Below, piece by piece: positions 1 through 64,000 of a DNA stretch of 64,000 nt. Within the stretch, counting starts at the first letter, position 1. Every line of letters starts with the position of its first letter. The stretch is from Schmidtea nova (taxonomy: Eukaryota): the NCBI GenBank assembly GCA_044892505.1, contig CM097882.1, positions 515,034,001 through 515,098,000 on the forward strand. Reading direction: 5' to 3'. The position numbers were made by a program, and so were the translations under genes. The notes under the pieces are model-generated. The model was not told the DNA's origin and did not search any database. It saw only the letters and a list, made by a program, of their open reading frames with translations.

Positions 1-699
1 AATATAAAATTTGTCGTTTTTTGTGCTGCACACGTGTTTTATTGATAATTTTTAACTATGTAAAATAATTTTATAGAGTTTTCAATGTAATATTGTATGT
101 ATAAATTTTATTTTTCTACATAATGACTTAATTCAAAATTTAAAAGTTACCGTTTCTCGTGTTACGCACGTGTTTTGTCGTAAATAATTGATTTTATATG
201 CTGATTGATACTTTTATTGTGTTTTCACTGTAACAATTTATATTTTAAATCTAATTCTTTACAATAAGTCATTATGTGTAAAATAATTACTTAGTAAATA
301 AATAGTTTACTTTTAATTAATTTATTTTTTATATTAATTAATTTACAATGTATCGAATAATTAAATAAGTAAATTTCAAATCTAACATTGTTCCAAATTT
401 TATTACATTCAACAAATTCCAGTATAGAATTTAGATCGGTATTTGATATTGTATTGGCGTATTCGTTTGTATTGAGATCGGCGTTGTGGATTAAATTGGT
501 TTTCTTGCGGTTGCAAGGCATTTTGATTGTTGCTGCTAAATTGAAATAAGATGGAATTTCGTTTGTTGCTGCTAGTCTGAGGAAAGATGGCATTGTATAT
601 ATTAATATTATTAAAACAAATTACACTCGTATTTAATTTAATATACAATTATTATAATTAAATAATAAAAAATATTAAATGGTAACTGTATTAATATCA

Positions 700-2130
700 G
701 TATGGTTCAGCAGGCACTACATTAGCCCCCGCCGAAGTATGCGGAGCGTACGTATGGAAGCAAGTTGGAGGATGTTCGGTGGTACTGAATCAATCTGGGT
801 AATCGATGTGGTAATCGCGTAGGTATTGAGGTTCGCGGCAGTAGCGCAACGGGCGTGAAAAAGTTGTGAGCAGTGATGTTGGGTAGGTTCTGACTGGATG
901 TTTTTGATGATTTGATCGGAGAAGTCAGGATCTTCTTTGACGTCGTCAATTACGAATGCGGATTGCAGGCAAGAAAGGTTGATGATGCCGGGAACGTCAT
1001 TTTTTTAGCTCGACTGTGTTCTTGAAGAGTCTAAGTATACGGAAAGGTCCTGATTAACGTGGCTTCAGGTTTCTGTGATCTATGCATTTGAGCCATGCGT
1101 GAGACGCAAAGGAAAGAGCAGCAGGTCGATATGGCCTGTATAGCGAAGAATAAATAAATGACGGGTTTGTATCGAGAGCAAGGAAATGGTTCCTAGCTTC
1201 GTTGCTTTGTTATAGAGAGGACTCAGTATCAAGATCAATAAGTTCCGACGGCATCCTGGTGTTAGTGCCGAATAGCAGCTGTGAAGGAGAGACTCCGCTT
1301 TAGTGATTTGGTGTGTTGTGCCATCCAAGAAGAACGAAGGACAGTGACTTCGACCGGCCACCTAAAGTGAACAGGATGCGGAGTGAAGCTTTCATGGTGC
1401 GGTGAGCTCGCTCTACGAGGCCGTTTTTCTGTAGGTGATTAGTGAAATATGTAAACGCTTGATTCCGAGTGTGCACGTCAGGTAGCTGAATGGGAGTTAT
1501 TTCTAACCAGCATGTCTTCCGATCGATCATGGTAAGTATGTAGGAGAAGCCGTGTTCGGCGGGAAGCGGAACCACTTAATCTATGTGAAAAATGTCGAAA
1601 TGTGAGCCGGTCGGAAAAGGTGTAAACTCTGGCTTGATGTGTCTGCGTGCTTTGTGTTGTTGACAACCGGAACATTCGTTTACCCCCTGTTTAACGTCAA
1701 GGAAGAGAGCAAACCAGGTAACTTTCTAGCGTATAAGGGAGTACGAGCTTTTCATGCCTGGGTGGTGCAGATCGTGAAGAGCGTCCTTGTGCAGTGATTC
1801 GTGGAGGATTGGATTCCATGTGTTGTTGAACGACGTGTCGCAGTGATACCGTCGATGATTAAGTGCGACGACTGGTTTTTTTTATATCGCTGTCCGAGGG
1901 AGGGGTACTACGAAGGGGATAGAGCGAAAAAATATGTTTGATCTCGAAATCGAAGGATGAGAGGAATGAGAGTTGATGGAACTCTCTAGATGAATGATCT
2001 TTCATTGTGAGGCAGTGCAACAACGGCTTGTGATTGGTGAAGATTATGAAGTGGTGGAAATATTTTACAGCCATAAAGATGGCTAACAGTTCTCTGTCGA
2101 ATGCGCTATCTATCGTTTCGGCTGTGTTAT
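700..2130 (-). mobile_element. Degenerate Ty3/Gypsy pol remnant (RNase H end and integrase)
   Basis: Frameshifted motifs IIFTNHKPLL / QLSFLSSFDFEIKHI (RNase H end), HGFSYILTMIDRKTCWLE and NGLVERAHRTMKASL (integrase core) in ORFs 1859-2074 and 1300-1575. Confidence 0.7.
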
Positions 2131-3987
2131 TTTATTACATAATTGATGTTTTTATGTTTTTATGTTATATATGTGTTTTTCACTTGTATACTTAATGCGC
2201 TTTTGTTCATTTTAATTTTTAAACGTGTTTTAATTAAGTATTTATGTGTTTTGTTATTACTGTGTTTTACTTGGTGTTTTACCTCATGGAATTTTAAATA
2301 TACTTCTTGCGCGCTCTCTACATGCTATATTACCGCGTCATTTAAACAAAACTCAGTTTTTGCTCAACAGTGTAATATTGTTGTCATATTGAATTAAAAT
2401 AGTAGGATTAGTTTATTTGATGGCAGACACGGTCGATGAGGGATTAGCTAGACTGTAGGAGTTTCCGCATTGTATTGGCTAAAAGACATACCGAGGTTCA
2501 GAAGATATATGATAATCACGAATCACCTGCCTTCTATTGACGCTATTGGAAGAAAGATGAATCGTTGACACACAATCCATGTATAACTGGGCTCACTATC
2601 GAGATTTTTGATAGACCAAAGGAATACAAAATCAACTTACAGACCCAAGTTAGTTGGTAAGTATGTCCGTTGGAATAATAATTATGAAGGGGATGGCTTA
2701 CTGACGGATCCATTAGACAAGAAAAGGACGCCGAGACATAGAAAACAAATGACCTCTCATGTACGTTCCAAATACACACCCAATACTTTTTCAAAACTTA
2801 AAAATGCTATTAAAATTTTTTTTTATAATTCTTAAATTGATTCCTGAATTTTAAGCAAAACAATTTTGATTGAATTTTTAAAATTATTTCTAAGAGTGAT
2901 TTATATTTATTTTATTGCGTTTTTTCGAATAAAATTTCTTTTCTTTTGATTTTATTTGATACCGTTTTAAAATCTTAAAAAACAATCTATTTAAAATGAA
3001 TGAAACTATTTTTTGGTTAATGTTTCAATATCAAAATTACAAGTTTTCTTATTTTTTTACAACTTTAAAATTTGACTTATGTAAAGTTTTGAAAATTTCT
3101 AAAATATTTGTTTTAATATTTGTTTTATTTTTTTCTCTTTCCTAAATTTTAATTATAAATATTACATTATAGAAAATTATACTACAACATTCCGGAAACG
3201 AGCGAATTATCTGCTATACAATATAAAAGTAAGAAATTTTTTAATCAAAAGTTTTAAAAATTTTAAGCTTTATTTATTTCCATGAAAGTGATAAATAAAA
3301 AGTCGCCATTTTGAATATATATTTAAGAATTTATTAATGATAAATCTGTTATTTCATATTTCATACTAGGCTTCTTTTATTTGAATCCATAAATGATCCG
3401 AAAATGTATAGTTTTATAATTCAATTTTTAATATATTTTTTAGGAAACCAGCAATTATAAATTTCATGAATTTCTATTATCTAATAAATGAAATTAAATT
3501 TAGTTAAGCATAGCACAAATAAAACAATTTGTGAATGCCAAAAACTCAAATAAATTAAAATCAGTAAATAACAAACTTATTAAAATAATTCTCCATTTTA
3601 AAATATTTCAATTTCGAAAATAATTAATTCAACGTATAAATCAACATTTTTTAAATTAAAATTTCCATATCTTCATAATAATCTTCACACAAAAAGTTAC
3701 AAATTAAATTAGTATGGAATAATTATCTAAATTCTGTTTTGGGTTAATTTAGTAAAAATAAAATAACACAAAAATAATTATCCAAATCAGAATTTCAATA
3801 ATAAATGAAATATAAAATAAAGATTGACCAAGTACTATGAATTCGTTCTTAAATGGGAAATAGTCATTTTACCCGATAAACTAAAAATTGATATTGTCAA
3901 AAATCCGATGATCTCAGGAAATTCCAAAACGGAAAAGTTGATTAACTGTTTTCATATTAATTTGTAGCTTGTAAACTATTTAAAAAA

Positions 3988-4730
3988 CTAGGCTTTATCC
4001 CGTGCTAGCACGGGTAAATAGTTTGAATACTTAAAGCCTTGTCACTGTATGTATGTGTCTGTAACGCTGATAATAAATCAACTTAATAATTTTTTAAAAT
4101 AAATTTTAATCTACTTACTATAGTAAGTAGACTGTCTAATGTGGTCAGCGTTACAGACATACAGTGAGAAGGCTTTTATACATATGTATATAGAAATTAA
4201 TAAATTTTACTTTTAATCTACTTACTATAGTAAGTAGACTGTCTAATGTGGTCAGCGTTACAGACATACAGTGAGAAGGCTTTTATACATATGTATATAG
4301 AAATTAATAAATTTTAATTTTAATCTACTTACTATAGTAAGTAGACTGTCTAATTTGGTCAGCGTTACATAGATACAGTGAGAAGGCTTTTATATATATA
4401 TATATGTATATATAAATTAATAAATTTCAATTTTAATCTACTTACTATAGTAAGTAGACTGTCTAATGTGGTCAGCGTTACAGACATACAGTGAGAAGGC
4501 TTTTATACATATGTATATAGAAATTAATAAATTTTAATTTTAATCTACTTACTATAGTAAGTAGACTGTCTAATGTGGTCAGCGTTACAGACATACAGTG
4601 AGAAGGCTTTTATACATATGTATATATAAATTAATAAATTTCAATTTTAATCTACTTACTATAGTAAGTAGACTGTCTAATGTGGTCAGCGTTACAGACA
4701 CATACAATGTATATATAATAATAATATCTA
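3988..4730 (-). mobile_element. Non-autonomous Helitron/Helentron-like element
   Basis: The minus strand ends in a perfect 16-bp palindrome CCCGTGCTAGCACGGG (3999-4014) followed shortly by CTAG(T) at 3988-3991, the canonical Helitron 3' end. The repeat units read TCTATATACATATGTATAAAAG on the minus strand, like Helitron 5' ends. Confidence 0.6.
4104..4705. repeat. Tandem repeat, ~107 bp unit, 6 copies (last partial)
   Basis: The palindrome TCTACTTACTATAGTAAGTAGA recurs at 4110, 4217, 4324, 4437, 4544 and 4651. An inverted partial copy (AAGCCTTGTCACTGTATG...CTGTAACGCTGA) lies at ~4034-4069. Confidence 0.95.
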
Positions 4731-5149
4731 TATAATAGAATCAAAACAAAATTAAAGTAATTTTTTATTAGAGTATTAATTTCATGAAATCTTTAAAAAT
4801 TCATTGTTATTATTATTAACCATTTCATGAAATTAATATTCTATTAAAAATTCTATTTTATTTTGTATCAATTTTACTATTAAATAATTTAGAGGAAATG
4901 TTGTTTTAGACAATTTTTAAGGGGCATCACAAAAATTAGCAGATGTACCAGACATGTTGATATAGCTCTATGTTTAACAATTATATATTGACATAATATC
5001 GAAACATCCTAATTCACATTTAATTGGGTAATTAAAATGTTTGAATAATTCAGCTAATTACAAACGTTACGAATATGATACGTCTAGAGTAGTCGGATAA
5101 TCTTTTTTGGGTCGAGACGCACCCATTAACTTAAAAAAATTGGAATTTT

Positions 5150-6550
5150 GAAAACGAAAAGGAGATTGATGTGAGGCTCAATTTTCGAAAGACAAACTCG
5201 TATTTCCTTGTCAACCATATGAGGTCTTTCGCGTTTCTGTGACGCCGAAAAGGTAAGAGCTTCCAAATGGTAATAACGATTCTATTGTACTGTTGCACAA
5301 TAGTGAAAATTTGCTTCTAAGATATCCAGAATTCCGAGATCTCTTTTCCAGTGACGATTCTTTTGAAAACCGTTATTTAAATCGATAAGATTTTATTTTT
5401 TACCGTCTTCAAGATTTACGACATTTCTGATAAATTGAGATTAGGAAAGTATTTGAGAAATGATTCCGACACATCTTTCAAGGTTTCTCCAATTTAGAAG
5501 GATTCAAGTTAACCGTCGAAAATGATCCTAATTTTGAACTTTTCAACATTACAAACTCATCGGGTATGTTGGTAATGTACACAGTGATGTAAGATGCTAA
5601 ATGATTAGGTGAAACCTGTTGCCAAAACTATTCCTCATCACGATTTCCTTATTGGTTAGTATCGGCCGATAGAAGACTTTCATTCTTGTTTACTTCCGAT
5701 TCATACTCTGGTCCGGTGACAAATTAACAGCCTATAACTGCCCATACTACAACTTTACGTTATAATCGATCGTATTATTGTCTCAATAATAAAGCCTAGT
5801 TGATTCAAAGGAAGCTAAATTATATTTAAGTCTATCACACAAGTCTTATACAAATTAATCCATGTGGAATGGAACTCAACGTTCAAAAACTCCTCGGACA
5901 TATCAGTTACAAATTCGATTTAAGCATTCATTCTAGTTCGAAACTGCGCTTCTCTGATTCATCTTAATCATCGTCTTTTTCGCTGACTCGACTTGGATCG
6001 TTTTAAACTGTTCTCGATTGGACTTGGAACTGGTGGCAAGATTAACATGGGCATGATCGGGTTAAGTCATTCAATGTCATGTATTTATGAATGTGTCGGA
6101 TACGTAAAGCCAGTTCCTTCGACGGTTCCTTACAATTCCGAAGTTCTATCTTTTGTTGCAAACAGGTCTACTTGAAGTATCTCATCTGTATAAGTATCCT
6201 TATCATGGAGCGTTTTCAAGTACTGTCAGCCCCTACAATTTACGCAGAGCTTGACAATTCACTCCTCTTGGTGCTTTGAGTTGATGACTGTAGCCATATG
6301 ATTCCTAAAAAGCAATCGATTTAATTAATCGAGCCTTATCTTATAAGCAAAATTCTGGTTACACTTTCGTTTAAAGTCTTTCCTTTTATTATCACTTTCC
6401 GCTTCAATCAGTACTCCTAGCCTTTGTGCAGACCTCGTCAAGCAAATCAATCCTGTCGTATTCATATTCCAGACGTCTCTCACCTTTGACAGTATCCTTC
6501 CTCTCACATTACCACACTATGTTTCTTGGACAACAACCGCGATTCACTAC
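5150..6550 (+). mobile_element. Highly degenerate Gypsy-like pol remnant
   Basis: Only faint traces remain (RLSFL..F, GDK..A.C, DRFK...L.L near 5996); many stops and frameshifts. Confidence 0.35.
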
Positions 6551-8079
6551 TTTTATTTTCATATATCTCACCAGTACTAGTAAGCTTGTCATGTTTAACT
6601 TTAACATAACAGACAAAATGAAAAGTAGAAAAACTTGGTAACTAATAACATGTATTTATACAAGATTTGCGTAATATTTAGCCAATGAATTTTATTCCCC
6701 TTCTGCTGATTTGGTGTCGAATGCCTAGCCGTGCATCTAGGAAATACGAGTTTGTTCATTAATTTATGCTTTTCACCAATCATTTCTTTGATTGAATCGA
6801 ATTCAATTGTTCTGAAGTAGGGTATAGTGAGCGTACTGCACCACTTTTCACATACAATGGTTGCCAACGTACTCACACACATCAATATATATTCTCTGAG
6901 ACAGCTGTTGCTAACGAAAATACACACATTAAGGTGTTTTCAGCGAAGAACCTGTTGCTAACGTAAACACACGCGTCAATCTATAATCACTGAGGTAGCT
7001 TTTAATTATATTAACACTTACAGCATTCATTATTAGCCTTACCAAGTAGCACACATCTTATCACGTTTTTTATTTAATTGAGTGATATTTTTTGTTTTAA
7101 TTAAGCAACTAACATTTTGAGTAGTTGTTCCACATATTTTTAACCGAAAACTTTCAATATATTATCTAATTTATTTAAATAGAGTTTTCAAGTGTGTTGG
7201 TGTGTCATTAATTTTTTAAGCCATTTAAATCTTTACTGGTATTTTTTTGTATTGGATTTTCAACTCTAACAATTTCTTCAGGCAAAAAGGGACTCAGTCT
7301 TTCTGAACTAAAATTTTGGTCTCAGTCTTTTGAATAGAATATTAATTTCAATATTTTGAAAAGGTAATAGATTTTAATGGTATATTTCATGAACAAGGTT
7401 TTCCAATCTCAAAGCTTTTACAGGTAAATAAAAAAAATAATTCAATATTTTTTTTCAATGGCAAATTATTGTACACGATTTGAAAAGTCAAATATTTTTA
7501 TGTTAGATTTTCTTTATGAATAGGAAATGTAGGAAATTTTTATACATAGATTTCAATGGAATATTTTTCAACACTTAGACTGTCTTAAGACAAAAGGGAT
7601 CATAGATTTTTTGAATAAAGATTTTTGTGGAAATAAAAACAGATGAAAATATTTTAAATAAGTCAAATTTGGTTTCAAATTTGAAAATAGACCAATTTGT
7701 TCTGATAAATTTGGTTAGGAAAATTTATAGTCTCGGATCTTTACGGTTAATAAAAACAGGTCAATATAATTTAAATAGGTGCATAGAATTTTTTTTTGAA
7801 TGTAAATAATTTTAATAGTAAATAAAGTACGGAGAATATTTATAAAGACAAAGATGATGTTAGAAATTTTTGTACACAAATTTCAATGTACTCAGTTTAA
7901 AATTAGTAAACATTTGGTAAATTACAAGTAGTTTCTATAGTTAATAAAGTATGTAGATTATTTGTTAAGTCAAGGTTTTTATGACATAACATTTTTAAAA
8001 CTGTTGGTTGCGTTTCAAAAATTTATGTACTTTCGTCACTTTCATTTTACTCTGGTCGCACTACAACACATAAAAAGCT

Positions 8080-8690
8080 TACTGACCCCTTAGTACATAC
8101 GTTGGTACTGCATACGATAGGCGAATGTGAATCGGCAGGTCAACACTACTCCCGATCCAATCATTCTCGTTCTCGGATTCACTTGATTTGATCATCAGTT
8201 GTTTTCATGCTCTATGCCGTTTCTGAGAGCTGATTCTTTTTCGTTTCTTGGGTACCTTCCTCGCTTTATCTGTTTTATGGATCATTCGACTGGGTAGTGT
8301 CCGGATACCATATAGATAAAGTAATGGGTCTGATTAGTTCCTTCAAATCATCCGCTACGAACCGTTGCGTGATATAGAGCAACTCTATTCTAACAGCGCC
8401 TAATTCCATCTATAGGTCTTCGTCACTTTGGCGTATTTTGGCTAGCTTATTCATTAATCCTTTCATATCTGACGGCGAAAAGTATGTGCTCTCCAAGTAA
8501 ATGATACGTCGCTTTAGTTGGCACATGTTGTCTCCATTCATTCTGGACGGATCGATATCCTTTATTTTCGACAATTTGTTAGTATAATCGGTGATTAAAT
8601 TTATAAAAACATTTATAACTATAAAAAGATTTTTCAGCTTTCCCTTCGATTCCCCCTTAACATTTACAATTTTCGTTATCCTCATTCCCG
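8080..8690 (-). mobile_element. Possible degenerate Gypsy gag remnant
   Basis: ORF 8410-8685 followed by a decayed C-x2-H-x-R...C...GC knuckle-like stretch near 8090-8140. Confidence 0.3.
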
Positions 8691-8869
8691 ATACTTTTCT
8701 TTAATTAATTTAAAAATGTTTGTAACCGAATCATTCTTTAAAACCACTTATTTACATTCTACCCTACTTTGTAAATTGGAACTCAACCCTATTTTTTTCT
8801 ACCTCTACCTTTCTTTGCAACTGCAGGAGTCGCATTAACTATATTCATTGCCGTTTCATTTGGTTGAAC

Positions 8870-9660
8870 ATTTAATGCCACTGTTTTTAAAGCTGGTCAG
8901 CCTCGGCTTCGCTTGAAACCAATGGGTATATTTGTAGCATTCTGTTGTATCTTACACAGATTGAGGTGTTTCGTTATTCCAATAACATGTTCGCAAATAT
9001 AATTTTTTGTCCAATGGCCACATGTACGTGAACCTTTTACCATTTTTGTTCATTATTTTTTACCATCCACATTGTAATTATCGAATGAATCCCAATCATG
9101 TTTTTCATGCGGTTCCAAATAACTTTTGCATTGCAGTTTTGACAATTCCTCAATATCCCCTGCTCGAGTAAAATACAACAGACTATTTGGAGACTGAATT
9201 TTTTGAACTGTTTTTTTAAAAGCTGCGGTATAATATTAAAAGGACATGTCCTGAACAAGGAAAAAGTTTTGAAAATAAAGTTGAGTTTTTCATCGCGTCT
9301 GAAAAATTAAACAAATATCTTGTTCGCTAAATTATTAAGGAATTGTCTTGTAGGTGCTTCATTATAAACTTTTACATAACCATTTCTGATTGCTTGTGCT
9401 ACATCTGTAATTAAAGCTGTTGTTTTGTAAACAATTGATGAATCCACTTTATTTGCTGTTGATCTGGTTGCCTCATACAAATGCAAAATCATCTTCGTTT
9501 TCATTATGACTTGCAACCATTCCTAATGGGTGAAACTTCTTGTATGTGTCTGTGGTACCAACCAATAAAAGTGGAAATCCTTGCTATACTAACTTATAAG
9601 TGGCATCTGTTGCTACATGAGAGCAGACCCGTGACTGAGTATATGATCGCCCGAGTGCCA
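8870..9660 (-). pseudogene. MULE (Mutator-like) transposase remnant with SWIM finger
   Basis: YKTTALITDVAQAIRNGYVKVY (MULE DDE region) and RTCGHWTKNYICEHVIG...PIGFKRSRG-P (SWIM finger and RGRP tail), frameshifted. Confidence 0.6.
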
Positions 9661-10339
9661 ATGTGTTTTGGCCGCTTCCAAGATAAAAATAGAAAAAATA
9701 AATATTTTTAATTAGAAAATAAAATTTGTGCATCAAGTCCGCATTTTTAATTGTAATTTATATTAATATTACAGGGTTTTTCACCTAAAAAACTATTATT
9801 TCAAATAAAAAAACTACTATTACAAATACAAAAAACTACTATTTCAAATAAAAAAATACTGGTTACCAAAATGTTAAAATATAGGGTATAGATCGATGAT
9901 TTTGAAAATTATTGATATCAATATTGATATAAGGAATAATTAAAAAATATTTAGTCGCTATGAATAAATCTACCCCGCGTAAAAATAACTATCAGATTAG
10001 ATAAGAAGCAAGATTATCGCAAAACATAGAGCCGGAAAATCGCCGATGCAGATAAGTGCCGACTTAAATATCAGCGTAATTAACAATTTAAAAAAACGGA
10101 AGAATAAATGCTAAGAATATTAGAGCTCCAAAGACAAAGAAAATAACAACGGATAACGAACACTTTATTAAGGAAAAAATTTCACTTGATCGTTCAGTGA
10201 CAACAAAGGCTTTGAAAGGTTGTATTTAAACCGAAAAGAATATAAGCGTGTTACAGTTTTTCGTGCAATTGAAAACTTCTGTTACACACTTCAAAGGGTA
10301 GTTCTGATAACATAAGTACATAATTCTGTGAGGGTTATC

Positions 10340-10992
10340 AGTAGGAGGAAGTGTGGACGAGGGAACAAAGACATATGACGTCATCGCGCGTGTGCATCCA
10401 ATCAAAATCAAGTGACCCCCTGGGGTGTACTTTTTTTTGCGACCCTTCCCAATTTTTTTTACACACAGACGATGAGCCATAAAATTTTTAAGGTCAAATT
10501 TTAAGGACATTTTGAGGACACTTTAAGGTCAAATTTTGAGGACACTTCAAGGACAAGTTAAGGTCAAGGTCATGCTAAGAACAATTTTTAAGGTCAAAAT
10601 CTAAAATTTTCAAAATTTCAAAAACAAAAAACATAAAATTTTACAAAACATTTTTTCAAAAACACCAAGTGAGAATTTATCAACATTTATTAATAAATAC
10701 ACATATATGACAACAATGTTATTCCAACTATGCAATTCTTGCGCTTTTTATCTTCCAAACTGGAGTCATTGATTCTTTTGGATCGATTTTATATCCTTGG
10801 ATGGATATATCAATAAACCAATTTTCATTATCCGTATATTCAACTGATTGAAATGTATCATGAAATTCGGTGTTCCTGTTGTTGATGAATATTGTTTCAT
10901 TGCAAGATAATTTCTTGTTGATTTTCGTCAACACTTTATTGATTGCAACAACATCTTTATAAATCTGACCAATTAAGTTGGAATATTGCGAA
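10340..10992. repeat. Polinton left TIR, outer part
   Basis: Reverse complement of 30020-30679 with scattered substitutions and small indels. Confidence 0.92.
10728..10992 (-). CDS. TIR-encoded ~89 aa ORF, left copy (its MENN start is displaced to 13138-13140 by the insertion)
   Basis: SQYSNLIGQIYKDVVAINK...PVWKIKSARIA is near-identical to the right-TIR copy that starts MENN at 30009. Confidence 0.55.
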
Positions 10993-11180
10993 GTCGACAG
11001 CTTTACCGGATTTGGGACCTTGAAGGAGATTTCGTTTAGCAATAAAACATTTGGTAATAGTGAAACATCTGAACCGGTCGTAAATCAAATTTGTTTTCTG
11101 TTGATTTGATTTGTTATCGTTCCTAACTGGTTTCATTTTAATTGGACTAGATTTGCTGAAAAGATTTTGCATTTTATGAA
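10993..11180 (-). pseudogene. Gypsy-type aspartic protease fragment inserted in the left TIR
   Basis: A one-base frameshift restores N-L-I-(Y)-D-T-G-S-D-V-S-L-L-P, matching the retroviral-type DTG protease motif. Confidence 0.45.
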
Positions 11181-11350
11181 CAATACTATTTTTGCTTTCT
11201 TATTTATACTCGTCATCGTCTGTGTGCAGCCAATCAGGTTCTTGCACATGTCTTGTAAATCAATTGCATATGTCTTGCTAATCGATTGGATATGTATTAA
11301 TAATTGACTTTGTATGCATGTTGATGATTATCTACTGCAATTTCTTTCTA

Positions 11351-12995
11351 CTGTAAAATCCCGAGTATTAGATGCAGCTAATACGTACATTAAGGCAACA
11401 TTTATGAATTTCAGCTAATATGATGTGCAGCTTATACAACTAAAAAACAATTCAAATCGAAGATAAGATTATTTATTTCAATTTTCAACATCACACTCCT
11501 CAAAACCATCACTTTTCATTGTCAATAAAAGTGAAATTTTCTAGTAATTCTACAATGTTTGGATCAGACTCGTTCACATTCATTTCATTTTCTTCAATTT
11601 CAAGAACATCGTCGTCTTCACCGAATGCAACACAAAAACCATTCAAAATGGTGGAAATGTTAACATCTTCCCAAGAGGAAACAATCCATTCGAAAATAGT
11701 ATTCCAGTCAGCTGCTTTCATATTTCCGGACTTAGTATGTTTGATGTTTTCATAATCTTTAATGATCCAATCCTCCCACTTGCGCAATTTTGACTTGAAC
11801 GAACGGTTAACAGTAAGATCTAATGGCTGCACCTTCAATTCTGCAGGTATGAAAGCTACTTTGGATTCCTTCTTAATTTTATCAAGTGTAGTACTGACAA
11901 GATGTGAGCGATGCATATCAAATAAAAGCAATGATGGTACTTTTGGATCCTGGTTCCATGGTGTCTTTGGAGGCAATGTAATTCGACTCTTCCATACTTT
12001 CTTGAGCCATATCTCAAGAGTTTCATGATTCATCCAACCAGATCCATTAGCTGCAATAACAAGCTTTGATTCAGGAATGCAAGTCTTTGGATGTTTCTTT
12101 GTGCCCAAAATAACAAAAGGCGGAAGTTTAGTACCATCTTTGAGAACACAGATTGACGGTAAATCGTTTTTTCTCATGTCCTGTAGTTTTAATTCGGACC
12201 TCCTTGGCACCCTTAGTCTTAATTGTGTACCCTAAAGGCATGTCACATTAAACCGACACTTCATCAAAATTACTGATTTGATTATCGGGCAAATCCTTCT
12301 TTAAATCTGTGATGGTGCTTCTAAACTTGGCCATCTGAAATTCCCAATCTTTCGTTAATTGTTGCTTCGTGGTAGGCCGTCGAACACAAATATTCTTGCG
12401 TTTCATGAAATTATCAGTCCATTGAGAGCTCGCGACAAATCCTTCAATTTTCATCTCTTTGGCAATTACTTGTGCCTGTAAACGAATTCGAACAACCGAC
12501 ACTTGAAGTTCTCGTTCACGTTGAATTAGGATCCATTCGTGTAATTTCGTTTCCAGTTCCGGATATCTAGCGTTACCACCACGCAATGATCTTCGATTTG
12601 GATTCATTGCTTTGATAACAGACTCTTGGGCGATCCATCGTCGAATAACAGTTTCATTAATATCATATCGTCTTGCAACCTCCCGTATGTTTCCTAACTG
12701 ACGAGCTAATTCAGTTTGCCTAACTTCTAACTTCTTTTTTTCTTTGCTGAACTAAAAGATCTTCGTTGTTTCTTTTGTTTTTGTTCAGAATCGTTATCCA
12801 TTTCAATCAAGGATTCAAAAAGTGCAATAAACAATATAAACGATTAAAACAAAATGGTTATTGTTTTTTATTGATATTTGTTTTTTAATGATAGGTTGCT
12901 GATTTTAAAATCAGGTGTTTTCAACGAAAATGGTGCAGCTAATACGTGCTGCGGTTTATACGACTAAAAAAATACATTTTTATAAAAATGTCATC
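11351..12995 (-). mobile_element. pogo/Tigger-family DNA transposon
   Basis: TA followed by CTGTAAAATCCCGAGTATTAG at 11349-11371 (pogo-type terminus); transposase inside; the other end runs into the N gap. Confidence 0.8.
11509..12801 (-). pseudogene. pogo transposase (Brinker-like HTH + CENP-B HTH + DDE_1), frameshifted
   Basis: ATG at 12801 (MDNDSEQKQKKQRRSFS); NIREVARRYDINETVIRRW; YPELETKLHEWIL; NFDEV; GTKLPPFVIL, SGWMN, LLLFDMHRSH, VQPLDLTVNRSFK. Confidence 0.85.
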
Positions 12996-13127
12996 NNNNN
13001 NNNNNNNNNNNNNNNNNNNNNNNNNNNNNNNNNNNNNNNNNNNNNNNNNNNNNNNNNNNNNNNNNNNNNNNNNNNNNNNNNNNNNNNNNNNNNNNNNNNN
13101 NNNNNNNNNNNNNNNNNNNNNNNNNNN
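12996..13127. other. Assembly gap (132 N)
   Basis: Run of N. Confidence 1.
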
Positions 13128-13279
13128 AATTATTTTCCATTATTATTTTCAATAAATATTCAGCATCAAAATTTTATAAAAGTTAATTTTAACTACAAAA
13201 CATCTTTCATAACTCGGTACGTTTTAAGAAAATAAATGCTTTATAAAAAACACAATAAAAAGACACTTTAACTATAAAA
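13128..13279. repeat. Polinton left TIR, inner part
   Basis: AATTATTTTCCATTATT...ACTATAAAA is the reverse complement of 29870-30021 and continues exactly from where 10992 stops. Confidence 0.85.
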
Positions 13280-13430
13280 TGACAAACAACTCATAACACC
13301 ACATAAAAATCAACAAAATTAAAAACAAATGTTTTGGTTTTTGTTAAAAAAATTTATTAAAATAACAAAGTGCCGTTTATATTTTCTGGTTGGACATGCA
13401 AGTCCCTCGGCATTTCCCAAACTATCATCT

Positions 13431-13580
13431 ATTCGGCATCTGGCCATTCGGCATCTGGCCATTCGGCATCTGGCCATTCGGCATCTGGCCATTCGGCATC
13501 TGGCCATTCGACATCTGGCCATTCGGCATCTGGCCATTCTGTATCGGGCATTCTGTATCAGGCCATTCGATATTTGCCCA
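13431..13580. repeat. 15-bp tandem array (ATTCGGCATCTGGCC), probably the subterminal end of a DNA transposon fragment
   Basis: Seven near-perfect and about three degenerate units, ending near TAGAGTCACCC at ~13610. Confidence 0.9.
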
Positions 13581-13605
13581 CTCATCAGGACCATCTATAG
13601 TAGAG

Positions 13606-16600
13606 TCACCCCCCCCCCCGATAATGACCATAGACTAAACTTTTATTTTTACCCACCCAATTTCGTTTATCATCAGCGTTTGTTAATGCTTTTTTATTAC
13701 TTTTTACGCTAAACAACTGATGATTTTCGCTGGTTATGCGAAATTGGGGCACAGTGTAGATTTCATTATATAAATAACAATCAAGATATGATTGGTGTGA
13801 TAATTTAGTATCTTTGATTGATATACCTTTAGCCTTCATACTAGCTTTGCTACCTAATAAAAACTGTAGCATTTAGGTCTCAAAAATACCTATTCATCAT
13901 ATCCAAGGTCTTTACTCTCATCCTTAAATTTACCAATCACCGAGTCAAGGTTTCTTGAATATAATGAATGAGTCTGATCATAATTTGATGTATCTAATAG
14001 ATTATCTCTTATCATTGCTGGTAAGAGACAATCTAATTTACAATTTTTTATTTCTAGGAAAAATGAGTCGGTGTCCCCAGCAATAATATTGATTTGGCAA
14101 TTAAATTCATTCCTGTATTTCTCCAAATCACTATACTGCATCTGATACATGCGCAGTTTGGATAGATCTAGCACAGTTTGACCTATGTAACTAGGTCTAT
14201 CCAAACACACCGACTCCTTTCTCAATAAAACTGAAATTAAATTATTATCTATTTTTGTACTCTTCCGAAAAGCCGGTTTAGAGCAATATGTTTTTGTGCT
14301 GAATTGCACAATATTAAATTAATTCGTTTTTTAAGGCTTTCTACGGTTTTACCGTATAAACTGTTATTTAGTAGTTTATAATACTTTTTATCAAGTTTAT
14401 TTGTGGCTGAAGCTCTTAATTGTGTATTTGTGTCAATATATTTTTTGAATATATTATTTTGATTGAATTTATTGGCACGATGTACCTTCGATATTTTGAC
14501 TCCTATATTAATAAATAGTTGGAGAAGCCTCCAATGCAGAACGTAGTTTTTCTTGGAGTTGTGCGTGAGCAACAACTTCTCCACCTTTGAATGTGGTGCG
14601 CACATCTTTTCAGCTGCAACTGGAAAATCATCTAGTTTGTCATGAATCGACGACGGTATATCTAAATCTACCTCTAGGGTATAGCCATATGTAAGTAAAT
14701 CTAAATCTAATGTTTCACACTCTAATAATATATTATTTAATAAAATATCATCCGTTACCCATTTAAAATTACCCTCGGGGAGCTTTTGACTCAAAGCCCA
14801 TCCATACAGGTTGTTGATGTCAATATACAACAACTCAGTAGCATCACTGGTTTTGACATAGTGCTTATTAACAAAGGTAAGCCCTCCACGAATCCCTCCC
14901 TCAAAGAAATTATAAATTTCCATGTCTTGGATCAGCTTTATATGTTTGTCTAAAGTCATTAGTGCCGAACTCCAAGACATGCCAGGAATGCCCAAGAAAT
15001 TTAAGGGCTCAAGTTTATTATGAGCAAGTGATTTTGCTGAAAAAAGTCAGCCAATAGAAAAACATCTAATTTAAGATAGACCAACATGTAATCACAAATT
15101 TGTCTCTCGCCAAATATCTTTTGCCATTGAATAATCGGCCTCAGTTACATCTTTCCAAATTGGAGACAATTCAGTAATAGATAAAAGAGCATCTAAGCTA
15201 GTGGCAACATAATATGGGAAAATTCCTTTTGAATTTATGATAGTGCCTTGAAATTCCATTCAAGTTAAAGGTAAAGTATTTAAGGTCTTTACAGCTTTAT
15301 CTAAAGATTCACTTACAAATTGACAAGAGTCAATAAACTTAACTGTAAGTGAATCTATTCGCGCAAAAAGTGAAAGAAATTTTTCACTGGTTATTGGAAT
15401 AACGCTAATATTCCATGACTCATATTTTGAAAGCCCGAATTTGAGGATATGATGTAAATCATACCCTCTCAAATTATGGAAGACAACTGGTAAGGTATGT
15501 CGGATTTGCCTCGAAGCATTACATTTCATGCAAGCAGCGCCAGTGAATCGACCAGTAAAATGATCATGATCCCTAACTGGGTTATTTAAAATTTTCTTAC
15601 ACAAATAACAGTTAGTAGAAGCATCAAAAATTAACTTATCTGCGTCACTAAAAATTATTTTCTTTTGATAATTACGGTAAAAGAAAGGTGTTACAATTCT
15701 CTTACTAATATTTTCTACCTCTGAAAGAAACTCATCAACGCAATTAAGACCTAAAAAGTGTTTATAAGTTTTCGCCGGTAAAATTATTGATGAGTAACAA
15801 GCCAGCAGAAATCGGTAAGTGACGTTGAAAGTATTTAACATCTTTTGGTAATATTGCCTCAAAGTCGGCATAAATAACAAAGGGAGGAGTGACAGTTTTC
15901 ACCCAATCCTTAAATTCAAGATGTTTATTTTTAGGCAAAGTGTACAAATTTGTACCTAACTGATTTTTAGCACATAAATCTACATGTCTATTAAAAGAAT
16001 CATCGGTTCGAAAACCGTTAAGACATCTGGGACACCATTCATTATAAATACGGACGGCTGTAATTGCAAGATTTCTGCAATTTAAAAATTTATTTAAGTT
16101 AGTTATTGCAGCATAATGCTATGTCTGAGAATTTTTAAGTAATTATAAATTAATTGGTTTTCCCCCTACAACTTTGGAACGATAAATTATATCTATGAAA
16201 GGGTGTTTCATTACTTCCTCCTTATTTATGATATCTACTAAAGCTTTTTCGTCATAAGAAAGGACGTTAATTGCTAAGCCGGGATTTTGCATTTCAAATT
16301 TAGAAATGCTCGAAAGTTTCATCGGCATTTGTGAAGGATCAAATTTAAGATCTGAAAGATTATACGATGAAGGTCTATTTCGAGTTTGTCGGATAATTGT
16401 ATCATATTTTAAAATAGCCAAGACGCTATACACGAAACAAAAGTTGTCATTATTAATTACGTTAACAATACAAAATTTATTTTTTAAAGTTTTTGGGGTA
16501 TGTATAAATTTTTGGCCGCTTAACCTACTTATTTCCGCAAATTTTGTGACAATAAAGCTAATATACTCTATTTTATTAATTGTCCAGTTACTTCCCTTCT

Positions 16601-17552
16601 GATTAATTTTAATAATTTTTTCGTTTAATAAAGCAATACCTTCAATGAAATTATCGCTCATAGGCCTGGCAGAATTTGAAATGACAAAAGATTGTAATTC
16701 GTCATCTTTTTCAAACTCCACCTTCAGACAAAATTGAATTTTGACTGACCCCATTTGACTAATAATAGTATTTAATTTATTTAATAAGACATCGGGAACC
16801 GATACAGTTTTTAATATTAAGGATGAAACATCCATTTTAATAATCGAATGGGTACTGTTTAAATCAGTAGTTATTTCAGGTTCTAGTGAACCGCATCCGA
16901 TCTGATTATTAATATTATTATTATTATTTGTTGACATATTAATTATTGATGTGATATTATTATTTTCATTTGGTAACATATTAATTATTGATGTGTTATT
17001 ATTATCATTATTAATATTATTTGGATGTATTATAGAATACGAATTAATAATTACAGGAGTAATTTCATCCTCATCGGAAATATTAATTACTTCATTTTTA
17101 ATAAATTTACAAGGAATTGATTCCTCGTTTAAAATTTTTCGTTTATTGTTGCTGGAAAATTTTTTTTTACTAATATTATTATTATTATTTCCATTGTTGT
17201 TTGAGAAATTATTGACGTTGTTGTTGTTGTTGGAAACATTATTAATATTATTATTTCTATTGTTGTTTGAGAAATTATTGATGATGTTGTTGTTGGAATT
17301 ATTATTATTATTATTTATATTGTTGTTATGTATATTATTTTGAATATTAATTTTATTATTATTAAAAATAGCTTTTTTCGAACCAATATACTGAGTTAAA
17401 TGATATCGGTGTTTATCAAAAAACTCAGTATATGGAAGGGTTTCGTTCATTTTACAAACAGGGCAAATGAGGAAGGTGACTCTACTATATTTATACGAAT
17501 AGTACTTTTCCATAATTTGATGGCAATCATTATGTAAAGTATTATTAAACAT
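13606..17552 (-). pseudogene. polB: Protein-primed family B DNA polymerase (pPolB) with N-terminal extension; several frameshifts and stops
   Basis: NDNFCFVYSVLA, WCPRCLNGF, FVIYADFE (ExoI), RDHDHFTG..C..CN, VVFHNLRGYDLH (ExoII), LYIDINNLYGWAL (motif A), KLLNNSLYGKT (motif B), AGDTDS (motif C), KAKG and DDKR...YGHYR C-terminus. Confidence 0.95.
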
Positions 17553-17849
17553 AAACCTATTACGGAATAGTTTAATCTATTTTATCAGTTTAAACTATTA
17601 CATAATAGGATAATCAAATGTCAACACAAAGATAAAGTTTGTGTTTGAAAAATTACGCCACTGTGTGAATTGCGATTAACTAAATATCATAATTTATATT
17701 TAATGATTATGTCACCGTATCTAATATGATAAAGTGTTTTAATTGACATTAAAAGTATTGAAGGGTAGGTATTAATATCAACTTTTAAAAGATTATATAA
17801 TTATTATAACTAAATTATTATCATTAAGTTAATATTATTTATTAAAAAC

Positions 17850-17908
<59 letters not shown>
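17850..17908. repeat. (TTA)n microsatellite
   Basis: About 19 perfect TTA/ATT units. Confidence 0.95.
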
Positions 17909-17910
<2 letters not shown>

Positions 17911-18140
17911 ATTATTTTCAATAAGATATTAAATGTTTTTTATTATAACTTTTATTAATACTTTATAATATTATTGAAAATGAATACCATTACGTTTCTT
18001 TTTATAAAATATAATATTACTTTTATTATTTTATTGAATGTAATACTAATATAAAAAAATGATATCAGTTATTTGAAAATATTATTGAATATATTCATAG
18101 TTATTTAAAAATATTATTTAATTAAGGGAAAATATTAATA

Positions 18141-18717
18141 TTAAAATATCATAAAAACTACTATAAAACCATTATAAAAATTTAAAAATCTTACATTTTG
18201 TTCTACCATTCATCATGGAATTTATCGATGCATTATTAAAAAGAATTTCCATCATTGAAGCGTTATTTAAATTCGTCGCGGATACATTTGAAGCGTTATT
18301 AAAATTAAAATTCTTCTCGGATACATTTGGGGCATTTAAATGATCTATAAAACATTAAATAAAATAATAAATATACAAATATAATTTTACCGTTTCTATA
18401 AAAACCAATCCTGTTTTCATTTCCCGATACATTACTAGATACGTTTGGGACATTAAATTCCATCGCCGATACATTTTGAGCATTTAAATGTTCTATAAAA
18501 CATAAAATAAAATAATAAATATACAAATATAATTTTACCGTTTCTAAAAAAACCATTATTGTTATCGTTTCCGGATACATTGGTAACATTTCGCATATTA
18601 ATTCTTGACATTCCTAAAATAAATTACGTTTAAAAATAATAATAAAATAAAAAATAAATCCTTACCATTGAATCCATTGATGTTGGTATTTTTAACATTA
18701 TTGATATTATTGTACAT
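18141..18717 (-). CDS. Predicted spliced Asn-rich ~132 aa gene inside the Polinton (exons 18717-18666, 18613-18539, 18492-18391, 18344-18195, optional 18160-18141)
   Basis: GT-AG introns of 52, 46 and 46 nt (plus a possible 34-nt one), all phase 1. Internal exons are 75, 102 and 150 nt, and splicing gives a stop-free frame MYNNINNV...NGRTK. Confidence 0.65.
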
Positions 18718-19042
18718 TTTTTAATTAACGATTATAAGATGAATAAGAAATTTTGGGTTATAGTAAAAAGTGACTAAAATATTGAAAACATATCTTTATA
18801 TAAGATATATTGAATAATATTAATTGAACCAATGAAAATCGTTTATGAGAAGAAAAGATTCCCTCGCACACATACAACATGGATTTATCAGCTGTGTATG
18901 TATTATCATACACACATGTTATAAATACATGCTAACTCTTTATAATTTCCATTAATAGACACATGATTACTCATGCACGATGACCGCATAGGTCATGCAT
19001 TTCAATTGCAAATTATGTATTTCAAAGCAATTAAACATATAA

Positions 19043-19462
19043 TTAATTTTTTAAATAATCTAAAGCCCCCACCAAACACCCTTTATATGCACAATTTGTA
19101 TGATCTCGATATGGGCATGAAATATTGTCAGGAAAAGTTTCAACTTCCTTAATATTATACTTAATTAATCTTAGGGAGGGGAAATATCTTTTTAAAACAG
19201 CAAGTTTATCTTGATCAGTGACATAGAAAATTGCACCAACATCTTTAATTTCTTTCAAAATACAAGTTGGACAAAAATGATCTTCACCTTCATACCATTC
19301 TAATCTATCAGATTCACCAATTCCAGCCCAAAAAGGAACATCATTATATATCCAATATCTTGGCCGAAAAATATTATTAACATTCATAATACATAATTCT
19401 TTAATAATTATCCCACCGCAATTATCATTATAACCATAAATATCAATAAAATAACAAGTCAT
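19043..19462 (-). CDS. Small DEDD/DnaQ-like nuclease-fold protein of the Polinton
   Basis: Intact 139 aa ORF with YFIDIYGY...IIIKELCI and a C-terminal CPYRDHTNCA, resembling the Cys/His-tailed exonuclease-like ORFs of invertebrate Mavericks. Confidence 0.5.
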   Translation of the reverse strand: MTCYFIDIYGYNDNCGGIIIKELCIMNVNNIFRPRYWIYNDVPFWAGIGESDRLEWYEGEDHFCPTCILKEIKDVGAIFYVTDQDKLAVLKRYFPSLRLIKYNIKEVETFPDNISCPYRDHTNCAYKGCLVGALDYLKN

Positions 19463-19492
19463 TTTTCTAAAACATTTATTAAACTACATTGT

Positions 19493-19830
19493 TTATACTT
19501 TTAACATTGAATTAAGCCATGCAAGACAATGTTGACCACAAGTAATTGTTAATGGATGTTGATACCGAATTCGATTATATACAATCGGTTTACCCAATGT
19601 TTGTAGTCTACTAACTAATAAACCGGGGTAATAACATCCGAAGGGATCGAATGCATACACATTGCTTGGTTTCACGTATACAGCAATCCAATGTTCTCCA
19701 CCTAGAGTAGATGATTGAGTATTGACGACTATGGATTGGTTGACATCTAAATAAGAGATTTTGTCTAGTGGATATACTCCAATAAATTCACTTCCCAATA
19801 AATGTTTTCCAATTCGATTAACCTGAATAG
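19493..19830 (-). CDS. Adenain-like (C5) maturation cysteine protease
   Basis: FIGVYPLD, IVVNTQSS...GEHWIAV (His), FDPFG (Asp), YQHPLTITCGQHC (Gln/Cys). The frame extends upstream as SIQVNRIGKHLLG; the start codon is unclear. Confidence 0.9.
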
Positions 19831-19917
19831 AACTATATAAATAGATTTATATAATAAATAATAAAACTTACTCCATGACAAATTGTTAACTTTGACTTGT
19901 ACATTTATATTGATAGT

Positions 19918-20260
19918 TTAAACCAACACTGTTCGATTAGCAGTAATTTGAATTTCATTTTCAAATACTCCATATAATATTACATGTACTGGTGCTTCAA
20001 TAGCTTTAGAAAACTATATCCAATCTCAAATTTCCATTTTGAGGTAATTGACTTTGATTTAAATCGAAATTCGGAGCCAAAACAAATGTAAAGAAAAGGT
20101 ATTTGTTTTTAAAATCGGCTAGTGTTAAACCACAATTTAAATTCTTATCCCATATTTCTGAACATCGACTGCATATATGTAGTACAATAATTATCATTTT
20201 CAAAATCTTGAGTATATGTTTCTCGATAATCAGTGTTTTTCGATGAATAGATCACTACAT
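19918..20260 (-). pseudogene. Major capsid (double jelly-roll) protein, C-terminal remnant only
   Basis: YTQDFENDNY...SMFRNMG, LADFKNKYLFFTFVLAP, GNLRLDIVF-SKAIEAPVHVILYGVFENEIQITANRTVLV*, typical of the Polinton MCP C-terminus. Confidence 0.75.
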
Positions 20261-20466
20261 GTTCTATTTTCAATTCTTTTGTAATCAATCTTACATTGAA
20301 TATAAAATGGAAATCTGTTGTACACAATTGTGAAATCTTGCAATGCAACTTCCCAATTACCATCTAGATAAATCGGATTTTGAAGATTTACCATGAATTT
20401 ACTGGCTTGATTATCTGGATGTATTAGTGGACAGCTATTACTTGGCAGAATAGTATAGAAATTCAC
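20261..20466 (-). pseudogene. Minor capsid (penton) protein, N-terminal remnant only
   Basis: NFYTILPSNS...PDNQASKFMVNLQNPIYLDGNWEVALQDF, typical of the Polinton minor capsid N-terminus. Its GTG start overlaps the integrase TGA. Confidence 0.8.
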
Positions 20467-21517
20467 TTTACTAGATCTTTTGATGATATCCATGACGGGT
20501 TTTGATAGCCATGCCACTTTACGTAGTATTGTTTATCCTTACCCACGAATTTTAGTTTTTAATATTTTTTGAATTCTAAATACAGTAGGCGGAGGAATAA
20601 CTTGTAATTCTTGCTCGTAAAATTTTCCACTAACTACATTATTGTTGAGTCAGAAATAACATACATGACAGGATCTTGGCTAGTATTAATTTTTGAGATC
20701 TGAAATACCTCATCACTCCAATTACTATCAAGATTTTTGATGAATGGCGAAGCGCTAATCTTACTAATTCGAACATGATCACCAATTTTATATTTCGGTT
20801 TCTTTATATTAGTTTTTAATTTGTGAGATCCAGTATTTTTCGTTGAAACATCAACAGGTCTCAATCCATTTATACCTTTGTGTGACGAATGATTATAACT
20901 ATGTATTATTTTTGGCAGTACATCAATCCATGTTTTATTACCTTGATGCACAAAATACTTTTTCAATCGATCTCTTAATGTACGATTAAATCGTTCAACG
21001 TTGGCGGCTTTGAATTGAAAGAACACAGAATAATGATTAATCCCGGCCAAAACTTATTTAACTTTACTATTGTAAAATTCTTTACCTAAATTATAATTTA
21101 CAATGAACAAAATTAGTATATATTCTTACCCAAATCAGTTTGTAAATTCTTTGGACGACCGGACTTAAACATAGTTTTGATTGCAACAGCCATTTCATTT
21201 GCTGATTTAGTTTTAGTAGGAATAGCCCGAGCAAATCTATTGAAAACATCGATACATGTTAAAATATATTTATATCCCTTGTTAATATTTGAATAGGGTA
21301 TCATTTCCATCAAATCCATTTGCCACAAGTCATTAATGCCATATGTTTTATATGCTCTTGTTGGAAATCGTTTCAATGCCCGTTTGTTTAGACTGTATGC
21401 CAGTTGCCCCGATAACCATTTTTGAGTTTCTTTTTTCGAGTTTGGGACTTTTTTCTTTAGCTTTTCGACTCCACTGAAACCGACGGGATCTTTTGGGTTT
21501 GTCCATATCTTCTCCAT
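20463..21517 (-). pseudogene. Polinton retroviral-type integrase with C-terminal chromodomain, frameshifted
   Basis: DLWQMDLMEM, YKYILTCIDVF, LQTDLGK, KAANVERFNRTL, KYKIGDHVRISK, WSDEVF, GKFYEQELQ, FRIQKILK...YYVKWHGY...SWI. Confidence 0.93.
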
Positions 21518-21609
21518 TACAACAAGAAGAATTAAAATTCAATTTAAGATTGACCATTTTTGATTCGAGCAAAAACCGTTTGGAAATCATTTTTATTTTG
21601 ATCAAACAA

Positions 21610-22318
21610 TGTTTTTAGCAAAGAAGCGAGCATCTCGAGATTGTAATCACTAAATTGTCTTTCGTAATGAACACCACGTAACAGAACTGAAAGAGGCTCT
21701 CTGTGATTTGTTTGGCCATTGGTTTGAGATCCAGAGAACTGCGCACTTGAGGGATCTTGATATCATTATTGAGCTTGAATGTCAAGCTTTGCTCTGAAGA
21801 CAAACTCCGATACGATAATATGATTTCGACAATACACTGCTCGGTGCGATAATAAGTTTGATGCTTGAAGTAAAGTTCATAAAAATGTTCCACAAGCCTG
21901 GTTCCGAAGCATATCGACAACATCCTTTCTAGTAATCCAACGCAACCATTGACGAACGCAGCACAATCAGCCATATTTGCAATATTCAATAGCAAAAAAT
22001 TGATTATTCAAAATAATTCCTAAGCGATTCAAAATATTTCAAAGGAAAACTTCCCCACTTGATTATTCAAACAAAAACAATTCTACCAACTCAATTAAAA
22101 TCCATTAAATCACTAGAATTAAAATCAATTTATTCCTAAAAGAAAATGCGCACACCGACGCAAAAAAGCACAGCTCTGCGCACACAGACGCGAGAGTCTA
22201 CAAAAAATAACTAATGCGCACACAGACGCGGACACCAAATAAATATAAAAGTAACATGCGCACACAGACGCGTGTAAAGCTTACAATTCAACAGCCATTT
22301 TTCACTTTGGCTGAAACA
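21610..22318 (-). repeat. 3' LTR of the BEL element (~709 bp)
   Basis: Bounded by TGTTTTTAGC...GCTGAAACA (TG..CA with short inverted ends). The minus-strand PPT GGTGGGGGAAA directly precedes it, and four GCGCACAC(A/C)GACGC motifs lie at ~22146-22272. Confidence 0.75.
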
Positions 22319-25300
22319 TTTCCCCCACCTTGATCCCTTCTAGCGGATCAACCGACCAATTTAGCTCTAGAGGGCAAACCTTGCTTATAGGTCTCAATAT
22401 CTCCTTTCCTCTGCTAAGGATCTTTAACACCCGCACCTTTCCATCTTCTCCGGGACAAACTTTCGCTACTCGTCCAAGCTTCCATGATTTCTTGCATAAT
22501 CCGTCTTCCAATAACCAGATCAAATCTCCGGATTTTAAATCTTTTCCTTCCTTTGCCCATTTCCTTCTATTCCTCCATCCAAGAACAATATCTTGTCTCC
22601 ATCGTCGCCAAAATTTCTCGCTCAAATCCTGAATGATCTGCCATCGCTTTTTCATGCCGGTTTCAGTAAGCTCTATCTTCTCCTCGCTAAACCTTTTATA
22701 ACCGGGCTTGATAAAGTGATTCGGCGTCAATATTTCTTCTTCTTCCGGATCCTCACTCATAGTTGTCAGCGGTCTACTGTTTACCATATCTTCCGCTTCC
22801 GCAATGACAGTTTGCAGCTCCTCGTCCGTTAACTCAGCAACTCCAGCAACAGCTAATAAAGCCTTTTTCGCTTCCTTAACTAATATCTCGTACACCCCTC
22901 CAAAGTGTGGTGCACTGGGAGGGTTAAAAATCCATTGAGTACGTATCAATCTCCACTTTCTCAATTTCACTTGCGGCTCCTACAAAATTCGTCCCGTTAT
23001 CAGACAATATCAAAATGGGGGTTCCGCGAATGCACTGATAAAACTCTCTGTGTCCAGTTGGTGCGACATCTCTAGATGCACCGCTCTTGTCACGAGACAA
23101 GTGAATAAGCACAAATACCGCTTCGCTCTTCGATTCCCCCGCCCTCTTATGACCGTTGTTATTGGTCCTGCGTAATCCACCGCAACTTTTTTAAATGCCT
23201 CTAGAGGTTCATTCACTCTAAATCCAGGGAGTGGCGCCATTATTTGTTCCATTTTCCTTGCTCTTCCCTTTTGACAAATCACACATTCTTTTCTTATCCT
23301 TTTTATCAATTGTCGTCCACCAACAATCCAATACCTTTCGTTCACTTTTGACATCAAATACTCCATACCCCCGTAGTGATTCAATGACTGATGTATCTCT
23401 AATACTATTAACCGAGCCACCCAACCTTTCCCTGAGAGTATGATCGGATACTTTGTCGCCGGATCCATCCAAGTTGCATTTGCCAAACGTTTCTCACTCC
23501 GCGTTATTCCGTCATCCCAAATTTTGGGGCATAATGATTTTAGTGCACTCTCCGATCCCACGAACCTACCCCTCTGAATCTCTTTCCATTCCTCAGCAAA
23601 CTCAATTTTTTGATCGTCAAGGATCAATGTGACCTCCGCATCTTCAATTTCTTCACTTGTAAGTGCCCCATTTTGCCGTTTTGTTTTTTCTCGTTTTATA
23701 TTCTCAATGAATCTTTTCAGCCATGCTCTTGTACGAACCAGTCTTCTCCATTAGGAGTAGGTCTTTGGGTCTAAGCAACTCGTTTTCCAAGCTGACTCTA
23801 AATCATCTCTTGTCGTGGTAAGGAAATAACTCTGTATCCAGCTCTGATTCTTAGTCTCCTGGGCTCGCTTACTTTTCCATTTTGGCCAACTGTCTTCCTC
23901 CTCCTGCAGAAATCTTGGTCCTTCAAACCATACCTTGGAATCTCTAAGTTCTTCTGCTTTCATTCCCCTTGATAGCAAGTCTGCGACGTTTTCTTTCGTT
24001 GGCACATACCTCCACTGTAATCTTCTCGTTGTTCGTTGAATTTCCGCGATTCGGTTCGCAACAAATACCTTGCAATTACGCCTTAATTGCGTTATCCAAT
24101 ACAAGACGTCTTCACTATCCGTCCAGAAGGTGATGTCTTGCATATTTATCTTCAAACATTGTGATACCTTTAGTCCTAATTTCACTCCCAATTCAGCTGC
24201 CAATATTTCCAGTCGCGGAACGCTCACTACCTTAATTGGCGTTACTCTGGATTTAGCTGCGATTAGGTTGGTTTTTACACTTCCCATTTGACTCTCTCTG
24301 ACGTAAGCTACGGCCCCATATGCGCATTTTGAGGCGTCAACAAAAATATGGACCTTCCACTCATTTTTCGTGTCTCCAATTAAACATCTTTCGCATCTGA
24401 TCTCATTTAAAATTGCAAATTCTTTCAGCCACCCTTCGACTTTCCTCAGAAGATCTGGTGGCAATAAGTCATCCCAATCTGTACCAGCTAGCCAAATCTC
24501 TTGCATCAACAACTTACCTTTAATCAGAAAGCTTCCTGCTAATCCCAATGGATCAAAGATTCTGGCTAGGCAACTAAGAAATCCTCGTTTCGAAAGACAT
24601 TGTTGAGTTGGTGGTTTGACATCGTAACTAAATTTATCCTCTGCCGCAACCCAAACTAGTCCCAGGGTTTTTACTGCCACTTTGTTTTCCTCGTTCAAAC
24701 TTAAGAGTTTTGATATCCTCTTCATAGGAATAGTTTCTAATACCTTTTTATTATTAGTGAGCCATTTATTCGTAACCATTCCGGCACTTTCCCAGATACT
24801 AATAATTTCATCCTTGACTCTGATCGCTTCCTCAGACGATTGAAAAGAATCCATCGTATCATCCATGTACGTGGACTCCATTATTATTTCTGCCGCCATT
24901 GGAAACCTTTCTTGAAATTTCTCAGCATTTCGTCTGGTGACTAACTGCGCCAGAAATGGAGATATGTTTAGTCCGAAGACTAACCGTTCAAATTCAAATC
25001 CCTCAGTTTTTCCATTTTCATTCCAAATAAATCTTAAATATTTTCTATCATCTGGATTCACCTTTATTTGAAGATACATTTCTTGTATATCACAAGCAAT
25101 CGCCACCGGATGTTTTCTGAATCGTAATAATATCTCGAATAAATCATTTTGTAGCTTTGGCCCTTGCTCAATAGCATTATTTAAATTAATACCATTACTT
25201 TTCGCTGCAGCATCAAAGACTATTCTAATCTTGGTTGTCTCCTTATCCATCTTAATCACAGGAAAATGTGGCAACCACCACTTTGTCTCACCGAATTCCT

Positions 25301-26626
25301 TCTCTGCCAACAACCTGATATAACCTTTTCGCACGTAGTCATTGAGCACGTCTTTGTAGCTGTCTTTTAACCTACCGTCTTTCATCAACCGATTGTCCAG
25401 ACTTCTCAAACGCTTCTCAGCCATTTTTATATTATCTTGAAGTTGATACTTGTTCTCCCTCCATAATAGGCTAACCGTGAACCTTTCATCCTCGCACGAC
25501 ATACCTTCGATCGCCCTTTGCATTAATATTTCCTCACTCTGGCTGAACTGATTCCTTTCAATGTGAGTCTCCTCAATTTCCCAAAATTGCCGCATCTGAT
25601 CCTCCAATCTCTCTGTTTTAGAAAAATGGCTCTGGACAAAATGAGTGTTGCGGAGCTTGATCTTCATTGATCTTGCCCAGACATGTCCATCCGAGAGGCG
25701 TCAGTCTGGCAACCGGCTCATCCGAATTCCTTCTCTGCCAACAACCTGATATAACCTTTTCGCACGTAGTCATTGAGCACGTCTTTGTAGCTGTCTTTTA
25801 ACCTACCGTCTTTCATCAACCGATTGTCCAGATTTCTCAAACGCTTCTCAGCCATTTTTATATTATCTTGAAGTTGATACTTGTTCTCCCTCCATAATAG
25901 GCTAACCGTGAACCTTTCATCCTCGCACGACATACCTTCGATTGCCCTTTGCATTAATATTTCCTCACTCTGGCTGAACTGATTCCTTTCAATGTGAGTC
26001 TCCTCAATTTCCCAAAATTGCCGCATCTGATCCTCCAATCTCTCTGTTTTAGAAAAATAGCTCTGGACAAAATGAGAGTGTTGCGGAGCTTGATCTCCAT
26101 TGATCTTGCCCAGACATGTCCATCCGAGAGGCGTCAGTCTGGCAACCGGCTCATCCCTCATCCTTCCTACTTCTCGAATAGATCTGTGCAAATGGGGATA
26201 GTCGGCCCCAACTAAAACATCTATCTGCGGTCTTTTCCCAAGAACCGGGAATCGAATGTCCTTTAGGTGCTCCCAGTTATACGCCAGCTTTTGCCAATTG
26301 CATGCTCTTAAGTCCCCCGTGACGCTTTTGACGACCAGAGCCTTAAAGTTGACTTTCACCTTGTTATTATTGCTTGCCAACATCACCTCTATCAGCCTTG
26401 TTTCCAACATTTCCGATTTCCCCCCAATCACGCCAACTAGAATATTTTCCCATTGTCCCCCAACGCCTAATTTCTGAGCAACCCAATCACTAATGTAACT
26501 CACATTACTTGCATCGTCAAGTAATGCATTTACTCGGAATTCCTTCCCTTTATTAATTAATTTAATCGGAATCGTTCTCAATGGCACATACATGTTCTGA
26601 CTTTGTTCTGCGTGACAGGTCACCAT
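22302..26626 (-). pseudogene. BEL/Pao pol (protease, RT, RNase H, integrase, DUF5641-like tail)
   Basis: NALLDDASNVSYI, WWLPHFPVIK..KIRIVFDAAAK, YMDD, IFVDASKCAYGAVAY, VAVDYAGP, CLFTCLVTRAVHLE, SDNGTNFVGA, FNPPSAPHFGGVYE. Confidence 0.93.
25291..26152. repeat. ~430-bp direct tandem duplication inside BEL pol
   Basis: 25291-25720 and 25721-26152 are near-identical (both start CCGAATTCCTTCTCTGCC and end GGCAACCGGCTCAT). One copy lacks 2 nt (ATGAGTG vs ATGAGAGTG). Confidence 0.9.
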
Positions 26627-26629
26627 TGA

Positions 26630-27650
26630 CGTATTTTTATTCTCATCTTTCTTTTGACTGTCATTTATTTTGACCCCTGGGCTATGCAGTAAGACCTGCC
26701 GACAGACAATTAAAACATAACCCGTTATTTTTCACAAACTCATGACGCTCTTTCGCATCATACTTTTAAAAATCTGGACATCGGTTTAAATAATGTTCTC
26801 CTTTGCATTTCTTACATTTTAGTGTCGTTTTTCGTTCTCCACCAGCTTCTACCTTCGGATTGTTATCCACAAAATTTGTAACCCTCTTCTTATTTTCAAT
26901 CTCCTTTCTATTTCCTGGCTTTCGCTCTCCAAACAATATATTCAAAGCCTTGCGATGCCTGTCAGCTTCTCTTTTTACCCATTCTGCCAAGGTTTGTACA
27001 TTTGCCTCCTTCCCTGACTCAATTGCGTGCCCACTGTATCAGCATGGTTTCCGGTAACTTTTTCAACAGTTGGTGATACAGGATTCCATCGTTTAACTCC
27101 TTCTCTCTTTTGGTCTTTGAACGTCAAGATTATATTTCCCAGTAGCTCTTCAAACCGTTCTAGGTCTTCCAATACATTGAGCCTCACTGGAAAGAACCTC
27201 TGTACCGCGTCCAGCATCATTGAATATGTACGTTCTGGTCCACCAAATCTGTCATCCAATAATTTTATTGCCGCTTCAAAGGCTTGAGAGCCATATCCAA
27301 TATAGGCAATTAATTGCAGAGGTTTCCCTTCCAAATACTGTCTTAAGTACAAGTATTTCCTTTCGCTCGTTTCCTCTGTGTCCTCAATGCAAGCTCTCAC
27401 AATTGCTCGCCACCCAGAATACTCCATGATCCTTCCATTAAATACCGGAAGCTGTAAGGGTTTCAACCCTGTCAACAATTTTGGCCTTTCCTTGACCTTA
27501 TCCGCCTGAAGAGATTGTTCCCCAATCTTAAATGATTCCATTTTAACACTCTTCCTTTTTACTAAACGCTAACTCTCCTATTCGGTTAAATTCCGCTTCC
27601 AATCGTTCGAGGTCTCTCTCAATATCTTTTAATGACCAGTCGGTAATTGA
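26630..27650 (-). pseudogene. BEL/Pao gag, N-terminally truncated
   Basis: LKPLQLPVFNG (DUF1759-like), KYLYLRQYLEG, and the CKKCKGEHYLNRCPDF zinc knuckle. Confidence 0.85.
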
Positions 27651-27658
27651 CCCATTGT

Positions 27659-28066
27659 TTATGATTTTGAGGGCTTTCCTAGTAATCCTACACCACCTAA
27701 TAAAGATAATGCTAATGGTAGCAATGCCGCAATAAGCCCTCCGTGTTGTTTATATATTATTTTGCGCATTTGTTTTTTATTTTTAGTATTTACTAGTGAT
27801 AATAATGGTTTCTTGTGTTTGTTCAACACATTTTTATTTGATTTACTGATATTAATTTTACCTTTGACAACTTTAACTATAACATCAAGTAAATCATCAA
27901 TTACATAATTGGGAAACGATTGTAAAATACACATTCTTCTAATGCTTGGAACTTTGAGTAAGGCTTTGAAAAATGGAAAACTGCGATGATTTTTAGATTT
28001 TTTACTTGAAGTTGTCTTTGGCATCTTTGGTGTATCGGGTTTTGAATTGTGTGAAATTAGATTCAT
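27659..28066 (-). CDS. Small basic Polinton virion-type protein with C-terminal Q-x-GG plus amphipathic segment
   Basis: Lys-rich; ILQSFPNYVIDDLLDVIVKVVKG...KHKKPLLSL...KQHGGLIAALLPLALSLLGG, a pattern common in Maverick small ORFs. Confidence 0.7.
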   Translation of the reverse strand: MNLISHNSKPDTPKMPKTTSSKKSKNHRSFPFFKALLKVPSIRRMCILQSFPNYVIDDLLDVIVKVVKGKINISKSNKNVLNKHKKPLLSLVNTKNKKQMRKIIYKQHGGLIAALLPLALSLLGGVGLLGKPSKS

Positions 28067-28191
28067 TTTGAGAAAATTTTCGGTGATTAATTTTTTCGGA
28101 GGCGTGAAACTCGTTTTAGATGGAATTAGTGTTTCACGATTCTTTTTAATAACTTTTCTAAGTTGAATTCTTTGGATGTTTGGATCGTGTT

Positions 28192-28834
28192 TTAAGTATC
28201 ATGATTAATTTCGAACATAAATTTAACTTTGTTTATAAACCATTGCTCCTTCTTTGTTAAAAATATCAGTTCTAACACGTAATTCATCACTACATTGTTG
28301 AGTAAAATCGAGAAAATATATCCATGTGGGACTTTAGTTGCATCTTGAAATGCATTGATCAAGAAATTCCGATTATTAGGGTAAGCCTGTCTAGCAAGAA
28401 AATCGATAACGGTAGCATCTCTAGGATTTTTAAAAATAACTAGATATTGGACATTCAAATTTCGAGTTCGATGACTACCACCCTGGTGAAATAAATTCTG
28501 AGTAATAAAATAACTGTAACTCCTTTATGTCTAGCAATTTTTGTGAATAACTTATTGAAATCCTTCTCTTTATTTGCTTGATACAAATCATCAATAATAA
28601 TTACATCACTTCGTAATCTAGACGACCAGTTTTTATCGAATCCTTTTATTATTGTCATTTTAATCTTACAGAATTGATCTTGAGTCATTCCATGTTCATC
28701 ATCAGCTCCCCTATGCCAATAAATTTTGTTAAATTTTGATTTGAATAATTTTGACTGTAATAATTTACAAACAAAGTTTTTCCACTTCCACTTGGACCGA
28801 CAATTTGATAAACTGCATCATTTCTTAACTTCAT
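28192..28834 (-). pseudogene. FtsK/A32-like genome-packaging ATPase, frameshifted
   Basis: ATG at 28834 (MKLRNDAVYQIV), Walker A GPSGSGKT, Walker B VIIIDDLY, and YLVIFKNPRD...LARQAYP...AFQDAT..PHGY. Confidence 0.9.
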
Positions 28835-28911
28835 TTTTAAAATATTAAAATATTGTTTTAATTAATTGTTATACTTTTACGAAAATTATTTAAAAAATAA
28901 TCAGTCTTATA

Positions 28912-29382
28912 ATGTTAAGCAACATAAATTACAAAGGAAAATGTTCTGTTTCTCTTATGAAATTTCCAAATGGTAAGCCACAGCAGATTGTAGATAGGAA
29001 AGGTAAGTATCCTATAATATTTTTCAAGTCCGGTAAATGTAGAATAATGGGATGTAAACAACCTCTTAAAGATCAAGATTTATTATATGAAATAAGTGAT
29101 TTATAAATACAATCGATTACAGTTACTACAGATATTGGGAAATTTGTCAATTTACATGAATTGTCGCAAAATCTCTCATGTTCTTATGAACCAGAAATAT
29201 TCCCGGCATTGAGATATATAAAGTATAATCCTTTATGTGTAAACGTATTCAACAGTGGTAAAGTTGTTATACTCGGTATAAAATCATTAAACTATCATGC
29301 TTTGGTTGAAAAAATAATTAACGATATCAAATCGGTTATTGATGACGTAGAATTCTTGAAATTCTTGTTACTTGTTACATAA
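28912..29382 (+). CDS. TATA-binding protein (TBP)-like gene, 156 codons with one in-frame TAA at 29104-29106
   Basis: Two pseudo-repeats: LSNINYKG...IIFFKSGKCRIMGCK and IQSITVTTD...YEPEIFPALRY...VNVFNSGKVVILGIK. ORFs 28912-29106 and 29161-29382 are in the same frame. Confidence 0.8.
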
Positions 29383-29574
29383 TAAAATACAGGATTTTGA
29401 TTGGTTGTTCGGAAGGAAATACTTCATTTTGATTGGAAGACGGTGTGTACGAATTAACAGTATATATAACGACATCATTTTCATTACATTTATATCAACA
29501 GTAAAAAGATGTCTCTTAATAAAACCAATGGTAAGGATTGATTTTTATTTTGAAATTTTTATTAATGCGTTCTT

Positions 29575-29865
29575 TTGTTTTTAGAAAAACTGATGGGCGT
29601 TCTGCTTGAAAAAATAGAGGATTTTTACCCGAAACCTATGCGCGAATTGGTTTACTTCGCTCCAGAGCTTCTTCCTTATAAAATATTGGCATTTACCGGA
29701 ATCGATCTCAACAAGGTGTTGCTCGACCATCACCATAATATAGAAGAAGAAGAATCCAGCGCTAGGATTATCTGTGCCTATAGATGTGAAAGTTGCATCA
29801 ATAGGACTCAGAAATACCACAAATGGTTACTCCGAGAGGAGTTAAGAAACTTTTTAGGACAATAA
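29575..29865 (+). CDS. Unknown 96 aa Polinton ORF with C-x3-C-x2-C motif
   Basis: Open frame ending just before the right TIR; contains ICAYRCESC. Confidence 0.45.
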   Translation: MFLEKLMGVLLEKIEDFYPKPMRELVYFAPELLPYKILAFTGIDLNKVLLDHHHNIEEEESSARIICAYRCESCINRTQKYHKWLLREELRNFLGQ

Positions 29866-29869
29866 ATAT

Positions 29870-30679
29870 TTTTATAGTTAAAATGTCTTTTTATTGTGTT
29901 TTTTATAAAGTATTTATTTTCTTAAAACGTACCGAGTTATGAAAGATGTTTTGTAGTTAAAATTAACTTTTATAAAATTTTGATGCTGAATATTTATTGA
30001 AAATAATAATGGAAAATAATTCGCAATATTCCAACTTAATTGGTCAGATTTATTAAGATGTTGCAATCAATAAAGTGTTGACGAAAATCAACAAGAAATT
30101 ATCTTGCAATGAAACAATATTCATCAACAACAGGAACACCGAATTTCATGATGCATTTCAATCAGTTGAATATACGGATAATGATAATTGGTTTTTTGAT
30201 ATATTCATCCAAGGATATAAAATCGATCCAAAAGAATCAATGACTCCAATTTGGAAGATAAAAAGCGCAAGAATTGCATAGTTGGAATAACATTGTTGTC
30301 ATATATGTGTATTTATTAATAAATGTTGATAAATTCTCACTTGGTGTTTTTGAAAAAATGTTTTGTAAAATTTTATGTTTTTTAAAAAAATATTAAGTTT
30401 TTTATGTTTTTGAATTTTTGAAAAATTTAGATTTTGACCTTCAAAATTGACCTTAGCATGACCTTGACCTCACGATGACCTTAACTTGTCCTTGAAGTAT
30501 CCTCAAAATGTCCTCAAAATTTGACCTTAAAAAAAATTATGACTCATCGTCTTTGTGTGTAAAAAAATTTGGGGGGTCGCAAAAAAATACCCCCCCCCAG
30601 GGGTCACTTGATTTTGATTGGATGCACGCACGCGATGACGTCATATGTCTTTGTTCCCCCGTCCACACTTCCTCCTACT
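29870..30679. repeat. Polinton right TIR (~810 bp)
   Basis: Inverted match to 10340-10992 joined to 13128-13279. Confidence 0.92.
30009..30281 (+). pseudogene. TIR-encoded ORF, right copy (in-frame stop at codon 16)
   Basis: MENNSQYSNLIGQIY*DVAINKV...PIWKIKSARIA; TAA where the left copy has AAA, plus a one-codon deletion. Confidence 0.55.
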
Positions 30680-31039
30680 GTTATCGAAGAGAGATTTAAT
30701 TATGCAAACAACTATCTTCAATTAAAAATTCTTTGGACTATTATGTTGTTTTACATTTTTTATCTACGTGGCTATTCCTTTGTAAGCTAAGAATCAAAAA
30801 TATTTATGCGTAAAAGGATATTTAAAGGAACATTTTTCTGGTAAATACAGTTGTAATCTTTTTATCTAACAAGGAGTTGTCTGTTTAAAACAATAGTTTT
30901 TTTGTATTTGTAATAGGTGTTTTTTTATTTGAAATAATAGTTTTTTAAGTGAAATAATAGTTTTTAAGGTGAAAACCTTTATATATGCATTATAATGTAT
31001 ATAAGATATACATTCAGTATATTAAATTAAAAATAAATT

Positions 31040-31879
31040 CTACGCGATTTTTTCGTAGCATAGTCTTTAATCTACTTCATGTAATATTATTGTAGAACAA
31101 AGAAATTTATAAGATTTAATTTTCATTGCCATTCAGTTTCATTCGAGATATTGCTGTTGAACTATTTTCAGCTACTTCTATTAGGCTGTCATAAATTTCA
31201 CCAAATTCATTTCGCAGTGGTCTAATAGACATTTTAAACATTTTCTGTAGAAATAAATCTTTGAAAATGATCTCCCCATTTCATTATTTGGATATATTAA
31301 TTGCACATTTTGAATCGGTACTTTTTCGATTAATATATTCAGTATTATTTTATTGCTGAGTGTTGAAGGCCATCAAGCTGGATCACTTAATTCCAAGCTC
31401 ATTGAAGTATATGGTTCATCAATTTCAGCGTAATTGCAAAGCTCAGTACCAGAATTATATTCCATTTCGTCATTACTACTATTCTCATATTACTACTATT
31501 TCTCATATTCATTCTCATTTTCCAAAGATATTTAATGGAAAATTCAATTTAAAGATTCAATATTCAAATTTGAATTGCTACTGGGGGGATTTTTTAATAT
31601 TACTGATTTTGCTAAAAACTTTTTTATTGAACCAAACATTTTTTAGATTCATTTTGTTTTTCTTCTCGCTTTCTTTTATATTGTGCTCCAGACAATCTTT
31701 TCGTTTTTCTTTCAGACTATACATGCTCTTTACGAAAATATATAAAGATATAAATATGAATTTATATTAAAAATCAATTTCAATTAACTAATTTTTTTTA
31801 CAAATTCATTAAACAATTTTTTTAAAATAATTTCGTTGTCGATTTAGCCGCCTGCGTGCTCTGTACGCTATGAACACTG
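31040..31879 (-). mobile_element. Internally deleted hAT (ZMYM1-like) transposon remnant
   Basis: RLSGAQYKRKRE..GSIKKF N-terminus, SDPA-WP, and SIRPLRNEFGEIYDSLIEVAE. The putative 5' terminus is CAGTGTTCATAGCG on the minus strand at 31879. Confidence 0.45.
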
Positions 31880-32329
31880 GTCAGGCAATTTAGACAACGA
31901 TATGAGCCTTTTTGTAGCCAAAAAATTACGAAAATAATTGATTGATATTATTTTAGCGGATAAAATTAATGAATATATAGTAAGTCTGACTAAAATAATG
32001 AGTGTTGTTAATTAAAATAATTTCTGAGTATTATAAATTAAATTAGACTTTTTAAAATTATTTTTGAGTGTTATTAATTAAATTAGACCTATTTTAATTA
32101 GTTCTGATGGTTATTAATTAAATTATTTTAACTAAAATTAATTCTGATTTCGATAAATTAAATTAGGTTTAAAAAATTAAATTAGGTGGCCAAATGATTC
32201 TTTTTAGAAATTAAAAAAAAATAGTACCCATATAAAAATATAAGTATATATTTTAAAATTTATGTCCAATAATTGACAGTAAATATCAAAAAAAATTAAT
32301 TAATTCAACTAACTTGTTAAATCTACATT

Positions 32330-32960
32330 TTTCATGTTACCAATTAATCAAGTACCAACTATTCTGCTACTATTTGACCAACAAACCAATAACTGCCATT
32401 CAGTTAAACAACCCGGTACCAACAAATCAACTAATTATACATACTAAACAATTATCAATTTAACCACTAATTACCAGTGATCTCTATACACACTAAAGAA
32501 TCGTCAATCAAATACTAAATTCTTAACTCTAAAAAGTAACAACTGTCTCTACATATACTAACAAATCATCAATCAAGTACTAACTAATTAACCAACTAGT
32601 TCTTCACACTAATAAATGAGCAACCAAGAACTAGCAGTGATACCTACATACAATAAGGAAATTATTAACCAAGTAATAACTAGATAATTTTGCACATACT
32701 ACAAGATTAACAATCTAGTACTTACTTACCAACTACTTATACACATTTAGCAACTAGTTCTATACTTTAACCGTTTAACAATTAACCAACTAACTATAAA
32801 TTAACTCTATACATACTATCAAGTACTAATTAACCAAATACTTCTACGTACTTATCAAATAGTTCTTAACCGTCTATCAATCAACAAACAAACTAACAAC
32901 TAACTCTACATGCTAACAAACCACCACCAACAAACTAACCAATTAGTTCTAAGAATATTT
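32330..32960. repeat. Strand-biased A/C-rich degenerate repeat region
   Basis: Recurrent AACTAATTAACC / CAACTA / CTCTATACACACT-like motifs with very few G on the plus strand. Confidence 0.6.
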
Positions 32961-33351
32961 CTCGATCTTTGGAATCGAGATATTTATTCTTAAAAATTAT
33001 TATTCAATTCTTACAAATATTCAAAAATTTTAATTACTTTATTTATTCAAATATGTCCAAAATTATATATCAAGCTCTAAAAATTAACATTAAATTCATT
33101 AAAATTTTTCATTAATTTTCTTACCATTATCGTCGACTGTTAACATTTCAAAATTTATATTAAATTTTAATAGATGATAGCATGAAATGTTTAATGAAAA
33201 TTCTCTTTTATTTTTTTCAAATACTATTTTGATTAAACATTTCATACTATCATCAATTAACATTTTCGCGACATGCTATTTTCCTATTAAATATGCCTAT
33301 AAGACAGAAAGTTTTTGAGGTTTTCGGAATCATACGGACTTCGTCGTTATA

Positions 33352-33648
33352 TCATAAATTTACCGGAAAAGTACGGTAATCTTCGTCTCTACCTGAATAT
33401 TGTACAAAATTTAAATTTAAATTTTGAATACCACTAATATCTGCTGAATTTAATTCGTTTCCATTTATTTCTTCGTCTACATCTTTGGTAATTTCTTCTT
33501 CATTATCACTATCAATATCCTCATCAAGATCACTTTCACCACTACTATTTACTGCATCGTCATCTTCTAATTCTTCATCTTCCATCATATCCGTAGCAAT
33601 CTGTTCAAGTTCTTTTTCCGTTAAATATTTCTTTCGATCTAAAGGCAT
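33352..33648 (-). pseudogene. Acidic N-terminal fragment resembling a piggyBac-type transposase
   Basis: LTEKELEQIA...EDEELEDDD...ESDLDEDIDSDNEE. No catalytic domain or TTAA/CCC terminus was found. Confidence 0.3.
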
Positions 33649-33926
33649 CTTCTACAAAAATATAATATAAAAGAATTATTACTTATTATATTATTTAAAA
33701 ACTATACATATTAATATTTATATATTGGAGTAATTTGAAAAATAGTACATTAAATTGCGGTATTTAAAAATATAGAACACCTTTTGTAATTATTTAAAAT
33801 ATAGAACACTTAGAAATCAATTAAAAAAATAAAATATAGAACAAAAAACTTTTAAAATTTGAAAAATAGAACACTTACTTTTAACTATTATTTAATAAAA
33901 AGAATTAAACAAATGAAAACAACTAT

Positions 33927-34950
33927 TTATTCACGTTTCGAGAGTACTGGTATTCTGGGTCTACCCATAGGCCTTCTTGCCAGTGGAGGCGCTAAATCAA
34001 TCTTGATGAGGTCTGATGAAGATAAAGGAAGTATGCTAATTAAGGAGTTATAGTAAACACTACTCAGATATTTTTGAGAAACTAAAGAATACGGGGATCT
34101 TCCCGTACTATATATAACCGCACACATGCGTTTACATGGTATACACACTTTTTGTTTCCAGATCAACTGTAAACTTTTTATCAACAAAATACACATGCTT
34201 ATTTGATGGTTCTGCAGAAATAGCACAGCAATTTGAAACCAATTTAGGAATTTTTTAGCAACTACATCAATGACCAGTTCATTGAATCGATTCTGCCTCC
34301 TTTCATTGAACACACCCATATTATTTAATTCAATAATTAAATTTGAAATATCTCTATTAATATATGGTTTCAATCTTGAATTCATTGATTCTACAGGATT
34401 TACTGTTATCTTATCATATTTCGATATTGGAAACATGTTATTTGCTATTATTTTTATCCCAATCATTTGAAGTCTCAAAAAATCGCTCATTTTTTACCTT
34501 GATTTTATTCATGTTTGTAATAAATACATCAGTTGAATATGTATTAACTTTTAAATTTGCCTTTAACCCTTTTTAATCAAAAACATTCATAACACCAAAT
34601 ATTTTTGTCACAAGAAAAATATGCTTCGTTAACGTGCTGAAGAAATTAAGGTGACAAAATTTGGAAATCAAAAAAATCCGTTTATTCCAAATGATTAAGT
34701 AATATAATCTTTAGTGATTTTTCAATTCTTTTCGTTAATGTATGATTCCTTGTTTCTTTTCTTCATTATCTCATTTAATAATTGCTATTAATGTGTCATT
34801 TATTTTTCTCCTATTATTTCCGGACTTTATGATTATTTTATCTGTTTTTTTGCATTTCTTTCCAGTTTTATGTTTCTATCTATTGTTATTCAAAATGTTT
34901 TCGAGGATTTCAGTCCAATACTTGACAAATGACATAATTATTCACAATTT
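33927..34950 (-). pseudogene. MULE transposase C-terminal remnant (SWIM)
   Basis: TVNPVESMNSRLK, WKQKVCIPCKRMCAVI, LAPPLARRPMGRPR. Confidence 0.65.
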
Positions 34951-35562
34951 TTCATCGGGAAAATCTTTAAACTGAGTTTTAAATGTTACAAATTAAAATT
35001 TACACCGAGAAAAAGATGACAGTGTTATCAGAGCTGTCATTAAGATTATGTGATGAGACATGGTGCAGAAATAATTGAGTAATTTCCATCTTGTACGGAA
35101 ATGGGCCACGTGAAAATTGAGATATAATAGGTTACCTAGATTAGTAAATTATAATTAAATTTGGAGAGATCAGTCCTGGGCAAACCTAAATAGGGACTCT
35201 AGACTTGGGAAGATATATGAAAAAATGAATATTAGCGAAAGATTAGAAATTCCTTAAATTTAATAGCTGTTCACGATGTTTATGAATATATTTTACAATT
35301 ACCCAAATGTTGAAGCCATATCATTAGACGATATGATTAGGGTTATAAGGTTATAGGTAATAATTACTGTATGATGCAATTAAATTTAAATCCTCTTCCT
35401 TAATAATTTATTCAAAAAACAACAATTTCCAAAGTTTAGTCTGAATATTCAAACAATTGAGGCATTTGCAATTCCAATATCAATAAAAATATTTACCATA
35501 TATATAAAGTTATAATAGTATACAATATATAACTGCAATTGATTAAGTAAATATAAGTATTA

Positions 35563-35735
35563 TGGTACCCCGTCAAAAGGGCCCGGGTCAAAACGGCCCC
35601 AACAAAAAGACTCAGTCAAAACGGCCCCTGACATAAAGGCCCACGGCAAAAAGGTCTTTGGCAAAATGGCCCTGGTATAAAAGCCCCCGACAAAGGGCCC
35701 TTGGCAAAAATGACCCCTGTCAAAAGGGCCCCGCC
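35563..35735. repeat. Degenerate ~15-bp periodic array (GTCAAAAGGGCCCC-like)
   Basis: About 11 GC-rich units in AT-rich flanks, adjacent to the 3' end of the FLYWCH-MULE gene. Confidence 0.8.
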
Positions 35736-35903
35736 AGTAGGACCGCATAGATAGAAAATTGAATTGGATCTTAGTGAATGGTGATAATACTCAACTTTTT
35801 AACTACGTACTATTAGGCATTTTGTACTATTATGTAATACCTGTAAGCAAGCCTGACTCTGATTCTCCTACTGTAAACAAGTATTCACGCTCATTAGGGC
35901 CCG

Positions 35904-36845
35904 TTACATTTTGCTAGCAAAAAAATTTTTCTGGATCAACCACGTAATGGCCATACAATAATTTATGCGTGCAACAAAGATTTTCTGGATTTCAGTTTGA
36001 GTTTGCAGGATTATCACTAATGCAATGTTAAAATAATGTAGTGCAAGAAATAATAATAAATTAGTGACGTTTCGTAATAATAATAATAATAATAATAAGA
36101 TTTTGACCAAGATGGTACAAACAGCCAATTATTTGAGTAGCTGGAAAAGCTCTTTCAATAGCATTTTGAGAATCCTTTTACGAAATCTGACATGACACTC
36201 AAAGGATTTATAGGAGGCTGTAAAATCTTCAACTTTTCAACTAAGCCATGACTTGTGAACAACTGCATGAAAAGTTCTTTTGCAGCTTTAAAAGTACCAT
36301 CAACAAACCAATGTGAGTGGGTTTGCAAGGCATTCAAATTTTCTTCAGTACCGAAAATTAGTATTCGATGCAGGTCCAAAACTCCGGAATCCCACAAAAG
36401 AAAAGGAATGTTTCTCAATGTCATCTGCTGATCTTGAGCAATTACTATATCTGCAACTGTTCGTGGCGTTTCATGTGGTTCTTGAAAGAGTTTCCGTTTT
36501 CGTTCAATAGTTCGCTGATAGGACGGTAGAAGTGCAACTGCTTCCAAAGAAATGCCTTGTTTACACTACTGAATTATCTGTCTTGGTTTACCAAAATCAT
36601 GTTCTGCTATGTCGCGCATGTTAACAACTGCCTTAACCGCGTTGATCTTTTCTGGGTCTGGTGCATGGTTGTGTTCTGATATAATTGAGTTGACCCCAGT
36701 CATAATTTTTATTCGGCCACGACATTGTTTCTGCAAACATATCCATGAGACACTGTCGTCGGCATTACGTTTCGCAAATTTATAGCGATATCCTTCGTGA
36801 AACAACATGTCTTTGTCTTTCTTGTTTTTGAAATATCCATTCTTG
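35904..36845 (-). pseudogene. FLYWCH-MULE transposase, deleted and frameshifted
   Basis: LFHEGYRY..WICLQKQCRGRI..EHNH (FLYWCH), WFVDGTFK..LFMQLFTSHG, VMSDF, IIGCLYHLGQ. Confidence 0.85.
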
Positions 36846-36949
36846 TGTTAGGCCAACAAAATGGAATTTACGTCTAAAAACAAATAATAAATCAATCAAT
36901 AAAATCAAAACTATTACCAATCAGCAAAAAATAATGGTTCTTTATGCTT

Positions 36950-37030
36950 TAATATTGGCAAAGATATTAAATAATGGCAAAGATAATAAATATTGGCAAA
37001 AATATTAAATATTGGCAAAAATATTAAATA
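36950..37030. repeat. ~19-bp tandem repeat (AATATTGGCAAAAATATTA), about 5 copies
   Basis: Seen directly in the sequence. Confidence 0.85.
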
Positions 37031-37502
37031 TTGGCAAAAATTATAAATATTAATAGTGTGAATTGAACCGTACAGATCGTTATATAAAGTAAATAAAAGT
37101 GATTACTTTTAAAAAAAAATATCTTAAAATGAACTTCTTGATTTAATAAACAAATTTATAAATTGTATAACTAATTGTTTAACTAAACATATTAATATTT
37201 ATTATTCTCCATTTTCATTGTATTCTTTCATACAAGATGACATCAAAGTTTGGGCAATAAATTAAAATTCATAAAATAAAATAAGTTTTTATTGATAATA
37301 GTCAAAAAATAAGCAAAAAAATTTGCACCATTTCGAATATTATTTTTTCTACAACAAAATTCTAACAAATATCCATTCAAATATTCATTGGATGTTCCAT
37401 ATTTTTTTCTAAATAGAATTCTAAATCAAAAATTTTCCAGAAATCCCCCGATTTTATTTAATAGTTTTTGCTATTACAAGTGTTCTTTTATTTGTCTGCT
37501 TT

Positions 37503-37708
37503 TTGTCTGTCGGCCTTTTGTCCGTGTCGGCCTTTTGTCCGTGTCGGCCTTTTGTCCGTGTCGGCCTTTTGTCCATGTCGACCTTTTGTCCATGTCGGCC
37601 TTTTGTCCATGTCGGCCTTTTGTCTGTGTCGGCCTTTTGTCTGTGTCGGCCTTGTGTTCGTGTCGGCCTTTTGTCCATGATGGCCTTTTATCCATGTCGG
37701 CCTTTTGG
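37503..37708. repeat. 17-bp tandem array (GTCGGCCTTTTGTCCGT), about 12 copies
   Basis: CGGCC recurs at 37511, 37528, 37545, 37562 and onward; ends in GGGGTAGAACCC. Confidence 0.95.
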
Positions 37709-38300
37709 GGTAGAACCCTTTAATAGACAGAATCGATTCTGATACTTGTCTGCGAAATCATTGAGAATTATACTTTTTTGATCCAAAATGTGGAAATGAT
37801 GGCTTGACTCTGTTCTCATCTTCAAAGAAGGTTTCTCACAAAGGAATTCCACTCTGTTGACTTATGTTTGGTTTTAGACAATTACATGCTGAGTTGGGTT
37901 TTATCTTCGGTTATTAAATTTGCAAGGAAATGCTCATCGTGCTGCTCCCATAGGTGCAGATGGCTTTTTAATTGAGATGCGCATACAAAATAGCAGAAAA
38001 ATAATTTTACTATGAAAAATGAAAACAAACTTACAAACCATAGCAATGCAATAATAAAATATACACATATATTGATAAATTACATACAGAATCGCTTAAA
38101 GTTAGTTAAATGAAAATTATTTCGTTTATCGAATATTGATTTAATTCGAAAAATATATGCAGATCGCTCTCACGTCTCCATCATTTCGCAAGTCAAACAG
38201 TAAGGGACGAATCCGGAAGAGTTTCTTGAAATAAAAAGGCACAAATCTTGCTTGAACAGGCGCCAACACTGAAATTAAGAGGCGCTGACAGTATAATCAT

Positions 38301-39490
38301 GGTAATTCGAAGTTCTTCTTGGGTTAATTTCTGTAATAGCCGGCAAAATTCCTGCTGTTTAGCCTTGTCATTAAAAATTCAGATTTACCCTCTTTTGAAC
38401 TCTCACCAAATATTTAACAGTAGTTGTCGATTGGACATCCTCTTGGTAGGTTGCTTGCAAAACGAAGAACTCTATTACATTACCATTCTCCACTTCAGAA
38501 ATCATGATTGTCGAAATTTCAAAAAACGCGTAAAATTTAGAGGCGTTGATAGTGAAATGTTTATGGAGGGTTAAATTGTGAATCTTTATGGAGAATTATG
38601 TTGTGATAGTTTTTGGTATAAATTATGTTTATGTTGAGATATAGTGTGTCTTGTGAGAGATCTGTAGAGCCCGAGAAAGTCTTCCAAAAGTTGTGTGGAG
38701 ACACTCGGGGTGCTTGTGGATGTGAGTGCGAAATATTAAATGTAACAATTAACAAAAACAACTGTAAATAATAACAGCTTTTATTAAAATTAAAAACTAT
38801 AATAATATTACTCACGGATTAGTCAATTCATGGTGGGTTAACAGATAAATTGTCTTTAAAGAGTTTGTATAGCCTTTGATGGGTTCGTAGAGGTTTTGAT
38901 TTTCTTGTCAAGGCTTTTTGTCGTAATTATTTTCCAATTATTTTTCATAATTATTTTCCAATTTGCAATTTCTTTTTAATTCTTACAAAACAATCAATTG
39001 TCTATTTCTTCTTATTTCGTTATATTTTTTAGGCTATATTTATTTCTCAGATCAATTTACTATTTCTATAGTTAATTGATTATTTTTTTAATTTAAATTA
39101 TTATTTTTGTTTTTTGACTTTTTGTTATTTTAATAATTAGACACGCACCACAAACAGGGCGGAAACCACACATGGGGGAACCAAAAATAAAAATTGCCTA
39201 TGACAATAATAATAATAATAAGATTATACAACATTAACAGACAGCATTCTCGTGGTAATTCGACGCTCTTCTTGGGTTAATTTCTGTAATTTTCATCAAC
39301 AGACGGTAAAATTCCTGCTGTTAAGCCTTCTCATTAAAAACTCAGATGTAACCTCCTTTGAACTCTCACCAAATATTTAAGAGTAGTTGTCGATTGGACA
39401 TCCTCTTGATAGGTTGCCAACAAAACGAATAAATTTATTACATTACCATTTCATAAATCATGGCTGACGAAATTTTTAAAAAAACATGTA
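38301..39490. repeat. Diverged ~235-bp direct duplication (38301-38535 vs 39254-39490)
   Basis: Shared GGTAATTCGA..TTCTTGGGTTAATTTCTGTAAT and GTAGTTGTCGATTGGACATCCTCTTG. Confidence 0.8.
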
Positions 39491-40678
39491 AATATTGTAA
39501 CTAACCAAAAATAGAAACAAACAAAAATTAAAACCTATCTATTGTACAAAAAAATTGAATTATTGAATATTGTTTTTTCCCAGTTTCGTCAGTTACTTTC
39601 ATCACGTATATTAATTTAATTATTTGCTGCTGTATAAAAGTCGTATTTCTTCGGGAAAAAAATTGATGAAATCAAATTAGGCTAAAATGAATATAATTTA
39701 AGAAAAATATACATGGATTTGTACGGGACATTATCGGCTACATCAATCATGAAAATAGTATCACTAGTCTGGCATGATTCAACTGGTGAAATAAAAATTT
39801 ACTAAAACATTTTTAACTAAAATTTTAAAATATTCTTATTTTATAAATCACTATTTTTTAATTCCAATTAACAAATACGGCTCACGAGAATTATGCCATT
39901 TCAAATCAACGCAATTCAAAATATCTACTGGGTGCTTACATTTTTCCGAATAAGCAAACCAACCACTCAACTCGCAGACACAAATAATTTCTCTCTATTT
40001 TATTTTCACATCAGGAATAGGAATCTATTCAAAGTTGGAATAAATTATTCTTTTTCATTATCCGACGTTTGAGGAATAAGGATAGAATAAAATCAAATGA
40101 ATAATATTCCTTAAGATATACATATAAAATAATCACAATGAAAACAAACACTCACGTTACAAATATCTGTATAATATAAATATAATATATAAACAGAATC
40201 AAACAAGGTCAATTTTAAAAATAAGTTTTTTGTTTAAAAAATAATTGTTTTTTTGTGATGTTGATTTAGTTGTTTTTTTCCAGAGAAAACCTTTTTATTT
40301 TCAAAATAAATCAAAATCAACTCTAACCAACTCAAATCATTTTAAAAACTCATACAGAACAAAACACAAAATTTTAGGTCAGTCCAAAATATTTTTTTTG
40401 GAATTTTGGTAATATTATAATTTTCTAGCTTAACTATCATTAATTAAGTTTTTTTTAAATTCAAATTTTATTTTTGTTTGGAAAGTGGAGTTAAAAAAAT
40501 TAATTAGATTTAGTTGTTCTTTTTGATTTGGAAAATAGTTTTATCAAATTTTTAAATGTTTTTTTAGTTTCATTTAAAGTTTTTTTTACTATTTTAAAAC
40601 CAGTGATAAATAATTGTTTTATTTGGTCTTTACTTTGATAGGAACAGAATTTTATTTTAAAATCATACCACGAATGAA

Positions 40679-41120
40679 TTAGTAATTGATAATGAACCTG
40701 TCATGTCAAAAGCCTGTTTTACTAGAGATGATGCTCTACTGACCGCGTTCCATTCTATCGTTGGTCGACCTCGTTACCAACCGCGATGATATTAAAAAGA
40801 TCTGGCATCATTCTGTCTACAATGAACTGAGTGTCTTTATTTGCATAGCCTGTTAAAACAAGAGATGGTGCTCTACTGACCGTGTTCTCTTCTATCGTTG
40901 GTTGACCACGTCATCAAAGTTTTATAGTTGGTATGCGACAATTATGTCATTGATGAAGCTCTTATTTTGAAATACCCAATCGAACACGATATCGGTACCA
41001 ACTGGGATGATATGAAACAGATCTGGCATCATTCGATCTAAAATGAATTGAGTCTTTCCCGATGGACACACATTGACGTTTATTGTAGCTCCAATCAATC
41101 CAAATACCAACAGAGAAAAT
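40679..41120 (+). pseudogene. act: Two tandem, degenerate 5' actin fragments
   Basis: LVIDN..MSKA.F..DDA...F.SIVGRPRYQ and [26 protein letters not shown]...APINPNTNRE match the actin N-terminal third, with stops and deletions. Confidence 0.85.
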
Positions 41121-44100
41121 ATCGAAGGTTTATGGAATGAATTACGACTTGTTGTTACTGTTAATGATACTTGTTTTTTCCGAAAGCACTTTATCCGTCA
41201 AGGATGGGGTTTCTCAAACCACTATCGACCTCCGCACAATACTAACAACGTGTATACCACAATCTTACCGCACAATATTAGTTAACTTTTAGGCATCAAA
41301 TATCGTTTAGTTTTTTCCGAAATCTATTAAAAGTTAGAATTATCATTTGTTATTGTGTGTTGGCAAGTTATACTTTAACTCTTGAAAATCAGTTCACAAC
41401 TAGACAAATATAATCAGCTTCCTGGGATATGTAATAAGAGTTAGAAATAAAAACACATTTATGTTAATTAGTAATGTAAAACACAAATTCTATCAATAAA
41501 TATGAAAATTAAAGTTAGGCCATAAAAGTATTTTTTGGAAATATTGTGTAACCAAATTTTAATCGATAATGAATCATAATTCCAGATTAACAAAACTCTA
41601 GTAATTGGTTGAAAACCAAAAGTCCTTATTTTACAAAATCTCATTTCAAAAGGGTAGAGTGCGGATGAGATGTTTGAGTGCAAAGTACACATCCTGGACG
41701 CTACTGATGAGCCATCTTTCGATGTTTGTGGGATCTGTCGCGTATGCAGGTTACGAGAGTCTTGATAGTTTTCAAGAACTAACTTTTATTTTTGAGTGAG
41801 TGAAATGTAAAAACTAAAATTTGATGGGGCTGTTTCGCCATCTTTATTAGAAAGCAGAAAACACTTTTCTACATAGCAAATATTACTAAAAATCTTTAGA
41901 AGATATTGAGACTAAGGATACAAGATAATAGAGATATATTATATCAAAATAAATGTTCACAATCGTGCTAGATAAAGGAAAGATGAATATCGACAATAAT
42001 TTATTGTACAAACAAATGAATTGTGCTTCGTGCTGCATTTTTTCTTTATCTTTTCTTCTTGAATTGATTGCAATTGATTGTGTTTTTTAGATTTTCTGTC
42101 ATGGATTTTTTGTAAGCAATTTTTGTAACACCACAATTCACATTTTGTACGGCTTAACTGGTTTTCGAAGACTTAAATGGGATAGCGTTGACATACCAAT
42201 CAAGCCCAACATGATTTTCATTGTCCCAGTTATTGGTTATTTTATGGAATTGGTGTTTCTTTTGCAGTGCTATTGTAAATTCATAGACGACCGAACAAAA
42301 TTTCCTAACCGAGACCAGAAACCGCTTTGGCATAAACTGACAACTTTAGCTCCAAGTTAATCTTGTTCTTTTGTAAATATTGGAAGAGAATCATAGATGT
42401 AACTTTTAACTTCTTGGAGACGTTTTAAATGATCTGAGTATATTTCTGGGTACCATATAATCCCATAAAGCATTACTGATTTAAATTACAGAATTTTCCG
42501 AACATACTCTTACTGCACTTCGAAGGCTTTCCTCGCTGTAATTACAATGTCTTTTCGTAGCCTCAGAAGCTTTCTTCTTATGTGACATTTTCTACATAGA
42601 AAAATACTGAATGAGTGTCATAGAAATAAGGAAAATATAGATTTAATATACGAAAACAATAAGTTTTTCTATATATACATATTACTTTAAGTCATTCACT
42701 GATGTTTATATTTATATGTTCCGATAAATTTTAAATATCTTTCATCATTTCCGGATAGCTTGTAAGATTGAATTAATATCAATAATAAAACGCGTGATTT
42801 CAAATTTCTGTTTTTCACAAAAATCTGATTATTTAAATACTTGAAATATTCTTTATATGGCAATTCAATTAAACTTGTGGTATTATCATTTATAATATAT
42901 TAAAGGGGCCAATCCTAAAATAGTAAATATAAATTATTTTGTTTTTCGTTTATTTGTTGGGGTCAATGTTGGATTTTATTGTTGAAGCAAAAAATGGAAA
43001 ATTTAATTTGAAGTGATTAGATTTAAATTTATGCAATTATATGCTGATTATGCCAAATGGTTCAAATTAAGAAAATAATGTTTCACAGAAATCTTTACTC
43101 AAAATCGACAAGCTTAAATTTTTCAAAATTAACTGCAAATGTTGAATCATTAACATATCACATGAAAGAAGTTCAAAAAAATTATTATTACGAAAATGGC
43201 AAATCAATAATAAATCGTATCTTACGAACGGGATTTGGTTTTCACAGATTCTAGTCATCTCAGAGTTTTGTAACATAATTGTTCAAATTCGCTATATAAA
43301 GTGAAATTATTTGAAAATTTTCAGTTGAAATCGGAATTATAGATTGATATTTCATCTACGAATTTTTGAAAGTCGTCGAGTATTCTGGATGAGGCTTCCA
43401 ATATTATTAGGCAAATTGAAAATTATTGTTAAATATCAGAGTGGTACAGTGAAGATCTTTACATTTCTATTGATTATATTGAATTACGGAAAATTTCCTG
43501 AATAAATATGAGACAATGGATAATGAAATAGGCTCTCAAGTTATTATTGGAACTTCTCGGACGTTGATATTTTGGGCAACCAAAACAGATATTTGTATTT
43601 CAATCTCAAACAATAAAGTCGTCATGGTATTAACCTTTAAACGCAGCAAGTTATCAGTTCGATCGTGCACTACAGTCTGGGAATTTTCAAGCAAATAAAA
43701 AATTGAATTAAATCATAATATATTAATTATTATTGCTCATTTTGCATGGGTGGTGTGTCGTGCACGGAAATACAGAATGAGTTAACTTGTTTATGGTGCA
43801 TAAAGGTTTGATGAAAAAGACAAAATCTTATTTTATAAAACATTTGGATTTCAAATTTCAGCTACTCGAAAATCATGAGTTGCTTTTGGATAGGAATTAT
43901 GACTGTATTAAGATCTATGCAAGAGAGGAACAGTAATTTGCATCGTGGTTACTGCTTCACACAATGAAGCTAAGGATAATGGTTTGAAGTTACTGATAAA
44001 TGCTGTGAAACATTGGATGATTCAATTTATTTAACAGTTCAATTTATTCTGATCCATTCAGACCTAATAAATGTCATTTTATAAATAAAAAAATTATCCA

Positions 44101-45446
44101 TTAAAAATTACTTTTTTGGTGCGAAGAAAATCAACTAAGTGTCAAACATCGTTACTCATTAAATTCAAACTTTGTTTGGAAAGTGTACGTTTTTTCCAAA
44201 CTTAGTTTTCTAGTTCGAAAATAAAATAATCTTAAATCCTGAAAATTCATAACAAATATATATCGTATTTTCAACAGATTTCTGTAATTTTTCGAACGAT
44301 TAGCATTATGCGAATAACAAACTGTTACCGAAACTGATGAATATTTACAAATGACGTCGTTATCTTGATTTTTGTATATTGAAAAAATCGGTTCCGATTA
44401 AAATCCCAATAGTATCGATATTCCGACCGAAAAAAAACGGCCAATATTTTAGCTAATTTTATCAATCCAATCTTCGTTAGTGTAGGATTCAAGGTTTTGA
44501 TGGTTGAAATATTTTTTATACACAAGGTATGCAAAATTTTGAATTAAGAACAAAATCTGAAATGAAAATACGATAATGAAATTATAGGAGCTATTCCGCT
44601 AAGATAATTCAATGCTGTTTTGTTTTGCCGTCATTAACCACCATTAAAATTCTATTTTTTCATTTGACGTCTATTCGTTTTTTGACACATTTTATCCCAC
44701 GAATAATGAATTCGATCTAAATTTCAATTTATTTATGTTCTTGTTGAAACTCTTCAATAATTCTATTTAATACAATGTGCACTCGGCCTACTAACAATAT
44801 CCTTAAACCATATTATCCATGCATACAATTCCCAGTTCCACTGATACCCAAACCAATTATAAAACGGGAGGGAATAATTTTGTCTTCGAAATAGTTAATT
44901 TATTATTTGGGTAACTGGCAGAACTTACCCGAGGTGCATCATTGTGATCGATAAACTTAGAAACACGACGTTGTCCATTCAGAAGTATTTTGATCACTCT
45001 GTACTTGCAACTCATTACCTCTCTTTTCTCACAGCGTCAGTAAAAATGACCCTCCGGTTTCTCCCCTTAACTATTATAATGACTAAAAATATTTAATTAT
45101 AGATATTAACACGTACAAATATTTTTACTGTCTTTTGCGATCGAATTATTTCACTAACATTCGTTTTTGTAAATCTTGATGAGTTTAGGGGTAGAGATTG
45201 CCAAATTCCCGAACATTTTTTAATCTCGAGATTCGGGACTACCGTTTGTACAAAAGAAAAATTTCCCGAGAATTTGTTTATAAAATTTATTATAGTTAAA
45301 ATAAAATTCTTATGGTTATTTAAAAAACTACATGTTTTTGGTTTTTTTCACTGCACAAAAATATAATAATAATAAAAAAATATTAATTCAATATTACAAA
45401 ATATAAATAATAAGAAGAAAAGTATAGAAGAAAAAATAAAATATAT

Positions 45447-47325
45447 TTATTTAAAATGGCTCTTGAGCACACTTAGACAATTGATCGATTGATCTGACAA
45501 CCTTGTGCACTTTTTTATCCAGAGATAGAAAAATTCCTTTAATTTTTGCGTGCTGGTTGGTTGAATTGTATATAATGCTGATTGAAGCTTTTGTAAATTG
45601 TCCATTAATTTTCCTGATCCTTCGTAAAGATTCATCTCGTTTTTTACCAACTGCAAATCTTTATTATTTATTGCACTAGAGACTTGTGCACTTTTTCGAA
45701 TGTATTCCTCTAACTGTTCAGATAAGCAAATATTATTTGCACAATTTTCTTTTTGTTCAACTTCAATTTGATCCGCATTCTCATCGATAATACTTTTGTT
45801 AATCGAATAAAGTCTTTTAAAAATTAATCGTGTTGTTTTTGATATTTCCGCTTTTGTTGATAGAGAAAAATAATTGTCATATTCATGATGTCGTAAACAT
45901 GTTGGATCCTGGAGGTATTTCATTATTGAAATAATAGGAATATTTCGTCGAACTTTAATTTTATCTTTTATTGCATCCACAAATTTTGAGCTAAGCAATG
46001 ATTTGTTGTTTTCCAGTGTCTTAAACAGAAATTTAAGAATTCCTTCAGCTGTTAACAGATTAGCATCTTGGTGACTCAATGCATTTATTGCTACCCGTAC
46101 GGGAGTTAAAATGTATAATAGCTCGTTTGCGATTTGCTCGTCCTCTTCAGTTAACCAGTAATAACTAACATTTAATTCATTCATAGCCCTAATTATTGGT
46201 GTTTTAATTCTCAAAAATCTTTTGAACATTGTTTCCAAGCTGTTCCAGCGGGTTTTGCAATCCAAACAGTAGTTGGAGCTCGTTGGTTTCATTGTCTACT
46301 TGCATAACATAATTTTGTAAAATCCCATTTTTTACGAGTGAGTTCTTAAAAAAAATAATAATTTTCCGAATCTGTTCTATTACTATCGAGATATTGTGAT
46401 TCTTACTTAAACAAGTATTTTCTGGAATAAATTCATTTTCTGTATCAGACTCCTATGTATTCTCATCACCACTTCCATTATTGAATTGATATAACTGCGA
46501 ATCATTTTCAATTTCATCTGTATCATTTTCGGGTTGTTGTTTTTCATATATAACTGATACCACGGCTAAATGGATATCGTGATTGTAGCACAATTGTTGC
46601 ATACACGGAGCAAGTTTTCCAAACTTAATCATAGTACTCGCTTCATCACTGATGATAGATACAATATATTTAAAACAATAAATTTAATACAATAAATTTA
46701 ATTCAAAATCATTTAACTTAGATTCAACTATTGCAAGATTTTTTTCTGCTGGACAAGAGCCATAAATTCTTACTAAATCTAAGTTTTCAGAGCCCTTGCC
46801 AGCGTAATGCAAGTGCACATTCAAGTATATTCTGTTGCGCAAACTAGTCCATTCGTCAATAGATATACTAAATTTCATGTTTTGTTCCTTCATTTTGTTT
46901 ATTTTTAGCACTATATTCGATTTAATTTGCGCATAGTAGTCATGAATAAGTTTTATTACATAATACGTTTTTTTAGGAAGAAACATCCCTCTTGTGCTTA
47001 GACTGTTTCGAATAAATTCGCTTTTGCTTATTGCATTTATTGTAAAACCGTCCTTAGCAGCTAATTTTGCAACAATACTTTGAGGAGAAGAAGTACTAAC
47101 TTCATTTGTATTACAATAATAATTGTGTAAATATTTTACACGTTTTGAGGTGCTTGATGTAGGCGATTGTAGCAGTTTCCTTTTCATGCTGTGAATATTT
47201 TCCAAGTGCCTGTGAAGACCTGATGTGGAAGATGCTTTGCATTGTAAAATTTTTCCACAGATCATGCATTTTGCTGTATCAATATTTCTTTCAAAATGAT
47301 CCCAAATTTTACAGTACTCGCTCAT
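45447..47325 (-). pseudogene. hAT transposase (BED finger, DDE, dimerization domain), frameshifted
   Basis: IWDHF..AKCMICGK..STSGLHRHLENIH, ISIDEWTS, CYNHDIHLAV, LDCKTRWNSL, QPTST. Confidence 0.9.
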
Positions 47326-47760
47326 CGTATGGGTTAAATTTTTAATAAATTAAAATAAAAAAATATATTAAATAAATAAAAAAATATATTATAAATAATT
47401 AATTATGTTTTTATTATACTTTTAATCAATTTTAATGAATGCAATTTTAATTATAGCATGCGACACATACTTACTTTGAAAATTAAATAAAACGATTTTT
47501 TTCTAGAAATTTAAATGTTATTGTCTCTGAGAAAAAAAAAATAGTGAAACATTAAAAAAATATGAGCGCGTTTGGAAATATTAAGTGTCACGTGCGAAAT
47601 AACTATATAATGACCCAATAAACAAATAATAGTGGATTTCGAAATTAATATAAGTATAACTTCACAATATATGTTAAAAACAAAGCACTATATGATGATA
47701 TAATTTTTAAAACAACTAAATTACAAATTACAAAAAATATGATTATTTTAATTATCTATT

Positions 47761-47854
47761 ATATTTTGAGGTTGTGGAGGTTTTATTTTGTCCGGCGGGC
47801 ATGTCGGAGTGTGTGGGAAAAGTTGGAAATTGCTCATAATAGCGATATAGATTA
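47761..47854. repeat. 94-bp segment identical to 49373-49466
   Basis: ATATTTTGAGGTTGTGGAGG...GCGATATAGATTA is identical in both places; a diverged third copy lies near 48416-48470. Confidence 0.9.
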
Positions 47855-50800
47855 TGAAGAACTGATAATCAAGTCTGTAGATGAATTGGATACTTTAATC
47901 AATACTGATTGCAATGAAAAGCCTTCTCAATGTTCAAATTGTGAAGCAGTTTTAAATAACTCATTTGAACTTTTAGTTTATTCATATACTCATATTGAAC
48001 ATAGTAAAGAAAATGAATTGTTTCAAAAATTATTATTTCAAAATTATTTTTCAAAAAAAAACAGTACTTCACTATTTTTGTCCAATAAATGAGTAAATTT
48101 AGTTTAAAAAAATCATCATAATTGGTCTTTAAAATTGCTTATAATTTCTCGGGAAACGGGAAATCCCGAAAAACGCAATATAATAATTCTCGAGAAACGA
48201 GATTCCAGAAATACACAAAATTTTCGGGATTTCTCGAAACGAGAATTCTAGGGAAGAAACTCTATTTAGGGGTAATCAACTAGATAGTTTTAATTTATCG
48301 TATGTATAAGACATGGTTACGATAAAGCACGTTTTATTCTTAAGTTTAGACATTAAACAATAGAATATTCATCAATAGAATCTGCAGTCAAAAAAGTATT
48401 TTCATGTTATACGCCTGTGGTAGGTTTTGTTTGGCGGGCGTGTTGAAATGTGTGTAGATTTGTGAAATAAGGCTTATTGTCAAAATAAAATTATTTAAAT
48501 GAATTATACATTGTCAGATTCATACTCGTTAAAAATATTATTATTTCATTTTTATTCTTTAACATGGAGTTAAATTACTCGTCGATTGATTACAATTTCA
48601 GAATGACAATTTAAAAAAAATTTTTTGACCTATTTTGACTTATTAGAATTTAATCGAGTGTTTTTTGTTTATGTAATTTATTTTTTTTCTAAGTACTTTT
48701 AAAATTTGACTATTTCTGAGCTTTTTTATTTACGAAGTAAATAGTTGATATGGATTTCATAAAGAGAATATGCGAACCCATAAACTCAATATGCTTTTGT
48801 ACACAGAAGTGACATGAAGTCAGAACCAAAGGATAACTACGAATATGGATATTGAATTCATTAGGATATATCCAAACCCATTAATCAATTTCAAAATGTT
48901 GTCAAGCGTTTGACAAATTCTGGTGATCTGGATAATTATTAGCTTTTGAATATTCATTTATACTTTTTATTTTCCTCCTATTTCCACCTATTTTCCTCCA
49001 AACAAATTTTTTAACATAAATATCATTTCACGGACCTTTGTAGCTCTGGTCAAATAGATTTTAACCACTCTGTATTAGCTGAAAGTGATGTGCTATAGAT
49101 TTCTCCAAAAATAATTTTGCTTTGATGTTTGAAGCGATCTAATTATCGCGGGTTACAAGAAAATCTTTGGTGACCTTAACTCTTTTGCAAACCTTTCTGC
49201 TTGAATTTTTAAAATGCAACCATTAATATAGAATTCCACCTCTGCACTTTATATTACTACATAAATGGTTTTTTTGTTCACATTCAATCAGATTTCTTTC
49301 AAATTGTTTCGTTATTTCTTCGGAATATTGATACTTTTGATGACATTTTAAGATATATTTCATTAATTTTTCATATTTTGAGGTTGTGGAGGTTTTATTT
49401 TGTCCGGCGGGCATGTCGGAGTGTGTGGGAAAAGTTGGAAATTGCTCATAATAGCGATATAGATTACTACAAACACAATAATTTGCAAATTTTAATTGAA
49501 AGAAAAACGATTTTTTTCTCATTTCTTTAATTCTTAAATGACTTTAATCTTTAAAAGTAGAGATCAAAAATTAATTTTGTTTGATGATGACATAGTTACT
49601 TAGTGCATTATAATGAGCAACATTTTAATTGGTTTTATTTAATTAAATCTAAGCTTACTTTTAATTGGTTTTATTTAATTAAATCTAAACAATAAAATCA
49701 ATAAATTTATAGGACAAATCAAATTTTGTAATTACAAATAAATTTGTTCGTTTTAATTGTGATTTATTACAAATGTGATTTTGTGATTTATTTCAAACCA
49801 AATAACGAGTTGAAAAATGTTGTTTACATTTAAATAATTCAAAATAATCCTTTATATTTGTTGATATCAAAATAGTTTCTGAAGTTATTCCTATGCATTA
49901 TTGTACTATTAAAAGCTGTTGTTCAAAATAATTAGAATCTTTTAATTTCTAATCTTTTGTGTTATTGTGAATAAGGTAAACCCATTGACATTTTAAAAAT
50001 TAATTTATCTAATTTACCTTTCATTAACAATTTCTTTAAATTTTAGAATGAATATCTAACTAATTTATATTCATATATCCGTTCTCTACGGTTTTTTAAT
50101 GAAATTTTACAAATTTATTCACCCAAACTAAAAAATATTGAATATTTAAACAAAAACCTTAATTCAGTTTTCGCTTCCACTAGCAAAATTTAATCGAAAT
50201 TTAAAACAGAAAAGCTTATTTTTGTCTATTAAATTAAAACAAACTTTTTCACAAATAAATTTAATTAATTTTTATATCACAAAATTTTATTTATTTTTAA
50301 TCAATTCCTTTTCTTTTTCTATGAGTATTTTTTATTGTTGTCTCTTGAAAAATTCACTCAAAATATTGAAGTTTTTTTTTCCAAGTTACGGTATCATATC
50401 GAGGTCAAGTGTGAAAACCGATGAATAAACCGACGATAAAAAATAATTAAGTAAAAATTAAATTTACTCAACAAATTAAGTCGAAAAGCTACCAAAAAAA
50501 TTTCTCCTAATGTTATTAGCTACGAAAACAGTAGTTTGCTGGTGTCATTCGGACAGTTTTTCTTTCCGTATTGTATCCACATGCTCAAACCATTCAGTTT
50601 CTAACGCTGTTGAGCTACCAAGTATGGCCAACAAGATTATTAAAGTTGTTCCTCTTGATCAACATTTTGTTGGTTCTTTAAAGGTTGAACTCTAACCTAA
50701 TATCACAGCTTTTTATTTTTCTTCCCCTGCTAAGATCAAACCTTCAACAGAAAAAGACAATAGTCGCTATTACAGGGTTCAGAAATTTCTGTGTCTTTGG

Positions 50801-52496
50801 GACAACCACGTGATGTTGAATTACGTTCAAATCGTCTATGGTCCCCTTAAAATTCGCTCCAAAATTTTTGTCCATCCCGTCAAAAATTTGGAAATAATAC
50901 AAGATTTGCCAATTTAAGTTCTAGTTGGTGAGATAAGTCAACATTTTGGCAAGTCCTTGACAAATGTATGTAAAATATTAAAATAAAATTATTGTCACAG
51001 AAAATAAAATTAATCTATCACAAAATGATCGCAAATAATCACTTCGAGATTAACGGTTATCTTGCAATGAAATTATCATATATACTTCAAAAACATTACC
51101 AATTTCCCATTATCATATAAACATAGCGATATAAAAAACATACATATTATTAATTATCTAAAAAAGTTTTTAATTCAATTTGATCTAAGAAGATAAATAA
51201 AGTCAATAAAATTCAAAATCCTTAATTTGTAAATTGCAGTCAAAAACATGCAAAATATTTATAGTCAAGAAAATTAAGATTAATCAAGAAAATTGTTCAT
51301 TTTGATTGTCTTTATTGGACTTAAAAATTAAAACCAATTTATTTGTGTAAGTTGAATTTATTATTTTATCTCTTGATCATTTATTTCATTTTTTATTCTA
51401 AATTATTAACTCAGTACAAACTTTAATTCATTTGGTTAGTAGTCGTTTGGAATTAAGAAATCTAACTCTCTTTAATATTGATTTCAAAAATAACAAAAAA
51501 TGAAGTATATATATATATATATATAAAAGTAAGTCACTATAATTTTTTTGTCAATATATTGGGGACATAATATTCTCATAATATCTGTATATGATGCAAT
51601 AAAGCATCTCTATGTATATCATTATTCTTTCATTTCCTGGAAACATATTTCAAATTAAATATCTGCTGTTGCTTCAATGATCTTAGTATTTATTTTCAGT
51701 CATTTTAATTTAAGTTTCTTAATTAAAAAAATAATTATTTTCTTTTTGTTTGGCTATTTTTTGAATTATTAATTTTCATAAATAATTAAAATGTTATTAT
51801 AAATAAGACTTTTTATTTCCTTTTTTAAAATCTGCTTAAACTGATCTTGTAATTCAGTTTATTTATCCATATTTAGTATTTTATTGCTTTATCTTCTAAA
51901 TATATTGCAATTTTATTTTACTGATTCACTGAATTCCATTATTGAATTAGTCTCATTATTCTTCTATCAATTGACTTTGTAGCAAAGGCGTACCAATTTT
52001 AATTTATATCTTTATGACTTTTGAAGGAAATTTTTTCATTGATACATTTCTTGATTTTCATGTCTACATTTTTATCCTGGCTAGATAATTGAATTATTTA
52101 GTGTCATATTTTTGAATTAAATGTGACAATTGAATTTTTTTGTTAAATTTTCTGATTACTTAGTTGGTTTTTGGTAGTTATTATTTTACCATCAAATAGT
52201 TTGGTTAAATTTTATTTTCGTTGGCTTTAAATATTAAACTCTTAATACTTTCTGGTAACACAAAATATGTACCATAGAGTATACGAAAAGAAAATTTGTA
52301 GATACTTTATTTTACTTATTGTAGTTTAAAATATTACTGAATCATAATTTAAAAAAATATTTGATTTTTAATGTTCCGAAGATAAAGTTGATTAAAAAAC
52401 TTCCATTTTTTATAATGGTAATATGTGTTCTTGAATGAATTTATCAGACATTGTTAGTTACAATAACAATACAATTATTAATTTAAAATTCATTTA

Positions 52497-52890
52497 TCGT
52501 AGATACTCGAGTATAACGCGAGAGATGGAAATTTATAACAGAAATGCACGAAAAGTTCAAGACGCGAATATAACACGAGCAGCAGAAACTATTTCAGTAG
52601 CTTAAAATTTTGAAACTGAGAAACACGTTAAATTACTTTTTCAGCCTAAGAGTTTATACTTAAAAACACCATTTTGCTTTTATTATTAAACATAAACACT
52701 TATCAAAAATATTACATCTAAATTTTCTAAATACAGTGTCCGAATGAATAAATTTTGTGAATGCATGTAACCTCAACTCTTAAACATTTTTACAGTTTTA
52801 TTTCCACAGTGTATCGAATAAAACGCGATCCACAAGTTTTTATCTAATTTTGTGTTACAAAATCCTCGAGGTATTCTCGAGTATCTACGG
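52497..52890. mobile_element. pogo/Tigger-type MITE (394 bp)
   Basis: TIR (T/C)CGTAGATACTCGAG at 52497-52511 and 52876-52890, flanked by TA on both sides. Confidence 0.85.
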
Positions 52891-53204
52891 TAAATACAAA
52901 TTTATGTCTTCATCAATCTTCAATATTCAAACAAATATAAGAGACTATAATTCAGATATCACTCAAAAAAGCGACGACTAAAATAAATTTCAATATTCCT
53001 AAAAATTCAGTAAAATATTTTTATTCTTTGCGTTTTATAATCTCATATTTATAACTTTCTGCTCTTTTTCTAATAAATTTTTTAAATTAACAAATGTATT
53101 TTACTAAAACGAATATATTTTCAAAGTATTAAGTTTTTTATTTTTTTTATGATTTAAACATTCTAATTAAAATTTCTAATTTATTTTTAAAATCTATTAC
53201 AAAT

Positions 53205-53270
53205 TTCCACGTGATTAAATGTCGCGTGATTAAGTTTCGAGTGATTAACTGTCGTCTGATTAAAAGTCGC
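53205..53270. repeat. Short 15-bp periodic array (GTGATTAAnTGTCGC-like)
   Basis: Four degenerate units, probably a transposon subterminal remnant. Confidence 0.6.
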
Positions 53271-54394
53271 CCCTATTGTACGTTAATTTATCCTTATGAA
53301 ACGAGCTTAAACACAAACCAATAATATACAAAGCAGACCCGATTCGTTCTTTAAGTGCGAAAATAACTTGCCGTACAATGTTTCACTGTGTTGAATTTGA
53401 ATGGTTTTATTAAGCTCATATTTTAAAAATTTTAAACATGAAATGTTTTGTTATGCTTTCCTTCCTTGTTTGTAAAATGTTTTAAATTATTTGCTTAGAA
53501 TTGGTTAGAAACATTTGTGAAACTCTGATATAATGGGTTAAAGTGAACTATATTACTGTTTCTGCATTTATCAATAAATTCATAATGCAATCCGTTCCAT
53601 TTTTTTCTTTTTTTTCTTTTTATTTTGATGAAATGTAGTATGAAAATGTAGATGAAATGTAGTATATTCCATTAGAAATTGCTATGCGTTATGTTATATA
53701 AATTTAATTTTTCCCTAATAATGGTCTAGCAAATCAACCGGGAGACCTAGGCAAAATACTCAAATTAGAAAAAACACGATTTTGGCTCATTTCTGATTGT
53801 TGTAAAAATTTTTCAATATATGAATCCAATTAAATCATTTTAACTTGAAAATCAACGTAACAAATATAATTTTTTCACAATAAAATAGTTTGAAATTTTT
53901 CTACTGTAAATGTAATATCCTATTTGTATTGAATTTATAAAAAATATATTAACTCATCTTTTAAAAGCTTTTTATGAATCTTATCAAAAACCAAATTTGC
54001 ACTCAAAATGTAAATTTACGTAGTTAGTAATAAAACTTTAGTGTTTTGGTACATTTCTTGCTTGATCCCGGCACTTCACCTTTATTAACATATTTTTATT
54101 CATTGATTGTCTTTGGATTTATAGGGTAAATATTATGTTTCACATAGCCCCAATCCAAGTAATCGTGAGATGTCACATTCTATTTATGTTCATGGGTTGA
54201 TTTTTAACCTAATTTTCAATCAAAAAATAATTAGAAAAAATCACACTGTAAAAAATTTTTACAACAATAAAAATACAAACACTACATTTTTCAATAAAAA
54301 TAAAATCTCAAAACTACTCGACAATATTTAAATTTATTTTCATTCGCCTCTTGAATTTTCGATCTTTCACAATTTTACGCTTGATTTCATTCAG

Positions 54395-54889
54395 ATGGAC
54401 CCCGTACAACGAGGACAAATGGAAGACATGAAAAGAGAATTATTAATATTAAAAAAAGAAAATAGAAAACTAAAATTCTCGTTGATAATAATAAAATCTG
54501 AGCGGAATAGTCGTACTAGATTATCTGCTATTAATAAAGTCAAGAAGCTCAAGAGTCAAAGAAAACGGCTTGCCAACAAGTTACACAAGCGTCGCGTTGA
54601 GTTGTACATGACCCAGGAAAACCTGCTATTGGCTCAAGATCGGGTTCAACTCTTGCAAACGGAAATTAAATATCTTAATGGAATATTGAAATTTGAAGGT
54701 GAACGAATAGAATTACTGACCAAGATTAAAAATGAGTATGCAAAGAGTTATATGGAACTTCTAGAAGAAAATTGTGCCGGTCTTGATAAAGAACTGGCGC
54801 AGCAAAGACAGAATGATGATCAAAGAAACCGTTCAAATAGCCCATTGTCTATCGCGAATCTCAATGATAACGTTGAACTTGAAATTTGA
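54395..54889 (+). CDS. Intact 164 aa predicted coiled-coil protein, unknown family
   Basis: Uninterrupted ORF in otherwise decayed DNA, heptad-like Leu/Lys/Glu pattern, TTCAG directly before the ATG and AATAAA about 40 nt after the stop. Confidence 0.55.
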   Translation: MDPVQRGQMEDMKRELLILKKENRKLKFSLIIIKSERNSRTRLSAINKVKKLKSQRKRLANKLHKRRVELYMTQENLLLAQDRVQLLQTEIKYLNGILKFEGERIELLTKIKNEYAKSYMELLEENCAGLDKELAQQRQNDDQRNRSNSPLSIANLNDNVELEI

Positions 54890-55249
54890 TAGTGAATAAC
54901 TTCTATTTTAATATTTTTTTAATTTATAATTAATAAAATTTTGGCTGTTCTTTATTCACTCATTATTATTCATAATATAATTAGTAAATATGCTATGCAA
55001 AACCGTGAATGGGTGTGACCAACTAAATCACCTGCTAAGTCATTAAAATGTCAGACTTGTAAGCAGTTTCAGTGAGATTTTAACGTTGAATATGAGTCTA
55101 CGTGTTTCTTTATTCAATACACGACCCTACAGTAGCAACATTCATTTCACAACAAATTACAAATTCTCAATAATCTTTCAATAACTTCAGTATAATTTCG
55201 TTCAGAAATATATGCAGTCTTCTCTCAAAAATGCGATTAATTAATTCCA

Positions 55250-55900
55250 CGTTATATGGAAGTCGGTAATAAAGGTTATAGGTTGGCTGACTACGCATTT
55301 CCAATGACAAGACATGCTTTCAAACAGTCATGTAACATTCGGACCAATTAAAGGATTGTGAAAATATTTTTTGCTTAATTTTATATCTGGTTATTTTTGG
55401 CCAAAGCGAATATTATTAAATAACATTTTAGATTTCTGTTGAGTATTTTATCAATTATTCGGTACTGTTTATCTGACTCCTTGGTGTTCTTAAGATGGAT
55501 TCAAGAAAATAACACAACACAGAAAATTTTATTCGAAGCTAGAATTAACATAATCTTTAATACAACTTCTAGCAACAACAAGTCTAGAAAATTTACAATA
55601 ACTTTTATTGAACTGCTTTTTCCAACTGAGCGCAGGGATGAGTCTCCCAAAGGAAGATCTCCCTTTCTGGTATGCTTTGAAGAATGAATTCAACTTCTAA
55701 ATAATTTAACTTCGCCTTTCACCTCGTTTAACTTTGTATTCTCGATTTATAATTATTTCCTCGCCATTTGTTCTTCGACCACTCTGTCAATGTTTGGGAT
55801 TTGATGAATTTCCCCTATCTGATCAAACTGTCTGGAGGGGTCCTCAAACATTCATAATATATTCCATAATTGCATCAGCATCAACCGATTGGCTTTTTAA
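55250..55900 (+). mobile_element. Possible very degenerate Gypsy-like integrase remnant
   Basis: Only faint traces (FGPIKG near 55340, AGMS near 55630). Confidence 0.25.
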
Positions 55901-58646
55901 GATGATTGCAGTGATTAAATATAAAATATACATTTGAGAAAAGCACTTAAATTAGAATATCAAAATATATTTATATAGACAAAGCTAATTGTTGGGTGTT
56001 GTTTGTCTGTCATTGGTATTCTTATAATATTGATTCAAGAAAAACCCAACGCAATGAGATTTATTCGAAAGTATGACACTCTTTACAACAACTTTTCGAG
56101 ACAATTCTTTGATAATAAGTTTTAATATTTTTGTTCTCAAGACAAATCGATATTTTCAAATTTAATTATTCTCTAAAAATGTTATTATAACATTTTTAGT
56201 TTAAGCATTCTATTCAAATATTTTTATATTCGTAAATTATTTTACAATTTAAATGAATATTTTAAATTTTGAGAATGAAGATATTATCTTTAAAAATGTG
56301 TCCTCTCACAACCCCCTTTCTTAAAGAACTTCTTTATTTTTTCGACATTTTTCTGTATCGTTCTTTTCTGTATTTATCCTGTAATAGATAACACAGGTCA
56401 TGGATTTTCTGTACAACTTGTTACGGGCCTTCATATCTGTCTTTGTCTTTTTTCCCTGGATTCTAAATTTATTAGTACATCTTCCAAATGTTGAATGACC
56501 TCTTTGCTAATGTAACTTCTTGCATTCCTTTTTCTGAACGTCTTTCTTCTTTTTTTGTTGATAATTTTTGGGACACTACTGTTCAGTGAATATTTTCCAT
56601 CCATATACGTGGTGCGCCCAATAAGTCGTGAGACTAATAAAGAAATAATAATAGTAAAAAATTTGATACAGACATATTTAAACTTCAACATATATAGGTA
56701 AAGAAAATGTATTTTGTTTTAATAATCCATTATTGTTTAAGTATATTTTTGCGAACATTCGAAAAATGCCTCAAGTGAAAATCCACAAACCGAAAATACC
56801 AACGGTCGCTATGAACGCTAGGCCACCCCAATCCAGTTATCCCTGTGGTAAGAAGGATTTTGGGACCAAAGTGGGTAGCAAAAAGATGGGCCATGAAATT
56901 CTACCCATAAATATTGAAGAAAATCCGAAAGAAAATAATTTTTCAGAACAAGAAAAATTGAAAACCGAAAATAATAATATTTTAAATATTATGGAAATAT
57001 TTTTTAAAAAAATTACAGAAGTAATAAATAAAAATACGGAAAACAATTCCAAAAATGTCCTCAATCAAGCAAGCGAAAATCCACAAACCGAAAATACCGA
57101 CGGTCAACAATTCCCCGAAAACCTATCTGAAAACATATGCGAGCTCTTCAAAGAATCCAGTGTCCAAAAACTTAGAATCAAAGAATTGGAAGAACAAGTT
57201 AAATCACTTACTAATATAATAAAGAATATAGGAGCCTAACCGATTCTTTATTATATTAGTAACCTAACCAAAACTCCTATGCATTTATAGCTAGTAAATC
57301 AACAACTGCTCAGCAACCGACTCAGAAAACCCTACCGATCAAAAGACCAAAAATGGATGAATCGTATCTCGAAGAAGATTCAAAAAGATCCACTCAAATT
57401 TACGAAGACTTAGATAATCCAATCAGTGAGAAAAGAATCAATAATCTCAAAACTATTCCGAAAAAGAAGGGGAAACTTATTGCATCCAAATTTGATACCC
57501 CAATACAGATACACGAATACAGTCCAATTAATTACCTTCAACAGGCTAGTAGCTCTATACAAAGTCTTAACAAAAAAAGGGATGAATATCTCCGTATTAA
57601 AAAATCAATCCTTACTAAACCAAATCTGGAGAAGTATATCGGAGCTGAAGTTTCACCTAAAGACTTCTCAACAATCAGAAAATTCTTCCTAGCTTCAATA
57701 AGATTCAATTTCAAATCCCACGAAGATAGTGAAAGAGCTTTCTCAATCTTAGAAAGAACACTTAATAAAAACATGGAAAGTATTCAGATTCCAATCAATG
57801 AATGGATGTACAGCCTAAATTGTTTTAGTGTCCCTGAAGACTGGAAATTCCTGAAGAGGAATTCAAAAACAACCTCTCAAGAAGATCTGAACATGATTGA
57901 TCTAATATCAGAGTCAATAATGGAGTACAGATTCAAAAACCAAGAGGATCATAACCAAACAATAAACTTCTTTCAATTTACTATCAAGAGAATTTTTGCA
58001 GGCATAAGTAATAGATTCAAGCTAAAACATTGCCACTCCCAGCCATAGTAACCAATACAATTAATGATAATGACAATGATAATTTCGATCCAGATGACGT
58101 AGACCTTGATGCCTCATCAGACCTTCAAGAACCAGAAGCATCAATATCAAACCTAGCCTGACGACGTGGGAGGGACATAACAAATGCAGTCCTGACCCCA
58201 TCAAAACACCCACCTATGATGTTACCTGAAGCTAGAATTATAATATTCGACATAAATCAAACCAATGCAGAAAACATTAGTCTTCACAACATAATGCCAA
58301 ATCCCTCTGAGCAAATATCAATAACAGGACATCAATCTAATCAAAACAACCCAACTGGAGAAAGCAACGAAATATTTCTTCCCTCGCCTATATGCCATAT
58401 TCAGATTAACAACAATCTAAAATATGCCTGCATTGATCAGCCTTGCAGAATGGAATTTGATGTTCTCTCACATGCTGAACATCATTTCAGAGACAAACAT
58501 ATTCAGATTGACCTAAATGTGTGGAATGCCAAGTCCCAATAATTCGGTATGCTACTAAGGAACACATTTGCAACCACCATCAAGAAAGAAAAATGGCGCA
58601 AATACACAGAACATAAACTATTGTCCCTTCTGAACTAGATATTCCG

Positions 58647-59372
58647 ATGGAAGCAAACTGGATATCCCAAGTAGCCATAGAGGCAAACATCAGAAGCCTT
58701 ATAAACACCTTCGAAAACATTGTTTATATCAATCCTAAAACTGCCAAGCATCTCTTGGATAACAATCGAATTGGGCTATTCAAAGACCTAAAACCCGAAC
58801 AGGTGATAGGCTGGGATATAGTTGTCTGGCTAATCCATTGGAGAAATTGCCATTGGATGGTCTATTTAGCCTGTAAAAAAGACAAAAGATCCATTCTTAT
58901 GGATCCAGGAAACCTTTCAACAATCTCAATGGATCAATTACTAATTCTCAAAAAGAAAATGGATGATACTCTTAGCATTCTAAATGATGAAACACTTATC
59001 ATGGAAACCCTTGATGTCCCTAACGGTTATCCGACTCAAACCAACTCTCATGATTGCGGTCTATACGTAATACAATACATCAGAGACTTTGTAAATTTTC
59101 ATGCCCAAGCAGGATTTAAACAGCCGATTGCAGACGAAATCAGAGACTCTACAACCCAATTGATTAATTTGGAAATTGATTTATTAAAGCATAAGCAGAA
59201 TTACTCACCTGATTCCGAAATTATGGAACTGATAAGAAGTTTTAGACTTCATCAGGTAGACCTCGAATTTGTTATTGATTTTTTCACCCATAGATTTAAT
59301 GCCAATCTCAAACCAATCCGATCTAGAAAAAATGGCCCTATCAGAATTGCCAAATGCTCCTACCAAATCTAA
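58647..59372 (+). CDS. Ulp1-like (C48) cysteine protease domain of the retrotransposon
   Basis: LIHWRNCHWMVY (His), MDP (Asp), QTNSHDCGLYV (Gln/Cys). Confidence 0.85.
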   Translation: MEANWISQVAIEANIRSLINTFENIVYINPKTAKHLLDNNRIGLFKDLKPEQVIGWDIVVWLIHWRNCHWMVYLACKKDKRSILMDPGNLSTISMDQLLILKKKMDDTLSILNDETLIMETLDVPNGYPTQTNSHDCGLYVIQYIRDFVNFHAQAGFKQPIADEIRDSTTQLINLEIDLLKHKQNYSPDSEIMELIRSFRLHQVDLEFVIDFFTHRFNANLKPIRSRKNGPIRIAKCSYQI

Positions 59373-59456
59373 CGATTATTTGCCATAGCCCCTGGAAGAG
59401 CGACAAAAGAAATTCAAAGATCACATTCATCAACCCAAGACCTACCAAGCTCCGAA

Positions 59457-61936
59457 ATGAATTCATATTTTAAGAAGGAAAATCCAATAATATCCGAAAT
59501 TAACATTATTATCAGAAAAGAAAAAATTAGCAGACTAATCCTGAATAGAATTAAAGTACAAGAAATTTATGATGAACTCATAGAAACGGCAGATAGTGCT
59601 CCAGGCATGGATCTTATTCCTATACGCCAATGGAAATCGTGGATGAATGAAAATGCACCAGTTGAGATTTTCAACTACATTCTCAACCAAAAAAGGATTC
59701 CGGAACAATGGAAGACCTTCGAGACAAAACTTATTATCAAGCCAGGGAAAGAAACTCAGAGCCAAATAGCATCAATTTGGCGTCCCATCGCCATTATGCC
59801 AACCCTATACCGACTATTTATGAAAATTATCAATCGAAGAATGCTGAAGTGGATCTCCAAGGGGAACTTACTTAACAACTGGCAAAAAGCAGTAAATATG
59901 AAGAATGGATGTGATGAACACAATTACATCATTCAATCTCATATTGAGAAGAGAAACAGACTACGTTATGCTAAAGAAGAAGTACATCTAGTCTTCCTAA
60001 CATAGCTGATGCCTTCGGAAGCATCCCCTATGAAGTCATATGGTACACCCTGTCTAAGCTGGGTGCTCCAAAAGAAATAATCTCCTTAATCAAAGAAAGC
60101 TACTCAAACTGCCACACCATCTACAAAAGTGGCGACCAGAGATCAGAAAAAATAAAACTAGTGAAAGGTGTCAAACAGGGCTGCCTGCTCTCGATGATAC
60201 TTTTCAGCCTATGCATTGAATTCCTTCTATAATCGGTCATCTCGCTCAACAAAGGAACATCAATGGCTGGAGTTGATTTGAATATCCTTGCCTATGCAGA
60301 TGATTTGGTTATAATATCCAAGTCCAACGAAAATGCCCAAAGCATGATAGATGAACTCTGTTCCCAAGCGGCCAAAGCCCATCTAATCTTTAAACCGGAA
60401 AAATGCGGTTATTATAATAACCCTCAGAATAATAAAGAAATATTAATTTATAACAAACCGATTAAAAAGATAAATCCTGAAAATATCTATACCTACTTGG
60501 GGGTCCAAGTAGGTGACTTAAAGAAACGGAATCTAGAAAAACTATTCTCCTTAGTAGAGAAAAAATCTGAAAATTTTTTCAAGTCCAAACTTAGATGCCA
60601 ACAGAGAGTGGAAGCCTATCTGATCTTTGGCCACTCCAGGTTTATATTCCCACTGCAGGCAGAGGATGTGGCTAAAGCCAATATTGATGCCTTTGACCAG
60701 AAAATCAAAACCATAATAAAAAAGAATATTATAGACCTTCCAAATTCCTCTCCCTTCATGGACTCAATTATCTATGCTCCCAAGGAAAAAGGTGGCATAG
60801 GCATAACAAAAATAAGAGATGAACAAATGATACAATGTATAACAAGATTTATTAAGTTATACAATAGTAATCATAAGGCAATAAATAGAATCCTTGTGGA
60901 AGAACTGATTGATATAGCAGCTGTCAGATCCGAAATTCCTATCTCATCAATCTCCGAAGCATGTAAGTGGCTTGATGGCTCCATCCCTTACGTCAAGAAG
61001 AATAACATTAAAACCTCCTGGCTAATGAGAGTCAAAAATGCCATTGACAACCTAAGAAAAAATTACAATATTAATATAAAATTTACCTTTAGAGGAATAA
61101 TTCTCGGTACAGTAACAGAATGCTCGGCAAAGGATAAATCTACGCTTACCTATGATGTCCAAGAACTTTCCAAAAACCTTCACTGGATGTTGAAAGAACA
61201 ATACCTTATCACCTGGGAAGCTGCTACATGCCAAGGTTATATCCACAGGCTCCTAATCTCAGATTATATGGAAAAGTCCTTTCCGAAAATACTCCCCGAT
61301 AATGAATGGCGATTTCTTGTTAAAGCATGGTCTAATATGCTCGATCTCAACTTCAAGCAATCGAATCAAGGTGGGAGAATTGGATCGATAAACTGCAGAA
61401 GATGCCAATATATCAAAGAATGCTCTCCTCATGTCATCAACCATTGCAACTTTGGAAATGCAATTAGAACCACAAAGCATAATGAAGTCCAAAAACTGCT
61501 TGCAAAACTCCTAAAATCCAAAGAATTGGCCTTCGAGCTTGAATCCAGACCTCCTGAATCCACCCAAAATCTTCGACCAGACATCATCATTCGTCAAAAA
61601 GATAAAATAACAATCTTGGATATCAAGTGTCCCTTCGATGATTCCAGCTCTGTGGAACAGGCTCGTAACAAGAACTGCGATAAATACCGACTTCTAGCTA
61701 CCGAAATCCAAACAGTTACAGGCATCAAGACCACAGTCCAAACGTTCGTGATTTGTTCCCTTGGTACGTGGGACAAAAGAAATAACGATGTCCTCAAAAT
61801 GCTCGGTTTCAAATTCTCTGATTACAAGAACTACAAAAATGATATGACCAAGAAGGTGATAACCGGATCCCGAATGACCTACGACCTTCATCGAGGGTTC
61901 AATGTTTACTACCTAGTGTACTCTAGTTCCAATTGA
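59457..61936 (+). pseudogene. Reverse transcriptase plus restriction-like endonuclease, frameshift and stops near 60000-60230
   Basis: SAPGMD, WRPIAIMPTLYRLF, ADAFGSIP, GVKQGC, LAYADDL, YTYLGV, GGIG, CRRC..ECSPHVINHC, KHNEV, RPDIII...ILDIKCPF. Confidence 0.92.
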
Positions 61937-61997
61937 TGTCCCATTATCTTCGAAGTTTCGAGATAATTGCTATAGAATTTTTGTATTAATAAATTTT

Positions 61998-63021
61998 AGT
62001 CATTCAATACCGTAGCGTTTTTCGCTTTCTCTTTCTGAAAGGAAAAAATAGATAAGAGGTTCTTTCTGAACTGAAAGCTGTTTACCAACAAGAGTGCCCA
62101 TCCACAGAAACAATTTATCGTTGGTTCAATTACTTTCAGAGTGGTAGAACCTCCGTGGTGGACGAAGAAAGATCTGGAAGACCCTCAGAAATTGATGAAA
62201 AAATAACGCAAAAGCTGCAGACAATCGTGCAAAACGAGAGAAAAATAAGGACGAGAGAGCTCACAATCCGTCTAAATGTGAGCAAAGGCACTGTGCATAC
62301 TCTCCTCACTGAAAGTGGTATTCGAAAACTATGTTCCCGTTTTGTGCCACGCTTCTTAACAGTGGAAATGCTACAACGACGCCTGGAATGCTGCTTGGAG
62401 AATCTGCAGATCAGGACCAATGTTGGAGTCCGTTTCATTGATAATATTATCACTGTGGACGAGGCACCGTTTTCCCTTTATGTCCCCGAATCTAAAAGAG
62501 TCTCAAGAATGGAAACTGCCAGGAGAAAGCAGCTCACTGAAAATGCGGTCCTCAACTTGCCACCGAAAGGCTCTCATGCTGACGGTGTTTTGGGACGCCA
62601 ATGGCATTATTTTGACTGACTTTGCTGAATCTGGCGTGAAGATCAATAGTTCTTACTACTCCAACATCGTGCAGCAAGCAAGGAAGGCACGACGCAAGAG
62701 CAGAGTGTGTGATCTCTATTTTTTACACGATAATGCAATATACACCAGCAGCGTTTCCATGGCCAAAATTGAGCGTTGCGGGCTCAATTTGCTTCCGCAT
62801 CCACCATTCAGCTCCAATTTGGCTCCCTCCGATTTTTTCCTGTTTAACCATCTTAAGAAGCATCTGCGGGGCCAGGTGTTTGTCAACAAACATGATTCGA
62901 GAGCAGCCGTGGAGAGTTTCTGGGAGAAAAGCCTCCAGAATTCTTCAAAAACGCCTTCGAAAACCTTGTTATTTGCTGGGAAAATTGTGTCAGTGAAGGA
63001 GGAAATTATTTTGAGAAATGA
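61998..63021 (+). pseudogene. mariner D,D34D-type transposase, disrupted
   Basis: QYRSVFRFLFLKGK, TIYRWF..F.SGRTSVVDEERSGRP, SRFVPRFL, ITVDE, HDNA...PHPPFSSNLAPSDFFLF, and a GGNYFEK* end. Confidence 0.92.
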
Positions 63022-64000
63022 GGCCTATTTACCATGCTTGTTCTAAATAAAAAGTTTTGTGTTGATATCTTAAGTCTTTCTATTTTAGTCTCACGACTTA
63101 TTGGGCGCACCACGTATCAGTTCTACTGGGCTTTGCTTATCGCTTTCTATACCGTTGCATTCATCTCTGGAAGCATTTCTGCCGAGTCTGTTTTCCTTTT
63201 ATCGTTTAGTGACGCATTAATGAAGTCCTTTATTGTTCTAAGTTGCCTTTCTACGATGCCGTTTGTGTTGTGATGATATGGGCTTGAAAAACAAAGCTCT
63301 ATTTCGTATTTCATATCTATATCTCCTTGAAATTGAAATTATTCGTTATGTATTTATTTTTAAATTGTCACTTGTATCCAACTTTTATTACTTTTCCCAA
63401 AGTTTTGATAGTAACTAGTTTTGCTTTTATTTGTGTTTATTTACCCACTGTGTGCTTACATTCACGGTGTTTGTCGAATCAAGGTTGTAGAAGTCAACCT
63501 TTCCGTTTTTACCGCTGTACTAAATGTCTCTTATTATTGGTAAATAAGGCATATATTGAGGACAATTGAAAGTTATTAAGTAAGATCTTAATGGTTTGTT
63601 TTTCAAAGATATTTTAATTAGGATGTGATATCCCTTTAATATCGTGGTCTTTAGACCTCCTTATTGATTTTGAGTTCCACATAAGAATACTCAACTTCGA
63701 CATGAATTTGTGCTTCAACCGCAACCTTCTGAGATCATTACTTTTCGTTTCGAACTATCATATATGTAAAAAAGTACCAATTTTTATATTTACATTGAAG
63801 TATATCGATGGGAAATAGACTGATTATTATCGGTTTTAATTATCATTATTAAAATTATTATTATAAACCTTGATGATATTTCATTGCACATTGCAACATA
63901 TTTCGAGAGTATTTAACATTTTATCCTTAATTGAATTTTATTTAATCTGTGTTTGCATTTTTCTCCTCAGACAAACTTACCAAGTGGTATGGAATATGGA

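Follow-up and report, generated by a model that had tools for sequence, protein, structure and literature searches.

A decayed Polinton encloses an array of short exons

The window analysed here, a 64,000-nucleotide stretch of Schmidtea nova DNA, contains a Polinton/Maverick element of 20.3 kb that is internally deleted and decayed and carries DDE and Pao insertions (Table 1). The host genome is AT-rich and 1.25 Gb in size. The element has the TIRs, AG...CT ends and 6-bp target duplication of a Polinton, together with a PF03175 PolB, an rve integrase (PF00665, E 2e-8) and an adenovirus-like protease (PF00770, E 1e-5). PF03175 matched the polymerase fragment in the window at E 3e-17 and the sister copy L106 at E 5e-31, and Pfam returned no hit on the 1387-aa polymerase frame of L105. 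No packaging ATPase or major or minor capsid protein was named by Pfam or PHROG in the window; judging by motifs, the fragments at 28192-28817 and 20006-20532 may resemble such proteins, and the D-N-x-C-F motif in two of three polymerase frames could be OTU-type. The nested insertions are a Tc5/DDE_1 transposon (11509-12751) and a Pao retroelement (22302-27568), the latter with a 300-nt internal duplication (25291/25722). A TBP-like gene on the plus strand (28894-29382; PF00352, E 8e-13), with one interrupting stop in the window copy, is an unusual passenger in view of the TATA-type leader promoter described below.

Sister copies were abundant, with at least 40 full-length matches (40 of 40 scored, of 725 candidates), and three protein searches gave at least 150 matches each, many of them near-identical. 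The Polinton expansion in this genome is very large and young. All DNA evidence is drawn from this one genome and from related copies, and loci L031-L060 were picked because their polymerase frames were long or their matches exact, a choice that biases the sample to young copies.

Table 1. Features of the element in the window. A slash within a motif marks a splice junction.
Feature	Position	Strand	Remarks
Polinton/Maverick host element	10340..30679	.	TIRs; AGTAG...CTACT ends; GTTATC target duplication on both sides
Further pPolB fragments (endonuclease VII, PF03175)	14249..15898	-	separate frames in window copy
pPolB N-terminal part (Cys/His-rich domain and Asn-rich tract)	16143..17547	-	
Long last intron, remnant (predicted)	17548..18194	-	stretch with pPolB acceptor missing in window copy; break near 17548
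Leader exon 4	18195..18344	-	150 nt; AAA T at its end, at last donor
Intron 3	18345..18390	-	46 nt; GT..AG; phase 1; 45/46 bases identical to intron 2
Leader exon 3	18391..18492	-	102 nt; with one 46-nt intron forms the 148-nt unit missing from some sister copies
Intron 2	18493..18538	-	46 nt; GT..AG; phase 1; 46, 47 or 50 nt among copies
Leader exon 2	18539..18613	-	75 nt; 75 nt in 43/43 copies
Intron 1	18614..18665	-	52 nt; GT..AG; phase 1; 48-56 nt among copies
Leader exon 1	18666..18717	-	52 nt; bears ATG at 18717; type C exon 1 likewise 52 nt
Initiator-like TCACTTTT, predicted transcription start	18766..18773	-	28-31 nt below TATA in 69/70 leader starts
Predicted TATA box	18795..18802	-	TATATAAA begins at 18802, 85 nt above ATG
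Second intron-bearing gene	29509..29865	+	22-nt exon; 54-nt GT..AG phase-1 intron 29531-29584; predicted 100 aa

The exon-intron pattern of the leader

The first-pass annotation had read an ATG, three GT..AG phase-1 introns and a stop-free spliced frame on the minus strand, and these coordinates were reproduced, as was the near-identity of introns 2 and 3. The spliced leader frame in the window is 29% Asn. Its 148-nt-spaced unit matches at 114 of 130 bases, and GC content was 23-33% in the leader exons and 9-12% in the short introns. In a strict scan of the 64 kb the four-exon array was the sole chain of two or more short introns, and the same scan found such a chain in none of 2000 order-1 Markov simulations; both results are supporting only, since the filter was tuned after seeing these introns and the simulation ignores duplication. 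Tested as a U2-type spliceosomal gene, the array showed GT-AG ends, a T-rich acceptor tract, consistent phase and conservation among copies. The exon-intron pattern in the window is genuine, and the claim of predicted spliceosomal exons inside a Polinton was supported. A possible fourth intron of 34 nt (18194-18161) was dismissed, as its acceptor AG was present in just 15 of 30 copies though the donor GT was present in all 30.

The TATATAAA reported about 90 nt upstream of the ATG was located close to that distance. A TATA followed by TCACTTTT 28-31 nt downstream was found at 69 of 70 leader starts (49/50 type A, 14/14 type C and 6/6 type D), and the TCACTTTT motif is a putative initiator.

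The second intron-bearing gene kept its GT..AG ends in 20 of 20 copies and its ATG and 100-aa frame in 17 of 20. Its intron has the same AATG/GTAAGGATT donor context as leader intron 1 and about 71% likeness to it over 55 nt, a hint that the two may have a common origin.

Predicted exon number varies among sister copies

A four-exon leader was present in 43 of 50 loci, the remaining seven being three rearranged copies and four with a type C leader. GT/AG sites and frame were conserved among these siblings as proposed, with all seven splice sites canonical in 40 of the 43 four-exon copies and the leader frame open in 35; eight copies were broken, and length changes other than multiples of three fell mostly within introns. 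Seven of ten copies with a type-B polymerase carried the type A leader minus exactly one 148-nt exon-intron unit, which agrees with the earlier suggestion that the array grew by unit duplication. One of the other three had a two-exon in-frame form and two were without a full leader.

Type C leaders gave no blastn match to type A. They have three exons (52, 102 and 192-240 nt) in phase 1 and were in frame in 13 of 14 copies, the other, L069, having been left out of the models because the donor anchor of the script missed a variant. Of nine modelled type D copies, eight had an open, in-phase leader of 3, 5 or 7 exons; the ninth had nine exons and was out of frame, and three further loci were without a start. 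Across leader types the predicted exon number was 2-9 per copy and the leader length about 80-240 aa. This range among sister copies is explained by whole exon-intron units being duplicated or lost with the reading frame unbroken, a change that is frame-neutral because all introns are phase 1 and the internal exons are multiples of three. The identity of introns 2 and 3 likewise follows from tandem duplication together with an exon.

In-frame length variants made up 19 of 24 classes in exons and 6 of 20 in short introns (Fisher p = 0.0013), a comparison of hand-listed classes from related, non-independent copies in which codon-period repeats favour changes in multiples of three. In one rival account, noncoding AT-rich tandem repeats mimic exons and pPolB starts at its first internal Met. 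Codon-period repeats alone yield indels in multiples of three, the sequence is of low complexity and leader pN/pS is at or above 1, all as this account would have it. However, dissimilar leader types share GT-AG ends, phase 1 and promoter spacing, the simulations gave no such chain, and an internal-Met start would lose 19 residues that are conserved with outside homologs. We consider this account extremely unlikely.

The same polymerase type was observed behind leader A and leader D, and leader A was observed before two polymerase types (L015, L020-L022, L025, L026, L029 and L053-L060 compared with L072-L082). Judged from these arrangements, recombination within the long intron apparently exchanges leaders as modules. 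Many copies were rearranged, either pPolB or the promoter being duplicated in inverted orientation (L036, L037, L042, L043, L044, L051, L074, L106), and there were divergent pPolB pairs, several at a near-equal spacing of about 3.65 kb. The inverted duplications suggest amplified snap-back or defective forms.

The leader peptide is probably selected for frame rather than sequence

The ten N-x-S/T sequons (NVS x6, NAS x3, NVT) and the lack of an obvious signal peptide described previously were both reproduced in the window copy, with 4.7 sequons expected from shuffles (P = 0.003) and no segment hydrophobic enough for a signal (best 9-residue mean -0.1). The excess of sequons would fit a captured or viral glycoprotein gene in which they are functional. 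Against this, sequon number was inflated through unit duplication and ranged from 2-3 in type C to 2-17 in type D, and neither the signal peptide nor the conserved sequons of a secreted or membrane glycoprotein were found. A functional meaning for the sequons was not borne out, and the likelihood of a glycoprotein gene is close to negligible.

Between copies the leader pN/pS was about 1.3-2, showing no purifying selection on amino acids. Group-shared codon changes in the leader numbered 16 nonsynonymous and 2 synonymous, and short introns 2 and 3 were less divergent than the leader exons. We infer that the leader is a disordered Asn-rich extension selected for frame and not for sequence. Introns may help expression or escape from the silencing of intronless transcripts.

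The leader probably opens the polymerase gene

In sister copies the polymerase frame begins 559-1364 nt below the last leader donor, at a T-rich AG/GT acceptor whose AG was present at 73 of 75 pPolB starts (motifs from 74 of 81 loci). The window copy is one of the exceptions and, having no acceptor, is likely unable to make the leader-pPolB join. An in-frame ATG upstream of the acceptor was found at 1 of 75 starts, and the leader bears the sole start codon in reach of the pPolB frame. The acceptor falls at the same codon in two divergent polymerase types whose first 200 nt are 69.5% identical, and the search at pPolB starts found one acceptor per copy. The last donor, AAA T/GT, is common to three dissimilar leader types. 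It and the acceptor are both phase 1, so the predicted join is in frame. Polymerase starts without a full leader occurred in the rearranged copies L036, L037, L042, L051 and L052. Four sequencing runs on L005 behaved as genomic contigs, covering all 30 bins with contigs continuous across the introns, and GT..AG ends were found at none of the 15 joints per table among the joints listed, so these runs do not bear on splicing.

The N-terminus of the polymerase exon supplied a further constraint. A search with its first 73 residues against 1.84 billion representatives gave 24 homologs, of which the ten looked up were all unnamed. The pPolB N-terminus is a Cys/His-rich domain of ~60 aa (window about 17510-17370, minus strand) that is present in 1-3 tandem copies in the outside homologs (P0001-P0024). 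The predicted fold of one homolog was confident (pLDDT 84), and comparison of the domain with Pfam, PDB and viral folds gave no significant match (best Foldseek E about 0.8-0.9). The homologous-protein search found nothing for the domain among longer proteins and nothing for pPolB residues 1-420. Wherever a homologous domain had upstream sequence (17 of 17), a Cys lies 5-7 residues before the next conserved Cys, a count from a regular expression that matched 18 domains in the 24 hits and missed some, one domain too near the N-terminus being left out. Several of the homologs P0004-P0021 have a called Met two residues ahead of that Cys. This column is Gly in the genomic frame here, and a Cys arises only from the spliced T/GT. 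The conserved Cys would therefore be made only via splicing from an exon ending in T, and all three leader types provide such an exon. As a separate observation, a Q-x-G-[CG]-G motif follows a low-complexity tract in two polymerase types (L103, L105; window pPolB) and a small basic protein (window 27659-28066) contains QHGG; by analogy these are possible sites for the protease of the element.

These data bear on the two options raised by the first-pass annotation. In the first, the exons are a small spliced gene of their own (132 aa as annotated); its Asn-rich product, about 130 aa long, would stop shortly beyond the fourth donor, and pPolB would start elsewhere. The array does have its own TATA and ATG, the element has another small intron gene, and with the last donor unspliced the frame reaches a stop within a few codons (CKIFKFL and then stop in 32/43). 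However, the acceptor of the short fourth intron is missing from half the copies, the last donor is kept in the dissimilar leader types, pPolB has an acceptor and no ATG, its first conserved Cys requires the T of an upstream exon, and the loci examined showed no further donor exon in the interval from leader to pPolB. An independent gene is therefore very unlikely. The second option, a spliced leader feeding pPolB, gained from the Met-less start, the acceptor AG, the phase match and the junction Cys. From this sequence evidence we infer splicing both of the leader exons and to pPolB, and the four exons are very probably the spliced 5' coding leader of the Polinton protein-primed DNA polymerase and not a separate gene.

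A spliced leader of pPolB would work as follows. A transcript driven by the predicted TATA/initiator promoter would have three short introns and one long intron taken out by the host spliceosome, and the leader would be joined in frame to the polymerase, giving it a start codon as well as the initial T of the Cys codon with which the Cys/His-rich domain begins. The Asn-rich extension would lengthen and shorten under little constraint on its sequence, since duplication or loss of units keeps the frame.

The long last intron could also be a regulated switch that allows both products, for which P-element IVS3 control is a model. Retention would give a free Asn-rich peptide and no polymerase, and splicing would give the polymerase. 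The last intron is 10-25 times the length of the other introns in all leader types, and the type C and D donor GTTAGT makes the codon that follows the junction Cys a stop. An early stop is nevertheless expected in any AT-rich intron and both the length and the repeat content of the long intron vary freely, which makes a switch unlikely. We are equally doubtful of a fuller scheme that combines host-spliceosome control of the polymerase, an on/off switch at the long intron and exon-unit duplication tuning Asn-rich length under selection. Here retention would place a stop at the junction Cys and release a free, possibly self-assembling Asn-rich peptide, and the leader would act as an 'accordion' of exons at the front of a virus-like replication gene.

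Relation to known systems

The available parts of earlier reports describe Alpha-type PolB of adintoviruses as OTU plus pfam03175 (10.1101/697771), the Polinton polymerase layout as TP-vOTU-EXO-PALM (10.1101/2024.03.18.585575) and Maverick introns as confined to cargo genes, with none in the core genes (10.1101/2022.07.12.499685). The element studied here resembles Polinton/Maverick elements (adintovirus) in its TIRs, 6-bp target duplication, PF03175 polymerase, rve integrase and adenovirus-like protease. Unlike in described Polintons, 2-9 upstream exons appear to encode the start of the polymerase, which also has an extra Cys/His domain. Polinton core genes are annotated as single ORFs, and the common though not strict trait of intronless core genes would be absent here, pPolB having predicted leader introns. 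We found no report of a spliced Polinton pPolB in the literature, as far as its text was available, and subscription journals, Repbase entries or supplements could hold one. Splicing goes unmentioned in the available text of 10.1101/2024.03.18.585575 and 10.1101/697771, and there is nothing on spliced pPolB in that of PMC10748475, PMC11296320, PMC6431247, PMC12721341, PMC12220804 and PMC5718144.

In adenoviruses, pTP and pol mRNAs have common 5' exons (PMC11304566) and the first coding exon of HAdV-37 pTP is predicted to be 9 nt long (PMC2397415), according to the accessible portions of both sources. The leader is like these E2B mRNAs in placing the start codon of a replication gene on a small upstream exon. 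Unlike E2B, it would code for 80-240 aa over several exons, varies in exon number and, as far as seen, feeds one acceptor only. The comparison with adenovirus pTP/pol transcripts drawn at first stands as an analogy and not as shared descent, convergence appearing likelier than homology.

Near-identical spliceosomal introns within Polinton-like elements are also known as introners in dinoflagellate Maverick-like elements (PMC11957031, from the part of the article available). Unlike introners, the identical introns here come with a neighbouring exon by tandem duplication and not as inserted intron transposons. A further parallel lies in eukaryotic host genes, where duplication of symmetric (phase 1-1) exons gives frame-neutral gain and loss of exon-intron units. 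What differs from host genes is that the young copies of a single virus-like element here show it as standing variation. With 2-9 leader exons apiece, these many copies offer a rare chance to count duplications and losses of symmetric exons directly within a single genome. If the leader is indeed spliced to pPolB, ORF-based annotation would cut the Polinton polymerase short at its N-terminus, and replication of the element would, like that of adenoviruses, require transcription in the nucleus and splicing by the host, a dependence that ORF-based annotation would miss.

Follow-up and report, generated by a model that had tools for sequence, protein, structure and literature searches.

A reading frame resembling the TATA-binding protein (TBP) lies at positions 28912–29382 (+) of the analyzed window, a term used here for the whole 64,000-nucleotide stretch of Schmidtea nova DNA. 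An earlier note, made from the letters of this stretch, had taken the frame for a TBP homologue encoded by a Polinton. The question raised by the locus is whether a mobile element possesses a basal transcription factor of its own and, if so, which genes such a factor would serve.

Organization of the Element Carrying the TBP-like Gene

The frame is located within a Polinton/Maverick element (10340–30679) with AGT...ACT ends and the 6-bp TSD GTTATC on both sides (10334–10339 and 30680–30685); thus, its placement inside the terminal inverted repeats (TIRs) had been recognized correctly. A pogo-like DDE element, together with a masked stretch, interrupts the left TIR (10340–13279) from approximately position 11350, and the right TIR (29870–30679) has an internal deletion relative to the siblings. 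The minus strand carries a frameshifted gene of protein-primed family B DNA polymerase (PolB, PF03175; 13612–17552), a conserved 139-aa accessory gene (19043–19462), which is MAEL/DEDD-like as a lead only and often adjoins the TBP-like gene in other lineages, and the gene of an adenain-type cysteine protease (PF00770; 19496–19867). These are followed on the same strand by the 3' remnant of a double-jelly-roll major capsid gene (19921–20243), the bulk of which is deleted here, the 5' remnant of a putative minor capsid (penton) gene (20245–20493), a broken rve integrase gene (PF00665; 20466–21517), a conserved basic accessory gene (27740–28165; 181 aa in siblings), and a frameshifted A32-like packaging ATPase gene (28226–28834; PF04665 matched on a sibling). 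The capsid protein of a sibling matched the double-jelly-roll fold (E = 9e-15). The penton gene, which we take to be such by its position and motifs, had no Pfam match as a 340-aa candidate protein. A nested BEL/Pao retrotransposon (21552–27630, −) is an insertion outside the system.

A 90-aa Cys/His-rich frame (29593–29865, +), probably a second exon, lies after the TBP-like gene. A 147-aa gene is present in both TIRs (10731–11172, −, with a remnant at 30021–30278, +); it gave weak Atlas leads to poxvirus I3 and DUF2738 single-strand DNA-binding proteins, and in other elements it is often found beside the TBP-like gene. Long TIRs, AG...CT ends, and a 6-bp TSD were found in the window and, with both ends captured by pattern, in 2 of 10 sibling stretches. 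The element at 10340–30679 is a Polinton, since PolB, rve, adenain, the packaging ATPase, and a capsid remnant are combined in it with TIRs and a TSD. It is decayed, as seen from the frameshifts, the deletion in the capsid region, and the BEL/Pao and pogo-like insertions. Elsewhere in the window (54395–63117), a cluster of plus-strand frames of 108–557 aa, most of which sit between inverted arms at 56605–56645 and 63077–63117, probably represents another mobile element.

The TBP-like Frame and Its Predicted Fold

The TBP-like gene consists of 156 codons without introns, is oriented head-to-head with the ATPase gene, and is interrupted by a premature stop (codon 65) that was found in 1 of the 30 copies examined. 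The window copy is a dead pseudogene. Searched against Pfam as a read-through with the internal stop entered as X, the frame matched PF00352 at 58.5 bits (cut-off 22.9, E = 6e-16) in the C-terminal repeat only. The AlphaFold2 model, built on an open-frame sibling and 69 relatives rather than on the window copy, had a mean pLDDT of 97.3, and a two-repeat saddle in a single chain was seen in it. The model was matched to TBP by Foldseek (E = 1.9e-9) and by VIA (Z = 12.6, rmsd = 2.6 Å, with an alignment covering 144 of the 156 residues); the best-scoring row other than TBP had Z = 6.1. By its Pfam match and this model, the window frame corresponds to a TBP-fold protein; it belongs to a distinct family, hereinafter mini-TBP. 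The description given in the earlier note, that is, an intronless 156-codon frame with one internal stop, containing both of the quoted TBP-repeat motifs and devoid of an N-terminal extension, was confirmed in full, as was the retention of three of the four DNA-intercalating Phe residues: F38, F97, and F113 are kept, and the fourth position is a conserved Pro.

Distribution of the TBP-like Gene among Polintons

In the genome search with the DNA of the TBP-like gene, 40 of 3285 candidates were scored and 30 loci were fetched, whereas in the Pfam TBP search, 150 of 14,002 candidates were scored and 30 loci were fetched; neither candidate count is a copy number. Among the 29 copies other than that of the window, 26 had an open 156-aa frame, 2 were frameshifted, and 1 had a different stop. 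With 20 kb of surrounding sequence included, ten copies proved to be TIR-bounded elements of approximately 11–19 kb, in which the TBP-like and ATPase genes are arranged head-to-head. The Pfam search loci comprised 7 host TBP/TRF-like genes and 23 further element subfamilies (49–74% identity), 20 of which had an ATPase gene within 1.5 kb of the TBP-like gene. One 29-mer had 84 exact matches in the genome.

Eighty-three relatives were found at 37–73% identity among 97 candidates. A profile search yielded 59 clusters at E ≤ 1e-30 and reached longer forms that keep the N-lobe helices, the best 150 relatives being 75–388 aa long. Of the 55 metagenome loci, many of which are near-duplicates, so that the counts are not independent, 24 contained a Polinton core gene, 13 contained accessory genes only, and 18 contained neither, 16 of the latter being shorter than 2 kb; among the 20 loci of at least 3 kb, the corresponding numbers were 15, 3, and 2. 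The gene order varied: the TBP-like gene was next to the ATPase gene, after the protease and 139-aa genes, or next to the 147-aa gene. Two 3 kb contigs (L067 and L073) carried the TBP-like gene and no recognized Polinton gene; their neighboring frames may be accessory regions or belong to another element type.

None of the 30 clusters looked up had an NCBI or UniRef member. Scans of IMG/VR returned only five distant TBPs, on contigs resembling large viruses, as well as three distant ATPases with which no TBP-like gene was detected; IMG/VR scans with the capsid protein and its alignment gave no match. The prokaryote genome scan revealed no relative of the mini-TBP family, and the plasmid scan revealed haloarchaeal TBPs at 27–38%. 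It should be noted that Polinton fragments were encountered within bacterial metagenome-assembled genomes (L182, L183, and L184) and are most likely mis-binned eukaryotic DNA. The survey of siblings and distant Polintons bore out the expectation of a recurrent gene: the mini-TBP gene is common to a broad Polinton lineage.

Phylogeny and Selection

In the careful tree of 25 rows, the family was placed on a long branch apart from cellular and large-virus TBPs (support 100/100), and the sampled large-virus TBPs grouped with cellular TBPs, not with the mini-TBP family. A 72-row tree came from a quick search only; three of its rows (L053, L031, and L072) are labelled Polinton-linked, yet no core gene was present on their contigs. 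The topology uniting the element copies of this genome and four host genes in one clade was rejected (p-AU = 1e-64), in keeping with the absence of grouping with host TBP/TRF genes; a sister position of the whole family to the host TRF-like genes was not rejected (p = 0.37). The host has two divergent TRF-like paralogues with cores largely in single frames (L113:1207-1818 and L114:1285-1737), and its TBP genes (L111, L112, and L115) contain introns.

The dN/dS ratio was 0.14–0.46 in 8 pairs with dS < 0.6 and 0.14–0.58 in 97 of 231 pairs, with saturated and near-identical pairs left out; these values indicate that the mini-TBP family is under purifying selection. The 28 near-identical siblings, compared in-frame, had a nonsynonymous-to-synonymous ratio of 0.54 and 2 stops; therefore, many copies are decaying. 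The premature stop of the window copy and the intronless state of the gene would also suit a one-off retrocopy of a host TBP or a dead, functionless passenger; however, with 26 of 29 siblings open, a dN/dS ratio of 0.14–0.46, presence of the gene in distant elements, and rejection of the host grouping, this explanation retains a vanishing probability.

Substitutions on the DNA-Binding and TFIIB-Binding Surfaces

Alignment with canonical TBPs and the model showed that the short form is devoid of N-lobe helices 1 and 2, whereas longer relatives keep both. In 70 sequences, the intercalating residues F38, F97, and F113 were conserved in 69, 70, and 70 cases, respectively, and the first Asn of the N-lobe DNA face was kept. 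In terms of yeast TBP numbering (PMC12529657, Table 1), the substitutions were V71 to N (69/70), F99 to P (69/70), V122 to R (69/70), T124 to M (70/70), N159 to S (69/70), V161 to T (65/70), and L205 to N (70/70). Since seven DNA-face positions are fixed as other residues, the DNA face appears to be re-tuned and more polar, and an altered sequence preference may be inferred. The glutamates of the C-lobe stirrup were near-invariant (E93: 66 Glu and 4 Asp; E95: 69 of 70).

TBP and TFIIB are a textbook, DNA-dependent pair. As stated in the text available for PMC7221094, TFIIB is contacted through two C-lobe glutamates of TBP, and TFIIA, TAF1, Brf, Mot1, and NC2 are contacted through the N-lobe and the helix 2 patch; the known viral TBPs conserve both glutamates poorly (approximately 40%), which the same text attributes to their partner being a viral TFIIB. 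Among the 35 frames scanned, there was no Pfam match to TFIIB, although a strongly diverged TFIIB could escape such a scan. The genome search for the TFIIB family yielded 25 candidates with 6 matches, versus 14,002 candidates for TBP, and the host TFIIB gene was found split by introns.

The two long-form genes read in their context, L079:25-540 and L085:747-1238, keep both N-lobe helices, are Polinton-linked, and share the ATAAAC word described below; therefore, the loss of the helices is later than the alteration of the DNA face.

A TATA-like Word Upstream of Virion Genes

The word ATAAAC(A/G) was scored within 100 nt upstream of non-redundant gene starts, with out-of-register or truncated starts dropped. 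It was present upstream of the ATPase gene in 16 of 16 cases, 15 of them at 31–36 nt before the ATG, and upstream of the capsid gene in 8 of 8; the frequencies for the other genes were 8/10 (139-aa gene), 11/14 (181-aa gene), 6/7 (132-aa gene), 5/6 (penton), and 3/6 (protease), with a background of 20 out of 846 windows outside the element (2.4%). In the decayed element of the window, the putative late-promoter word ATAAAC(A) is preserved on the minus strand before the 181-aa gene (28230–28236, within the ATPase 3' end), before the integrase region (27656–27662, with a second one at 27747–27753), before the penton gene (20530–20536, within the integrase 3' end), and before the 139-aa gene (19490–19496), and the site upstream of the ATPase gene is gone via a short deletion. 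Near 27659 (−) of the window, as well as at L092:5981-6214 (−), a short frame beginning with Met-Gly follows the integrase word; it overlaps the integrase start, recurs in other elements, and possibly encodes a myristoylated virion protein or is a first exon.

The upstream region of the TBP-like gene itself contained the word in only 2 of 41 cases. A canonical TATA-like box was found there in 18 of 41 cases and the initiator-like word TCAYW in 32 of 41, versus 2 of 16 for each upstream of the ATPase gene; the window copy has no canonical TATA box in its own upstream region. In 13 elements, the late strand contained 65 occurrences of TATAAACR and the opposite strand 3, whereas sister words leaned to the late strand by at most approximately 2:1. 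TATAAA was contained in 53 of the 65 sites, the seventh base was fixed as C, and the word was not concentrated at the element termini. A plain both-strand count in a single element (L066) was not significant (10 versus 5.95 expected; 18 of 200 shuffles reached 10).

Two trivial origins of the word were rejected. A polyadenylation signal is incompatible with the absence of a preceding A in all 65 sites (0/65) and with the occurrence of the word before the ATPase gene, as that strand has no gene terminating upstream of it. Nor is the word explained by the encoded protein sequence, given its intergenic position before the ATPase gene and the variation, judged by eye, of the residues encoded elsewhere (YKQ, DKQ, HKQ, and INK).

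A second Polinton class of the same genome, with a PF21738 capsid and read at 10 places, served as a TBP-less control. Seven of these stretches were devoid of a TBP-like gene; the matches in the other three adjoin a first-class ATPase gene and were therefore taken for neighboring elements. The word was absent before all 30 gene starts (hand-picked, from 6 of the 10 stretches), with one unassigned frame outside these 30 having it upstream, and in 27 of the 30 starts a T-A-run abutted the ATG. The control elements have a different virion module; since they are close kin, they amount to approximately one independent contrast. The start-fused words of this class (L153–L158 and L161–L166; e.g., G000 C3:29274100-29288900), of the TATAAAATG/TAAAATG type in 27 of 30 starts, are reminiscent of poxvirus late promoters. 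L079, with the long-form gene and an ATPase of 37% identity to that of the present element, had four word sites, all on the coding strand, whereas L182 and L183 (ATPase 36–37%) had no word before the ATPase gene and no TBP-like gene in fragments of 7.9 and 3.2 kb, which do not cover the rest of the element. At the level of sequence, the strand, the position, and the co-occurrence of the word with the TBP-like gene are established.

These data bear on three further explanations. The word may be read by some other factor, such as a helper-virus polymerase or the product of the 139-aa or 90-aa gene, its tie to the TBP-like gene reflecting shared ancestry only. Virophages, which copy the late promoters of their helper viruses, offer a precedent, and gene and word could be co-inherited with the virion module, the control being phylogenetically thin; nevertheless, the simplest reader for a TATA-like word spaced like a TATA box is the TBP-fold protein encoded by the same element, and the tie holds in L079, the ATPases of L079 and of the word-less L182 being equally distant, so that another reader is highly unlikely. 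A second possibility is that mini-TBP, once bound to the word, serves to repress or delay the structural genes, or to bend the DNA in aid of replication, integration, or packaging, and does not recruit Pol II. The loss of half of the N-lobe speaks for it, as a protein of this kind may be unable to initiate without TFIIA; it is nevertheless decidedly unlikely, since the spacing between the word and the start codons is that of a TATA box, the sites are confined to the coding strand and show no concentration at the termini, and the TFIIB glutamates are conserved.

The ATAAAC word is close to the canonical TATAAA and might be readable by host TBP. This leads to the third explanation, which is unlikely as well, namely, that host TBP/TFIID reads ATAAAC as a weak TATA box while mini-TBP acts as a decoy, sequestering host TFIIB or covering the TATA boxes of the host so as to dampen host transcription or defence. 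Retention of the TFIIB glutamates with loss of the TFIIA/TAF surface would also fit a dominant-negative protein, as would the TATAAA inside 53 of the 65 sites fit reading by the host. However, a TFIIB sponge has no need of near-invariant, non-canonical DNA-face residues; the word accompanies the TBP-like gene even in distantly related elements, and none of the 30 genes of the TBP-less class is preceded by it; and the seventh base is fixed as C, with the TBP-like gene itself avoiding the word (2/41).

Putative Late-Promoter Mechanism

The explanation preferred here is that mini-TBP serves the element as a late-promoter factor of its own, with (T)ATAAAC(A/G) before the packaging, capsid, protease, and integrase genes as its predicted binding site; from the sequence evidence, we consider it probable. 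Because a private TATA-like word precedes the capsid and packaging genes, mini-TBP likely switches them on via host RNA polymerase. In the early phase, host TFIID and Pol II would act on the TBP-like gene, the promoter of which would be an ordinary one of the TATA/initiator type. The protein would then bend the ATAAAC word by means of its three Phe residues and its re-tuned, more polar DNA face and would recruit host TFIIB and Pol II via the two conserved C-lobe glutamates, the host factors being proposed because no element-encoded TFIIB or polymerase was detected. Since the N-lobe helices are missing, mini-TBP would be out of reach of TFIIA, TAF1, Mot1/BTAF1, and NC2, and the outcome would be a two-step early/late cascade. 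The first option of the earlier note, direction of Pol II to the late promoters of the element, gains indirect support from the strand and position specificity of the promoter word; its second option, competition with host TBP, may also apply.

For the more general proposal, the chances appear to be even: a widespread animal Polinton lineage would run an early/late cascade by means of a single TBP of its own of 145–156 aa and a private ATAAAC box, relying on TFIIB and Pol II of the host in place of viral counterparts and being immune to TFIIA, TAF1, Mot1, and NC2. If so, mini-TBP would be among the smallest two-lobed TBPs, forming a one-protein orthogonal promoter system and providing sequence evidence of a regulated virion-making programme kept by "transposons". 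How the capsid genes of Polintons are timed and whether animal Polintons pass through a real viral cycle are open questions in the field. A dedicated factor with a matching word would bring them within reach of tests requiring a single small protein and short oligonucleotides. In addition, mini-TBP is a natural deletion experiment on the TBP surfaces required for Pol II initiation and a candidate orthogonal transcription tool.

Comparison with Known Systems

The TBPs known from viruses are those of large viruses, which supply either a TFIIB of their own or a complex of several proteins; a late switch achieved with one protein by a 15-kb element would be a new design. In print, the one direct precedent among the matches listed was a bare figure-legend label: in the available text of Starrett 2021 (PMC8502044; bioRxiv 10.1101/697771), the name "TBP" appears in the legend to Figure 5 for a gene of MELD viruses, which is not described further. 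The label refers to the same element class (Polintons/adintoviruses) and belongs to a section on non-animal datasets; that text does not name the element and says nothing of a family, structure, motif, or mechanism, and its wording for the animal adintovirus maps, as far as available, includes no TBP label. The text available for PMC10675990 mentions TBP in mirusvirus-like elements, and that for PMC12917281 covers poxvirus VITF-3 and leaves Polintons unmentioned. Among the matches listed, in a literature scope that excluded subscription journals and Repbase, there was no description of a Polinton TBP family beyond the legend label. The Polinton-borne TBP-like family with a matching promoter word is real, conserved, and apparently undescribed.

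Cellular and archaeal TBPs (PF00352; PDB 7egb_P, 1cdw, and 2z8u) share with mini-TBP the two-repeat saddle (Z of approximately 12.5 over 144 residues), three intercalating Phe residues, the EPE stirrup of the C-lobe, and the first Asn of the N-lobe. They differ in sequence (approximately 26% identity); mini-TBP has a short form without N-lobe helices 1 and 2, Pro at yeast F99, and six further changed positions on the DNA face, and it is borne by a mobile element. The TBPs of Nucleocytoviricota and mirusviruses are likewise virus-encoded TBP folds (BFVD matches to E = 7e-8); however, their partner TFIIB is mostly encoded by the virus itself, and conservation of the glutamates is approximately 40% (PMC7221094, as far as its available text goes), whereas no TFIIB was detected in mini-TBP elements, and their glutamates are near-invariant.

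A functional parallel is offered by KSHV ORF24, EBV BcRF1, and CMV UL87, which, according to the available text of PMC12529657, are viral TBP mimics reading a variant TATA word at late promoters with host Pol II. ORF24 carries polar residues at four of the substituted positions of the DNA face (V122, T124, V161, and L205; PMC12529657) but, as described there, is a 752-aa protein with extra domains that needs several viral partners, and its model is described as TFIIB-incompatible. Mini-TBP, in contrast, has 145–190 aa, stands alone, although a partner may exist, and keeps the TFIIB glutamates; the large multidomain build of herpesvirus vTBP with a Pol II-binding N-terminal domain was not found in the 156-aa window protein. 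No sequence kinship between mini-TBP and the mimics of beta- and gammaherpesviruses was shown, and their resemblance is likely convergent. By analogy, mini-TBP would work like a herpesvirus late TBP mimic while standing outside that family, and it is not a canonical TBP either.
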